This document shows positions 1 to 64,000 of a DNA stretch of 64,000 nucleotides, in pieces. This stretch comes from Takakia lepidozioides. Its lineage: Eukaryota; Plantae; Bryophyta. Position 1 is the stretch's first letter. The number at the start of each line of letters is the position of its first letter. Both the position numbers and the translations under genes were made by a program. Under the pieces are notes generated by a model. The model did not search any database and was not told the origin of the DNA. It saw only the letters and a program-made list of their open reading frames with translations. The DNA lies in NCBI GenBank assembly GCA_030704615.1, contig CM060733.1:33604001-33668000 (forward strand), written 5' to 3'.

Positions 1-2
1 AG

Positions 3-2797
3 GAAGTAAATGCAGTGTGGGCAGGGTTGGGCTACTACAGAAGGGCACGTTTCCTTCTTGAGGTTGTTACTCACTTCTCTCTCTTTTGTGACTATTGGCT
101 TGTATAACTGGTAATGGGCAGTCAAGATCCTCTTGACTGGTGATGAACCAAAGGTTGGCTTGTTGCTCATTTGGCTAGGACAAGCCATTACACAAGTTAT
201 AGGCATCTAGGCTCATGCAAATACAGAGCAATGTGTCTCGATTGGAGGTCAGTCTCCCGCAGGCGTCACGTTTTATTTGTCTTTGGTCACTGGATTTGTT
301 TGCGTAGCTAAGTTCTCAAATAAATGTATGAGCACTGATGAAGTTGGCAGCCAGTTTGGACCTTGTTAATGCATATCTGCGTCTGACAGTCCTCTTTGAA
401 TCTGCCATTTAGTATGAAGGGTTAAACTGGAAAGTTCATTGCCATGCATAGGGGGCAAAACAAATTATGCTGAAACAAGGGGGCCGGTTCCCTCGAACTG
501 TAACAGAGCTGCAGAAAGTACCTGGCATTGGCAGCTACACCGCAGGTGCCATAGCCTCCATTGCTTTCCAGCAGGTCTGGTTCTCTATTCTGTTTCTGTG
601 TTTCACTACCTGGGTCTGATATATCCCTAGGAGACTAAGCTGAAGTAACTCACTTGACTATTTAGCGGAGTGCATACTTGGCACTCTAGTTGCGGTACAA
701 AGTTGGCAATTCCCAGGTCAGTGGTAGAGATCACCGATAGAAAGTGGACCACGGCCACGAGCTGGCCTGGAATTTGACAGGCTCAAGCTTTACTTGGTGC
801 ACCAGTATGCCCCTAGCAGACCTCTCTTGTGACTTAATTTGCTGACAACATTTTAACTATCTCAGGTCGAACATGTAGCTTCATTGACTTTAGCAGATAA
901 TTCCACTAAGGTAGTTGTACTCGAGGAGGATGATTACATGTAGATTAGATGAAGTGTGTTAACCATGGTTAGTCTGAATTGTCGTAACAGTTGACAAGGT
1001 CAAGAATAAGAGTACCTTTTAAGAGTACCAGTACTTGGAATGCAGGCAGTCCCAGTGGTGGATGGCAATGTTATTCGTGTTCTCTGCAGGCTACGAGCCA
1101 TATCTTCTAATCCCAAAGCATCAGATACAGTCAAGCTTTTATGGTAGGCCTTGATCTGCCGGCAATAGTGTTACCGTGCTGCATGCCAAGTAAAAGTTTT
1201 GTTGTAAGAGGCAATTAAAATCCTGCTGGGACCTGTAATTTTGCACACTTTGGAGATCAGTACACATGCTTCTGTATGGATGTCACTTGCCACTGGTCCA
1301 TAGATGCAGAACTGTAACCAGATACCTCAGCAGCCACATTGAAGTTGTGGGAGTGTTTTATCTGCAATGACACAGCCCAACCTAGGGACATATCCAATGA
1401 TGTGTTGTATACTGTCAGTAAGGAGTCGACTTTTTCATAGCCTATTGAGAAATTGACCTCTTCCGCACCCTGTGGTGACTGCAGGGCTCTAGCCACACAG
1501 TTGGTGGATGCAAAGAGGCCTGGAGACCTTAACCAAGCCTTGATGGAACTAGGTGCCGTTGTCTGCACCCCTTCATCACCCTCTTGTTCTTCCTGTCCTA
1601 TTGCAAGCCACTGCAAAGCTCTGGAACTAGTCCGGCAAAACGAAGGAAGCAGCAAGTCAGGGTCCTCCTCTTCCCAGCCAGTAAGTGAAGCTGCTGCAGC
1701 TGTTCTATCGGTAACTTGTTTTCCTGCTAAGGTCATCAAGGCTGCCCCCCGAGAAGAGCATGTGGCGGTATGTGTTCTAGAGATATCCTCCAGTTACAGT
1801 GCACAAGGGCCAAGTTTGAAAAGGGTTGCTAAAAGTGCAGTGAGTGCAGGCTCTTCCTTCCTATTGGTCCAGAGGCCCCAGCAGGGATTGCTGGCAGGCC
1901 TATGGGAGTTCCCTTCTACCCCACTCCAGAATGTGACGGCTACTACCAAGTCACGAAGGACAGCTATGAATGGATATTTGCAAGAGAAGCTAGGGTTGCA
2001 GATTGGGTGTGGAGGGTACCCAGTGGTTGCTCGTGAGGAGTTAGGCAATTATACCCATGTTTTCTCGCATATTCGCCTCCACATGTCCATTGAGTGGCTG
2101 CTGCTTGGTGTTTCTGGTACTCCCCTTCCCCTTGTGTCAGCTGGTTCTTCTGTAGCAAAATTTACTACCTTGTTTGCTAAAGGTATGTGGTTCATAAGGA
2201 GGCGGAGAGATTCTCTTCTTGCTCCAGCCATATACTCCTTAGTTGATGTACACATTGTATTATATGCCAGCTTTGCTTGACCTAGACATCAGTTTCCCTA
2301 GAGCCACTCGGGATTTTGTTTGGACCTATAGTTTCTTAGGGAACTATTTTCCGGCAAGAAAGTCTCACATTCAGCATTCTGATTGTGTCACGCAGATGAG
2401 TCCAAGGATGTGCCAACCACTCCCTCACAAGATGGGGTTGTTGTGAAATGGGTTGATGCACAAAGTGTTGGTAGCCTTGGACTAACAACTGGGGTCAAGA
2501 AGGTTAGACCTCTCCCGTTTGTATCCATTCAAACTGGTCGCTTTATTTGGTACCCCCCATCTAGCTCTAGTTTGTCTTGCTGATTCATCTTCAGGTTGGT
2601 CTCATTTTCACAAACTAGAGTATCCAAGAGTAACTTTGTTGATCGAAGTTGTAGGTTCCTGTAGAGCAGGGTAATGTTTCACATGCTAAGAGCTAATTGT
2701 AGCTTGGTTGAGCAGGTGTACAAGATATTCTCCGAGTTTCGCGAGAGGCAGTGTCCCTCTGTAGTATCAAAGCGCAGAAGCCCGAAATCTAGTTAGA
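3..2797 (+). CDS. MUTYH: Adenine DNA glycosylase MutY/MUTYH; 5' end lies outside the window. Exons ~3-62, 452-574, 1046-1143, 1485-2116, 2396-2502, 2717-2797
   Basis: Spliced translation gives WAGLGYYRRAR, the HhH motif LQKVPGIGSYTAGAIASIAF, VVDGNVIRV, GDLNQALMELGA, the Fe-S motif CTPSSPSCSSCPIASHC and NUDIX-like GLLAGLWEFP / HVFSH. Introns are GT-AG. Confidence 0.95.
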
Positions 2798-2828
2798 CAT
2801 CGAAAGTCTCTGCAGCTCTTTGATTTTG

Positions 2829-3075
2829 TTTTTGGCGAATTTTCGTCAAATGGCGACCTCAGAAAACAAAATAAAATTCTGTCGCAAATTCCCTATGTTT
2901 TCGTGGATGTAATCGCCAAATTTCTCCAAATAAACAATAAATTATAGATGAATTCTCCAAATATGGATGATAAAAGTGGATTGAACTGCGGATATGGATG
3001 ATTCTATCCTAATTTGAATGGATAAACAGCTAATTTTTGCAGAACTCTGTAGCCACTCGTGCTATTTTCCGAATT
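2829..3075. mobile_element. Degenerate hAT-derived MITE, same family as 4674-4931 and the hAT end at ~27250-27521
   Basis: Shares TTGGCGAATTTTCG...TCGCAAATTCC...GGATGAATT...CTCTGTAGCCACTCGTG with the other two copies. Confidence 0.7.
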
Positions 3076-3109
3076 TCAATAAAAAAACGTACAGAGCAGC
3101 TGACAGCGT

Positions 3110-3235
3110 CCAGCCACGTGGCACCGTATATTTCTTGTGTCCTGTCGAGGTGTTGCCACGTGACTAGGTTTATCGGTAGACATGTGCTCGCTGGCAACGC
3201 GTCTGACCGGTTATCACCGGTCGTGGCACGTGCGG
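3110..3235 (+). promoter_or_regulatory. ABRE/G-box cluster with a CE3-like element upstream of the hydrophilic gene
   Basis: GCCACGTGGC (~3113), GCCACGTGAC (~3155), ACGCGTC (~3197) and GGCACGTGCG (~3225), all within 250 bp of the ATG at 3357. Confidence 0.7.
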
Positions 3236-3356
3236 GGCTCTCCAAGTTCGTCTCTCTCCTCGCAGTCGTCTCATCTGTGTTGTTGGTGGTGGAGCTGAGG
3301 GAGGGCAGGCCGACATCGACGCTGTCTCGTTTGTAGAACAGAAACGATCAGGAGCT

Positions 3357-4184
3357 ATGGGGGAGAGGTATAAGGAGAATTTCGATGATTACGACGCCAC
3401 GCCATACCGAGGGGGGTATGATCAAACAAGTGAGTACGGATCTGTGAAGCCCGCCTCAGTGGAGAGTAGCTATGCTGCTGCCGACTACGATCGCGACGAG
3501 GATGATCGCTCTGCCAACTCGTACGGCGCTGAGGTGCGTCCCTATGGCGGAGGACGGTCTTCCAATGAATCTGAGTATGGAGCTAAGCCTAGCTATCATT
3601 CTTCCCACGAGAGTGCAGGCACTGGTCGTGGAAGGCCTGGCTCCTTCGGGCAAGGGAGTGCTGACTCTTATGAGCAGGAGGGAAGGCGTGGCCGGGAGGG
3701 TTATGCCAAACCAGAGCCTGCTTACGGGGAGTCTGCCTACGGTGGTGGCTTCCAGGAGGAGCAGACTCGGCCTAACTATGGTGGTGGTTATGAGGAAGAG
3801 CAGACCGGAAATGACCGCCCTCTGAGGACCTCCAGGCCAAGCTATGGTGAAGGTTATGAAGAGCAGGACAGCGGGTACGAAGGGGCCCTCGGAGGCAGAG
3901 GGAGGGGTCATCATGCGCCCCATGAAGAGAGCTACGAAGGCCGTCGCGAGCAGGGATATGGTGGAAGAAGGGGGTTCGGCGATGAGGAGGGAGTACCTCG
4001 CTTTGGCGTGCCCCCCGAAGAGAGCTACGAAGGCCGTCGCGAGCAGGGATACGGTGGCAGAAGGGAGGTCCGCGATGAGGAGGAAGTACCTGGCTTTGGC
4101 CAGCCTACGTACAGGCAGGAGCCTCGGTTCGGTGACGAGGAGCGTCCTCGCCAACAGCATCGACACCGTAGTGAATGGGAATAG
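3357..4184 (+). CDS. Gly/Glu/Arg/Tyr-rich disordered protein, At5g39570/PLDrp1-like (hydrophilin-type), 275 aa
   Basis: Single-exon ORF. N-terminal NFDDYDATPYRGGYD resembles the family motif DFDEYDPTPYxGGYD. The rest is YG/EE-rich repeats, including EESYEGRREQGYGGRR twice. Confidence 0.8.
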   Translation: MGERYKENFDDYDATPYRGGYDQTSEYGSVKPASVESSYAAADYDRDEDDRSANSYGAEVRPYGGGRSSNESEYGAKPSYHSSHESAGTGRGRPGSFGQGSADSYEQEGRRGREGYAKPEPAYGESAYGGGFQEEQTRPNYGGGYEEEQTGNDRPLRTSRPSYGEGYEEQDSGYEGALGGRGRGHHAPHEESYEGRREQGYGGRRGFGDEEGVPRFGVPPEESYEGRREQGYGGRREVRDEEEVPGFGQPTYRQEPRFGDEERPRQQHRHRSEWE

Positions 4185-4673
4185 GTGAGATTGATAGGTA
4201 TTTGGGGCCTTTGATCTTTCTTCTTTGCTAACGGCAGAGAGAAGAGATGGCAGAGGAATTCTTTTCTTACATGGGATTATTCTCTTTCGTCTCACGAGGG
4301 AAATGTTGGCCTCATCTCGCAACTGCTCACTTGTTTTCTGTGTAATTGAACATTGTGTATCTTGAAATTTTCGATTACCTTTCTTTTCTCACTTCATGTG
4401 GTAGACAAACAATATAGCATTGCATTTCATTCGAGCAATCTTTTGGCACTATGGGTAGTGGAAATCCCATCTCCGATATGCATTTATGGTAGGATCGAAC
4501 TTATGAATATGAGAATGGCTTCTCATACTATCACTCTCTGAGTAGCGCGCCATCCCCGCCCTCGCACCAATATCTGGAACAAATAATAGAACCGTGCTCT
4601 TCTTCTTTCCCGCCTGGAAGCTGCTTTGGAAAGATGTTTGTCATAGTGACAGGGCCACTAAGGTCAGCGGCGC

Positions 4674-4931
4674 CAGCGTTTTTTTTATTGGCGAATTTTC
4701 GCCAGATTTCGACATCATAAAATAAAATAAAATATTCTATCGCAAATTCCTAGTTTTTTCATGGATGAAAGCACCAAATTTTTCCAAATAAAAAATAAAT
4801 TATGGATGAATTCGTCAAATAAAGATGATATAAATGGATGGAAGTACGTAAATAGATGAAATAAAGTGGATGAACAGAATATATCGCAATTTTTTTGCAA
4901 AACTCTGTAGCCACTCGTGCTAAGAACACTG
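4674..4931. mobile_element. hAT-family MITE
   Basis: Terminal inverted repeats CCAGCGTTTT...AAGAACACTGG. Flanks are GTCAGC(GGC)GC and GTCAGCGC, an imperfect 8-bp TSD. Homologous to the end of the hAT remnant. Confidence 0.75.
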
Positions 4932-5517
4932 GTCAGCGCTGTTTTATGGAATCTAGTCAACCGCATTCTTCCAGGGAAAAAATAAAAACAAAAAACCAAA
5001 ACAAAACCAAGAAGAAACTAAAACAAACTAAAACAAATTAATAAATAAATAAAATTTGCCCTATAAGTTATCCTTCATTCTGATGTTGGGACGTTGGGAC
5101 TTGGGACATCCCCCCACGTGGCTCCGCCCGGGCCGAGAGGCCGGGTCTCATACTTGTATTGGCCCGGCCCGGCCCGGCTCTACCTTGGCGTTATCTCAGA
5201 GAAAAGAAAGAACTGTGCGAGGTTGCAAGTGCGCGGTTCGGTCGAAGGCTTGGAAGGCTGCGAGATTGCACAGCTCCTGAATGTCACTGAAAGATATCCA
5301 GGATTGAAAGCCATTATTTCCTGAAGATTTCATATCCTGGAGAAAGAAGAAGAAGAAGAAGAAGATTTGAGAAACAAGAACGAAAGAAAGAAGGAAACTT
5401 ACGACTTTCAGGGGGACGGGCCCGTCTGAGAGAATTCACGGCTTTGCAAGTGACTTATCTGCGAGATACTGAAGCTTGTGGGAGTAGTCTTTCTGATTTC
5501 CGTCGATATTTCTGAAC

Positions 5518-8309
5518 ATGGCGGCATCTGCTTTGTCTTCCTCATACCTGAGGCCTGCCCCGTCTATAGTTTCTGTGCTTCAGAATGCCAAGCAATGCAG
5601 AGACCAGGTGAAAAAAAGTTCACATGCCTTTGGTTCGTTAGACTCCAGAGTGACAGCCATGGTCGGTGTAGCAAGCTCACGTATTTGTTCCAATTCTTGT
5701 GAAAGGCATTCTCCATCGGCGCTTGTTGGAGACGCGGTCAAATGGGAGCAGAGGAACGTAGACTGTTGGAGGAAGCGGGCCAGGAGAGGAATATGTGCAC
5801 AGGCTGCACTTTTGGAGACTGCTGAATCTTCCAAGGTGACAATCGGAGCACGCTGTTGCATTCTTTTTCAACCTGTTACGTTCAGATCAAGAAGCAAATT
5901 TGTTCTTGTTGGCCATTCTTTGCAGCCATGGGTGAAGTCTTTGTATGAGCATTGTCAAGTGGAATTTGGAGATGAAAGCGGTGACCTATGCGCATTTTCC
6001 AGAGATTGAGTTTATGTCTTTAGTGGTGCACTCTTTCATCCAGAAACACTTGGCAAGTGTTGCAATTGAGATGTTCAAGACGTAATCTGACTGTGTCTAG
6101 TGATTTACACGCCAAACGTCTTGCAGGTTTGTGTATGAAAATTATTCTTGCTTGATACTTCTTCTTCCTTTAATAGCAATTTCCCTGTGCTATATTGCTT
6201 CTCAAAGTAAGGGGACCAGTTGATCATAGATATTCGCAGTACCCGTTCTTGAATCGGATGCCACAGGAAAGCACCATCCAAAGATAGTCCTAACAGCATG
6301 GCTTTCCACCAAGCAAGCTGGAGAGTTCATAGTAAGAACTTTGAAGTTTGGAATAGTCTGGTTTTAAGATTATGAACATCCACTTGTTATTTCTGTACGT
6401 GCAGCTGCAGACAGGAACATGGACTTGGACCAATGAAGGTCGGCCTCTCAATATCCACTACATGGAGCAGTCTGCAGGCGAAGGGCCCTCACAAACTCTC
6501 TTGCTCCTCCCAAGTCTTTCGGATGTCAGCACGACAGATGAGTGGCGAGCCGTCGCTGAGGACCTGGTGTCACAATCAGGGTCTGTGAGGTGTCGAGCTG
6601 TTGTTGTGGATTGGCCTGGGCTTGGATTGTCAGACCGACCTGCAATTGAGTACACTGTGCAGGTCCTGGAGCATTTTCTGGTTGATTTTGTGTCTGCCAG
6701 TGATGGGCCTCTCAAGCTTGCTTCAGGTTCGCAGCTGTGTATCCCCTTATAACATGAGGATTCTTGAAGGCTAGTGTTACTCCAAAACAATGAAATGTGC
6801 AAATTGGAGATTGTCAATTCAAGGCCAGACCTCATGCAGGCAGTGCTGTACCTTTGCCAATAAAAAGCTTTTTTTACTAGGTTTGATACAACTCCAATTC
6901 CTCTTACAATTTTTTAAGTCCAACTGCAACTGTTGATAGAACAAGCAAGCTGGTAAAGCATCTGTGGTCTACTCCATGCAATCATCCCAATTCAAAGGGC
7001 CAGATTGTAGTCGAACACTGGATGGATTAATAAGCAAACTCTTTTTATTTCACTTAACTGAAAGACCACGCTTCTTGGCTTTCATTCCCTTCTGTGATGA
7101 TTTTATATGCTTTTACTTTTTCTCTGCTAAATGTATGGCATTGTAGTCATGGCCCTGGTCTACTGCCGAGAACTTATTTCTCTGAAAAGGTTTCTCTCTC
7201 TCTCCACTCTAGATCCAAGAAACTTGCCATCACCATAGACTTCTGGGCATGTACACGTCCTGTGTTGAAGGAGTAACAACTGCATCTGCAATGTTTATTG
7301 CTTTCTATGAAATTCTGTCAAAGATGTGTCATTGGCCTGCAGGGGAGGCCCCAGTGATAATAGGAGGGGGTCATGCCGCAAGCATAGCAGCAAAAGCAGT
7401 GAGCAGTGGGGCTATCAAGGCACGTGCTTTGGTTCTGGTTGCACCCACATGGGCTGGGCCCCTGCCCATTGTGTTTGGCCGAAGCCCCAGGGCAGAGATC
7501 ATGTATGGCCCCTCATATAAATCCTAGCTTTTTTGTGCAATGGGATGTGTGAGACAGAACAAAGCAGAATTGGAAGGTCATTGGTTGAAAATATTTTGAT
7601 CCTGTCGTCGTACATCTTCAGTTTATCTGACTCTATATACTAGTGGAAGCATGGAATCAGGCAATGTACCTAACAGGAGAAAGCTGACAACTGCCGCTCA
7701 CAGAGAACAAACATAGGAAATGGCCAAAGACGTCTGGAGACATGGATAGATGAGAGGAGTGATGAGAGTTTTGGGGCCGTGAAACGAATGCAGTTCATGT
7801 ATTAGAGGGAGTCCATGTGTTGCTAACAAGTACAGGGGAATTTCATTGGGGGCAGATATGGGCTCTTGCGGAACACACTGAGATCCCCGGGCGTTGGGTG
7901 GGCTATGTACAAGTACCTGGTGAGCAGCCCCAAAAACATACGCCTACAGTACTTAACCCATGTATATGCCGATGCTGACAATGTGACACCTGCCGTTGTG
8001 GAGAACCGGACTGCGTTAACTCAGAGAGAGGGTGCTCGCTATGCACCTGCAGCATTTCTCACAGGGTTACTCGATCCTGTGCAATCACGGGAAGAGTTTT
8101 TGTCACTGTTTGCTGAGTTGGAAGGTAAGCTGCCTGTTCTTGTTCTTTCTACCAGTAAGAGCCCACGACGATCACGTGCAGAGATGGAGGCCCTGAACGA
8201 GGCCAAGGGGGTCACCAAGTATGTGAGACTCCGAGGAGCACTACTTCCCCAGGAGGAATACCCGGAAGATGTCTTTCGTGAACTCCAAGTGTTTCTCAAG
8301 GAGTTGTAA
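5518..8309 (+). CDS. Plastid-targeted alpha/beta-hydrolase (At1g74640-like). Exons 5518-5835, 6405-6726, 7343-7502, 7856-8309
   Basis: Ser/Ala-rich transit-like N-terminus, then LPSLSDVSTTDEW, DWPGLGLSDRP, GGGHAA, APTWAGPLPIVFG, ARYAPAAFLTGLLDPV and GALLPQEEYP. GT-AG introns are phase-consistent. Confidence 0.9.
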
Positions 8310-8445
8310 AACTCAAAATGGGTCGTTAGATCCGATGGGAAAACACTAGCATCATACAGCAGAAGGATTGGTGCTTAATGCTGTATTGATTTGTATCTTT
8401 GTTCAATATGTACAATCAGATTCAGTCTGTAGATTGAGTGATAAT

Positions 8446-9650
8446 TCATAGCAAGCCATTAGTGAGGGATGCCCAGTGTGGACAAGCAATGCAAGGTGTT
8501 TGCTGCATAAACTTTCTGATATTTGTAGTAGTCAGATCAGCCATAGTAGAAACCGCACTGCTTCTTGAGCGACCATACCCTGTAGAAATTGCTGCACTTA
8601 CCATTGGATGCCTTTGTATCAGGTATCTAAACCCGTGGGGCATCAAGTCACATGAACAAGGTTGGAAAAATCTCTGGTCTTTTCTCTGTAACTGAAAAAA
8701 GGCATATCTGTGTAGAAAGCTTCCATTGACCCCTAATGTCCTAAAGAGATTCCGGCAAAAATCTTCAGATTCATGATCCAAGATCATCTCTCTGGCCATA
8801 TCTTTCCGATTTCTTTGATCTATGGATTTGACCTATTGAATTATTTTGCGAACTACATTTTCACAGCGTTTCACCTATTGGATCTCAAGATCATAACTTT
8901 TTGTGAGCTGTAACTTGGAATTCAGATTAGGCATGCGGCCCACCAATGTAACTTTGAATGCATCACGTGGAAAGCTCAACGGAGGTATGCCAAACTCGGC
9001 TGAACAGGCAGCCACATTAGAACGTCTTTTTAGTGTTCACCTTTCCACACGATGCATCTTTCAATATCTGACCATAAGGAAAAGAACTCACGTGCTGAGG
9101 CAAGTGTGATAGTGCGCATTCCATTTCAACAACATGGTTCCTAAAGGGACCAGTGTACATTAAATCTCTCGCCCTAAAGATGATAGCATCAGTTCCCGCA
9201 AAGTTTGAGTGACAGATCTCATGTGCCATCTGCTATCCAGAGTACTGGTATCCAGAGCATACGATTATACTGTAGGGTAAGGACTGAGGAAATTCGTCCA
9301 GTTCACTTCTGCTTTCTTGATAGCACGCAAGCGCGTTCTCACAGTGGGTGCGATGCAGCCACCAGCCTCCTCAAGTAGGGAAAGCGGCAGGATGTCGAAT
9401 GGGTCCCTCAACTTTACTCATATCCTACCCCCAAACCTGAAATGTCTGTGTGACACAGGGTTAAGGGACCCATCGTCATCTCCCCATAGCTGGTTGGCAG
9501 TCATGCTACCCATTTGCAGCCGAAAGTGAGTCTGGCAACACTTGCTCTTTGATCCTGCTGCATTACAGTTGAAGATGGCGAATACCAGCTCAGAGGTACA
9601 AAGTATTGACATGACACAGCTTCTATGGGTACCTGATTCACTTTACTTCT
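8446..9650 (-). pseudogene. Degraded coding-like region, possibly an F-box gene remnant
   Basis: Minus-strand RDPFDILPLSLLEEAGGCIAPTVRTRLRAIKKAEVNW (~9300-9415) resembles an F-box. Many stops surround it. Confidence 0.3.
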
Positions 9651-11575
9651 TAAGGCTGATTGTTTTGGACTTGGGTCCAAACTGGGTTAGGGAAGTCAGG
9701 ACTATTCATCTGCAGAGGTTTAGTGTTTGTCCTAAGCCTAACATCCGAAACAGGTTCATCATTAGCAGACTGCAGTTCAAGCATTTGAGGGTGGATTGAT
9801 GTATCTGGCAGGTGGATGCTGTACATGGAAAGAATAGGAACCGTGTTCCAGGGGACACGTGATCTACATGGTGAAGGCAAGGCAGACGTGCAGATAAGCC
9901 CTAGAACTGCGGCAGGAGGTTAAAAACAGCGCACAGTTGAACACCACCACCGGGACACATCACAACAACTGCCCAACAGGAACCTCAGCATTTCCAGACA
10001 ACGCAAACGCAAAGCTCTTCAGAACAGATCAATTGGTGTTTGAAAGGCTTTCATTGTTGCCCTCAAGAAGCGATGTTCATCATAAGAAGCAGAACGCAGA
10101 CAGAAGGACATCAGAGAGGATCGCTGTAAAAAAGTTTCAAAGCAGTCGCAGTCGAGATGAAACCGCCTCCAGGTGCCTGATCTCAGGTGCTCCAGGACTC
10201 TACTTCTCCCAGGCCCAGAGTGATTCTAAACAATGCAGGACAAGATTCTAAGAGGCAGGTCTGTAATAACCCCACAAACAGAGATGCCAAAAAACGTTCT
10301 GCCGCCGAAGCGAGCCCAGACACAAATGGCAGTGATACAACTCTGGACAGGAGGGTTTAAATATATTGCGTGACTGCGGGTCTGAACCCTAAAATCTCCG
10401 GCTGCAAAGAGTTGCAGCCTAGATGTATGCACGGCAATTAACGTTACTTCTGACCACTAGGTTTTGTATCGATCAATTCAAATTATTTTGAGTTCCCAGG
10501 TACTGTATTCAAAGTTCTGGGAATTTCCTGGAGGAGGGTGCAAACCTTTGGAGATTCGGGCGCCATCTGTCGCATGGCGTTCAGGACTCTGGGTTTAGGT
10601 CCACTCTTCAACAGCTGCTCTTGCATAGGTGTTGTGAGGATTGCAGATACAGATACCTGCTCTTCCTTAGCCATTCACATGAGTGGAGGTCGTCAAGCCA
10701 TGTGTAGTAATGTCGGGCTCTCCACGCCTCGGTGCTCTCCTTGGTGTCTGTGTAGGGTTTCTGGTTGAATTGCATGCTTGCTATTTCGATCACTACAGAA
10801 GGCGGGTGAGGCATGCCACTATAAAACAAACGTGTCATCCCGTGTCACTTTTCCGATTCCTCTCTGATTTCTATGACGGTGAGGAGGTTGTAGGCGGAGA
10901 TTAGCAGGAAGGAAACGCGTGGGGGAACAACCAAGAGGAGTTGCATCTGATTTACATGTGAATTCTATTCACCAAATCCCTCATTATAATTTTGAGCGAT
11001 GGCCCTTTCTGTTGGAATGGTTGGTGCACTATCATGTTTGACATTGGAGATCCTACGATGATGACCCGATGCAATTTACTTTCTATCTGTCCAACCTTCC
11101 AAAGACACTTGGACTGTTCCGTAAGCCCAACAATCCACTATTTCAAGTTCAATTTCAATCAAAGAGGTGGAAATGGTTTCTGTTTTATCAAAGAGGCCCC
11201 ACTGTGCTCGTCCTACAGGCATTGGCGAACATTTTATGTGAAGCAAGAATTATCCACAGCTCCATCTGATCTCATTTCAAACACAGAATTTTGTTAACCA
11301 CTGTTGCATGAGACAACGAACCAAATCAGAGTGTACAACAGAATTTCATGCAGAAGTCAAGATTTGATAAGCATACAGACAGACTGCAACAACAGCTAAA
11401 ATAGAACAGCTTCTTTTCCCTCGGGAAGAAATGATATGGAGGACAAGTGAAGGAGCAAGGTCTGGAGATCCCTCTGCAAAATTGTCACTGGAGCGGGGAG
11501 CATACTAGCCTAGCAAAATCAATTTCCAGCACCAGGTCCATAAACATTGAATTAAGAGAGGGACAAGCCCGACAT

Positions 11576-13075
11576 CTAGAAAGCTTCATAACATATTGCC
11601 TCCAGCTTGGCCATGTCTGGTTCAAAAAGCCCAATCACCACATCAATACTTCCGTCTTGCGTGTATGAAGGAATCAATATTGCCAGACCCTCCATTGGAA
11701 TCGTAGGGGGTCCTGCAAAGGTGGGAGTTCCCCACCCAAAGTCCAGCTTGTACAGCGGCAGCTGCACCCAGCTGGTGACAATCATATTTGGGCTCTTGAA
11801 ATTGAGGCAGGGTTCTTCCTCTGAACTTCCAAAAAATCAACAGCTGAACGCATGTACTCAGTGTCTATTCGACTTTCAAAAGCTGTGTAGAACCCCCACT
11901 GGTCATTCTCCTTTATGGCTTGGCTCTTGATTTTTTTCAACGTCTCTGGATCAAAGTGAAGCTTCTTCCTTGACAAAGGGGGGTACGTAGGTGGTACCTC
12001 TGCTTCAGGCTTTGGTGGGGGTCGTTTGTACTCAATGTGATCAAATGTTGGAGTTGGGGGGTCTCTAGGCGTCAATGGTGTGCGATCACGGAGGGGAGGT
12101 GAGAAAGGAAGTCCCTTGCAGGCAGCTGCCCATGCATCCATGAAGTAGCTAGCAGCCACTCCATCTGCCACTTGGTGGTGACGTGCAACTCCCAATGTCA
12201 TCCCTCCACATTTGTACTTGGTGACCACGGCAAGTAACGTCACAGTACTTTTGAGATCCGCAACTACTAGGCTATGAAGACAGAAACCGTCTCCCTCTGA
12301 TGTCTTTCATGAATTGTGAGGAGGCCTGGACAGCTAAAAACGAACGATCTCCACTCAAATGGAAGTTGAGAGTTCCGTTCCATGGCTACAAGATAGCACC
12401 CAAACATCGTGGCATGTACTCCATACTTGCAAAGTCTGAAAGAAAAAACCCCTTGATCAATGTTCAGTGGAATGCAGGGCTCTCAATGTGCCATATACTA
12501 ACAAAGGATTCAGTTCTGGGCTTTCTCTCTGACTGGAGTTGAAAATGTAGCATCCTTTCAATAATACCAGCAACTTGGAGTCAACTATGGAGTACAACTT
12601 AACTGGCGGGAGCGTTTAAACAGAAGGGTCCTTATTCACAAGCCATACCAAGAAAACAAAATTTTCATCTCATTACTCAAGTACCAGGTGAAGGAACAGA
12701 GTACCACCTGGATAAGAAGCAGCTCCTCGACTCTCCGGTTGGGGGGCACCATGTCAAGCAAAATGGGAGATGGATTGAAGGGAAAGATGTCCGTCAAAAA
12801 TCCATCTGCCTCAGCTTCAATAAACACAGCACCTGCATCATTCAGATCGAAGGCGGGCCGACCCGTCTCATCTTTTCCGAGACGACCGGCCCACTCCCTG
12901 TACTCATCCAATGTTTTAGCTAGACCGTCTTCCAGAACGGACGCAGGGGGCGTCGGGGCATCAAAGGCATAGATCACTTGCACAATTACACTGGCAGTTG
13001 CCAAATCCACAATGCCCAGAGGCAGCAGGGTCCGAGGACCGGCCCCCAGGGCTCGGTTTCAAGGCTGATTTTTGC
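11576..13075 (-). pseudogene. BAHD acyltransferase (HCT-like) pseudogene
   Basis: Has HHQVADG (HxxxD), DFGWG and YREWAGRL. The conserved Q-intron (~12226-12708) lacks its AG acceptor. There is an internal deletion at TAFES|RIDTEY, frameshifts, and no start codon before ~13077. Confidence 0.88.
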
Positions 13076-13534
13076 ACCTGTCACAAGGCATTTGACAGCC
13101 AGAAAAAGGCAAAAAAAAATCTGCCGGTCAAAAGAAAGGCATTGAGAGAAAAAAATGCCTGTCACAGTGAAAGTAAAAAAAAAAAAAAAGCCTGTCAAAA
13201 GAAAGGCAGAAATTTTTGATAATTAGGGGTAATTTTATTACTAAGTCCACCCAGGAGAGGCTCACAAAGCCTGACAGGTACAAATTATGAATAGAGAATC
13301 TGCAAGAGATTACTGATAGTTATTAGCAATTTTATTCATAAGTCCACCTAGGAGAGGCTAAAAAAATTACAAATTGTTAGTAGTTATTGTTAATCTTACT
13401 AGGGGAGCCTCACCAAGGCCAACTGCCCTTCTTTGTGTTTCAAGCCTTAAAACCTCTAGGCTCTCCCTCTTTGTTTCATGTGCGTGCTCCAGCCTCCATT
13501 CTTAGGTTTTTTTTTGTTTGTTTTTTTTTTACAA

Positions 13535-13870
13535 GGGTATTGAGTAGACGGATATTTGGCTCGGATCCATTTTGGAGAACGTGGGCATGCACTTGCTTTC
13601 CCGTTTCTAGGTCTTTACTCTTGATACACCCTTGTAAAATGCACAATTAAGTAGTGGAGTCTGGCGGCCAAAATGAATTGCTGGTTCAAAACGTTGAGTG
13701 CCTGTTTGACTTGTTCTCCCTTATACCCTGTACCCACAGCCACAGTAGTACCAGAAATTTTTTTCTTGAGTCCCTCTCCTGATCCTATTTCAAAAGCATT
13801 TGTTGTGGAGGTGTCATATTCAAACAACTATACCTAATTCGACACGCCCATCCTGCATGACTCAAAATCT
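13535..13870 (-). pseudogene. PLS-type PPR gene fragment
   Basis: Minus strand reads DSTT*LCILQGCIKSKDLETGKQVHAHVLQNGSEPNIRLLNTLV. Confidence 0.7.
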
Positions 13871-15195
13871 TTACTTACAAACTTACAATCAACTGGCATA
13901 CTGTATTTCCTAGCTCATTGATAAACCAAGAAAATATCTCTCAAAGAAGAGAGGCTTCAGGCAAGTATGAAGAGGTGCTAAAGTCTTATAGTTAGAGAAT
14001 AAGTGGTAGGAATGCTACATGTTTGGAACCCAAGAAAATAGTAAATACAATACCATATGTATCCAAGGACTCGAGCTTTGTGAAGGCTTATTTTGTGCTT
14101 GAATGAGATTCTTCGGTCCTCACAAGTGCACGTTAAACTAGGGGTGTAAGAGCTCGGAGGGGGGGGGTGGGGTTTACTGCACGAGAAGAGAGATGAACAT
14201 GTAGAGGATCTCATCGTAGCGTGAGAGGCACCGAGATGAATCAAACCAATCCTCGACTTCTTCGGGAGAGTAGAGATCGGCACCGCGAGGTGGAATGAAG
14301 AGTTTCCATCCAGGAACGTCATGAACCGGTGTACAGGACCATACCAGCCTGAAGCTGTTGTTGCACCCAGGCGCCCAGTGGGGAAGGACCGTCAGTGACG
14401 GCCTTGAGCAGAATTGGAAGAGCAGAGATACAAAGGCTTGCTCGACTCTCTCAAAGTTTCTGCAATTCGTGCCTGCCAATCCTCCGCTTCAAGATCCCTA
14501 TCACCGGACTCTCTGAGCGCTCTGCGGCGATCGAGATTTGCCTGCAGGTATGGGGCTGACCTTGCTCTGATACGAGGTAATCTTGGTGGAGCTCTCCGCT
14601 GGTTGTCGTCCACCTCCTGAAGAACCTGCATGATGACGAAGGGCGGAGGATGGGAAAACAGAGAAGAAAAGGAAGAGAGAAACAGAGCTGGAACCCATGC
14701 TTCAATTCTAAAAGTAGTCCCTGTTCTATATTTGGATTTCCATACTATAATCAATTCAACGCACTGACTGTAGGGCGTGTCCCCATTAGGCCGTAACCGT
14801 AACTGGACCCGGCCCACAACTGGAGGTTCCAGCATGTGTTGGAGCTGCGAAAGTTTAGTCTCGAAGATAAGAGGTAGGTAACACAATCACTTGTCTTGTC
14901 GACATGCGGGCAGGAGCAAGAATTATTCTATCAGCAACGAGCGGCATGCGAAACGTGGCAGTGCGTGCTGCAGTATCAAGTGACCAAGTATTCGTATATG
15001 AAAAGAGACAACTGTTCACACCATGTCTCTTGGACGCTTTACATCTGTCATTGGCACTCGAGATACTTGTTCGTGCGCGCAGTCTATCAGAATGGGGCCG
15101 TATGACTTTGATTGTCTGAAAGCAGTTTTCGTAAATCAAAAGACTTCTGATCCTCTTCTGATCTTCAATACTCTAACTCTACAATGACTGACTCC

Positions 15196-15540
15196 ATGGC
15201 AGAATGCCACGGACTCATTCTCGAACGATTTGATGGTAAGAACTTCTTCCTATGGAAATTCAAGATGGAGATCATGATTTTAGAAGAGTCGAAGGGTGTA
15301 TGGAATGCTATCTCGAATGAAGATACTAACTAGAAGAGTTTGATGACGATGAAGTAATCAAGGCCTTCGCACAAAACATGCTTGCAAGGCATCGAGGATT
15401 TGCCTAAAGTTCAGGTGATTGAACTCATCTCGAATTCAACCGCAAGCACATAACTTGGATGCTCTTGAAAACATGTGGGAGACCAAGAGCTTGATCAACA
15501 AACTCTTTCTACACGTAAGTCTTCACAAAGAAAATCAATA
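15196..15540 (+). mobile_element. Ty1/Copia gag remnant; possible LTR start at ~14837 (TGTTGGA)
   Basis: MAECHGLILERFDGKNFFLWKFKMEIM matches the Copia gag N-terminal motif, followed by stops. Confidence 0.7.
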
Positions 15541-15725
15541 CCCGGTTGGATTGAGCATTGAGTGTCAACCAGGTGATTCACTAGTACTAGCACTTCTCGA
15601 GATGATCAGACTTCTCTTCCTGCTAACTTACACCTAGACTTGGCCTATCGGAGATTTGTCTACAATATACATGTATGCAACTGCCTGATTGATTTCAAGG
15701 AGAACTGAGTGATGTTCTCCTCGAG

Positions 15726-16877
15726 ATGAGAGGCATCAACAAGAACAGTCATTCTTACGGGAACTCAAAAATTGCAAAGGCTGCTCTAAAGGAGGCGGTA
15801 TCTAATCTCCTATTCCTAAATGTGACACACGCAAAAATCAAGAAGATCGTACACAAGGTAGTGATAGAGGCATCTGAATCCCTCCCTCGCAAGCCTGTGG
15901 TCTACAACGCATGCTTTGGCGAGTTCGAATTTTCGGAAGCCTTCAAAGCATACGAGTATGAAGATCCCAGTTCATGCACGGACGATGGGTACTCCGTCGA
16001 CCGGACCTTGCTATACGACACGATTTGTGCATTTGGAAAGGCCGTATGTGGTCAGGCGCGGCTGATCGAGCAACACACTCGGTGTGTGTATGTTTATCGG
16101 CTGCATACCGAGCTGCGAGAACTACAACGGCTGGAGGATAACACGACCTTCATGCGCTCTACGGGCCAGATCATTGAACAGCGGATATGGAGCAAGAAGT
16201 TTGGGAAAAATGACGACATCGATCTTTGGACTCTCGTACACTCCGATCGTGTCGACGAGGAATTCATGTCCAACATGTCTAAATGTGCTCTGACCAAGGC
16301 AGCGAATGCTGTGGAGGCAGAACTCTCAAGCCTGCAAAACACAATCACAACCGAGATCGCTGACCTCATGACGGAGTTTGGTGACGAAACTCTGACAGCA
16401 GCCTACCGCTTTCTGGAAGCTGCCCGTCCAGCACCCTACCACATTGCCAAGGTCTGTCAGAAGCTCGAGTCAGGGAAGGGGGCCGCCTTCGAGAAAGCTC
16501 GCAAAGAATGCAAGGACACAATTGTGTTCGCTATGCGCTTTCCAGAGTACTGGTACCTGGATCCTCGTCATCAGCGTCGCGATGCCTTTGGTGATGTTCA
16601 CGGGAATCTGGTCCTGGATGCATATGCATGTGCAGCTTCGATCGTCAAAGGGTGGGTGCTGTTTCCACCTCCCCTCTACCCAGACTTATCCAAGATTGCA
16701 GCCACTGTGCACGAAGCCGTTGGCTTTCTCTTCGCCGGGTCACAGGACTCGCTCTTGAAAGTGGAATGGGTGCCCCAGCTCGCCGACTACCATATCACCA
16801 ACTATGATGGCTTTGAAACAGTGAATTGGGGGTACCAGAACTCGAATGCTGAAGCTGGATTCTACATGACACCCTGA
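15726..16877 (+). CDS. Intronless 383-aa hypothetical protein with phage/NCLDV-like terminal motifs
   Basis: Uninterrupted ORF. VVYNACFGEFEFSEAF and LLKVEWVPQLADYHITNYDGFETV recall a viral hypothetical family (recalled, not searched). Confidence 0.65.
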   Translation: MRGINKNSHSYGNSKIAKAALKEAVSNLLFLNVTHAKIKKIVHKVVIEASESLPRKPVVYNACFGEFEFSEAFKAYEYEDPSSCTDDGYSVDRTLLYDTICAFGKAVCGQARLIEQHTRCVYVYRLHTELRELQRLEDNTTFMRSTGQIIEQRIWSKKFGKNDDIDLWTLVHSDRVDEEFMSNMSKCALTKAANAVEAELSSLQNTITTEIADLMTEFGDETLTAAYRFLEAARPAPYHIAKVCQKLESGKGAAFEKARKECKDTIVFAMRFPEYWYLDPRHQRRDAFGDVHGNLVLDAYACAASIVKGWVLFPPPLYPDLSKIAATVHEAVGFLFAGSQDSLLKVEWVPQLADYHITNYDGFETVNWGYQNSNAEAGFYMTP

Positions 16878-18041
16878 TGACCAGATGTTTGGAAAGCCTG
16901 CACCAGTCAGTCCAAGAGTGGCGACCATTTGCAAACTTGGAGATCATGAATCTCTGCATCCCCAGAGAAATCTACCAGGCACTAGCGAAGCTCGTGAAGC
17001 CGCCCATGATGATCAAGACCAAGGAAGTAGCTGTTGAATGTGAATGTGGCTTCTGCAGCTTGCAACGTGGAGGTGCGAAACACACTTTTGAATTGGGGCA
17101 AGTCTGAGGTGATATTTTGTGACTGTGCATGAAGTGCACAATGAGGTATTGGGGCCCCCTCCACTGTCACTCTGAATCCGAAAGTTGGTTGGGGGCCTGG
17201 TTTTGGAGGGGATGACATCATTGAAAGGGAAGACACTTCAATGGTGTCATGCTTCGGCTTCCCCCACACAGGTCCAGCTCACTCCAACTGCCGACACAAA
17301 GGTTTCTTCAAAATTGAATGGAAGGCAATGGATGTCAAGAGTACGCACACACACTGCAAGAGTTGTTGCAGCAGCAAATGTGAGCAACTCTTCTTAAGAG
17401 ATGCTTCCCCTCTTTGCTTCAAATCTCACTGCCGAGTTAAAATGCCTTTCACCACTGCATAAGGGAGGGTGTCAGACATATACAACATACGAGTCCATAA
17501 CTCAGTTCTGAACGAGATTCGGCAGGAAGATCCCTGCTTCAATGAACACAAGTTTTGTGGAAATACATAGCACAATGACCACCAGGAGGTTGATGGAGGG
17601 GACAATTTCCCTATCATTGGAGATTACTGGTGCCATTTGAGGGCAAGGACTAATCGATCACAGGGGAAATCAAAATACATACCAACTCTTTTCATGTACA
17701 GAGAGAGGGAAGGAGGCAGTCCCAACCGCAAGAGCAGAACAGACAACAGAAGGAGAGGATGATGCTTCTGGGAGGATGATGCTTCCGAACGACCCAATGA
17801 CAGGCACACCTGGTGGCTCTTGTATCGCACCATGCCTGGATGTACTCATGAGACGTTTGCAGCAGCCTTGGTGCCTGTCATTCCGACCTGACCGGCACTT
17901 GGAAAGAAAGCGACGTTTGTGAAGGGAGTTTACGAGACTTACTATTTTGGAGAGAATGAAACTGCAGCAGGGCAGGGCTGGTGGACTGTTGTCTCACTAG
18001 CAATAAATGATTCATGGAAAACCAATAGAGAAGCCACGCAG

Positions 18042-21000
18042 TTAGCGTGGAGATATTTCGAGGAACTTTGCTAAAACTGCATGTCGTCGTCCAAGAGATA
18101 TTGCTACCCAAAGCCATCCCACACACACCTGCAGCACACACATGAATTTAAGGACTCCTTGGTCAAGGAAGAAAGCAGAGAAGGTCAAATAGTGCCACGC
18201 CCTTATCTCTTGTCTGCACTTTGTCAAAATACAGGGGACAAGACAACAGACTAATGCTGGGCTCCAGCTTTAAGAAACAACAGAAGAGAACATACTTATG
18301 TGCTTGATTTGAACCCTGCTCCCTCTCTCAATAGTCCCCACTCAGGGCCTCCTGTGGACTTTCCGATGTCTTTAATTCATCATTCATTCTTCCTCTCTCC
18401 TCTCTCTTCTCTCACATCCATCTTCTACACTCTAAGCAACCCCCATCGCTTTGCTAGTTTCACTACTTTGGAGGAGTTTAAAGAGCGATAGATCACACAA
18501 AATAATCTACAAACTCCTTGCAGAAGCAATTTGCTACTGTGCAGCAATAGTAAGCCAGAGTGCAACAATAAAAACTATCCCATTAGTTGCACATTCAATG
18601 GAAATGGACCCTACCGGCAATGCGCAGATGGCAACAGCTGAAGGCCCCTGCAAAAGCAAGCCTTCCATCACCTTGTAAATACCTGCTGCAGCGGCATCTC
18701 CCAATCTTTGCACAAATGTGTCAATGCACACCTGGACAATCAAGAGAATTGGTATCTCTCATAGACCATACCTCATCCTAAAGTAGCAGAATTTGGATGT
18801 TTGACAGGCAGAATATGGGGAGCAAGAGGGATTGAGCAACCAATGAGGGCACTGATTTCTTTTATGTGACCCTTTCTGTTGTATACTCATTTTGAAACAA
18901 ACCACCAGTAAAAGAGAAACCTGCAGCACAATGACAAACATAACAATGCTGACACTGGTCTAAGCTTTTCTCTGCACAAATTGGTTCACCATTTTCAAAG
19001 AGAGATTGAGAACTATTCACTGACATTCGGGCAGGGCACAGAGGTATTCACCTTGGCCTTATACTTCTCTTCACGAGTAATGACTGTGAAGAGGATCTCC
19101 CTGGCTGGTCTTGTTACAACATAATTGATCAACTGTAAAAAGCACACAACATTGATGTGGCAAGCACTCACTGCACCGATCCTTTTTTATGACATGTCAG
19201 CTTCACAAATCTTGTCCAAAGAGCACCATAACTGAAGATGCTTGTGAATGTTTTTAATGTTTTTTAGGGGTTCCATATCAGGGAGTATTACTTCTCATGA
19301 CCTACTGCTTAAACAATAAGGGATCCTTGGTTGTGTCGTGTAAGAATCTTTCAGCCCGCAAAGAAAACAGACAGCCTCCTGGTTTAATTCCCCCTGAGCC
19401 ATATCAGCTAAAGGTATGATTTTCTTGCCTCCGTTAGCCACAAGAGTGGTCTTTCAAGGATTAAAATTTTCTCTAGTACAAGTATTCTTTACAAAGGCCC
19501 TGGATAGGGGGTGACCCCCCAAGGGGAAGAGGCTCCAATTTATGCTGACTTCAGTCGGTGTTGTCTCTCTCTTCTCTACAATCAAACGACCTAAAACAAT
19601 TGTATAGAACAAAAAACTCATGTAACAAAGCCTTACTTGCGGACCTTGCGAGTGGCCTCAGAGACAGCCACAACCAGTGAGGATGGTGATGTAGCAATTG
19701 AGGTCAAATTCAGGAATGCCACCACAGGTAGTGCACAAAGGGCTGCAGTCACTCCAACCCTAGTTAGAAGCCGCCCCTGCAACCAAATATTATCTCCCAT
19801 TAATATAGCAGCATCTCACATCCTATTACTCTCCAAAGAATGCTAGGCATAATTTGCAGGTCTGAAAGAAAGAAAGAAACTTTATAACATACAAAAGCTC
19901 CCTCAAAGCTGAAATCCCGCAGTGCATTGTCCAACTCTAACTGGCAGCAACACCTCTACAAGAGAGGAGAGAAATCAGGCACTTCCCTCCAAACATTTAT
20001 CAACACTCAAAAGTGGTGCTGTCAGGAAAGTATGCCTGAAGATGTAATAAAATACCGTGACAGTGAGTTGGCCAATGAGGATAACAACAGCAGTCAAACT
20101 GTTGATCTCTGCCAGTAATATTCTCCTTCCCACAGGGTCTTGGACGGTTCCCGCTACCACAGCAGATCTCTGAGCAAAATAATCTGACTTTCTCAGCTGG
20201 CTTCACACTCTTCTCACCATTAAGCATCTTCTGGCTCATCGAGTAGCTAAATCCCAGTACATACACACCTTTTCATACTATGGACTGAACCATCTTTCTT
20301 GTAACTTAACAAAGATACGATCGAAATAATGTTGGACACAGGTAAGACTGTTCTGTCTCTAAGGATCCCCAACCACAGCCAGACACAGTTAGCAGCAAGC
20401 AACCAACACATATCAATCTATTTTCACCCTACTGGTACAGGAGGTTGGAAACATGGAAAAAAAAACATCTCTTCGCTGATTAGCAGTGGAAATTACCTTG
20501 TGAGTATATTTATTCAATTTCTTCTCCACTCTGATGTGAGGGATTTGGGAAACCAGCATTTGTCTTCCGGGTTACTGGTTAGAGGCAGCAAGAGAACAAA
20601 ACTTCTAGAATAAAGATGGAGAGTTCAGCAACCTTCCATGGTAAGCTTCCTACATGGAAATTAAGAAGAATCTAGAACAAGGATAAGGAGATTAGAAAGC
20701 TTCCTATGGAGAGCCAGTAAAGAGCTAGGGAAGCATGTTCAAGTAGGGGTTTTGCATATCCAAGCGAGAAAGTTGGTAAAGAAGGCCAAGGAAATGGTTG
20801 TCCTGTTTGTGAGGGAGGCCAAGGATGCAAGTGCCAAGGAACCAAGTCTGGACAAACCTTCCACTCTTAAGTTGCTGTTCTATGCTCAAGTAATGAGAGA
20901 GAAGGGAAAAGGCCTGGGCACCTCAAAATAGAAGAAGGATGAGATGACAGCTGTCAGCCAAAGGAATGCACAAGCATAAAGGAGGTATGTCGAAGCCAGA

Positions 21001-24000
21001 ATCAGCCGCACACCCTCCAGCATAGCAGAAAGCTTAGCAAGTGGCTGAGTGTCAACGGACTCCTCTGAAAAACTCAAAGACTCTACCGTATCTCCACCTT
21101 TGCTTCCATCATCGCTGCCTTCAATAAACTGTTGACCTTCACTCTCCTTGCTGTTCATGAAACACTGACATTGTGTCAATTTCTATGAAGGAATCAGGGA
21201 TCAATTAGAATTAGACTTAGTATAGCTCCTCCATCCTAGAATAATCAATGTACAGATAACTGCCCCAGTTAGAGTGACAGAAGGATCAGGGAAGTGGCTT
21301 TTTTACTCACAGCGGCTACGTAATTGCTAGAACCTTTCTCTCTCTGTGGTTCCTTGTTGTTTCACTTGTGTCCCTTGGGCTCTCGCAATGTACTCAATTC
21401 CTTTCTTTCTGTCTTTCACTTTCTCACATATTCCCCGGACTCTTTGGCGGCGATACGAGAGACCGTTTTTGGATTTCCCGCATCTCCGGGTTGCTCGCTA
21501 GCATCTCTCACACACTCACATCAACTCTTTGGTTCCCTGTCTCTAAATTGATGTTCATCCCTTCTTTCTTCTTCCTCGGGCTTGCATAGTTGCTGGCCAT
21601 CAGCTGCTATACTCTTTACATGGTGATCCATTGTCCCAATGCTACCTGTACATGTACCTCCCAAGGTTGGGTGGCAGTACTTGACCTAGAAAGGGATACT
21701 GGGTCCAAACCGTCTTCACCAACACTTACAGCACAGCGTGCAGCCAGCTCCATCATAAGTGCTGAGACCAGCAACAAAACTGCAGAACATACAACAAGAG
21801 CATCTGAAGTGTGTCCAGCAATCGTTAAGCTAGTTATGATCAATTTGCTTCTAGCACCCCTACAATCTGTCTCCTTGTATTTCCGTTCATGCTGGAAAGA
21901 CCCAAATCAATCCACGGAACAGGAAAAAGTAAAATACTTGTACAATTCAATACATTCCCTGCTAGGGCCTGTCAGAGACTTAATGGTCCTGGTTGCCTTT
22001 GGCAACTGGCAGCTCTTGGACAGTCACAGACACCATATTACAAATGCTTCTTTTTAGTCTAAATAAATTCAATGATTTAAAAATGTGATATTTGATGATC
22101 GAATAAGATTTAAAAACAAAAAAAAAATTAAAACTTTTGAAGTTTCTTTTCTAATATGTTTATAGCTGCGTGAGGCTACGGCAAATACCGTCTCATGAGT
22201 ACATTCTAATATGTTGGAAATATGTTGAGAACACCAGAGCCCACAATTGACAATTTTAAAGAACTCAGTGAAATGTAAAGTACATGGAATGTGTCATTCT
22301 TCAATCCATAACTGATTAAGCTTTTGTTTCCTTTCCGATGAAGAGAGGTGCATACTTGGTCCAACGCGAGCCATGGCAACAGCCATTAATGACCCAACTA
22401 GCTGACCTAGTGTTGCACCCGCGCCCACAAACCCAAAAAGCCTTAGCCCAGCCTGCCAAGTGACGTAGATGTGGCTGCATCAGTCAAAAATAAGGAAAAA
22501 ATGTTTGCTCTTCACAACCCAGTTTGACCCAGCACACTTCCACCCAAAGAGAAGTTATGAGTATGTGAATCTGGACGAACTTCAATAGTGCAGCAAGGCC
22601 TCTTGAATGTTGTACAAACCTCACTAGTCATAATGTCAGAGAGTCGAGCCCACATTGCTGAAATTGTAAACAGATTCAGTAACGCAATCTGCAACCAGAA
22701 ATTGAATAATGGTCATTACTTTCACCCAAAACATATAAAACATGGCATGTCAACAAATGGGGTGACACATTCCTCGTTCATCCACCTAGATTCAGCACTA
22801 GAGAAAGGCAACAATTTAACTTGTGAGTTGTAACTCTTACGAGCAAGAACAGAACTGCTAACTTTCAATTGCCCAAAGGGTACAGAGATGACGTACAATC
22901 TACCTCATGTATGTGACCCCTGTAGAAGTCGACTTATCAAAAGGACAGCTACATGCAAACTGAGCTATGGACTCGAGGTGTACGGCAATCTGTTGAGACT
23001 AAAAGCGTCTGACAGCACAGGTGAAGCCATATATCAAGTTTCTAGTTTAGAAGAGGGTACTGGAACATTACATGGAAGAACAATAGGCAATGTGATGTAA
23101 TGCCATATAAACTCACCCATAAGAAGAAGCTACCACGCACAGCAATGAACATCCATGAAAGGCTTTGCCAATTGGTGGGATGGACTGAGTTCCTATCGAC
23201 AGCCCCCAAGGCAGCTTCAGCTTTCAAGCCATGCAGTAAGCTTCCAACCTAGCCATCCATCCCTCTCATCAACCTGTCTGACCATAATTCTCCTGCCAGA
23301 TTTGAACACTTAAGACGCAGGACACTCATTCATTTGACACGACGTTCAATTAGTCCAATATATCACTGTGAGAGCTGGTAAAGAGTTCACAATTGGAGAG
23401 GTAACCAAGGATAAAATGAGATAACCACATCCCAGGTAGAGAAGAGCTTTCCAAGATGAAAACAGAGGCAGCAGGACAAAACCTTAATGAAGACGTGGAA
23501 AAAGAAACAGTAAAAGAGGAGGGAAACTAGAAAGAATGCTGTTTCATCAATTAGACAGTCAATCCAAGAGAGCAGGACAAATCGACTACATCCTGTATGA
23601 CAGTGACCAGCAACTCCCCACTGACTTCATCAGTTCCCACCAGAGGGTTCAGATATCTGAGTTTCAGTGTCACCACTGGAAGACTAAGCCAATACATAAT
23701 TGTAGCATTCAAATTCCGAAAAGGCCAGACTTGAAAAACAAGGAAAGGACGAGAAAGAGAGAGAGAGAGAGGGGCATAACCGAACTAAGATAAGTAGGCT
23801 GGAAAAACTCAAAACTATATCTGAACATGTTCCATACTTGAGCCCTAATCTGTTGTTTGAGCTTTAGCCACAACCTTTGTAACTGTTGGCAAAGGAGGGG
23901 CAGGAACTGTGATATACAGGAGGAAGAATAGAATGAGCGAACCACCGAAGAATCTGTACAGTATAACAAGTGCCTGCAAACCAACCAACACCAAAGAGCT

Positions 24001-24227
24001 CTGCCTTAGATGATGTGAGATTGCGCTACAGCAACAGCCAAAGCTCTGTTTTTCATTATCCCTTCGAGGGTAGTTTAGAAAAAGGTATACATGACTGAAA
24101 TGCTGAGAACCACATTTTGCACTAAGCTGGCACATGAAAATGTATCCAGGTCACCTTTTTCAGATCATCAGACTGACTCTTATCCATATGTACTCATAAG
24201 ACGTTGTTTGCACCCACGAGAGAGAGA

Positions 24228-24264
<37 letters not shown>

Positions 24265-25612
24265 CGAATTTAGCTTAAAATAGAGCCTCTTCCCTTTGCA
24301 GGTACTGACCCATTTTGGGGTGGGATCCTATCCTCTGCCCCTTGCTGTTGGAGCACCCACAAGATAGCATATGGCTGTCTTGACAATGTTAAGCAAGGGG
24401 ATTGCAAGGTGGCCTTTGTGGGTTCTGAAACCTATTACACATTTTATATTCTGTGGAGAAATCTCGGCATCCATTGACTGGAAGAAGAACTTCAAGATGT
24501 AAGTCCCCAACATGTCTTTATTTACCAAGTTGTCATCTGATTCGGAAAACATTCATGACCCTAAAATTCCATCTGCCTCTGAATTCCACACTGTAGACAT
24601 CCCTCCACAGGAGCTTTAATGATATAACAAGGGCTTACCCTCCCTTTAGGAAGATGTGGAAGAGAGAGCAAGTAGGATGAGGCTGGAGCAGCCAGCATTG
24701 TTAGCACCAGGGATGCTGAAAACAAAGCTGGCAAAGATCCTGTGCCCAGTGACAGGGCCGCCTCATCCCTCAATGGCAGGACCACAAAATATGCACTCAG
24801 CAGCTGCCACAGCAAAGCCCACAAACAAACATGCAAAAGTTAGCAGAAAATTAAAGAAAATAAGAAGAATTACAATTTGGTTTGTTGTTCTGCAGGTGAA
24901 CACCTGCATATGCACACTCCCAACACTATCTGCATGTTGCAAACTTACTGTATCTTAGTGGTAAACCGGAACGAATTATCAAGTGTTGATCTTCGAAGTA
25001 CCGAGAACTGCTCCCAACCACAACGCAGGGGAGAAAGTGCGAACAACTTGAGCTGAATGGTGGATGAACCTGCAACTCTCTGTGGAGACATCCCGACATA
25101 TTGGGATAGCCATTTCACTGCCATAACAGGTACACGCGGTGCAAAACCGCAGGACCTACAGAACTGTAGTAACTCAAATTAGGGGCCTAGGCAATGTGCC
25201 CGCAATGTTCAAGAAAGCCCGGACAGATAACTACGATTCTCGGGTCACATCACGTAGGTTGCGAATAAATTTGCAACGCAGACTGAATTGAAACCAAAAA
25301 CCCAAGTCTTTTCAGCTATCCTCAGGAGTAGTTCAATGCTCAGGGATTCACAAACAAGGTGTGCGCTGGGAGCCATAATCTGATCTTTACCACAATTCCT
25401 TGGGGATGTAACCTCTGCCGACCAAACATTGGGAAACAATTAGATCTTTGCTATATCTTTAATGGCTTGGGACAATGACGATTTGACAAATGCAGGCTGA
25501 TTGGAGAACTTACAAAGAAAAAAGCCGAGAATGCATGCAGCAGCGCCGGAACTTCATGTTGATGCACATGCACGAACCGGCTTACCAGCGCCTCCACATG
25601 TCTGTTGGTCAT
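18042..25612 (-). CDS. TLC ATP/ADP-transporter-like MFS protein (At5g05310-like), about 13 exons
   Basis: Exons read MTNRHVEALVSRFVHVHQHEVPALLHAFSAFFF (25612-~25514), LLSAYFVVLPLRDEAALSLG, ALVILYRFF, NLFTISAMWAR, RLFGFVGAGATLGQLVGS, SSFFYFE, AEINSLTA, YVVTRPAREILFTV..EEKYKAK, IDTFVQRLGDAAAAG, and last exon VCVGWLWVAISLGRR..SPR*. Confidence 0.9.
19495..19571 (+). mobile_element. Solo ~75-bp copy of the RLE-LINE 3' structured end, in an intron
   Basis: AAGGGGAAGAGGCTC..TTTATGCTGACTTCAGTCGG followed by a TC tail. Flanked by a near-perfect TSD, TTCTTTACAA (19485-94) / TTCTCTACAA (19572-81). Confidence 0.6.
24219..24552 (-). mobile_element. 5'-truncated RLE-LINE 3' fragment with structured 3' end and (TC)n tail, in an intron
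   Basis: ORF remnant ..HLAIPLLNIVKTAICYL..RG*, then TAGGATCCCACCCCAAAATGGGTCAGTACCTGCAAAGGGAAGAGGCTCTA..TTCGGTCGG and (TC)n. Confidence 0.65.
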
Positions 25613-26645
25613 TCTGTCAGAGGATTGTATTATACTTTCAACGACTCAGCGTCGTACACATCCTGTTGCCTTCTTCAAGGCAAGATGGCAAGGATCATTG
25701 ATGCGAATTCGAGCCTTCTCCTCCTTATTGAGGAACCGGGTCAAGTCCATGATACCATCTTTCCATATTTTGCACCAACTCTCACAGATGTTCTATGACG
25801 TGCTTTTCTTCTTATACATAGCACAAGTAAAGGATTTGGTGTTCCAAGATCACTGCAATTCCCTTTGATAACACAAAATAACGTCGGTGAAGTGGATGTT
25901 GGGAATCCATCTGTGACGACATTGTGGATTGAAGTTCAATCTGGATTTGCTTTAGTACTACCCGGTAGAGTACTCTAATCTAACGTGCTCTACGATTCGT
26001 CCCTTGCTCCTTCCTTCTATTCAGGGCCAAGACTCCGTTTGTGCCCGGGATTGTGAGGCGACTAAGAGGGATCTTACGCGCGGATCAGCATTGCAGATGC
26101 CTGCAACATCTACCTCGTGTCTATTTCAGTATGGCAAAACCGTGAACAATTACACGGAACTCACATAACCTCACAAACTATACAAGGTTGTTCGCATCTT
26201 GGAGTTTTGAAACAGCTTGGCATGCAAAATGTTGGCACACAATTTAGATCTTCGACAAATCCCGAAGGAAAATGAGAAGCTGTGACGATCAGCCATTGTC
26301 AAATCATGAAACCACACACGGAAAACCAAAACCCTAATATGTCTGAGCTGTGTCCATGGCAGCCATCGCCATTTCTTTCCCCTCTCCAAATTCACGAAGC
26401 TGCGTTGCCACCCTTTTACAAAAGGGTGGAAGAATAGTAAAACTGTCCAAAAATAGATGTACAGTGTACGTATAATACAAACCCTATTATTAGTATTTAG
26501 AATTCTAGCAACGCAAGGTTGGAAGCTAGTTTAGTGCCATAGTGCCTCGTCATCATCGCCATGTTTTGTAGACACGTCATCATAGCCATGTCATCATCGT
26601 CGACAAAAAATTTATCTCTGCCCAGACTGCCCAAAAGTAACTGTC

Positions 26646-27521
26646 TTGCAGCGCGTAGAAGGGATTGCCCCCCCCCCCTTCCACACAGCGATCCCCGGTG
26701 GAGACTGGAGACGTTTGCAGATTATGAGTACACCACATGAGCTCTCACAGCTGGAATTTGCTCGATGGTGGGTCAACCGCCGGCTTCATAATATTCCTAT
26801 TGAGGATTGTATGTCTCCTTTGTTGTGTTGGAAAGGAAATGCACATAGGTGGCCAAATGTGGCGTGGCTGGCGAAGATATTGGGCATTCTGGGTAGCCAA
26901 ATCGAGACTGAAAGGATTTTCAGTGTGGCCGGTGTGCTCACAAGTTTGTGGAGATGCAGGCCGGGGGTGGAGAACCTTGACAGCTTAGTTATGATCTACA
27001 AAAATTGGCCTGATGACGCAAGGGTGGGGTGCAGCTTTGCAAATAAGGATGTGGCTGAGTTCTGTGATGCCGAGGCTGATCTCCTCGACTCACATGAGGA
27101 TGAACTCGGAGAGGCAGGAATGTTTGAGGACGAGTAGATAGGCAAAAATTGGTCTATGGGCTCCTGCGGTATAGAGAAGTTATAGATATTTCCACAAATA
27201 CATAAAGGAACTTCTTTTTTTCTTAAATAGAAAGGGAAGGTAGCCCTCATTGTTTTTATTTCTGGCGAAATTTCGCACTTTTTCGACCTCAAAAATCAAA
27301 ATCGAATATTCTGTCGTAAATTCCCTATTTTATCATGGATGAAATCGCCAAAATTCTCAAAAACAGATGAATTCGCCTATTGTGGATGATATACATGGAT
27401 GAAAGTACAGAAGAGGATGATTCAGTCCAGATTTCAGTGGATGAGCAGAAAATATGGCTATTTCCTGCAAAACTCAGTAGCCACTCATGTTCTTTTCCAA
27501 ATTTGAAAAAAAAAACACTGG
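26646..27521 (+). mobile_element. hAT transposon 3' remnant: dimerisation domain plus terminal region
   Basis: PLLCWKGNAHRWPNVAWLAKILGILGSQIETERIFSVAG..LVMIYKNWP. The terminus AAAACACTGG matches the MITE end. Confidence 0.88.
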
Positions 27522-29607
27522 CAGCCCTTGAGAACGTTATTGATAATTATTGAAGGGAAAAAAGTAAACCCTTACATGCCCATAGGCCGCCATAAGGCAA
27601 AGACTCACGAGATTCGTGATGGATGCCCCGAAGAGCAGTAGCCAGTATCATTCCAGGATACTGATTGCCTAACGGGCAAATTCTTTTGTTCCCTATGGCG
27701 CCCTTAGTTGTATTACCTAGTAATTATCTGAATCTTAGCTACAACCAGTTTTGGGCTTATCCTTTACCCATTGTTTATACACATAACATCTTTGAAATTT
27801 TATTTTTCCCCTTTATCAATGTAACATATAACCTCAACTCTATGTTTTGAGGTGCCTCAAAATATTAGTTTGAGCTTTAAGAAATAAATAAGTAAGAATA
27901 TTACCTGCTGAGGTGGTGGCGGCACTTCGTCTGCTGAAGTGCGCACTTCAGCTTACATATATATATATATATATATATATAACCTAATATTAGTATATGA
28001 AAATATATTCTGTTAAATTTGTACATACCTGTACATATCCGTATACATACCACCCTAGTATGTGAATTCCTTTTCAGACCTACTCCTACCTGGCATCCGG
28101 GATGTCCCACATGGCAATACCCCTACCACCCACGTACCCCACCCACGCCTGGATCTGCACGGGGCCCTACCAGCTTGGCCTTAAAGGTCCATTAGACATA
28201 CAAGTCTGGTATGTCAAAATGGACATACCAGTACACCACTGATCTCAACTTGACAAAAAAAAACAAAACAAAACAAAACAAAACAATCATCTCGTTTTTT
28301 GTTTTTTTTTTTTTTAAAGAGAACAGGGGCTCTTGGCAGAACTTTAATATGTTTATTAGGGGGAAAAAAAAATTAAAACCCCGTTGAACACCATTGAGGT
28401 GGTACACACACCGTAATCAGTGATCGTTGAAATATCATAATCATTACTAACTACATTAGTATGTGTACATCACTCGCAAAACCCACAAATACTACCACTT
28501 TCTACCATCAACTGGACCAGATTCTAAAATATTTATTTATTTACAGACAGCTTGGTCTCCCTATACCTTCTCACCAACCAAATTTGTATGTCATCATCAG
28601 AGATCCACCATCTTGTTAGTGCACTTATAAAAGAAATCGTTGATGTTGTATCATCTTTACCGTTGCAAATCCATATACATAAAGTTCAATCTTACCCCGG
28701 CATAATAGGTTATGACATAGCAGACCATCTTGCTCAACTTGGTGTCATTGAGCCAATTGCTAACCCCTCGACCAGCCCTATCCACCAGTCATACACCTAC
28801 CCGTTTTGGTTTCTATCAACAAGGGCTACATTCCCGACCATAGCACCTATACGGAATTTGCACATACACATTCAAGGCGAGATCAAACTACTCATACAAG
28901 AATCCCGCACCTTCAGAAATTCCTACATATCTATGTGGGTCTCGTCCCCGCATCTGCTACATAGTATGTCCAATCATTTTTGGACATCCCCTAGGGTTAC
29001 TGATACACAAATCAAACAAACTTTGAAATTTCGGTATGGTCAATACGTGGGCAATCAACGACGAAACTTGTTCTGGCCATTATTATATCATAATAAACAT
29101 TGTGTGTTATATTCATCCCAAAATCCCCAAATAGATACATGGCCACACTTACTTCTCCACTGCAACCACCCTATTCATGGGTTGCGGGTAACTAGATATA
29201 ACCAAGGGGTTAGACAACTCTATAAAATTATCACTTCACATCCGAAATCCAAATGGTTTAACCTCATCAATGCAGGCACGTTCCAAGGTTGCCCACCGGA
29301 CCACCTTATATCCCCATGGTTGCTATCGTGTGTATTGTCGCACACCTCACTTCGGTAAGCTCCCCTTCAAGTCATAGTTACTCGATTTGATGCGCGCGTC
29401 TAACTCCCAAACTGGCCGCCGGGCCAACTTAGAGCTTCGACTGCTCACCGGGACATAACGGTCCCCCTTTGCTCCTCCACAAGACCCTCTCTCAATTTGG
29501 GCCTAATGGAATTCCCTTTGGTTGTTGGCAGTCCGGAACAGCTCCCCACACCTTGGTCGTTTTCCGGCTCGCGCGCTTACTCATTAGTTTTTGGTCACCA
29601 ACGGGCT

Positions 29608-32600
29608 TGTAGCAAGGACGAGAACATGACTGAACACAAACAAGAGATAAAACTAGAGGTACAAGGCTAGACAAGAAGTCAAGGTCGGCGTGGCCGAATG
29701 CACGATGAGTAAATAGGAATCAAGACAATCTTTATAACGATGAACAAGAGTACAAGATATTGGAACACGACTTGAATATTGGAATGCTGGAAACTGGACT
29801 GGAGTACCAGATACTGGAAACTGGGCTAGGGTACTGGGAACTGGACTGGAGTACTGGAAACTGGAAACAAGAGTAGCTTGAACTGGTGTTGGCGAGACTG
29901 AAGAGTGTCCAGTCTTGCCTCCTATATATACTGGCTATTAAGAAGCTTCCCCAATAATAGAGGTTTCTTGCTGGAGAAGTTTCCAAGATTAAACAAAAGT
30001 TTCTTGATGGAGAAGCTTCATTAAACAAAGGAGGTATCTTGATGGACAAGTTTCCTCCAAAAGAAGCTTCCTAAGTAGTTTCCCAAGTTACTCTTGGTAA
30101 TTTGGTAAACTCCCGGTAACTTGGTAAGTCATGGTAAATCATGGTAAGCCATGGTAACTTTCGGTAACTTGGTAACTTGGTAACTTCTGGTATTTACTCA
30201 TGGTAAGTTTTTCTGGGCTATGTCCGTGACATCACCCCATCCTCCAGCGCCGAGCTCCTCGAGGAGCGGTAAAATCTTGGACTTGCTTAGAGTTGGAGAA
30301 AATCAAAAATCCGGCGAATAGTACTTGCCAAGTATTCGGCTCTTCGTTCTTGACTCAAATGATTTATAGGTCTCTGCAACCATCGATAGTGTCCAACACC
30401 TTGAACTTGGGACCACATAGTGATTTGAGCATTCTGATTTTCGAAACTGCTTTCAAACATGATTTCGTTGCCCTCTGGGTCCGAAGCCTCAACCTCCAAC
30501 AGAATTATCAGATTTGAGTAGGCTTCACTTGCCGTCGTACGGGGTTCAGACGAGGAAGTACGCGTCGCATTGGTGGCCCATCGTCTCGATAGCGTCGGCG
30601 TGATGTTGAAGGTCGTGAGAGTCAGAATGGCTGATCTGGTAGCTGGGTAAGCGACAACTCCAATGTATCTGGTTCCTGTGACTCCATACTGCCAATACAA
30701 GATGCAAGAGTGCTGGAAGTGTAGCTATATATACTGATGTGTGGTGCTCCTCCCTCCTTAGCGTGTATCAGGTACATTAAATGTGGAGTCTTCACCTTGA
30801 AGCTAACTTGACTGACATCATCGTTGTGACGTCTTATTGACGTGTAGCTCGGGGATTAGCTGGATATCGTTGATAAAACTCTTAGACTTTGTCAGATGCA
30901 TTGGCGAGGTTGGATGAAGGTTCCCACGTTCGTTCGCTGATGTCGTAGCTTTTCTAATGTACGAAATACTTAAGACGTTTATACTTGATGCGAGAGTCTA
31001 GGACTTCGTCGACTTCATACTCAAGTTCTTGATTGACTTCGACTGGTGGAGGTGGTACGGAGACTCTCCCTGGAATATTTGATGGATGATACAACTCCAA
31101 TAATAAAACATGAAAGACTGGATGGATGCGCATACTTCGTGGGAGTTTAAGCCGAAAACTGACCGGATTGATGGTCGCGAGGTTTGTATGTCTCGTCGAA
31201 GAAACCACACACGATCTCCGACCTTGAACTGGGGTTGGAATTGGCGACGTTGATCTGCATACTCCTTGTATTGTTTTTGAGCTTCTGCGAGGTGGGATGT
31301 AAGCTCCTTATGAATCGTAGCTAGATGAGTAGCAAGGTTTTCTACAGCAGGGCTTCCAACAGTCTTCATGTGGAAAGGGTTTGCTCGAGGATAATGACCA
31401 TAATTGGAGAAAAATGGAGTTTGTTTGGTCGAAGAATGTATAGTGTTGTTGTAGGCAAACTCAGCCAATGACAGAAGGTCCGTCCAATTATCTTGGTGAT
31501 AATTTATCGTACAGCGAAGATACTGCTCCAAAATCTGGTTTACACGTTCGGTTTGACCATCAGTCTGTGGATGATTAGCTGTAGAGAGGTTGATCTTAGT
31601 ATCCAATATGTGAAATAATCCCCTCCAGAAATTTGATATGAACTGTGGTCCTCGATCAGATACGATGTCCTTCGGGAGTCCATGAATGCGGTACATATTA
31701 TTGAGGAAGAGTCTTGCAGTTTCCTCGCCGGTAACCGTCTTATTACATTGAATGATGTGTCATCTTCGTAAAACGATCTACAATAACAAAGATTGAATCG
31801 GTGGTCTTGGAAATTGGAAGGTCCGTAATAAAGTCCATAGACACGGACGACCATGGACCCTCGGGAATGGGTAATGGTTGAAGAAGGCCGTAAGATCGAT
31901 GTCGTGGTCCCTTCGCTCTAGCACACGTGTCACAAAATTTTATGAATTTTTTCACGAGTTTCCACATCTGCGGCCACCAATAGTCCCTGGATATCAACTC
32001 CAATGTTTTGTTGAAGCCGAAATGTCCTGCAGCCGGAAGATCATGACATGTTTGAAGAATTCGAAGTTGCGTAGGTCCTGGATTGACATACTCCATCTCG
32101 CTTAACGTCAGTTTAGCTCCCTCCAATAGATGTCGTCACTCCTCAAAAGCATCGATAATCGTTAGAAGTTCTTTGTCATGGATTTCATAATTGATCTCCG
32201 CAGCGGAAAATTTGCGAGAACGAAAACCAACAGGGTGGAGTCGGTCATCTGTACCGTATTGCGAGAATACCGCGCTAAGTGCAAAGTCCGATGCATCTGC
32301 TTATAAGAAGAATGGTTTAGATGGGTCTGCATGTACCAGTATTGGAGCCGTTGTAAATGTCTGCTTCAACCTTTCAAATGTCTGGTCAGCCTTCTCGTCC
32401 CATACAAATTTGTCATTCCATGTGAGTCGTGTCAACGGTGCAGCAATTTTGGAGTAGTCATTGATGAAGATTCTATAGAAATTTGCAAAGCCCAGAAAAC
32501 ATTGTACATCTCGGACCGAAGTTGGTTTAATCCACTCGATGATGGTTTGTATTTTCTTCTGATCCATAAAGACGTCTTTGTCCGAAAAAAATTCGACCTC

Positions 32601-34938
32601 AGATTGATGGAAAAGACATTTCTCCAACTTGGCATATAGTCTTCTTTCTCTTAATTTATCAAGGACAAGGCGTACATGGCGGCCATGTTCTTCTTCATTC
32701 TGTGAAAATATCAAAATGTCGTCCAAATAGATGACTACAAAGTCATCTAAAAATTCTCGAAAGATGTCATTCATCATATGTTGGAAAATTGCTGGAGCAT
32801 TGGTAAGACCGAAAGGTATAACACTGTATTCAAAATGTCCATACCTTGTTCGAAAAGCTGTTTTCCATTCGTCTCCTTCTTTTATCCGTACAAGGTTATA
32901 GGCTCATCTCAAGTCGATTTTGGTGAAAATATTTGCTCGTCCCAGCTGGTCGAGAAGCCCAGAAATCAGAGGTAACGGATAACGATTTTTTATTGTGACT
33001 TTGTTGAGACCACGATAGTCGACACACATGCATAATGATCCGTCCTTCTTTTTCACAAACAAGATAGGCGCCCCCGCGGGTGATTTTGAATGTCGGATGA
33101 AGTGCTTCGACAAATTTTCATCAATGTATTTATGTAATGCAGCCAACTCCGTCTGGGATAAGTTATAGATTGGGCCGAATGGTGGTTGGGCTCCTTCTTG
33201 TAACTCAATTGCATAGTCATAAGGTCGATGTTCTGCATTTTTCTTGTCGAAGACATCTTTGAAATCTTGATATTGAGCGGTAATGTTGAAGTACCTTTGT
33301 ATGTTGTGGTCTTGATCGGAGTTGCATAAAGTGCAAATGCCGCCTCTTTTTTTGTAGCTCTCATGAAAGCTCTAGCTCCAAGGAATATGGGTTGAATACC
33401 TTTGATATTTCTACATTTTTGTCTTGTAGAAATTTTTCGCGATCACCAGTCGATGTCGGGATTGTGAAATACGAACCAGGGAAGTCCAAGGATCACATGA
33501 TTCGTTGGAGACTGGATGACATTGAAAACAATATGTGATGCTTGACCTTTAAGCTTCACTTCAAGTGGTCGAGTTTCATGGTCCACATTTCCTGATGCTA
33601 ACGGTCGTCCATCGATGATTTCAACGGGGACCGATAGTTTCTTCTTTACGAGCGTTAAATTGTATTGTTTCGCAAAGTTTTTGTCCATAAAACAAGCTAA
33701 AACTCCTAAGTCCAAAAGTGCTTCTACAACGATATCTCGATTTTGTACTCTGATTTTTACCGGAACTGTGAAGCAAGGTGCAGGGTCTAGAAGTAGAAAG
33801 AGACCTTTTTTCGGTAAGGAATTTGTGGTGTCCAGCCGCATGGTCCATACTGTGACTGGACATCGTCATTTTCCAATCTTCTCTTGTTATGGCAGTTTAA
33901 TGCTATGTGATCTTCTTCTCCGCAATAGAAGCATAATCCATTTGAGCACCGTCTTTGTTTTTCTTGTGACGTCAATGGTTTGAATCGGACAGCATCAATC
34001 TGCATAGGATCACTACTGGATGTCTGATGGATCGTTGTATTTGGTGTCGTAGTAGCAGTGACATGATGCGTCGTCGACCATCTAGATCGCTTTTCTTGAC
34101 GTTTTTCGAACAAACGATTATCGCATGCAATGACTTGGGTGATGAATTCACTCAGTGTGCTCACGTTTGGCATTGTCAGCAACAAATCTTTTACATATTT
34201 AGTCCACATCGAAACTGACTAATGAGGCTCTTCTCATTCCAGTCGAGGTCACACGCAAGTTGTCAAGATTCGGCAGCACAAACGGAAGCAGGACGTGCTC
34301 TTTGTCGAAGATTTCGCATCTTTGTTTCTGCAACTCTCTCTTTATCATTCTCTCCAAACGTTGCAGTGAACTCGGACATGAATGCTTCAAAATTATATAG
34401 TAAATGCGAATTTTTTTCTAATAGCGGTGCAAACCAAGATAAGGCAGTGCCTGATAGAAAGGTGCCCACAAATCCCACTTGAATACCTTCATCGGGGTAG
34501 CGTTGTGGATGTAGTCGTAGGAACAGTCGTACTTGTTGAACAAAACCACGAAATCTTGATCTCGTCCCATCAAATTTCTCGGGCATGCTGATCTTTGGTT
34601 CTCTCGTAATCTGTTGAAGAAGAACCGTTGTAGTAGGAGCTGTTGCAGTAGGGAATTGTATGGTTGAAGATCCATTGTTTGATTCCTTGAACTCTGAAAT
34701 TTGTTGTTGCAAATTGTGGAGAGCGTTATCAAGATCTTGAGACTGATCAGCTTGCAATTGGGCGGTAGATGTACGAAGTTCTTGCATCTGGAGCTGAAAA
34801 CTCTGCAATGTGGTGACCATTTCCGCAAATGTGTCTTCCATCTTAACTAACTAAAGAACAAACTTTAGTCTCGTTAAACTGTCAAGGACGAAAACATGAC
34901 TGAACACAAACAAGAGATAAGACTAGAGGTACAAGGCG
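29608..34938 (-). mobile_element. Tcn1-like chromovirus, family B, nested in the family A LTR. 3' LTR 29608-30231, 5' LTR stub 34880-34938, degenerate gag-PR-RT-RH-IN-chromodomain
   Basis: Gag PEKFDGTRSRFRGF, CFYCGEEDHIALNC, protease ALLDLG, RT YLDDILIFS, integrase HPQTDGQTER, chromodomain EYEVDEVLDSR, PPT GGAGGATGGGGTGA. Confidence 0.92.
30287..30700 (-). CDS. Additional ORF between the chromodomain and the 3' LTR of family B; function unknown
   Basis: 137-codon open frame, with TATATATAG about 30 bp upstream (~30725-30733). Confidence 0.4.
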   Translation of the reverse strand: MYWQYGVTGTRYIGVVAYPATRSAILTLTTFNITPTLSRRWATNATRTSSSEPRTTASEAYSNLIILLEVEASDPEGNEIMFESSFENQNAQITMWSQVQGVGHYRWLQRPINHLSQERRAEYLASTIRRIFDFLQL

Positions 34939-35264
34939 GTAGGGCGCCTTGGCAGGCGGCTCCGATCCCGGTATCAAGATCCAGTCCATCGATATCGCAA
35001 ATTGTGAAGTTCTCACATCCCTTCCAACTCTCCAGCTGAAGAGGAACATCGGACGCCAACCTCATCGTCAGTTGTGGTTCTCCTTTGGCAGAACGCACTT
35101 CAATAGAGGCCCCCACATCACTTGTCGGGAGCCCCAGCTTCCATGCTGTTGCCGGTGTCATGAAGGAGTGCGACGCTCTTGTGTCCACCAACAACGACAC
35201 GTTAGTTCCGGAAATTATTCCACTCACAAACATTAACTGACTCCCTTTACGCAAGGGAGTCAGT

Positions 35265-35350
35265 TATATAATATACGATATATGATGCCAGCCGGAGCTA
35301 GCGTAAATAAGAGTCTCTTCCCCTTGCGGAACTGTCCCCTCACAAGAGTA
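35265..35350 (-). mobile_element. Solo ~80-bp RLE-LINE 3' structured end, inserted between gag and protease of Gypsy A
   Basis: GGGGACAGTTCCGCAAGGGGAAGAGACTCTTATTTACGCTAGCTCCGGCTGGCATCATAT plus a TA-rich tail; close match to 37771-37829. Confidence 0.75.
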
Positions 35351-37851
35351 GTTGTCTACCTTGCAAGTCTTGGTGACCACCGCTTCCACCAAGCGACTGA
35401 TGTAATCTTCGGACAGCTCCGTGGTCGCCCGAGTCATGTTCAATTGACGGGGCTTCGCGCACTTCTTAGCCATGTGCCCGGGCTCCCCGCAATTATAGCA
35501 CACCCCATCAAAGGTCGTCTTCTGTTCACCATAAGCCGTCGCACCTGATTTTCCTTTCGGAGCACCGGGTGCCGTCTTGACGTGTGAAGGCCCTCCCTTC
35601 GATTTCCATGTGCCATTGTCGCCACGTGGCCTATCCCACTTCTTTTCCGATCGGAAGGAGTCACCCTCCCGCCCAGTCTTCTTGTGGTTCAGCTCCGTAC
35701 GGCCTTGTCTTTCGCCCCTAGGGACATCCGAGAAACATTCAGCCCTTTCAATTGCCTCGTTCAAAGTCTTAGGTGGCTTCTCCTCCAATTTCCGCTTGGC
35801 CCATGGGGCCAATCCCGCCACAAAGTTGAAGACCATTTTTGGTTATGCCATATCCGCGACTTCGAGCAACAGCACATTGAAAGCCTGAACATATCCCCGA
35901 ATGTCATCCGTTTGCTTCAAATTCCTCATCTTGTCTCGGGTGAGCCAGGACGCGTTGAGAGGCACAAACTGTCTTTTCATAAGTTCATTGAACCCACTCT
36001 AGCTCAAGGTTTCGGGGTTTGGGCCTTGGTCATGAAGGCGTTTCTGCCACCACTGTTGAGCATAGCCTCTCAAATAGGTGGGAGCCACTTCCACCCGATC
36101 CTCATCACTCAACTTGGCCGCCCGGAAGTACTGCTCTAGCTCCAAGAGCCAGGTGTTGAGTGCCTTCCGATTTCGGACACCCTCGAAGGTGTCGGGTTCC
36201 TTAGGCTACACCTTAAACTTTGCCTTAGTGGAAGTGGCATTAGCCGCCTTCAATACGTCTTTCAACGTCCCGCCAAACTGCGCCAACAACCCTTCCCAAA
36301 AGGCTGCCGGCATGGAAGACATCTATTGGTCTGGCGGAGCCTCCGGGAAGTCCTCGGGCTCCGACTCCCCAGATTCCTCCCGTTCTTGAGCGGCCTCGCT
36401 TTCAAAAGCATGAATCGCCTCCTCAAATTGCCGCTTCAATGATACGTCGTCCCCATCGGGCTCACCAGATTATCATCTTTCGAGTCGTTCCGCTTTCGCT
36501 TTGGCTTGCCCGACCCCATGATGAGGCCGATCTCAAGGACGATCGCGTACTGAACTCTAAGTTCTGATACCAAGTGTCGCACACCTCACTTCGGTAAGCT
36601 CCTCTTCAAGTCATAGTTACTCGCTTTGATACGCGCGCCTAACTCCCAAACTGGCCGCCGGGCCAACTCGGAGCTTCGGCTGCTCACCGGGACATAACGG
36701 TCCCCTTTTGCTCCTCCACAAGACCCTCTCTCAATTTGGGCCTAGGGGAAATTCCCTTTGGTTGTTGGCATTCCGGGACAACTCCCCACACCTTGGTCGC
36801 TTTCCGGCTCGCACACTTACTCACTAGTTTTTGGTCATCAACAGGCTTGCACCGTTCTCGGGGTTACTACTCCCTATATATACTTCTGTGACTGTCCGCA
36901 GGGGTTTCACAAACAACACCATCCTTTTATGGCGAACCACCACGAAAACCCTCGATTCCCATTGATGAGTCACGGTGAGTCTTGGCCCACCCACCCTGGC
37001 CCCATTGGACCGTGATGAGTCCCAAGACTCCCCACGACTCCCACCACAAGGTCTCCGCCCGATGGTGAGTCCTATGCCACCCCCACTAAGACCCGCTAAG
37101 GTACCACCACTCCTCGTGGACCCACCCCCACCGCAACACGGTGTACGGGGCTCCACCTAGTGAGAGCCTCCGCCTCCTTGAGTGCCCAAGGCACTCAAGG
37201 GTGCTTCAGCCCCCGTTCCTATTGTTGCCACTGCCCCCACCACAGGGGCAACCTCCCTTTGTGTCCCAACCCCCCGCCCCCAAGACAAAGGGCGGCAACA
37301 TGTATGCTCCCAAGGGCACATGTGCCTTTGCTTGGCAAGGCTATGCCCAAATATTTTGCTAGTCCAGGGACTTCCTGCACTGACATAACCGCTGACATAA
37401 CCGCTTCCATCTCTCAAAATAATTTTTTTGGAATTCGCATTCTGCCATGATCGAAATCCAGATCAATCAATTATGTACAAACACTAAAATATGACCCAAT
37501 CATACCATGCCCTCCATCAGCGAGGCTGGAACACGACACCTCTGACTGTCATCACTGTGGGTCTCAGGGGTGGTGCTCATACCCATAATATCCAAAGTTT
37601 GAAAGATAATCCCAACCTACCACCCAAATATATTATACCTCTACTACGAGCCTTACATTTCACGGCTATTACATCACTCACATCCCTAATCCTCAATAAA
37701 CGTAAGATTGAAAGTGGCCAGGTAGCCACTGTGTAACAGGTTACGGTGCAGATAGGACCCACCTCCAAAAGGGGGCAGTACCCGAGGGGATGAGGCTCTT
37801 ATTTACGCTAGCTTCGGTTGGCATCATATAGAGAGAAGAGAGAGAGAGAGA

Positions 37852-37964
37852 AGACTCCGGCCGTAGCCAGCGTAACTAAGAACCACTTGGCCTTACGGCT
37901 ACTGCCCCCTTTTGGGGGTGGGCCCTATAATAGGAAGGGTGTCATGTGGGACACCAGATAACCA

Positions 37965-38007
<43 letters not shown>

Positions 38008-38720
38008 TGCTATGAACCCCCTGAGTTCCCTGGGGGACCCTGGGTGCACTAGAGGGGCTAGCTTCGAGTTGGCGTTTGATGATGATGATGGCTGTTAGGG
38101 AACGGAGTGATGTAAGATGGATTGCTTTGAAACATTGATGGATTGGGAGAATGAGAATTTTGAAGTTATCATGTAAATCATTGATACTGGCGTTGTGTAT
38201 GCCACCTCGGGTTCCGGCAGTGATGACTGTGAGTGGGTCAGTCTTCCATATCTGCCGACGAATTGCAAGAATGAGTGGGGCGTATTTTTGTCGTTTTTCC
38301 AGGATTGAATCGTGGGGGTATCGATCATGGCAGAATGTAAACTCGATAAAGTGGATAATGAACTGCGGGGATGGTGAACTAGGTGGCGAGGCTTGATTGG
38401 GTAGTCCCTGGATAATGAATATGTCCGGGCAGAGCCGGGCAGGGCATGAACAGGGTACTCGGGTGTATTTGCATGGTAGAAGGCATGGATCTGGTGGCCT
38501 CCCTTGGAAGGTACTGGCGTTAATGAGTGTGAACCATCGGGTTTTGGCGCGTTTTGTGAATAGTTTGTGAAGATGTCAAACTGCTTGGTTGTGTCGGGTG
38601 ATATAAAGACCATGGATAACCGGGTGCGTGCACTGGCTCAGGAGGTGTGGCCAAGTATCACGTGCATTGTGAGTTGTGGAGCACAGTGGGCAGTAAGGTG
38701 ATGGAAAGAGATGTGGCGTC
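37852..38720 (-). mobile_element. Second Dualen-like RLE LINE 3' fragment, convergent with the first
   Basis: YCPLCSTTHNARDTWPHLLSQC..RHNQAV..ARLCPDIF..IEFTFCHDR..KYAPL..PLTVITAGTRGGIH..KRQLE. Structured end at 37852-37927 and (TA)n at the 5' junction. Confidence 0.8.
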
Positions 38721-39499
38721 ATATATATATATGATCGTTGAACTATCCTCCCTGTCTTGCTTCATATAGTGATAATTCACATAATTACATGGAATATATT
38801 AATCATATTATATATACTGGGTGCAAAACGTTTCAAAAGTTGGCTAGAATTTAGGGTTACTAGGTCGCAGTGTACAAGGCTGGGACTTCGTGTTTTTTTT
38901 GGGCGTACGCGTCTTCTTTGGCCAAAGCATCGTAGTAGCCAAAGCATCGTCGATTACTGCTTACAGCATCTTAAGCAAAGATCTTTGAGTTTAATCACTC
39001 TTGCTTCCACAGCAGAAGCAACCAGAGCTTTAGCGTGATCGAGAAGTAAGTCTTGAAAGTGCACGGTTCTTGTTTGTACACGGAGAAGAGGTCTGTCACG
39101 TCAAGGAGGAGAATAGACCCCTGCTTGAGGAGGAGGGCGAGGTCGGCGCTCATGGTGGTCATGGCGCTCATAAGAAGCAGCCCGTGCTGAGGAACAAGTG
39201 GTTGGGCAGCGCGAGAGCATGACGGCGAGGATTACTCCCGGTGTGGGAGCTAATCATTTGGGCCAGCATGTACCTGGGCACAACCGAAGACGCCACTGCT
39301 TACGCTGGAAACCTGGATTCCCAGGTGTTGCTTTCGTTCCCTTCTATTTCCTTTCTCGTGCAAAAGCTACTCGGGTAATTTCACCGGGGTTGGGTTTGTG
39401 CCTGTATGGGAAAATAGCATTGATCCTGGGTCGGTGGAAAGGAAGTTAGGCATAAAACCTCCCTGAACCTGTTTTCAACCTGTGACAAAGGCAAGGACC

Positions 39500-39897
39500 T
39501 TAAGGACGGTCTCTATGGCCTACCTACCCTTGTCACTAGACTGCAATATAAACTCGGGGTGGGAAACCTATCTTTGAATAGTAAACAGATGCAGAGAGGA
39601 ATAAAAGATTCTACAATCAAGAACATAGTCTCAGCACCTTTGTTCACCAACTTTCAAAATCTTGAGGCTGAGCCTAAGCCCCAACCCTGTTGGGATCTAA
39701 CTTTTGGGCTGCTCACACTCAGCAGGTTGATGCAAGGCCTTTCTTGAGGATATCTGGCCCAACTAATTTTTTGTATCAAGGTAAGTCATACTATTAGAGG
39801 GAGCCCCTCTCGAAGGTAGTTTTTGGTCCCTTTTGTTCCACCCAAACTGGGCGCATGGCCTGTGGCCACAAGGCTACGGCAAACAACGTCTTATGAG

Positions 39898-39943
<46 letters not shown>

Positions 39944-40326
39944 ACTAGACTGAAATTTAAATTCAGTAAGAAGCCTACCTTTGATCAGCAAACAGGCGTA
40001 GAGGTGAAAGGGGTATAACAAATGCCGGTTGTGTGGGCAACCTGAAGACGATATCAACTTTCTGATTCATTGTCTTGGGTACTCTCTGGTGAGAGTTACC
40101 CTCTTCAATTCCATCAAATTGTTCTGTCTATAACCAACTTTGACAATCTTGAAGGGATATGATCTGCATAACTTGGATCAATTGTCTCTTTCAAGTTAAG
40201 TCATACTACCGGCATCAGCCCGTGACAAAGGTAGCTTCTGTCCCTTTCTCTTCTGCTCAAACTGGGCGCCGGGTCAACGGCCACAAGGCTACGGCAAACA
40301 ATGTCATATGAGTACATTCTCTCTCT
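39500..40326 (+). mobile_element. Two head-to-tail RTE-X-like LINE 3' fragments (~39500-39902, 39941-40326) separated by (TC)n
   Basis: Homologous to 55500-56063. Both end GGCTACGGCAAACAA(C/T)GTC(T/A)TATGAGTACA followed by (TC)n. Confidence 0.75.
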
Positions 40327-40519
40327 TGGAGGGGGTTCTGTCATAGCCATGTCTGATGCCAAAAGACTGTGTATTGAAAATGAAATACGTTGGGCATAAA
40401 ACTTGGGGGAAAAGGGTAGAAGAGATTTTCAAATATCTGAATGATATCAGTCCAGATGAGGCTGACATGGAGGGTTTCTGTCAAAGCCATGTCTGATGCC
40501 CAAAGACTGTCCGTTGAAA

Positions 40520-40660
40520 ATGAAGTTAGGCATGAACTTCCCTGAACTTCTTTCCAGTTTATGACATCTTGACCAATAATTCCAGCTTTGATGATTTCAC
40601 CATGAACCTCTTGCCCTTTTCCAGGATTGCCAGGTTTGTACACGTCTTGCAAATACAAAC
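40520..40660 (-). pseudogene. PPR fragment
   Basis: KGQEVHGEIIKAGII resembles a PLS-PPR L motif. Confidence 0.45.
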
Positions 40661-40664
40661 CAAC

Positions 40665-41936
40665 AACCTTTTTTGAGTGAAGATATAGGTATAGAAAAGT
40701 GGGCCTTCTTATTTTGTTCATTCCCTGGATAATCTGACTTAGAGTGAGGATCTGGTCAGTGCAGCCGGGCCATGGTGGTTCAAGTTTATGTCTTGGCCAG
40801 ATTTTTTACACTATATATATAGAGAGAGCCCGTACAAACTAGTTAACATCTTTGTGCAATTGGTAGTAGTGACAACACTGCTCTTTGGCCTTCCATTTGC
40901 TGTAACTGGTGCCTACTCATGTGCCTGTCTCTTAACAATCTCAAGGTTGGTCCTTAGTGATTCATGACGCCTCTGAACTTCAGTCCCAGCCAGTGTTCAT
41001 ACAAAGTTTCCTTGCTGATAATTTTGGAAGTGCTCATGCCATAGTGCGTCAACACCTTTTTGAGTGAAGATATAAATGTAGGAAAGTGGGGTTTTCTTCT
41101 TTTCACTTTTTCCTAATTCCTTGAATAATCTGACTTAGAGTGAGGATCTGGTCAGTGTGCAGCGTGGCCATGGTGGTTCAAGTGTATGTCTTGATCAGTT
41201 TTTTTACAAATACCTTCTTCTGAGCCCTTACAAACTGGTTAACATCTTTGTGCAATTGATAGTAGTGACACCATGGGTCTTTGGCCTTCCATTTGCAATA
41301 ACTTGTGCCTAATAAAGTACCCACATCTCTCAGTAATGTTGAGGTTGGTTCTTAGCCTTCACGTTGCCACTGAATTTCAGTCCCAATCAGATACTTTGTT
41401 CATACCAAAGTTCCTTGCTTTCAATTTGGAAGTGCTCACGCCATAGTGTCATAAGCTTTTTTATCCTCCAAGATATAGGAAAGTGGGCCTTTTTATTTTG
41501 TTCCTTCCCTGGATAATCTGACTGAGAGGGAGGATCTGGTCATGGATGCCTAGCCATGGTGGTTCAAGTGTATGTCTCGGCCAATTTTCTTCCAATCAAC
41601 CTTCTTTTCACCCCTTACAAGCTGGATAACATCTTTAATGTGCAATTGGTACGTAGTGGTGACACCACAGGTCTTTGTCATTTTTTGCTATAACTTGTCC
41701 CTTCTCATGTCCTGTCTCTCAACAATCTCAAGGTTGGTCCTTAGCCCTCGTGTTGCCTCTGAATTTCAGTCCCAGCCGCAAAAGCTCCTTGCTGATAATT
41801 AGAAGTGCTCACTCCATAGTGTGTCATGTACAAGCCTTTTTGAGTGAAGATATAGATATAGGGAAATGGGTCTTTTTTTTTCCCTTCCTGGATAATCTGA
41901 CTTAGAGTGAGGATCTGGTCATGGTGGTTCAAGTAT
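40665..41936. repeat. Diverged tandem repeat of ~390-bp units (about 3.3 copies)
   Basis: ATAATCTGACT(T/G)AGAG(T/G)GAGGATCTGGTC recurs at ~40728, 41124, 41512 and 41891. Confidence 0.85.
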
Positions 41937-42777
41937 ATTTCATCACTAGGAGAGTGTTGTGGTTCTAGCTTGGGCCATTCACACACCTCCGGTTGTTTAT
42001 CATTTCTGTCAATGACTTGCACTTCACTGTCGTTTCATTTTCCTTGAGCCTTTTAGCTTGTGTTTGTACCACTGTTATGAGTGGTATTTCATTTCTGCCC
42101 CACTTCTTATCTTGCTTCTTCTCAGTTTGCTGGATTCCTTTGGCAGCACAGGTTTGGATAGTGGACAACCATCTCATCTCATTGCCACCACTTGCCTCCT
42201 TCCTTTCCTCTTCCCAATCGTGCTTGCTCATTCATGTACACAATCTGAAACCATCAAGGTGCTCTGGAATTACCTGCAGCATGGTGCTTTCATCTCTGAA
42301 GCTGAAGATCGAATGCCAAGGTCTACCACCTCGTAACCCACATCGCCTCCGCTTCTAACAACCAAGAACTCCACGGTGCTCCTTGCATAACAACCTGGTT
42401 TCTCTCATTCTCAAGCAAAAACCACAAGTGCTACAACTAACTCGTATCTGGCACTCACAGATACGAACTCATTTTTCTCGAGTGATAAAGAAGAAGAATA
42501 CAAGCACGAGCTCACAAATTTGAAGCATAAACTCATGCATATATAATCTTATCATTCAAATACAAGTCAAGCCAAGTGCACCCCACGCCATGGGGAATCC
42601 ACACTACGGCGCCATAGCTATGCGCGGTGAGGCTCAACTCGAGAAAGATGAGCCTCCCGGGCTTGCCGTGAAGATAACCACTCCAGGGCCTAAATCTGCC
42701 TTGACCCCTGGATTGACACTTGGGCCAATCCCAAATGTCAATATGTAAAAGCTAGCTATTTCCTAGCTAGTTTCACA

Positions 42778-43600
42778 CTAGTGGTAAAATAACTTGACAG
42801 GGATGAAGAGTGCCTTGTGGTGATTTGTCCCGAAGGTTGCAACGATACGTGCATGGCCTAATTGAAGCATTCGCTTCTTCTGCCACTCAGTCTGTATGCC
42901 GATTGTGAATGTTAAGTCGTCATCGTAGTGCTTGAATGTTGGCGCCAATTTTTCCTCTTGATAGAAGAAGACCGATTTCGGGTTCTGGTCTTTCCACATG
43001 CGGACACTCTCCGCATCGTTGGCATGTTTTTTGAACGTTTGCCACGCCCGTTTCTCGACCAGGTTGCGCACATCCTGCTCTAGCAAAAAATCATCCCGTG
43101 TCCATGCATCCCCCAACCCAGTGTTGTTCATGACGTGCTCTTTATGTTCCATCATGATTTGGGCGACTGACAGGCCTCGGCACAGACACTCCATGACCCA
43201 TGCTTTCAATTCCTCGCTAATGTGTGGTGCGTAGGCGTGGCGAGTGTTCCTGAACTCAACAGACTTCCCATGACAGGGGTTCTCTTTCGCGTCTATATGC
43301 TCCATATTGTTGTAGTACGTGAGGACACAAATGTCGGGGGCGAGATAGCATTGCTGGACCTTGAAACAGCATTGGCAACCATGCTTGTAAGACTCTCCAT
43401 ATTCTGACTTCTTTCTCTTTGGGCTTTTATGAGGGTGAGATGTTCCAGCACCCAAAAGATGTCATTTTCAGTTTTGGATCCTCCACTATCGCATTGTTGG
43501 TGCGTTTGTCATCAGGACCATAGCAGCATTGATACCTAGACATAAAAATCACAATGGATATCCATCGACTTCTGGAAGCATGAAATCACAGAACGTGGGT
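42778..43600 (-). mobile_element. MULE-type transposase remnant (SWIM-family related)
   Basis: GCQCCFKV..HIDAKENPCHG..APHISEELKAWV..RDDFL..DVRN..DAESVRMW..FFYQE..FTIGIQTEWQ..ATFGTN. Confidence 0.75.
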
Positions 43601-44199
43601 ACGAAAAATGGCAACAGACATGCAATCAGACTACAAAAGGACGATGAGGAACCCCCATATTTTGCTACCTTCTGAAGTGTACTAGATCTTTTGAGCTTGC
43701 GTTTTCATTCCATGGTCTTGATAATTTCTGCTCCAAAGAAGTGTTGATCACTCCTCTGTTCTCCAACAGGGCTGTCCTTGCTCCTCGCGACATTTTCTGC
43801 CATGCCCACCTTGTGCCAGGTTGTGTTTCCATACTCAACTTCCTCTTGTTTTTCTTTCAGCTTTCCTCGTTCTTGCTCATAATTTCCCTTGCCAATGGTC
43901 TTCTTTGAAAATTCTGCTCTTGAAAATTGTTGGCTGCTATTCTGTTCTTTCTCCCTTTCTTGTTTACTCACTCCTGCTTTTGGCCTGCCACAGGACTGGC
44001 CCTCATCTGCACTGCTCACCTTTGATGGCGCTTGTGCCATGTTGACCCGGTTTTGTGTACAAGCTCTATCTGGGAATTTCAGCCACGATACTTGAATGTG
44101 GAGGAGATCAACCTTGAGTTTGTACAAGATCTCGCGGACAAAATGTCAACCATAGTTTGCAAGGTATGGACACATGGTGGATACTTGAATATTAACCCT

Positions 44200-44420
44200 C
44201 TTCAGCATCTGAGTATGGGGCTGTTGGGGAGTAGATAGTTCACTTGCATTTGCTGCACAGGTCTTTTGGACTGGCATCACTTATTCTTCTCACTTATGTC
44301 CAGTGACTGGATGAGGATTGTCATGTCCAGTGCAGGGCATTTGGATGAGGCAGAGGAGTTTATCCACGACATGCCATTTGAACCAGGTGCTACTGTATGG
44401 GGGGCCTTGCAGGGCAAAGT
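44200..44420 (+). pseudogene. PPR E-domain fragment
   Basis: AGHLDEAEEFIHDMPFEPGATVWGALQG. Confidence 0.75.
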
Positions 44421-45620
44421 CGTTCCTGTGAATACTTTGTTGTCACGGTGAATGCTGTTTGCAGGAGATGTTGGGTTGCCATACCCTGACAATGATGTTC
44501 GCCCTCCCCATAGAATGCTCAGTGACACTGTGGGCAGCACCACCCTGTGGTCTGCCAAGTTCCTAAAACTGACCCACAAATGAGGTTGTGGGAGATCCAC
44601 ACTTGTGAGGCAATTTTGACTGAACGCCTCTTCTTTTGGAGTTGTTATTTTGGAGATGATGAGAGCATATGCTGCCACACTATCAAGTAGGAGTTGGGTT
44701 GATTGTCTGGTTGTCAGCAGTGCAACCTCTGCATTACTTACATGTTGAAACTTTTGCCTATTTGGGCAATGAATCACGTATTTAATTTTGGCTACCTCAT
44801 TGCATGTTTTCAGTTTTTGTTCATGTTTCATGTTTCAGTTTCATGTTCTAGCCAGACGTAGATTGTTCTTCATGACATCAGTAGGTTTCATCTGCGATGT
44901 CTCCGTGTGTTTAGCTATAGGTATCCTATTTCACATGAATGTACATTGCCTCTTCGTAGCCATACACGTGTCGTCCTCACAAAAATATACGTGTTACCCA
45001 GATGTCGTCAAACCCTGGTGACAGACTGTCGCACAATTTTCCCGTAGGTGTGGAAAAGTCCACACCCTTTGTACCTTTAGGATTCATGTGGCGGTGTTTG
45101 CCAAAGCACACGTAGCCCCTGAAACGAGTGAAAACAACACACCTTGTCATCTCACACCGAATGGCTTTTATCACGCCCACCTGCAACCTGTGGAAAAAGC
45201 CAACATGGATTTTTCCACAAGGCCATCCGAGAGCCAGGCTGTCCACGGGTGTCTGAAAGCATTGGTCGTTTCAAAAATTAAACAAGCGTCATTTGCGCGT
45301 GAAAACTATGTTTCAGCGCGTAGCAAAATGTTTTGGTTGGGAATAGATCGACGCTTGGGGCTGAAACTATTTCCACATCATCTTGTCTCCTTTTTAACCA
45401 CACACAAAAAAACCCTTCTCAAATAGCGTTCGATTTCGGCTTTGTTATGTTCGCTGAAGGTACTTCACATAGCAAAAACCCAGTTGGCCGCTAACGCTGG
45501 ATAAAACCTCTTTAGGATTTCTGGTAGAAGATCGAGACTCATTGGAAGCTCCTTGAATTGAATTCACACCAAAAAATGGAAGTGCCCTTCTGGGAAAAAG
45601 AGATCATTGCCGGCAGTCTG

Positions 45621-48600
45621 TGTCGCGCATCTCACTTCGGTAAGCTCCCCCTTCAAGTCATAGTTACTCGCTTTGATGCGCGCGCCTAATTCCCAACCTG
45701 GCCGCTGGACCAACTCGGAGCTTCGGCTGCCCACCGAGACATAACGGTCCCCCTTTACTCTTCCAAAAGACCCTCCATCAATTTGGGCCTAGTGGAAATT
45801 CCCTTTGGTAGATGGCAGTCCGGAATAACTCCCCACTCCTTGGTCGTTTTCCGGCTTGCTCGCTCACTCACTAGTTTTTGGTCACCAACGGGCTTGCACC
45901 GTTCTCGGGGTTACTACTCCATATATATACTTATGTGACTGTCCGCGGGGGTTTCACAAACAACCCTGTCATTTTATGGCGAACCACCACGAAGACCCTC
46001 GACTCCCGATGATGAGTTGCGGTGAGTCTCGGCCCACCCACCAACGGCCCCATTGGACCGTGATGAGTCCCAAGACTCCCCACGACTCCCACCACAAGGT
46101 CTCCGCCCCATGGTAAGTCCTATGCCACCCCCACTAAGTCCCACTAAGCTACCACCACCCCTTGTGGAGCCACCCCCACCTCGTGTGCGGGGCTCGACCT
46201 AGTGAGCGCCTCCTCCTCCTTGAGTGCCTTGGGCACTCAAAGGTGCTTCAGCCTCCCGTACCTATTGCTGCCACCGCCCCCATCACAAGGGCAGCCCCTC
46301 TGCGTCCCTACCCCCTGCCCTCAAGGCAAAGGGCCGCGACACACACCCCTTACCAACAGGGAGTCGATGTCCTCATCGACTTGTCCATTTTGTAGAAACT
46401 AACATCCAAGTTGTGGCGTCCCACATCAAGGAGTTTGTTTCCGTACCATGGCGTCCCATGGCAAAGAACCAAACCCCCACTTGACTCTATTCTCCACTAG
46501 CTAGTTCGGCCGACTTCCTCCAAGTCCCGGCCAAGGGTGGAACCTCTCAAGCTCCACCCAGTGCACTCTTCTTGGCCTACTTCAAGGCCAAAGAACGATC
46601 TTCCGCGAGAATCGAATGGTCTTACTGCAACAACATTGCTTGCGACCGCTCATGATGCCGCTTTTGGCATCACCTTGAATCCTTTTATATTAGGAAGAGA
46701 ACCTTGAACCAACCGTGCACCCCAATCACTACAATTGGGTCCGCCTTGGAATGCTGGCCTGAGGTACGGGAACACGCCGAAGCCACACTACGACTTCGTC
46801 CCAAGGCTACACGATTATAGTACGTGAACGGAAGCACGTAGCTTTCGCGTTAGCCCGCACTACAAGGCAACCCCCTCGGTAGCGCAGTTATAGTACGTAC
46901 ACGCGTTAGGTGCGCATTAGCACGTGAACTCCCAAAGAAGGCACAAGTTTCTTTGCTCCTCGGATGGGAGTCACCCGATTTCGACACTATGCAAACACAC
47001 GATTAATCCAATTTACCTCTCTCACTTTTGTAAGCTAGCATGCATTCGACACACTAGCCAACCATACCATGCATCACCATTCCAAACAAAATAGGAAGCA
47101 CAACATTTGGAAACCATTTCATTTATAATAGATTTTGTACAACGCAAGTTTTTGCAATCGGATTCCTGAGCTAACTAAGCCAGGCTAAGCATGCATTTCC
47201 TCCCCCATAATCCAAGGTTGATGTCCCCATCAACGCTTCTTCCGCTTTTGAGGTCGCCCTTCGAAAGCTGCAACCGCCTCGGATGCGTTTCTCATTTCTG
47301 AGGCACGCACCCAAGATGGCTCCACATGATGATAGCTCTTCCATTTTACGAGATACTCCGTTTCTCGATTCTTGAACCTCCTCGACTTAAGCACTGCCTC
47401 CACCTCGTACTCATGTTCATTTTCATGATCCAACAGCACAGGTGGTGGACGCAACACTTGATGCCGATTCGGACGCGCTTCATCTTTGAAGTAAGGCTTC
47501 AAAAGGGAGACGTGAAATATCGGATGCACCTTGCTGTTTGCCGGTAGCTCCAATTCATACACATCCTCATTCATAACCTTCCAGATGCAAAAGAGTCCCG
47601 CATATGGAGGTACAAATTTCAGACTCACTTCCTGAGGTAGTCGAAAATTCTTGATGTTCAACGAGACCTCCGTACCTACCTCAAACTTAACTTCCCTCCG
47701 CTTCCGATTCGTCTGCCGTTCATACCGTTTCCTAGCTTTGGCAATGTTGTACTTTGCAAGCTTCAACAAACGCTCGCGTTCTTCCAACACCGCTGTTGCT
47801 GCCAGTTCCTCAACGTCTTGGGCGGCCCAACTTGTCGGCACCAGAGGTGCTTTTCCATAGACCAATACGAAAGGGAAAACTCCCATTGCGGAGTGTTTTG
47901 TGTCTCGCTTTCAAAAGCATGAATCACCTCCTCAAATTGCCGCTTCAGTGACACGTCGCCCCCATCGGGCTCACCAGGATCATCATCTTTCGGGCAGTTC
48001 CGCTTTCACTTTCGCTTGCCCAACCTCATGATGAGGCCGATCTCAAGGACGATCGCATACTGAACTCTAAGCTCTGATACCAAGTGTCGCACACCTCACT
48101 TCGGTAAGTTCGCCCTTCAAGTCATAGTTACTCGCTTTGATGCGCGCGCCTAACTCCCAACCTGGCCGCCGGGCCAACTCGGAGCTTCGGCTGCTCACCG
48201 AGACATAATGGTCCCCCTTTACTTTTCCAAAAGACCCTCTACCAATTTGGGCCTAGTGGAAATTCCCTTTGGTAGATGGCAGTCCGGAATAACTCCCCAC
48301 TCCTTGGTCGTTTTCCGGCTTGTTCACTTACTCACTAGTTTTTGGTCACCAACGGGCTTGCACCGTTCTCGGGGTTACTACTCCCTATATATACTTCTGT
48401 GACTGTCCGCGGGGGTTTCACAAACAACCCTGCCATTTTATGGCGAACCACCACGAAGACCCTCGATTCCCGGTGACGAGTCGCGGTGAGTCTTGGCCCA
48501 CCCACCACGGCCCCATTGGATCGTGATGAGTCCCAAGACTCCTCACAACTCCCACCACAAGGTCTTCGCCCATGGTGAGTCCTATGCCACCCCCACTAAG

Positions 48601-48808
48601 TCCCACTAAACTACCACCACCCCTTGTGGAGCCACCCCACCGCAACCCGGTGTGCGGGGCTCGACCTAGTGAGCGCCTCCGCCTCCTTGAGTGCCTTGGG
48701 CACTCAAGGGTGCTTCAGCCCCCCGTACCTATTGCTGCCACCGCCCCCACCACAGGGGCAGCCCCTCTGCGTCCCGACCCCTTGCCCTCAAGGCAAAGGG
48801 CCGCGACA
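45621..48808 (-). mobile_element. Internally deleted Gypsy chromovirus, family A. LTRs 45621-46341 and 48085-48808
   Basis: TSD GTCTG on both sides, PBS TGGTATCAGAGC, PPT GGTAAGGGGTGTG. The gag start is fused at ~47905 to integrase C-terminus + chromodomain (HPIFHVSLLKPY, EYEVEAVL..YLVKW). Confidence 0.95.
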
Positions 48809-49049
48809 GTCTGCTACTTGCCGCACTGTAGTGTCTGTTTTGCATGAATGAACTTGGGAACCCATGCTTGATCCCTGTCACTTATCCGAGCATGGAAGTG
48901 AAATTGTATCATGAGCATGCGTGCTCCATGCCTCCAGCGTCCTCATCAACTGCATTGAAGCAATGTGGAAATTTCTACCTGACAGATTGCGAGACCGTTG
49001 TCAACCGTGTCGTTGAACTAATTACCCAGTGGGTAGTTTGTCATTGAGG

Positions 49050-50460
49050 TCAAGCTCTCCTAACTTGCCTCTGCTTGAAGAGATTGTGTGGAGCTTGGAG
49101 AAGAGTACAGAGAAGCAAGACACGGAGACTGACTATAGTCTTGACGTCGTTATCTATTGTTATGCACTCCAGCCATGAGCTTCCGATCCACACTGCGAGA
49201 GATGCAAGCTCCAGGCATGCCATGAATAGCGATGGGATGTTGAGGTAAAGAACAGGCAGACCGTTGCATGCAGTCATTTAATCGGCCCCTAGATGTTCGA
49301 ACGATCGACTAAAATCGCACGCCCTGCTGCTCCCTGCAGGTCCCAAAGTCATATAAACTCCTGAGCGCTTTGGCTTCAGGGAGGTCGCAAACATCTTCCA
49401 TTTGCAGGACATACCGGTAGTTGTGTCGATGTTTCGCCGTTTCTGATACAAATAGTCATTATTCTTCGCTGTCTGTGTACAATTCGGCTCTCCTGGCTCA
49501 AAAACACTCAAAAAACAATCCGCGCATTTTTTACACTCCTGATCAATCTTAAGCCAGAAAGCTACCCGAACAACCAAACGAATGACCTTCTCCTTGGCGA
49601 TTAAGGTGTGCACAGGATAATCAGTAACCACAGCACTGGGCAAATGAACGCCAATGCGTTCTAAGCGGAAGACGACACCAGGATAAATGAGAACGTCATT
49701 GACCGTGTGGGGGAAAGCGCGAGACTGAATCCCTACCACATAATCTTCCCAAGTGATGTCAACCCCGTGCTCTGGCTTCCAGGTGGGTCGCAGGCTGGCC
49801 AATACCAGGGAGCTACCTCCACGCACCAGTTCCCACAAGCGTTCAAGACTGGGCCTCTTAGGTGGCAAGAAGCTCTTGAATTCAGTGTCAGTTCACCAGC
49901 AACAGTAAACTGAGGTATGTCAGGTTCAGCCCAACTGATCATGAGCTTGTCACCAGCAACTAAACGAGCCTTCGCAGTAGCTAGTGGTAGTTTCAACCCA
50001 ATCTCAGCTGCGTAGAGGCGTTGCGTGATCTGGCTGCCCGGGCCCCTTGGAACGTCTGAATACACTTCCTCCTTTCTTTCTCCGGGGTACTCGTGGGTTT
50101 CAGCCCTTCCAGAGCAGCAGTCAACTCAAATTGCCAGACCCAATGGTCAGATGGCGTATCCAAAATGAACTCAGGCCGCTCAATGGGTTGATCAAGGGGA
50201 GGGTAGTCTACTTCCACCACCAGCTTAGGATCCACAGTGCCACGAGGAACACCAGCAAAGACGGCTTCAAAGTTGCCCTCAGCCGTCTCCTTGTAAGCGT
50301 TGAGGTCATCTCAGTAGAAGGGCGAGACGACGATGTCATTGTTGCAAAACGCACGAACACAACAAAACAAGGAGAACAGCAAAGCAGCACAGACGAGAAA
50401 GAGAAACACAAATGCAAACTGAGAGGCGCCGCCATTGTCACCCTGTCAGTGTACAACAAC
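49050..50460 (-). pseudogene. Frameshifted, intron-poor coding remnant of unknown family
   Basis: Overlapping protein-like ORFs 49993-50235, 49733-50065 and 49278-49868 on one strand; no recognised motif. Confidence 0.35.
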
Positions 50461-51323
50461 CTGTCGTACCAACAGCGAATGAGCAGGAAATGAGTACGAG
50501 ATCTTGCAACCCGTCTCTCCCAAGATTCTGCACCACCGGGTTTATTCCACTCCTCTGCAGTATGTGCTAGTGACAGGCGATGTTATGGTAAAGCGTGCCT
50601 GCGAGGAAGGAAGGATCTACACGATGAAGAGTCTAGGTACCACACTACGTCACATATTCATCCAGCGTTGTCACACACTCGTACACAAGTTAAGCACATT
50701 GAAAGTACACCGGGCCGTTTAGGCTTCCAGGTAATCCTTTAAATAAAGCCAGGAGGCTAATCTTATCAGACAGAGTTGCCACTTGTGATTGGCTATACAA
50801 AGGTGATACCATCCGGCTTCTGCAAGCCTTCATCCTGCATTTGTTTGAATAGTTGTAGGGCCTCCATGGCACACCCATGGAGCTTGTGTAAGCCTGCACT
50901 TACTTGTGGATGCTTTTACTGATAGCTAGAATATTGGAGGGGGGACTGTGATTTTAAGTTATTGTCCCTTTTCATTGTTTTCTACGCACATCTAGGAGTC
51001 CCAGGTGCAGGTCTTCCACAAGTTTCCATGTATTCCAGTGTAAGCTTGTGCGGTGGTCGATCTCTCATGAATTTGTCTTGTGGCACGGGTGTCGGAGGAG
51101 AAGCTCATTTCATTGTTGGAACAAATCAATGAACAGACTCAAAAAACAACCAAAGTCACAGTAAGCTTTTCATCTTACAACTTGATCCCACATCATTTAA
51201 ACTACATCAAATGTGGAAGAGATTGTAAGATTTGTGCTCCCTTGATGTAGAAACTAGTATCTCCCTTAGATGGATGTGATCTTGTTGCTCCTGATTTGTA
51301 ACACTTTACTCTCTTATCACAAA

Positions 51324-52062
51324 GAGGTTGGGTAGCGAGTGAGCATGCTCACGTGAGCACAAGGGCATATTCCCTGAATTCCCGGGAAATTTCTGGAAAA
51401 TTTCCATAGCGAAATGAAATTGACGAAATTAACAAATATGCGAAATTAACACATAAAGAACAAGTAGCCCCTATACCTGATGAACATGTTACCCTATAGG
51501 CGTGGCTTTTTCTCCATAAGAGGCGGGAGAGTGGGCGGTGAGGCTTCACCTCATCTTTAAGGTCCTTTGTCCGTTCCCTTACTCAAGAAAAAAAAGAAAA
51601 AAAGAAAACTCACATGGATAATTTCATACTGCGAAATTTCGCCTGAGAAGCAATCACATTGTGGCTAAAAGGATGAATAGGTCCCTTTTCAAGCCCCCCA
51701 CCCATTCCTTTTGGATGTAAGATTTTTGGGTGATGGGATTTCTCAATGCAAAACCCACCGCTTGCTTAGTTTGTACCCACATACCGTTGTTTAGTTTGTG
51801 CCCAGTATTTCTCAATGCGAAATTCACTGCCGCCACTACAGGTTTAGGGTTTTTGGCTACAATACTGAAGGTTGCGCCTCGCCGAATTGGCGCAAATATA
51901 CCGTCACATAAATGCACCAGTACTCTATACCCGCTTATGGTTTTATTCCGTTTTGAAAACATATAACTCCTATGACCGAGGTTTAAAAACATAAAACTCC
52001 CATGACCGTGGGTTGTGCTCACGTGAGCATGCACACGCTGTGCTCACAGGATACCAACCCCC
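51324..52062. mobile_element. Non-autonomous DNA transposon (MULE- or hAT-type MITE)
   Basis: TIRs G(A/G)GGTTGG..TGAGCA..TGCTCACGTGAGCACAA. TSD ATCACAAA at 51316-23 / 52063-70 (9 bp with one mismatch). Confidence 0.8.
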
Positions 52063-52460
52063 ATCACAAATTCAACGGCGATGAAGTGTCCTTGATGATG
52101 ACGACGGAGGGGAACTGTCTAGTACAAAGCTTTGACTTGAGGACCATTAGATTGGAGCAACTGTATGAGTAAGATATCATTAGTCTCTCACAGTGATGGT
52201 GCAGATCGTGTTTTGTTTTCGTCGGTTTTTTTATGTGTTGGAACGGGTAAGTGTCCTTGATCTACTTTCCTTAGCACTCCCACAAATGGCTTCTCATCTT
52301 TAGTTCTATACTGACATCTAGTGTGTTCATGGGATGTTAAACAGAAGTGCAGCATACACTTTCCTCGGCCCCAATGAATGCAAAGTCGACTGTATCTGAG
52401 TGAGGCAATTGTAGTCAGTGGTATGCTTGAAAAAAATTCAAGGATCAAGAATAGGAGTCA

Positions 52461-55400
52461 TTAGGTTTTATTAAAAGTACTGATATTTGCATCTGCAGTC
52501 TCCATAGGATTATGTTCCTCCATTCTATCTCTACTCAAATCATCCTTGGCAACATTCTTTTGTTCTTGAAACTTTGCATATACTGCATCCAAAGCCTTCC
52601 GCACAGAAATTTTGGGTTCTGTTGCAGCTTCATGACTACAACCAGGACTTGCAATAGCTAGTATTTGCTTGGAACCAGAGGAGGTGTCAAAAGCCTGGTC
52701 TTCATTGGTTGTTGGAACTGTTGTGATTCCCAAACTGCTAAGTCGAAGCTGCTTTGATGTCCGTCGAAATGGCTCATGAAAAGCATCATGCAATCGCCTC
52801 ACCTGACCGTACCAACTACATAAGTGACATCACATATAGTTGCATTCTTCGAATGATAATAAAGTAGGATAGCCAAGAAATTTGTTTACATGCACAAAAG
52901 GAGATGTTGATTTAGGGTTGGCCGAGCCACACCTAAAAAGAGATACATTCTGGATGCATGATACCAAGTGCTCTTTACCTTCCGTTCTCCAATGCCCGGG
53001 CATCGTGCCAGCTCCTCCATTGAAGCTCCCATAATAGCTGCCATGGTCTACATACATGCTCATGTCAATCCTTGGGGCCATTGACTAGTTCACCTGATTG
53101 CAGGAACTGACATATCTTCTTGGGAGCATTTGTTAAGATATCTCGACAGAAAAGTTAAGGACATAGTAAGTAAGAAATGTATTAGAACTGTCCAAAAGCT
53201 AACTTCAGTGACATTTGAGGAGAAATTGACATACACTGAACGTGCTCCCCAGGGAGATGGCATCTGTCTTATTTACGCGTCTCACTGTTGTCAGCGCACT
53301 AGTCAGCTGCACTAAAGGATCAAATAACAGACTTAGAAAGGTTATTGAACCACACAAGGGAGAGGGAGGAAACAAGGAGGAGAAACCCCCAGCTACAATT
53401 TCAGAACACAGAATGCAAGAGTATGTGCTCACTAGCTTTGTGGGCACAAACCGCACACCTGGTTCAGACAGAGAAAACAAAGAATGATGATAGTATTATA
53501 GCAGATGCACTGACACAAATCACCGGGATTTGTTGTCACCAAGCATTGCCATATCACGATGCTCCTAGACACAAAAGTTTCCAGTAACAACAGTAGAGAC
53601 CCATGCACGGACAACTCAAAGATAAAACATCTCGCTAATTAAAACATCTTGAAGTAACAGCAGCCTTGACACTCACGTATTTTACTGCTAGATATGGGGA
53701 TGGCCAGATATTAAAGCCTACCCTCGAGACGTAGTCATTATCGGTACGCTCCTGAATGTTGTCAGCGGGCTTGTTCTCATACATCTTTATCGTCTCCAAA
53801 TACCGCGCACATTCTTCCAAACTGCAACGTCAAGCCTGACCTTAACTCAGGCATCTAATAGTCAAATGACACCCAGTATCCAGTTTTTGTCTACCAAAGT
53901 CACTTCAACAACCCAATGAAGACAGAGATAAGATGACTAGAGCATACATCCAAAGCTTCACTGCAGGATACATAGACGACACTTGCGACCGCCTTCCTAT
54001 GAAATCCAGTCAAGATAATCTCACCAAGATAATCTCACCTCCATGCACAAAGAAGGCTTCAGTATCCAGTTTTTGTCTACCAAAGTCACTTCAACAACCC
54101 AATGAAGACAGAGATACGATGATTAGAAGGTGGAGAGCATACATCCAAAGTTTCACTGCAGGATACATAGACGACACTTGCGACTGCCTTCCTATGAAAT
54201 CCAGTCAAGATAATCTCACCTCCATGCACAAAGAAGGCTACAGTCATGAAGAAGAGCTGTCTTGGTCACCTCGTGCAACGGCTTTATCACATCCTCCTGC
54301 ATATGCATTCAAACACTCATAATTGAGTACAAACACAATCATTCCTGAAGGAATGACGCCCCCAGACCAGAAGTACATGAACCAACAACTTTCATTCATT
54401 CACATATAATTGGGGCAGAAATTTCCCGCAATAGGCTCTCTCTCAAAACAATTGCGTCACCACATGTACAATTTAGCTCTCACTCCTCTCAAAAAAAGTC
54501 GACATGGAGTGGCCGTGGACTGTCTAAAGGAGGCACAGAATGCCTCAAGGGAATGCCGCACCACGCCATTTCACGCTGCAGAAGCAAACAGAGGGTGGAA
54601 ATGCTATGCAGCAGGAGAGAGAGGTAGGAGCACTGAGGAGTGACGAACATCAGCAGTGGATCCATAACATACTCCCAATTGCATACAGGGCACTTCTTGC
54701 CGCGACAATTGCAGCCTTTTCACTCTGATCAGGGCCTTCTATATGCACCGAAACTGCATGCTTCAAGATTGCAGTTTTTGTGGTTCACTAGCAATATTCT
54801 ACTGGTTGACACTCAATGGGCGAAAAACCATACTCACCACATCAATGTGGCAGAGGACAACCCTCAAACGAAAGCTTTTCAGCAGTTCTCGGATTCGAAA
54901 ATACAGATAGTCAGGATGCAGCAAATGATATCGTAAACTGTCAACACCAAATCTGACTTGTTAATACCAGGTAGTTCTCGGATGCCAGATCTTCATTTGA
55001 AATAGAGATAGTAAGATGGCATTGTAGACTGCCAACACCAAATCAGACTTGTACAAAGTAATTCTCAAATGCGAGATCTCAAGGTCTATTACTGCCAAAT
55101 CTAGTCTATTACTAAGGTCTGCCAAGGTCTATTACTACCAAATCTGGTCCATTACTACCTCTACTATGCCCTGCAATAAAGGAAGTCTGCAATAACAAGA
55201 CAGACCTAGCAGGCTATTCCGAACCAAAAAGGAGAAGTATAAGGAGAACCTGAGATAGAGGGCACAGGTGGTCTGGCCAAGCAAGTAGTCAGGAACTATG
55301 TCACCGAAAATCCATCGCACATTCTGAATGTGCTTCAGCACTGGATTCCCTTGCTGCACCCAATAGCAGCTTTTACAAACCACCTAACATAAAAGGGGGC

Positions 55401-56070
55401 TAGGGGAAGTGAAGGGCTGCCAATCCTTAAACCAGCATTGTAAGCAGATTGTCCTTGGCTGTGTCCATATGTGCCCTTCAAAGAGAGAGTGAAGAGAGAT
55501 TGTACTCATAAGACGTTGTTTGCCGTAGCCTTGTGGCCATTGACCTCGCGCCCAGTTTGAGCGGGAACAAAAGGGACAGAACCTACCTCTGTCAGGGGCT
55601 GACGTTGGTAGTAAGACTTACCTTCATATATAGAATTAATCCGGGTTTTCCAGATATCCTCTAGAAATCCCTTCACACAAGCATCAATCTGCTGTGTGTG
55701 ATTTGCCCAAAAACTAGGCCTCAGGAGGGCCTGGGCTTTTGGCTCAGCCTCGAGACTTTCAAAGTTGGTAAACAGGGGTACAGGCACAATTCCCTTGATA
55801 GATTTGAAGAGAGCGTCTCTTTGGTGAGAGAACCCCGGACAGTGTATCAGAAAATGAATACTGTCTTCAGATTGCCCACACAACGGGCAATTGCACTCTC
55901 CCTTTCCTCTCTGCTTCTGTTTGCTGTTCAAAGGTAGGCTTCCTGCCCTGAGTTTAAATTTCAGTCTAGTTCCGAGAGTGGGTAGACCCTTGAGGTCATC
56001 CAAGATGTCCTCCCCCATGTCACTGACTGGAAACAAGTTCAGGGAAGTTTTCTGCCTAACTTCAGAGTGA

Positions 56071-56102
<32 letters not shown>

Positions 56103-57113
56103 AGGACACCTGGCGACGGCTGACCACAATGGCATTTCGAGCCTGCCCAGGAAGAGGTGGCAGTGGAGCTCTACAACAAACCATTCCAGCCCCAACTTTG
56201 TTAAGTTCAAGTGGAAGGTCAGATGCAATTCTCACAAAAACAGTTCAGTCCCACTGCCTAGAGCTAGCTTCTGCTCTGGTGGCTCCTATACACTTTTTCC
56301 TTTCTGTCCCCAAGTATCATCTCTTTTTTATGCTCTGCCATCACTAACACATCACTAACAGAAGTATCATCCCTTTTTCATACAACAGATGTACGCTGAA
56401 TCCAATTCACAGAGGAGGAGCATAAAACCCTAAATACCCTCAAAAACCTAATCACAAAAGCTGAGTTGCACCAAACACCGCTTCCACTATATTCAGTAAC
56501 CGCGACTTCCAGAAATTCACTGTTGCGTGGAACTTTAGTGACCTACATGCAGTTTCCATGATATGGCACCACAAAGAACAAACAGAACATCACCAAACAA
56601 TCTCCACTCTACGTTACCTTGCAAAGGTTGTCTGACGCAAGAATTTAGCGAAAAATACCGTTCACTCACTCCAGTACTTATAATACTCAAGGAGACAACA
56701 TCATCAAATCCAGAGAAGGGCACTTACTCTTGTATGGAGGTGCCGCCACCGATGCTTGGTCCATAAGCTCCTCGCTTGGGAGCTAAGGCCAAAGGAGGAG
56801 GTGGGGCAGCGGGCGGGGGAGGCGAGTAAAACTCCGTCTTCCTCAGAAAAGAGAAAGCTTCCGTGAATGACGAGGGCTGACCGGAGCCCACACTGGCGGG
56901 TTCGCGAGGGGTAGGAGTCTGAGAGACATTGGAAGGAGAAGGGGCAATTGGCGGTGAACTATAGCGAGAACTGGGCTCATTCACGGTTGACGAGGACGAG
57001 GGCTGGAAAAGGGAGAGAGGGCGTAGTGGGCGTGACTGCTCCAGCACCTCTGCATGCGAAGGAATTCGCACCACAACTCTCTTCGACGACTGCTCCTCTC
57101 TCTCGGATGCCAT
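52461..57113 (-). CDS. ERCC1: DNA excision repair protein ERCC1, about 9 exons
   Basis: Exons read [11 protein letters not shown] | [27 protein letters not shown] | [27 protein letters not shown] | [25 protein letters not shown] | [21 protein letters not shown] | [13 protein letters not shown] | [16 protein letters not shown] | [12 protein letters not shown]. Confidence 0.95.
53873..54240. repeat. ~185-bp tandem duplication in ERCC1 that includes an exon end and its 5' splice site
   Basis: CAGTATCCAGTTTTTGTCTACC...AATCTCACCTCCATGCACAAAGAAGGCT occurs twice. Confidence 0.85.
55500..56063 (-). mobile_element. 5'-truncated RTE-X-like LINE in an ERCC1 intron
   Basis: Open frame with [24 protein letters not shown]. 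14-bp TSD AGAGTGAAGAGAGA (55486-99 / 56064-77) at a (GA)n tract. Confidence 0.85.
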
Positions 57114-57564
57114 CTCTGGAGAACGAGGTGAGTGAATTTTGCTTCAGTGGGTGAGGATGAGATGACGGAACGCTGCCGTGGTGGGGTGACTACAAGAAGT
57201 GATTATGAGTTCTCTGACGTATCCGCTTGATAGTGGGATGATGGCAGGGGAACTGGGGAAGTGTACATGAGGAGCCCGCTGAATTTGATTGCTGTGACAT
57301 GTGAATGGACTGTATGGGTATGGATTGTGGTGTATAGAGTAGAGAGAGGATTGCATGGTGCTCAGTGTGGACACAAACAATCCCACAGACTTCTCATATG
57401 TATGGACACAAACAACAGGATTAAATAAGTGAAGACTCAAGCAGTTCTCTCCCCTGGAGGACAAGTTTACCCAAGCTGGTCAAGAATCAATATATGAAGC
57501 GAGACGTTTTTTGCCCTGCCCGCCAGGGTAGGGACTACGCATCAAGTTGGCCAAAGTGACCTTA

Positions 57565-57830
57565 ACCTTATATCATGGGTTGTTCCCCACGAGACTTAAT
57601 GGGAACATAAAGGCTTTTAGTTCCCAGTTGGACACATGTTACATAACCTTATATCATGGGTTGTTCCCATGAGACTTAATGGGAACATGAAAGTTTTTTG
57701 TTTCTTGTTGGGCACATATTTCACTTCACGGGACATCGCATCAAGTGACCTTAACCTTATATCATGGGTTGTTCCCATGAGACTTAATGGGAACATGAAA
57801 GTTTTTAGTTCCTAGTTGGGCACATTTACA
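57565..57830. repeat. Three tandem 80-105-bp units, each containing a hairpin
   Basis: ACCTTATATCATGGGTTGTTCCCATGAGACTTAATGGGAACAT occurs three times. Confidence 0.8.
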
Positions 57831-58480
57831 ACTCATATCAACTCATATCCGTGTATCTCACGCCTTGTTTTGTTTTGTCACGTTGAGATGTCCCAAACCA
57901 CGGCCCAGCATGGGTGCTTGGTACCGTTGGAAAGCCCTCGACGAGGAGGGGTGCACGGGCTTGGTCTCATGATTTTTGGACATGCGGTGTGGGAGATGTG
58001 GAATTCCAAGTACTTTTGGTCGCTGGAAATTCATAAAAAATAGCAAAAATGGCAAAGTGGGCATTCCTGGGACAATGGTTGGAGCCTCAATGGGAGAGAT
58101 ATCAGTGGAAAGGTCTCCGGTTCAAATCTGGTCGTAGGTTTTCTTGAAAAAAAATTTAAAAATGATAAGATATGGGATTGCACTTGGATTTAAATGACTT
58201 TGGACACTTGGCCGGCCTCTGCATGGGAGATGCACTGGATACATGAATAGAAGATTGCACTTGGGCTTAGATTTCAATTCTTCACACATGGGCCCACAGC
58301 ATAGGCTACACTAGAGGTCGCACTTGGGCCTCAACATAGGAGACCCACTTGGATACATAAGAAATTGCACTTGGGCTTAGATTTCAATTCTTCATAGGCC
58401 TTGACATAGGAGACGCTACTTGAATATATAGGGGATTGCTGATTTCAATTCTTAACACATGGGCCAATGGCGCATGCTAC

Positions 58481-58741
58481 CACTACGCCAAATCATGGTT
58501 TTTTTTACTCTTTTTTTTGGAGAGTCATGGTTTAAGTTTTTGGAGAGTCATGGTTTTCATGACTTAAACCATGACTCAATGTCGTTTAGGTTCAAAAATG
58601 TCGTGGGTATGACCGAGAATGACCAAAAAGGGTCATGTATATGCCTCTATCCCGGTCAACATTGTTTGACTGGAATAGAGTCGTGATCATATGACTCTAA
58701 ACAATAATGCAGATGACTCTAAATTTTAGATTGGTGTAGTC
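58481..58741. mobile_element. CACTA-type non-autonomous element
   Basis: CACTACGCCAA...TTGGTGTAGT ends with GAGTCATG/CATGACTC subterminal repeats; TSD imperfect. Confidence 0.6.
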
Positions 58742-60907
58742 AACTCCCTTTGCATGACTCTTATGAAAATCCACTGATGGAAGATTTCATTACATGAATG
58801 AAATTTAGATGTTTTCATTCAAAATTTCATTCATCAATTGGATGATTTCATTACATGCAAGGATTTGGATGATTTCATCCACCTATTTCATTGACATAGG
58901 GACTCCGGTACTTTTCAAGAACACCCTCACTGTCACTCTTCTTCCCACTCCGAGAGCCTACTAGGGTGACAATCGAGGGGATGCTATGATTAGTCAAGAA
59001 GAAAGGTTGTTGAGTAGTTAGGGTTTCGGGCTCAGTGCAATGTCCAGAGTTGGAATGTTGCATGAAGTAGTTCTTGTTTTTATCTTGCTGCAAATAGTAG
59101 AGGTTATAGCAGGCAAGCCAATGGATCCTATGATGACATGCTGCCACTTACTGAAGCTCACTAGCACCCCTCAGTGAAGGACCTTGTCAAAATGTTGATG
59201 CTGTCGGATTTTCAAGCACAAACCTCTACCTTGGAGCACGGAGCAAGAGCTGGCATGAGTTTCGCGGAGATCCTTCACGACGGTGGGACAACCACAATCG
59301 CAAGGTGTGGGTTTTTCTTAATGTACGATGTGAAGAAGTTTGTGCATCCTGCAAATGTGGGCTCTGGGCTCCTGTTAGTACCATGATTTGGTATTCTTCC
59401 CGATATTTACAAGGTTCTTGGGAGAGTCTTAGCAGGCCATGTTTCAATCTATGCCCGCTCGGCTGCACCGTGGTGGTTCTCACAGACCAATCCGACATTA
59501 CCTGACTACAGACACAAGCAGCACACACAAGAGGTCATTTTGGGTTCATGGTCAGTCAAATCCTCCATGGGTCACGACACAAGGTCGAGGACAATGTGGT
59601 GAGGGCACCCTCTTCTTCGACCTATTTCAGCTTGTTTTGCCCTCTCATCAGACTCGGCCCTGAATTTGGATATTGAATTCTGTAAGCTAGCTCGTTATGT
59701 GGATCTATGGTGGTTCTCACAGACCAATCCGACGTTACCTGACTACAAACACAAGCAGCACACACAAGAGGTCCTCTTGGGTCAAGCACACGGTTAGTGT
59801 AGCAGTGCTGAAATCGAACATTGTCTTTTCTAGTGGTATGTCTACTTTAGCCCTAATCAATATTGAGTGAAACTGTAACGAGGTTGCAATTAGCTCAACA
59901 TATGCATTTTCCATGTCCGCGGAGTTTCATATGAGATGTGGGTGGAAATTTGAAACCCCCACTACTAGCCTCAAGAGGGTCTGTTTCCTGTTCAGAAGTG
60001 GGTGTCACAGAGGGTATATATTTTCCTGTCTGTTGTAACTTTAGCATCTCATACTTACATTAGGTGACAGTCCTGCGCCTGTTCGTCATCTTTCTGTTTG
60101 AGGGATGGGATGTCTGTGTGACCAGTGGGGTGGGTGACCAGGCAAAGCAGGGCAAGCAGCACAATACCATCAACTATCATTTACAAAGAATTTCAAGGAT
60201 GATGAAGTCAGGCGTCTGATGCATGTAGGCATGGTCTTCCTTTGGGTCTGATTCTATCCCAGGAAAATTGGCATTTACTTCTCTGTTATCTTTCACCTTT
60301 AGAACGTTTTTTGCAAATCAGTTCCCAGCACAGAATCTTGGAAGTTGCTATGAGGCTCAATAAAGAGGCTTTCAACAGAAAGAGCTGACCAAGGGATTTC
60401 TCCCGCACCAAAATACAACCTACAGTATAGATGGGAGACAGTATGTTTGGAAGAGAGGTCTTGCTGATTGTTTCTGTTTGATTATAATTCAGTGTGTGAT
60501 GAGTCTTGGTAGGGCTTAAAACCCCCAGGATATAAAATCACTCCTCAAAATTTTCTCACAACTTGGTGGTTGATCTCTTGTGGATCTGACAAGTAGGCTC
60601 CTCAGTGTTGACTTGGATCAAAGACCAATGCATCAAGCACCTACCCCTAAAATTAGCAGTTTAGTGTTTGTAATGACTACAAAATTGGGAACCCTGGTGG
60701 ATTTGCTCAATATCCTCTCCTACTTGAGGCCAATAGAGGGAATAGGTGTTTATATGTGCTTGTGATGTTGGATTTTACCCAGTCACTACAATTAAACCCA
60801 CCTCCTTGTAGTGGCTCCACATAGCATGTAAAGCACTATTTTCAGTGTTATATGAAGGTTTCCAGAGGATGGTGCTGACTGAGTGTGGTATTGGCTCGTC
60901 CGTGTAG

Positions 60908-61463
60908 CATTTGCTGGATTATTTCACAATCAAAACTGAGAAGACAATGATGGCCAAACTATCTGAGCTGAACCCTCACCAGTATGTCTGGTTCTACAAG
61001 TGAGATTTTTCTCCCTTGTTGCTTATACATTAGTAATGAGGATGGTTGGGTACCGAGATGAAGTATAGTGGCCTGGTCAAGTCAGCTTGGTGAGGTCCAG
61101 TTGTCTCTAGCACCCGCCATCAAAAGTGTGTGTACCGATATCTCGTTTGTAGCATGTGTGGACAATCTTTTAGATTGCAGATTTATATCACCACCAGTCC
61201 TTTGAACTGAAAATAGGTGCATGTTGTTGTGTATGTGCAGCTATTTGGTTAACAACAAGCCACAAGATGGCAAATTCTTTCTTCGGGTGCTAGCGAAGGT
61301 ATAATAACTCACCACCTCCTTATTGTAGGTGACTTTAAATTCTGTTTGGAAGACCATTTCCTTCTAATTCATTTATGCATCTATTTTGGTGTTGTGCTCA
61401 GGAAAGGCAGGTGCTGAAAGGATGATGGTGACTAGATTACACTTGTTCAATAAATGGGTAAAG
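60908..61463 (+). pseudogene. RBCX: RbcX Rubisco assembly chaperone pseudogene. Exons 60908-60999, 61241-61298, 61402-61463
   Basis: DYFTIKTEKTMMAKLSELNPHQYVWFYN | YLVNNKPQDGKFFLRVLAK | ERQ..AERMMVTRLHLFNKWVK. The last exon is 62 nt and frameshifted. Confidence 0.8.
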
Positions 61464-61544
61464 GTGAGTATATCTTTCTCTTCACTTTAACTAATACGTG
61501 TTGTAGTTATTGAGAAGGAAGTGTTTTCAGTGGCGGCATCGAAG

Positions 61545-62560
61545 CTGTGAAGGGAGAGTTTGACAACATGGTTGAACAAGATGTTGTCTCATGGAACCTG
61601 CTGATCGCAAGATATAGCCAACATGTGTGCGAGATGAGGGCATTGGAGACATATGAGCAAATGTTGCGGGAAGGGGTGCAGCCTGACCGGGTCACGTTCA
61701 TTTGTGTTTGCAATGCATGGGCAAACCTGGCAGCCCTGGAAACCTGGAGATCTGGTAAAGGGCAAAGAGGTCGGGGAGTTTCAGGCGTTGTGTGACAAGG
61801 CCTTGGTAGACCACCGCACCACTTCTCGGGATCATCCTGAGGCCGATGGCTTGGCAGAGAGGGTTGTTTAGACAGTGAAGAGGGGTTTGCGCAAGTATGG
61901 CTTGCAGAAGGGACACCTAGGAGATTGGGACCTTCAGTTACCTTGGTTAGCCATGGGCTACAGGTTCAGCAAGCCAGCATCACTTGTCTCCTTCTCACCA
62001 TACTTTCGTCAAAGCTGGAACTGTACCAGATGCAATACCTCGTGGACATGTATACCAAACGTGGGAGCATTCCTTTGTGGACAGGGAGTGTTCAACAATA
62101 TGGCTGAGCGAAATGTGGTGTCGTGGAACGTGATGATCGCAAGACATGCACAACAGGGGTGGGGATTGCAGGTTTTGGAGACCTATGAGCAAATGATGTG
62201 GGAGGGGGTGAAGCCCGACCACATTACGTGTGTTTGCGTTTGCAGTGCATGTGCGAGCCTGCTAGAGAAGGGCAAAGATGTCCATGGTTGCATTGTCAAA
62301 GCTGGAATTGTGGCAGATGTCATTCTGAACAATACCCTTGTGGACAGGGAGTGTTCAACAATATGGCTGAGCGAAATGTGGTGTCGTGGAACGTGATGAT
62401 CGCAGGACATGCACAACAGGGGCGGGGATTGCAGGTTTTGGAGACCTATCATGAGCAAATGATGTGGGAGGGGGTGAAGCCCAACCAGATTTGATGGAGA
62501 AGGGCAAAGAGGTCCATGGTTGCGTCGTCAAAGCTGGAATTGTTGGAACGGTGAACATTG
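61545..62560 (+). pseudogene. PLS-PPR fragments interrupted by a Gypsy integrase fragment (~61750-62005)
   Basis: FDNMVEQDVVSWN..GVQPDRVTFICVCNA and FNNMAERNVVSWN (twice); insert reads HRTTSRDHPEADGLAERVV..WDLQLPW. Confidence 0.8.
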
Positions 62561-63399
62561 ATGGCACAACCACAGCCTGTGGTAATTTCTTCATGTTCCA
62601 TCTTCCCCTCTGATGGGACCTTTCAATCCCTCCAACCAGACTTTGGCACATTCATGTCAGATTATTGAGAACTTCACTCTAAGATGTATATGCTATGCCA
62701 GTGAGGGCAGGCAGAACATACCCTCATTGACCCTTCTGTGTCAAATCCAGTGGAAGTAATCTGTGAACTGACTGTATCCCCGACCATCTTATCCTTCGTA
62801 GCCCATGTCTCTTGCCCACAAATCTGAATGCCATTGATTTGAATTTCTACAAGGTACCAACCCTCTAATTGTCAGCTAGTGTTGTTGATCTGCTTATACA
62901 TGTGTGCATTCATGTGCAGGACATGCGATCATGATCTCTTGTAAGGAAGGAGGCAGAAGGTGTTGGGGCAGAAAGAGGCATGCTATGGACAATCAGCAAG
63001 GAGGAAGGTGTGCTCGGTTTGTCACATTTTTGGATCCATATATATGCAGTGGGTAGTTGGGGTACTTGGGCTACCGTTGAGAGATTAGATTCTTTGAAAC
63101 TCTCCACTTTTTTGTTGATCTGGAGGCACTGGACAGACTTGAAACATGGAACCATTGTCCATTGTCTTTCTATTATATTTTTCATCAATTGTCGAATCTT
63201 TATTTACCCAATTGGCTCGTGACACCATGTATTTGTGCAAAATAATATATTCTCAATATAAATGGTATTATATTTGAATATATATAAATATACTAATTCA
63301 GTAAACATACAATACAAATTAAACCATTGTCCCCTCTTCTTTGAAAAATAAAATATAAAAATATAAAATAAAAATAAACAGAAAACAAATGCACTATTA

Positions 63400-64000
63400 A
63401 GGTAAATATTACAAATTCCATCCAGTTAGAATACTACATGTGGAGTAGAGATGGGTCATGCCCATGACTCAACTAGGTGCCAATAGCCATGCAAAGCGTG
63501 ACACGTGTCCAATCATATTCAAGAACTCAAACCAATGAGGCCATGCTCATGATGCAAATACCTTTCACATTTCAAATTCAAACCATACACTATGCGCCAC
63601 GTAGCCACTCAATGGGACTTGAGTCAGATACACGACCACCTAAAGTTAAACAAATGGTCATTCTCATGACCAAAATGGTCATGCTCATGACCAGGTTAGT
63701 TTCCCCATTCCTACCAGAAACCATACAGAGCGCGCTCCGTGTCCGGGCACAAATGCATCTACAGTTAGATCCATGACTCTCGAAAAAGTTGCTAGATTTC
63801 AACGCGTGGTATTGCTGAACGTGAACGCGTGGTACGTTGTGACATGCGTGCGAGATAGCATCGTCCCTACACCTGTCATCATCTGAAATTGACACATCGC
63901 AGTTCAGGGAGAGTCGTGTGTTGTTAGGAAACGGTCACGGACGTGACGAAAAATAGGGTCATGTATCTTACTCACTAGGGGATGTCACCTAGAGTCATAT
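63400..64000. mobile_element. Probable CACTA-like subterminal region continuing beyond the window
   Basis: Clustered CATGACTC/GGTCATG/GAGTCA motifs like those in 58481-58741. Confidence 0.35.

What the first reader, a model, noticed from the sequence alone, without database searches (positions are those of the whole stretch)
15726..16877. Intact intronless ORF with phage/giant-virus-like motifs: candidate horizontally acquired viral gene
Seen: a 383-codon stop-free, intronless ORF among decayed sequence, next to a Copia remnant, while most neighbouring genes are intron-rich. Recalled: VVYNACFGEFEFS..F near the N-terminus and LKVEWVP...YHITNYDGFETV at the C-terminus resemble a hypothetical family of tailed phages and NCLDVs (V.N.C[YF]GGF..S ... 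LK...[IV]P....Y.I.EYDG.E.V). Here a long helical insertion separates the two motifs. NCLDV-derived sequences are known in moss and lycophyte genomes. Inference: an endogenised viral gene, either recent or domesticated.
Basis: inference. Interest (0 to 1): 0.75.

Follow-up and report, generated by a model that had tools for sequence, protein, structure and literature searches.

The report
Lone virus-family gene in a plant
A land plant carries one intact, intron-free gene from an unnamed protein family otherwise found here in phages, giant-virus DNA, fungi and a green alga, so it was likely picked up by horizontal transfer, though the donor and any use to the plant remain unproven.

Summary
The ORF is real: 383 codons at 15726-16877, the longest in the window and far beyond chance. 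It lies on one single-copy contig with a spliced host gene, and a second study holds part of it, so it is integrated. It belongs to an unnamed family built on PHROG 16527. Short forms (about 90-160 aa) are common in phages. Long forms add an N-terminal helical hairpin and a helical insert; this ORF matches them over residues 15-381 (E 3e-57), so the insert is the subfamily norm. Long forms occur on giant-virus-type contigs, but also as intronless genes on fungal contigs and in the green alga Coccomyxa, which is the nearest tree neighbour. AU tests reject no donor. No close relative was found among 5.8 billion proteins, no other viral gene lies beside it, and it lacks the CpG depletion of most host exons. 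Verdict: horizontal acquisition of a virus-associated gene is likely; direct capture from a giant virus is about even odds against an algal or fungal relay; domestication is not shown.

The parts
15726..16877 (+). Intact single-exon ORF, 383 aa, long-form member of the PHROG 16527-related family
15756..15887 (+). N-terminal two-helix hairpin (predicted helices 11-30 and 35-50, conserved His35, then LP53-54); typical of long forms, not seen in short phage forms
   Evidence: model; a hairpin profile scores the ORF at E 4e-9 and the best of 55 short forms at E 0.05
15888..15944 (+). First core motif (P54..Y60, G65, S70, F73); predicted beta-strand 56-61 plus a helix
16098..16385 (+). Long predicted helical hairpin (about residues 125-220) within the variable insert; only generic coiled-coil matches
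16722..16829 (+). Second core motif (G333, A337, L344, P350, Y360-D-G, E364); three predicted beta-strands; PHROG 16527 match
15184..15725 (+). Decayed reading frames resembling the start of a Copia gag (recalled, not confirmed by Pfam); same strand, abutting the ORF; the ORF's frame is open for 11 codons upstream of the ATG
   Evidence: (no Pfam hit)
14955..15172 (.). Multi-copy repeat, possibly an LTR or leader of the decayed element; no second copy near the ORF
   Evidence: (other contigs match with 6-16 differences; summed depth up to 265 against 25)
17483..18133 (-). Last exon and 3' UTR of a spliced host gene converging on the ORF (TLC-type ATP/ADP transporter-like, name recalled)
   Evidence: RNA-type contigs of runs X6 and X7; exon positions; no Pfam hit on the short exons

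Best explanation
This is an intact single-copy gene in a land-plant chromosome that likely arrived by horizontal transfer of one accessory gene from a giant DNA virus, and it is probably a little-expressed passenger rather than a domesticated plant gene. Shown: it is integrated, has no intron, and is a full-length member of the long form of an unnamed phage/giant-virus family. Predicted: a small alpha/beta core made of the N-terminal motif strand and three C-terminal strands, carrying an N-terminal helical hairpin and a long coiled-coil arm. Inferred: it entered as a DNA fragment beside a decayed retrotransposon, which may have supplied the start codon. Inferred at low confidence (about 0.25): in viruses the conserved YGG/EYDG surface binds a host protein or small ligand, as a non-essential host-modulating factor, and the helical arm serves as a spacer or docking module.
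For: Family: 49 hits at E<=0.001 among 1.84 billion representatives, 161-421 aa, 47 with two matched stretches. A profile of the long forms built without the ORF matches residues 15-381 at E 3e-57; a short-form profile gives 6e-12. Viral context: long forms lie on two IMG/VR contigs; L058 carries AEP_C962R/D5_N/PriCT_2 with an intein, Rpb5_C and DUF5901; L001 has two copies among DNMK, zf-MYND and SAP genes. Short forms lie on many phage contigs and in 13 GenBank phage records, annotated at most as hypothetical; their commonest neighbours are small unannotated ORFs. Integration: one contig at depth 25 spans 15123-21473, covering the ORF and the spliced host gene; flanking single-copy contigs have depth 16-30; run X5 of another study covers 15676-15826 (1 difference) and 15853-16003 (0 differences). 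Foreign look: no relative at E<=0.001 among 2736 word-sharing candidates from 5.8 billion proteins; CpG across codon boundaries 36 observed of 42.1 expected, against 15 of 54.7 in five host exons, p 8e-5. Precedent: giant-virus ORFs in moss and lycophyte genomes (PMC4083422); bryophyte HGT genes are intron-poor and LTR-associated (PMC12513842).
Against: The nearest relative of known source is a Coccomyxa protein (97/86, with a long-branch warning; one co-linear alignment at 25% identity over residues 43-374), not a viral one. Only 3 of 200 family hits on 199 viral loci were long forms. Long forms are also intronless genes on fungal contigs. AU tests reject no alternative grouping (p 0.10-0.34). 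No other viral gene lies in the window: 877 ORFs from 17 homologue loci hit only this ORF, unlike the clustered moss elements. GC3 is 0.58, against 0.21-0.27 in the three viral long forms and 0.50-0.57 in six fungal ones. Against 'passenger': the frame is intact beside a decayed element and keeps 28 of 35 conserved columns (family range 23 of 36 to 33 of 35), and one host exon (3357-4181) also lacks CpG depletion (32 of 35.5).
Confidence: 0.5

Rival explanations
1. The gene came through another eukaryote: a green alga such as Coccomyxa, or a fungus living on the plant, which had itself kept a copy of this virus-associated family.
For: Sister to Coccomyxa P0060 at 97/86, with shared insert features such as FA..FP..W.L and a similar C-terminal tail. 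The top phmmer hit P0002 groups with the fungal-contig members. Fungal copies are intronless with similar GC3. Grouping with the fungal clade is not rejected (p 0.335). The gene is solitary.
Against: Identity to every known eukaryotic copy is only about 25-30% and the end branch is 1.1-1.4 changes per site, so none is close to the donor. The fungal clade is separated from the ORF's side by a 99-100/94 branch. The Coccomyxa join is between two long branches. Independent captures from related viruses would give the same tree.
Confidence: 0.3
2. It is an old, vertically inherited eukaryotic or green-lineage gene that evolves fast and was lost from most lineages, with viruses as later recipients.
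For: Members occur in a green alga, fungi and this plant; plant and alga group together; the frame and conserved residues are intact.
Against: No relative at E<=0.001 in the word-indexed search; only 1 of the 29 hits looked up (of 49) carries an organism name, although model plant proteomes are in these sources (my knowledge). It has no intron, fungal copies sit beside different genes in each locus examined, and the family's bulk is viral.
Confidence: 0.12
3. It is a transposon gene or cargo of the adjacent Copia-like element, or contaminating DNA joined in by the assembly.
For: It abuts, on the same strand, a gag-like remnant and a multi-copy repeat, and its frame is open 11 codons upstream of the ATG.
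Against: Single copy at flat depth 25 with no second repeat copy downstream; no transposon domain in Pfam; one contig joins it to a spliced host gene, and a second study spans the upstream junction.
Confidence: 0.05

Closest known systems
PHROG 16527 (phage family of unknown function, 119 positions)
   Same: C-terminal motif matches at E 1.2e-6; 39 of 49 aligned long forms match it; long and short profiles align at 99.2% probability over 42 columns.
   Different: The ORF is about three to four times longer, with an N-terminal hairpin and a helical insert; YGGF is FGEF and EYDG is NYDG; the C-terminal HRTW of many phage forms is absent.
Giant-virus-like regions of Physcomitrium patens and genes of Selaginella moellendorffii (Maumus et al. 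2014, PMC4083422; Results section read)
   Same: Intronless virus-related ORFs in a non-seed plant, near LTR elements. One Selaginella protein there (EFJ10148) had homologues only in a few fungi and one giant virus, and its donor was likewise unresolved.
   Different: The moss regions are 61 clusters of 2-16 gene families with core replication genes, many pseudogenised. Here there is one intact accessory gene, single copy, with no hallmark gene. Whether EFJ10148 is of this family was not tested.
Coccomyxa subellipsoidea COCSUDRAFT_59470 (EIE26977.1) and its close relatives P0024/P0060
   Same: Same long architecture and nearest tree neighbour.
   Different: 25% identity, degenerate first motif, function unknown; its genomic context was not seen.
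Lineage-specific HGT genes of bryophytes (PMC12513842; section on HGT read)
   Same: Intron-poor, near LTR sequence, unknown function.
   Different: Donors highlighted there are mostly bacteria and fungi; this family is mainly viral. Its supplementary HGT tables were not opened and could already list this gene.

Membership tests
PHROG 16527-related family, long form | Both core motifs in order, with conserved G, A, L, P and YDG.E | tested here: met
   28 of 35 conserved columns kept; the three invariant columns G333, A337, P350 present
PHROG 16527-related family, long form | N-terminal His-bearing hairpin and helical insert | tested here: met
   profile match 15-381 at E 3e-57; hairpin profile E 4e-9; model pLDDT 82, pTM 0.80
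Endogenous giant-virus element (GEVE / moss NCLDV-like region) | Cluster of viral genes including hallmark genes | tested here: not met
   flanks are host genes and repeats; 877 ORFs from 17 homologue loci hit only this ORF; no other ATG-ORF over 275 aa in the window
Virus-derived single gene (virus-to-plant HGT) | Homologues in giant viruses | tested here: met
   L058 with D5/C962R primase-helicase and Rpb5; L001 compatible but without a hallmark gene in the 18.8 kb held
Virus-derived single gene (virus-to-plant HGT) | Phylogenetic nesting inside viral sequences | tested here: inconclusive
   nearest clade has no viral assignment; AU p 0.10-0.34 for four alternatives
Virus-derived single gene (virus-to-plant HGT) | Physically linked to host DNA | tested here: met
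   contig 15123-21473 at single-copy depth; second study spans the upstream junction
Virus-derived single gene (virus-to-plant HGT) | Absent from related plant lineages | tested here: inconclusive
   no hit, but no related genomes could be searched directly
Domesticated viral gene | Transcription and purifying selection in the host | not testable with these tools
   no orthologue pair for dN/dS; only contig-level RNA-type runs were available
Silenced endogenous viral DNA | CG/CHG methylation | not testable with these tools
   only sequence proxies: CpG o/e 0.86, CHG o/e 1.02; fewer CHG in the 5' half than a synonymous shuffle gives, p 0.02, uncorrected
Copia/LTR retrotransposon protein | gag, protease, integrase or RT domain; multiple copies; flanking LTRs | tested here: not met

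The most novel reading that the evidence does not exclude
An undescribed accessory-protein family, one of the commoner unnamed small phage genes, grew helical extensions in giant viruses and was then kept repeatedly and independently as an intact nuclear gene by fungi, green algae and a land plant because it does something useful, such as interfering with giant-virus infection; the plant copy would be a domesticated gene started from a retrotransposon remnant.
Probability: 0.15. Interest if true: 0.75.

Novelty: new member of a known kind. Interest (0 to 1): 0.42.

Why it matters
Single virus-related genes in non-seed plants are a known class, so one more is modest news. The added value is the family: it is unnamed in Pfam and NCBIfam, its predicted core has no clear structural match, and it persists as an intact intronless gene in three distant eukaryote groups. 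If plant orthologues show selection, it becomes a testable case of repeated recruitment of a viral accessory protein, and a marker for giant viruses that infect land plants, which are known mainly from genomic fossils.

Tried and rejected
No whole genome is held, so paralogues and synteny could not be searched. No RNA holder was listed; the two guessed-RNA runs give no contig over the ORF while covering the genes on both sides, which is not evidence of silence. Pfam: nothing for the ORF, and nothing shared by long or short forms; NCBIfam nothing real. Word-indexed searches: ORF 0 hits, alignment A1 2 hits, P0038 found only itself and P0030, unnamed. ESM Atlas: no usable hit for the ORF; three weak unnamed phage/bacterial clusters for P0017. 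The single-sequence fold failed (pLDDT 36). Fold searches with the good model gave no Foldseek match at E<=0.001 and only coiled-coil matches (best Z 8.6, rmsd 2.2, 86 aligned; and Z 9.3, rmsd 2.8, 97 aligned) over about 125-220; the core was not folded alone, so its fold is untested. PDB sequence search: the short-form profile hits a repeat protein (4fs7, E 3e-5 summed over five stretches, best single 0.37); set aside as a short motif likeness. Homodimer prediction: no answer. Bacterial/archaeal genome scan with the fungal-clade patterns: 29 pattern matches, none confirmed; two other attempts gave no pattern, so prokaryotic chromosomes are barely tested. The records of L001, L058, L219 and L225 are not held for hallmark searches, and L037's record gave no capsid, VLTF3 or A32 match. 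A 76-codon ORF overlapping the stop codon and the frames at 16877-17500 have no Pfam match. Literature: 'phrog_16527' and 'COCSUDRAFT59470' gave 0 papers; four topic searches listed nothing on this family by title or abstract start.

Full report
Observation. The ORF runs from ATG 15726 to TGA 16877 on the + strand and gives 383 aa without a stop. It is the longest of 30 ATG-ORFs of at least 120 aa in the window. The other five frames hold 11-15 stops each, and 0 of 100 Markov resamples of the window (max 280 codons) or 0 of 2000 of the ORF (max 303) reach this length. The host is a land plant by its genes (BAHD transferase, PPR, hAT) and GT-AG introns. An earlier unchecked note on this genome concerns mosses and liverworts; I did not test the host's group.

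Integration. In run X1, which may be the source sample, one contig at depth 25 spans 15123-21473 and so joins the gag-like remnant, the ORF and a host gene on the - strand. That gene's last exon is covered by spliced RNA-type contigs from two other studies, ending about 600 bases past the ORF's stop. Run X5, from another study, has two 151-base contigs at depth 2: 15676-15826 (1 difference), crossing the start, and 15853-16003 (0 differences). Depth is flat over the ORF, no second copy exists in the window, and no terminal repeats frame it. Contamination and a transposon cargo are unlikely.

Family. Pfam and NCBIfam give nothing; PHROG 16527 matches residues 337-372 at E 1.2e-6. The exhaustive phmmer search found 49 relatives at E<=0.001, 161-421 aa long. 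They share an N-terminal two-helix hairpin with a conserved His, the motif P...V.Y...YGGF..S..F, a variable helical insert with a conserved Trp, and GL.A.....L.V..VP.L....I.EYDG.E.V. A profile of the long forms built without the ORF matches residues 15-381 at E 3e-57. The ORF keeps 28 of 35 conserved columns, inside the family range.

Where the family lives. Short forms of about 90-160 aa lie on many viral contigs and in 13 GenBank phage records, annotated at most as hypothetical. Long forms were found on two IMG/VR contigs. L058 carries a C962R/D5 primase-helicase with an intein, Rpb5 and DUF5901, which marks it as a giant virus; L001 has two copies among DNMK, zf-MYND and SAP genes, compatible with one but with no hallmark gene in view. 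A further clade of long forms lies on metagenome contigs that look fungal: of 12 loci I listed ORFs for 8 and scanned neighbours from 5, finding STE3, clathrin, HET and a DUF2235-type lipase with an LRR gene, and nothing for L067. These copies are single open frames. Of 29 hits looked up (of 49), one has an organism name: Coccomyxa subellipsoidea COCSUDRAFT_59470.

Phylogeny. A quick mixture-model tree of 55 long forms leaves the ORF unresolved in a 20-row group with the algal and fungal rows (SH 80), outside a 97-supported clade holding the viral-contig rows. An LG+G4 tree of 63 rows and 210 columns (left out: fragment P0045, near-duplicates P0024, P0034, P0054, P0055, and long-branch P0036; added: three fungal-locus rows and ten short forms) joins it to Coccomyxa at 97/86 with a long-branch warning, inside a 14-row clade at 95/90. 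Without Coccomyxa it stays with the same 12 unassigned proteins at 98/91. AU tests do not reject grouping it with the fungal rows (p 0.335), the L001 clade (0.101), L058 (0.263) or two short forms (0.287). The donor is unresolved, and no known sequence is close: about 25-30% identity and an end branch of 1.1-1.5.

Structure. With the 49-row alignment AlphaFold gives pLDDT 82 and pTM 0.80: helices 11-30 and 35-50, a strand at 56-61, long helices 126-156 and 186-218, and strands at 344-349, 355-360 and 363-368. Since short phage forms consist of little more than the two motifs, I infer that these form one small alpha/beta domain. Fold searches matched only the helical hairpin, to unrelated coiled coils; the core alone was not tested. 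Function is inferred, not shown: a non-essential viral factor whose conserved aromatic, glycine and acidic residues bind a host partner or ligand (about 0.25).

Age and use. CpG across codon boundaries is 36 of 42.1 expected, against 15 of 54.7 in five host exons (p 8e-5). Nine transposon ORFs range from 4 of 10.3 to 10 of 10.7, and one host exon is also undepleted at 32 of 35.5. This fits recent arrival or an unmethylated gene. Intactness beside a decayed element fits either recent insertion or selection. GC3 of 0.58 is unlike the three viral long forms (0.21-0.27) and like six fungal ones (0.50-0.57). The frame is open for 11 codons before the ATG, in sequence that recalls the end of a gag domain, and the next in-frame ATG is codon 143, so the start may be borrowed from the remnant; the gag identity is recalled and Pfam did not confirm it. 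I put silent or weakly expressed passenger at about 0.6 and domesticated at about 0.35.

Comparison with the literature. PMC4083422 (abstract and Results read) describes clustered, methylated, silent giant-virus regions in Physcomitrium and isolated genes in Selaginella, one with homologues only in a few fungi and one virus. PMC12513842 (HGT section and passages read; supplements not opened, and they may list this gene) reports frequent lineage-specific, intron-poor, LTR-associated HGT in bryophytes. PMC7017919 (first third read) reports endogenous giant-virus elements in fungi. PMC12344493 (passages read) reports that genes of recent viral origin tend to be methylated and clustered. This locus is not such a cluster: 877 ORFs from 17 homologue loci hit only the ORF. 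Two exact-term searches found no paper on the family.

Verdict. Horizontal origin is likely (about 0.8 in all): directly from a giant virus 0.5, by way of an alga or fungus 0.3; vertical descent 0.12; artefact or transposon 0.05. It is a new member of a known kind, in a family that deserves a name. Interest 0.42.

Noticed in passing
L063-L073 (e.g. L064:10001-10759, L066:1539-2423): A clade of intronless long-form family members on fungal-type contigs, beside different genes in each locus examined (STE3, clathrin, HET, DUF2235-type lipase); probably basidiomycete (my inference).
   Followed up: partly
L099-L218 (e.g. L104:7776-8090): A second common phage family of about 100-120 aa (VAVLYSPGFGAGW ... 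W[IV]P ... EYDG.E) that matches PHROG 16527 only weakly and has no Pfam family; a sister group of the short form.
   Followed up: partly
window exons 1543-2277, 6405-6722, 7905-8306, 11785-12201, 61953-62393: Host exons are strongly CpG-depleted (15 of 54.7 expected at codon boundaries) while most transposon ORFs are less so, which suggests gene-body CG methylation; PMC4083422 reports almost unmethylated genes in Physcomitrium.
   Followed up: no
window 16875-17107: The ORF's stop codon overlaps an ATG (TGATG) that opens a 76-codon frame with a CxCxxC-like cluster; no Pfam match; the DNA is CpG-poor like host sequence.
   Followed up: partly
P0034 versus P0024/P0060: The annotated Coccomyxa protein (315 aa) lacks two stretches present in near-identical 421-423 aa relatives, so its gene model may contain false introns.
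   Followed up: no
P0012, P0030, P0038, P0044: These family members carry an extra N-terminal PRSL.EL motif that recalls a BC-box (recalled, untested); P0012 and P0044 have the same longest-contig length, so they may be neighbours.
   Followed up: no
window 11348-13046: RNA-type contigs over the BAHD-type gene differ by 7-10%, so they come from a paralogue; this copy's own expression is not shown.
   Followed up: no
L037, L219, L225: An intermediate form (core plus C-terminal tail, 150-220 aa) on viral contigs of 41, 330 and 349 kb.
   Followed up: partly

Follow-up and report, generated by a model that had tools for sequence, protein, structure and literature searches.

A conserved fold at the 3' end of an RLE-bearing LINE in Takakia lepidozioides, probably a recognition module for TPRT

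Most LINEs choose their own RNA through structured 3' ends. To our knowledge few of these ends have been defined, namely those of R2 and the tails of fish L2 elements. The Dualen/RandI clade, which combines an RLE with, reportedly, an APE nuclease, holds a key position in the evolution of LINEs, and its descriptions are mostly algal. A preliminary description of 64,000 nucleotides of the Takakia lepidozioides genome (contig CM060733.1; this whole stretch is the window below) pointed to a sequence of about 75 nt that recurs at the 3' end of an RLE-bearing LINE and seemed to keep its fold while its letters changed. Is this a selected RNA element, and what would read it? The reading we prefer, with a probability of about 0.65, is by analogy with known LINEs. 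The module would be the folded, conserved 3' end of the LINE RNA and a cis-acting TPRT recognition module of the stringent LINE type. Signals of this kind are known, though this form has yet to enter the catalogues, and its most likely reader is the element's own copying enzyme.

All five copies placed by the preliminary description were confirmed in the window by nhmmer with a profile built from the five (E 1e-17 to 1e-23), and they score 59-88 bits with covariance model R1. The matches span +37752-37827, -37928..37851, -35358..35282, -24331..24255 and +19493-19564. A sixth copy is absent from the 64 kb window, where the next-best profile match reaches only E 2.8. The copies share one order of parts: a closing stem (P1), two hairpins (P2 and P3), a U-rich linker, a terminal hairpin (P4) and a short-repeat tail.

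37752..37822, + strand: copy C1, directly 3' of the RLE ORF remnant Y
37754-37759, + strand: C1, 5' strand of P1
37762-37775, + strand: C1, P2 hairpin, loop AAAA
37777-37780, + strand: C1, AGUA
37781-37788, + strand: C1, P3, loop shortened
37789-37791, + strand: C1, GAU (GAA in 99% of Logan contig depth; variant 37791 T>A)
37794-37799, + strand: C1, 3' strand of P1
37800-37806, + strand: C1, linker UUAUUUAC
37807-37822, + strand: C1, P4 hairpin, loop UUCG
37823..37830, + strand: C1, tail ATCATATA, common to C1 and C3
37856..37927, - strand: copy C2, P2 CCCCC-AAAA-GGGGG and P3 GCC-GUAA-GGC
37871..37856, - strand: C2, P4, loop UACG
37854..37831, - strand: C2, (UC)n tail
~48 nt upstream of C2 (TTGGTTAT...), - strand: 3' UTR adjoining the (TC)n tract 3' of ORF remnant Z
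35287..35358, - strand: copy C3, tail-only, inserted in a Ty3/gypsy gag-pol ORF
35286..35279, - strand: C3, tail ATCATATA
24259..24331, - strand: copy C4, tail-only, ~21 nt of UTR upstream, P4 decayed
24258..24218, - strand: C4, (TC)n tail
24360..24353 and 24217..24210, - strand: C4, candidate 8-bp target-site duplication GTGGGTGC
19493..19559, + strand: copy C5, tail-only, P2 CCCU-GGAU-AGGG and P4 GCUGAC-UUCA-GUCGGU
19560-19577, + strand: C5, TC-rich tail

The tail of C1 runs into a GA/TC tract at 37831-37854. Because this tract is the (TC)n tail of C2 on the opposite strand, the two copies are arranged tail to tail. For the other three (C3, C4 and C5) no LINE coding sequence was found upstream, and in C3 P1 cannot be recognised on its 5' side. 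The candidate duplication of C4 is placed exactly at the end of the tail. Around C3 and C5 the best repeats do not exceed chance expectation.

Three remnants of the same LINE group lie in the window.

37323..37733, + strand: Y, C-terminal part of the RLE domain (CPNI...GLRGG...LILNKRKIE), with its stop 18 nt before C1
38027..38716, - strand: Z, CCHC zinc knuckle and RLE remnant (RHNQAV, CPDIFII, IEFTFCHD, KRQKY, GTRGG)
28528..29355, + strand: X, putative C-terminal part of RNase H, CCHC and the start of the RLE

The window also carries PPR, gypsy and hAT content. Visual inspection of X and Z identified the C-terminal CCHC knuckle and the PD-(D/E)xK RLE (CxxC...H...C, RHN, CPDI, IEFTFCHD, KxxKY). 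Queried with X and with Z, word-indexed protein searches gave no matches; an exhaustive representative search and a profile search succeeded. The exhaustive representative protein search returned 299 homologues of the RLE-containing domain, and the relatives P0001 and P0004 match Pfam RNase_H at E 1.7e-14 and 2.7e-14. X aligns to the RNase H region of these relatives, yet has no Pfam match itself. Neither a reverse transcriptase nor an APE was found in the window, where all copies are 5'-truncated, or in any fetched locus, including upstream of L002 and L020. The LINE identity therefore rests on the putative RNase H, CCHC and RLE together with the repeat tails and 5' truncations. As part of the preferred reading, the host is probably a Dualen/RandI-like non-LTR retrotransposon group of a seed-free land plant, with RNase H, CCHC and a C-terminal RLE.

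Relatives were sampled by twelve contig look-ups. Three close full copies (L007, L008 and L010) come from another public assembly. Two full copies are distant (L003, which is also L020, and L014), and two are cut by contig ends (L004 and L011). L014 to L019 are a single locus from six samples and were counted once. The placement at the 3' end of an RLE-bearing LINE, as described earlier, holds in the window: C1 stands directly after an RLE ORF remnant, and C2 follows one beyond a (TC)n tract and ~50 nt. The module begins 18-50 nt 3' of the RLE ORF stop in C1, L007, L008 and L010, and the same arrangement is found after the RLE ORF in the distant L003 and L014. In C1-C5, L007, L010 and L003 the tail that begins 0-8 nt past its end is (TC)n, ATCATATA or (CTT)n, and the tail of L008 starts at the same distance. 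Remnant Z, which has an in-frame stop at ~38578 and is followed 3' by (TC)n and then C2, counts against the preferred reading; a different short 3' end lies between the ORF remnant and its (TC)n. X is broken off and its 3' module is absent.

The hairpins of the fold were as first described. The sequences of P2 (CTCC-AAAA-GGGG, CCCCC-AAAA-GGGGG, ACCC-CAAAAT-GGGT), P3 (GCC-GTAA-GGC, CCT-GCAA-AGG, TCC-GCAA-GGG) and P4 (GCTAGC-TTCG-GTTGGC, GCTGGC-TACG-GCCGG, GCTAGC-TCCG-GCTGGC) are all present, and CAGT follows P2 in four of the five copies. The microsatellite tail is (UC)n in most copies, (TC)n in C2, C4 and C5, and ATCATATA in C1 and C3. The P2 loop is GNRA or A-rich, the P3 loop is GNRA and expandable, and the P4 loop is UNCG. 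P3 is flanked by a near-invariant AGUA and GAA. In ten sequences the letters of AGUA occur 9, 10, 8 and 8 times and those of GAA 9, 10 and 9 times, and these junction letters are the most conserved positions of the module. The third pair of P4 is U.G in 7/7 copies, and its neighbouring pairs covary. The proposed closing stem is borne out only partly: AGRRCC/GGYUCU is paired in 80-84% of cells, and RNAalifold gives no prediction for it on the close copies. As part of the preferred reading, P1, P2 (with a GAAA/AAAA cap) and P3 (with a GNRA cap) probably meet in a three-way junction. A pseudoknot between loop A and the U-rich linker was checked by eye and dropped as inconsistent among copies.

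The main test of the fold used a MAFFT alignment of eight copies that was not fitted to the structure, with controls in which the pairing partners were slid by 1-3 columns. Standard pairs fill 86.5% of pair cells against 35-63% in the slid controls, and 9 of the 20 pairs are changed on both sides against 2-5. For covariation the alignment scores 0.370 and the slid controls 0.07-0.23, and none of 500 shuffles attains the former value. Kinship alone, with no structure, can let related sequences beat column shuffles. Aligned to the model, ten sequences have 87.5% of their cells paired, with compensation at 12 of the 20 pairs. RNAalifold recovers P2, P3 and P4 unaided. Double-sided changes convert C-G to U-A or A-U in P2, G-C to C-G and C-G to U-A in P3, and A-U to G-C in P4, and compensatory changes are seen in all four helices. 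P1 is the weakest, with 80% of cells paired in the close copies and mismatches in C1, C4, C5 and L008. It is kept as likely because the distant relatives fold it with different letters. Since only eight close and two distant full copies can be aligned, statistical power is modest. The module is no less conserved than the adjacent coding end, with nucleotide identities of 63-80% and 51-69%, respectively.

These results also bear on a reading without any selected RNA structure. Shared descent could have kept the letters, as could a need at the DNA level, for instance in second-strand synthesis or through likeness to the target, and the pairs would come from GC-rich palindromes. Few sequences were sampled, C-G is frequent among the pairs and the G-rich 3' strands pair easily by chance, and the +1 slid control still has 60-63% of cells paired. 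Single-sequence folding energies do not differ significantly from shuffles (z -1.9 to +1.3), so thermodynamics alone gives the fold no support. However, pairing survives double-sided changes in P2, P3 and P4, and L003, L014, L011 and L004 place helices of other sequence at the same positions. We consider this reading improbable. A DNA hairpin would yield identical covariation, and the strand and the molecule are beyond the reach of sequence alone.

The proteins of the distant relatives L003 and L014 are ~40% identical to ours, the architecture of the module is the same, and the helix sequences differ. Unconstrained MFE folds give closing stems of GUGUCC/GGACAU in L003, GGAGUUC/GGGCUCU in L014 and GAGCCC/GGGCUC in L011, and those of L003 and L014 also contain the P2 hairpin and the three-way junction. 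P3 tolerates insertions of 40-50 nt, which fold as an extension of the hairpin. The core claim of the preliminary description, a conserved fold under selection, is thus upheld by the compensatory changes, the low shifted controls and an architecture kept at ~40% protein identity. The module was undetected in the 3' flanks of L001, L002, L005 and L009 (the flank of L002 extends ~100 nt past the stop). Four related lineages without a detectable module suggest that it is limited to a subclade. An exact pattern for the P4 region gave a single unrelated chance match in JGI metagenome contigs (L006).

Abundance in the genome was viewed through Logan contigs rather than raw reads, a view blind to RNA ends and haplotypes. 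The positions of the module are covered by more than 100 distinct contigs, and it is very abundant in the genome; its summed depth reaches 220,000 against 500-9,000 for the ORF. The majority helix variants listed (37756 G>A, 37757 A>G, 37764 T>C, 37766 C>T) preserve or restore pairing, and the listed loop variants create GNRA loops (GAAA at 37913, GCAA at 37895). Many of these contig copies lose similarity within 3 nt of the 5' edge of the module (37928-37930). No tRNA-like head of the kind that a SINE would carry was detected in the window.

The sharp 5' edge of homology is what a self-cleaving or processing RNA might leave, if a cut at the 5' edge or a definition of the 3' end freed an RNA of ~80 nt that was later copied. 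Such a cut would explain both the edge and the tail-only copies, which are three of the five in the window, and the three-way junction with its conserved letters, GAA included, recalls a ribozyme. Yet the edge is also expected if the UTRs of subfamilies are too diverged to align at 80% likeness. C4 and C2 carry 21-48 nt of UTR 5' of the module, which indicates ordinary truncations and no fixed cut. Hammerhead three-way junctions occur in retrozymes and Penelope-like elements, and the module resembles them in its junction, in a conserved GAA beside one helix and in its mobile-element setting. The CUGANGA box is missing, however, and the would-be cleavage site is wrongly spaced: the junctions are CAC, GCAGUA and GAAGA, with GCAGUA in place of the box and three letters rather than one between P1 and P2. 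The preliminary description was correct that no hammerhead core is present. The self-cleaving option that it had left open is unsupported and, in our judgement, highly improbable; no Rfam ribozyme family matches even at E<=10, and the DNA copies retain the whole module.

The preferred reading, recognition by the reverse transcriptase, agrees with where the module lies, with its tail and with the tail-only copies. By analogy with R2 and with LINEs of the stringent type, the reverse transcriptase of the element would bind its own transcript at the module, after which the (UC)n tail would pair with the nicked target DNA, often a pre-existing GA/TC tract or an older copy's tail. Reverse transcription would begin at the tail. 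A start at the tail end would leave the module in every copy, however 5'-truncated. RNAs that acquired the module would become copyable, and the copying of any module-bearing RNA would account for how greatly the module outnumbers the coding part. More tentatively, and at less than even odds, the ~75 nt of junction with its sarcin-ricin-like AGUA/GAA platform, UNCG hairpin with its fixed U.G and repeat tail may be a portable, self-sufficient retrotransposition tag, sufficient for a Dualen-type enzyme to copy whatever RNA carries it into plant DNA. If so, it would be clear why copies with only the tail, or with a borrowed one, are in such huge excess, and a defined RNA-protein pair would be available for a LINE with dual RLE/APE nucleases in land plants.

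The same 3' structure could instead protect or localise a transcript that ends without poly(A), by blocking exonucleases or aiding export or translation, with no recruitment of the reverse transcriptase. The tails are indeed (UC)n or AUCAUAUA instead of poly(A), and the extreme 3' end has three hairpins with very stable GNRA and UNCG tetraloops. However, mere stability needs neither the near-invariant junction letters nor the invariant U.G, and protection leaves the copying of tail-only fragments into DNA unexplained. As the main role it appears unlikely; the two roles are compatible with each other.

Recognition by the reverse transcriptase would leave the general picture of LINE function unchanged. 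A compact fold backed by covariation nevertheless offers concrete mutations, in the GNRA and UNCG loops, the sarcin-ricin-like platform and the fixed U.G. With the covariance model, short repeats that lack any other explanation could be annotated by the thousand in the genomes of seed-free plants, and the module is a candidate RNA handle for insertion tools based on reverse transcriptase in plants.

The form of the module appears to be new among catalogued RNAs. Rfam 15 gave nothing at gathering score in the window and only noise (E 0.8-7.5) within 37700-37960. No family matches, including the R2 3' UTR, LINE 3' elements, hammerhead, twister, pistol, hatchet and HDV-like RNAs. R2 (Rfam R2_retro_el, RF00524) is likewise an RLE-bearing LINE with a structured 3' UTR as the entry point for TPRT, but its covariance model does not match the module. 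The R2 3' UTR RNA has about three times the length of the module, the insertion site of R2 lies in rDNA, and R2 is not known to carry a repeat tail.

Closer parallels are found in fish and algae. The proteins of the stringent LINEs UnaL2 of eel and ZfL2 of zebrafish recognise a 3' stem-loop and repeats (Hayashi et al. 2014, PMC4176376). Here, as there, a hairpin at the extreme 3' end adjoins short tandem repeats and is kept in truncated copies; a further likeness is that the fish tail is the part borrowed by non-autonomous partners. The sequences are unrelated, and our module adds a three-way junction with AGUA/GAA. The hosts also differ, L2 in fish against a Dualen/RandI-like element in a land plant. 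Protein recognition has been shown for the fish LINEs and would be expected here. The RandI/Dualen LINEs of the alga Chlamydomonas carry repeat tails in common with SINEs (their SINEX partners), and a secondary structure of these tails was not found described in that source (PMC3747384). The algal elements resemble ours in their microsatellite-like 3' repeats and in sharing tails with short non-autonomous elements, and by domain order (putative RNase H, then RLE) ours probably belongs to the same clade. Their tails are (ATT)n, (CTTT)n or (CTATTT)n rather than (UC)n, in an alga rather than a land plant.

From its letters, the junction may form the non-Watson-Crick pairs of a sarcin-ricin-like platform at AGUA/GAA (a sheared A.G, and a trans U.A with a bulged G), with an S-turn in three dimensions. 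The sarcin-ricin (bulged-G) module is a common protein-docking surface. In the sarcin-ricin/loop E bulged-G motif (PMC8450098), as here, AGUA lies 5' and GAA 3' of a Watson-Crick helix with a GNRA loop, and the polarity matches that of the ribosomal sarcin-ricin loop, AGUA-C-GAGA-G-GAC. There a single pair separates the platform from the tetraloop, whereas three do so here, where the platform would be set in a junction within the tail of a retrotransposon. The AGUA/GAA pattern is also present in the distant L003 (AGUA|G...C|GAA) and L014.

The window is of land-plant origin; it holds a PPR gene, chromodomain-bearing Ty3/gypsy elements and remnants of hAT. A preliminary description had placed five copies of a structured RNA of about 75 nt (the module) in it, at the 3' end of a LINE family with a restriction-like endonuclease (RLE). 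All five are present at the places named:

37752-37822, plus strand: C1
37856-37927, minus strand: C2
35287-35358, minus strand: C3
24259-24331, minus strand: C4
19493-19559, plus strand: C5

A profile built from the five copies matched exactly these in the 64 kb (E 1e-17 to 1e-23), the next-best match having an E of 2.8. A covariance model gave 59-88 bits for C1 to C5 and no other match in the window. The hairpins quoted in the preliminary description were all found in the sequence, as were the CAGT linker of four copies and the repeat tails. C2, C4 and C5 end in (TC)n, C1 and C3 in ATCATATA. Other public contigs supplied three further close copies (L007, L008 and L010, which belong to the assembly of a single public run), two complete but distant ones (L003, which is the same as L020, and L014) and two that break off where the contig does (L004 and L011). 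The module reads, 5' to 3':

P1, 5' strand: AGRRCC, followed by CAC
P2: 4-5 bp, loop AAAA or GAAA, followed by GC and AGUA
P3: 3 bp, GNRA loop, followed by GAA and GA
P1, 3' strand: GGYUCU, followed by the linker UUAUUUAC
P4: 6 bp, UNCG-type loop, followed by the tail

Covariation was measured over 20 pairs in a plain MAFFT alignment of 8 copies. Standard pairs filled 86.5% of the pair cells, against 35-63% in controls with the 3' partners slid by 1-3 columns, and both sides had changed in 9 of the 20 pairs, against 2-5. The covariation score was 0.370 (0.07-0.23 in the slid controls), a value reached by none of 500 shuffles. These figures bear out the covarying fold. With L003 and L014 added, compensated pairs rose to 12 of 20 and paired cells to 87.5%, in an alignment made with the model and so leaning towards it. 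In P2 the same positions are occupied by C-G, U-A, A-U or U-G; in P3, C2 has G-C where other copies have C-G, and C4 has U-A; and pairs 4 and 5 of P4 alternate among A-U, G-C and G-U. The third pair of P4 is U.G in all seven copies having letters there. The P3 arm of L003 and L014 carries 40-50 additional bases that fold as its extension. Single-sequence folding energies were unremarkable.

RNAalifold recovered P2, P3 and P4 unaided. The closing stem, P1, fared less well: RNAalifold did not recover it, and it is mismatched in C1, C4, C5 and L008. However, unconstrained folds close the junction with differing letters in L003 (GUGUCC/GGACAU), L014 (GGAGUUC/GGGCUCU) and L011 (GAGCCC/GGGCUC). In addition, the genome-majority variants 37756 G>A (97%) and 37757 A>G (92%) replace the mismatched AGGACC of C1 by AGAGCC, a perfect partner for GGCUCU. 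P1 is kept on the strength of these two observations.

The best-conserved letters of the module are the unpaired ones. AGUA lies directly 5' of P3 (A 9/10, G 10/10, U 8/10, A 8/10) and GAA directly 3' of it (G 9/10, A 10/10, A 9/10). GAU in C1 and CAA in C2 are private deviations, contig depth there reading A 99% and G 92%. The ribosomal sarcin-ricin loop has the sequence AGUA-C-GAGA-G-GAC, in which the helix-adjacent A is sheared with G, U pairs with A, and G is bulged. The AGUA / helix-GNRA-helix / GAA order of the module resembles it with the same polarity, and by conservation and polarity the junction appears sarcin-ricin-like. The sequence tolerance of the sarcin-ricin motif has been described (PMC8450098).

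Three LINE ORF remnants lie in the window:

28528-29355: X, RNase H end, CCHC and RLE start, without a 3' end
37323-37733: Y, C-terminal half of the RLE domain
38716 to 38027, opposite strand to C1: Z, with CCHC knuckle, RHN, CPDI, IEFTFCHD, KxxKY and GTRGG

An exhaustive search returned 299 homologues of the RLE domain. In the longest, the proteins P0001 and P0004, a Pfam RNase H lies upstream of the CCHC-RLE part, which among RLE LINEs is the domain order reported for Dualen/RandI (PMC4640811). No reverse transcriptase or APE domain was found in the window or in any retrieved locus, so that the putative assignment of the host element to the LINEs rests on C-terminal domains, repeat tails and truncated copies. 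The covariance model detected no module in the 3' flanks of L001, L002 (which ends about 100 nt past the stop), L005 and L009; the module is a property of a subclade.

C1 starts 18 nt past the stop codon of Y. C2, on the other strand, lies downstream of Z and is probably a distinct copy, 5'-truncated, that inserted into the tail of Z, because the two are separated by a (TC)n tract plus some 48 nt of UTR. C1 and C2 stand tail to tail and share one GA/TC tract. No LINE coding sequence was found upstream of C3, C4 or C5. C3 interrupts a gypsy gag-pol ORF. C4 retains about 21 nt of upstream UTR similar to that of C1. GTGGGTGC stands on either side of it, at 24360-24353 and again at 24217-24210, exactly where its (TC)n tail ends; C4 is read as an ordinary retrocopy, strongly 5'-truncated. 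In L010 (1225-1500) a second 5'-truncated LINE copy begins where the (TC)n tail of the preceding copy ends, a layout that matches Z-(TC)n-C2. The layouts of C1/C2, Z/C2 and L010 suggest that insertion into existing GA/TC tracts is frequent, and the flanks of C4 indicate that such a target is not obligatory.

We propose that the module would act in cis as a recognition element for the LINE's own reverse transcriptase, and that the repeat tail would pair with the nicked target. In keeping with this role are the module's place in the element, its tail, its survival even in the shortest copies, a junction resembling a protein platform, and the invariant U.G pair. Stringent LINEs of fish have an RT-recognition module and a repeat-tail mechanism (PMC4176376), and for algal RandI/Dualen the tails common to SINEs imply a similar mechanism (PMC3747384). 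For the present module we infer recognition by the reverse transcriptase from its likeness to the fish elements. RNA stabilisation is compatible with RT recognition as a second role. Self-cleavage, the other role initially suggested, finds no support: a permissive Rfam search of 37700-37960 gave only noise, and the hammerhead core is absent, as the preliminary description had noted. No Rfam 15 family reached its gathering score in the window, and no tRNA-like sequence was found there. The module is uncatalogued, and is of a sort of element already known; the window contributes independent copies, relatives in other assemblies, a calibrated model, controls and a view of contig depth.

Contigs of four public runs were aligned to 37480-37955 at 80% likeness, and more than 100 distinct contigs covered the module positions. 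Summed depth peaked at 220,000 in the 5' half of C2 and 43,000 in the 3' half of C1, and was 500-9,000 at the ORF end. The helix substitutions listed keep or restore pairs, and the loop substitutions listed yield GAAA and GCAA. Many contigs stop matching no more than 3 nt from the 5' edge of the module, and agreement among their upstream letters is poor (0.37-0.41). This sharp edge may have either of two sources, which the contig data alone do not separate: many subfamilies whose UTRs have diverged, or numerous copies that are tail-only or have borrowed the tail. The module is present in one run guessed, by an unreliable label, to be RNA.

Several other features were observed. X and Y have a common segment, 91-93% identical (29336-29609 and 36575-36849, reaching about 37323), located between the FQGxPPD and CPDI motifs of the RLE domain; Z is without it. 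In Y this extra stretch is about 750 nt long and all its frames are rich in proline; in X it opens with GGTAAG. The segment could be an insertion of one subfamily or an intron-like piece. Z has a different, short 3' end (38010-38075, minus strand), with hairpins GCUAG-CCCCU-CUAGU and CCCCC-AGGGAACUCA-GGGGG and then GCUCUUC(UC)n; it gave no match to the covariance model and may have arisen from the module by deletion. Adjoining Z is a tandem array (39765-41924; period about 390 nt, 4-5 units, 76-90% alike). In the UTR between stop codon and module, C1 (37740-37750), L007 (1410-1428) and L003 (2575-2598) share a short word, GGTTAC / TTGGTTA, which the loose-end consensus upstream of C2 also contains. 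The gypsy gag-pol ORF interrupted by C3 holds a perfect 13-bp hairpin, AACTGACTCCCTT-GCGTAA-AGGGAGTCAGTT (35232-35262, minus strand), some 15 nt to the 3' side of that copy's ATCATATA tail. An intact 394-aa ORF at 15693-16874 has no Pfam match. In relatives a PCIF1_WW-like stretch (PF12237; E 7.8e-7 and 1.3e-6, under the Pfam cut-off) is N-terminal to RNase H (L002 3001-5148, encoding P0004; L001, encoding P0001; L020 7526-8740). L020, a metagenome-derived plant contig, also encodes upstream of its LINE remnant (5243-6343) a DUF7869 protein (E 1.8e-37) with a GHTHDDID motif, which is probably a DNA transposon transposase.
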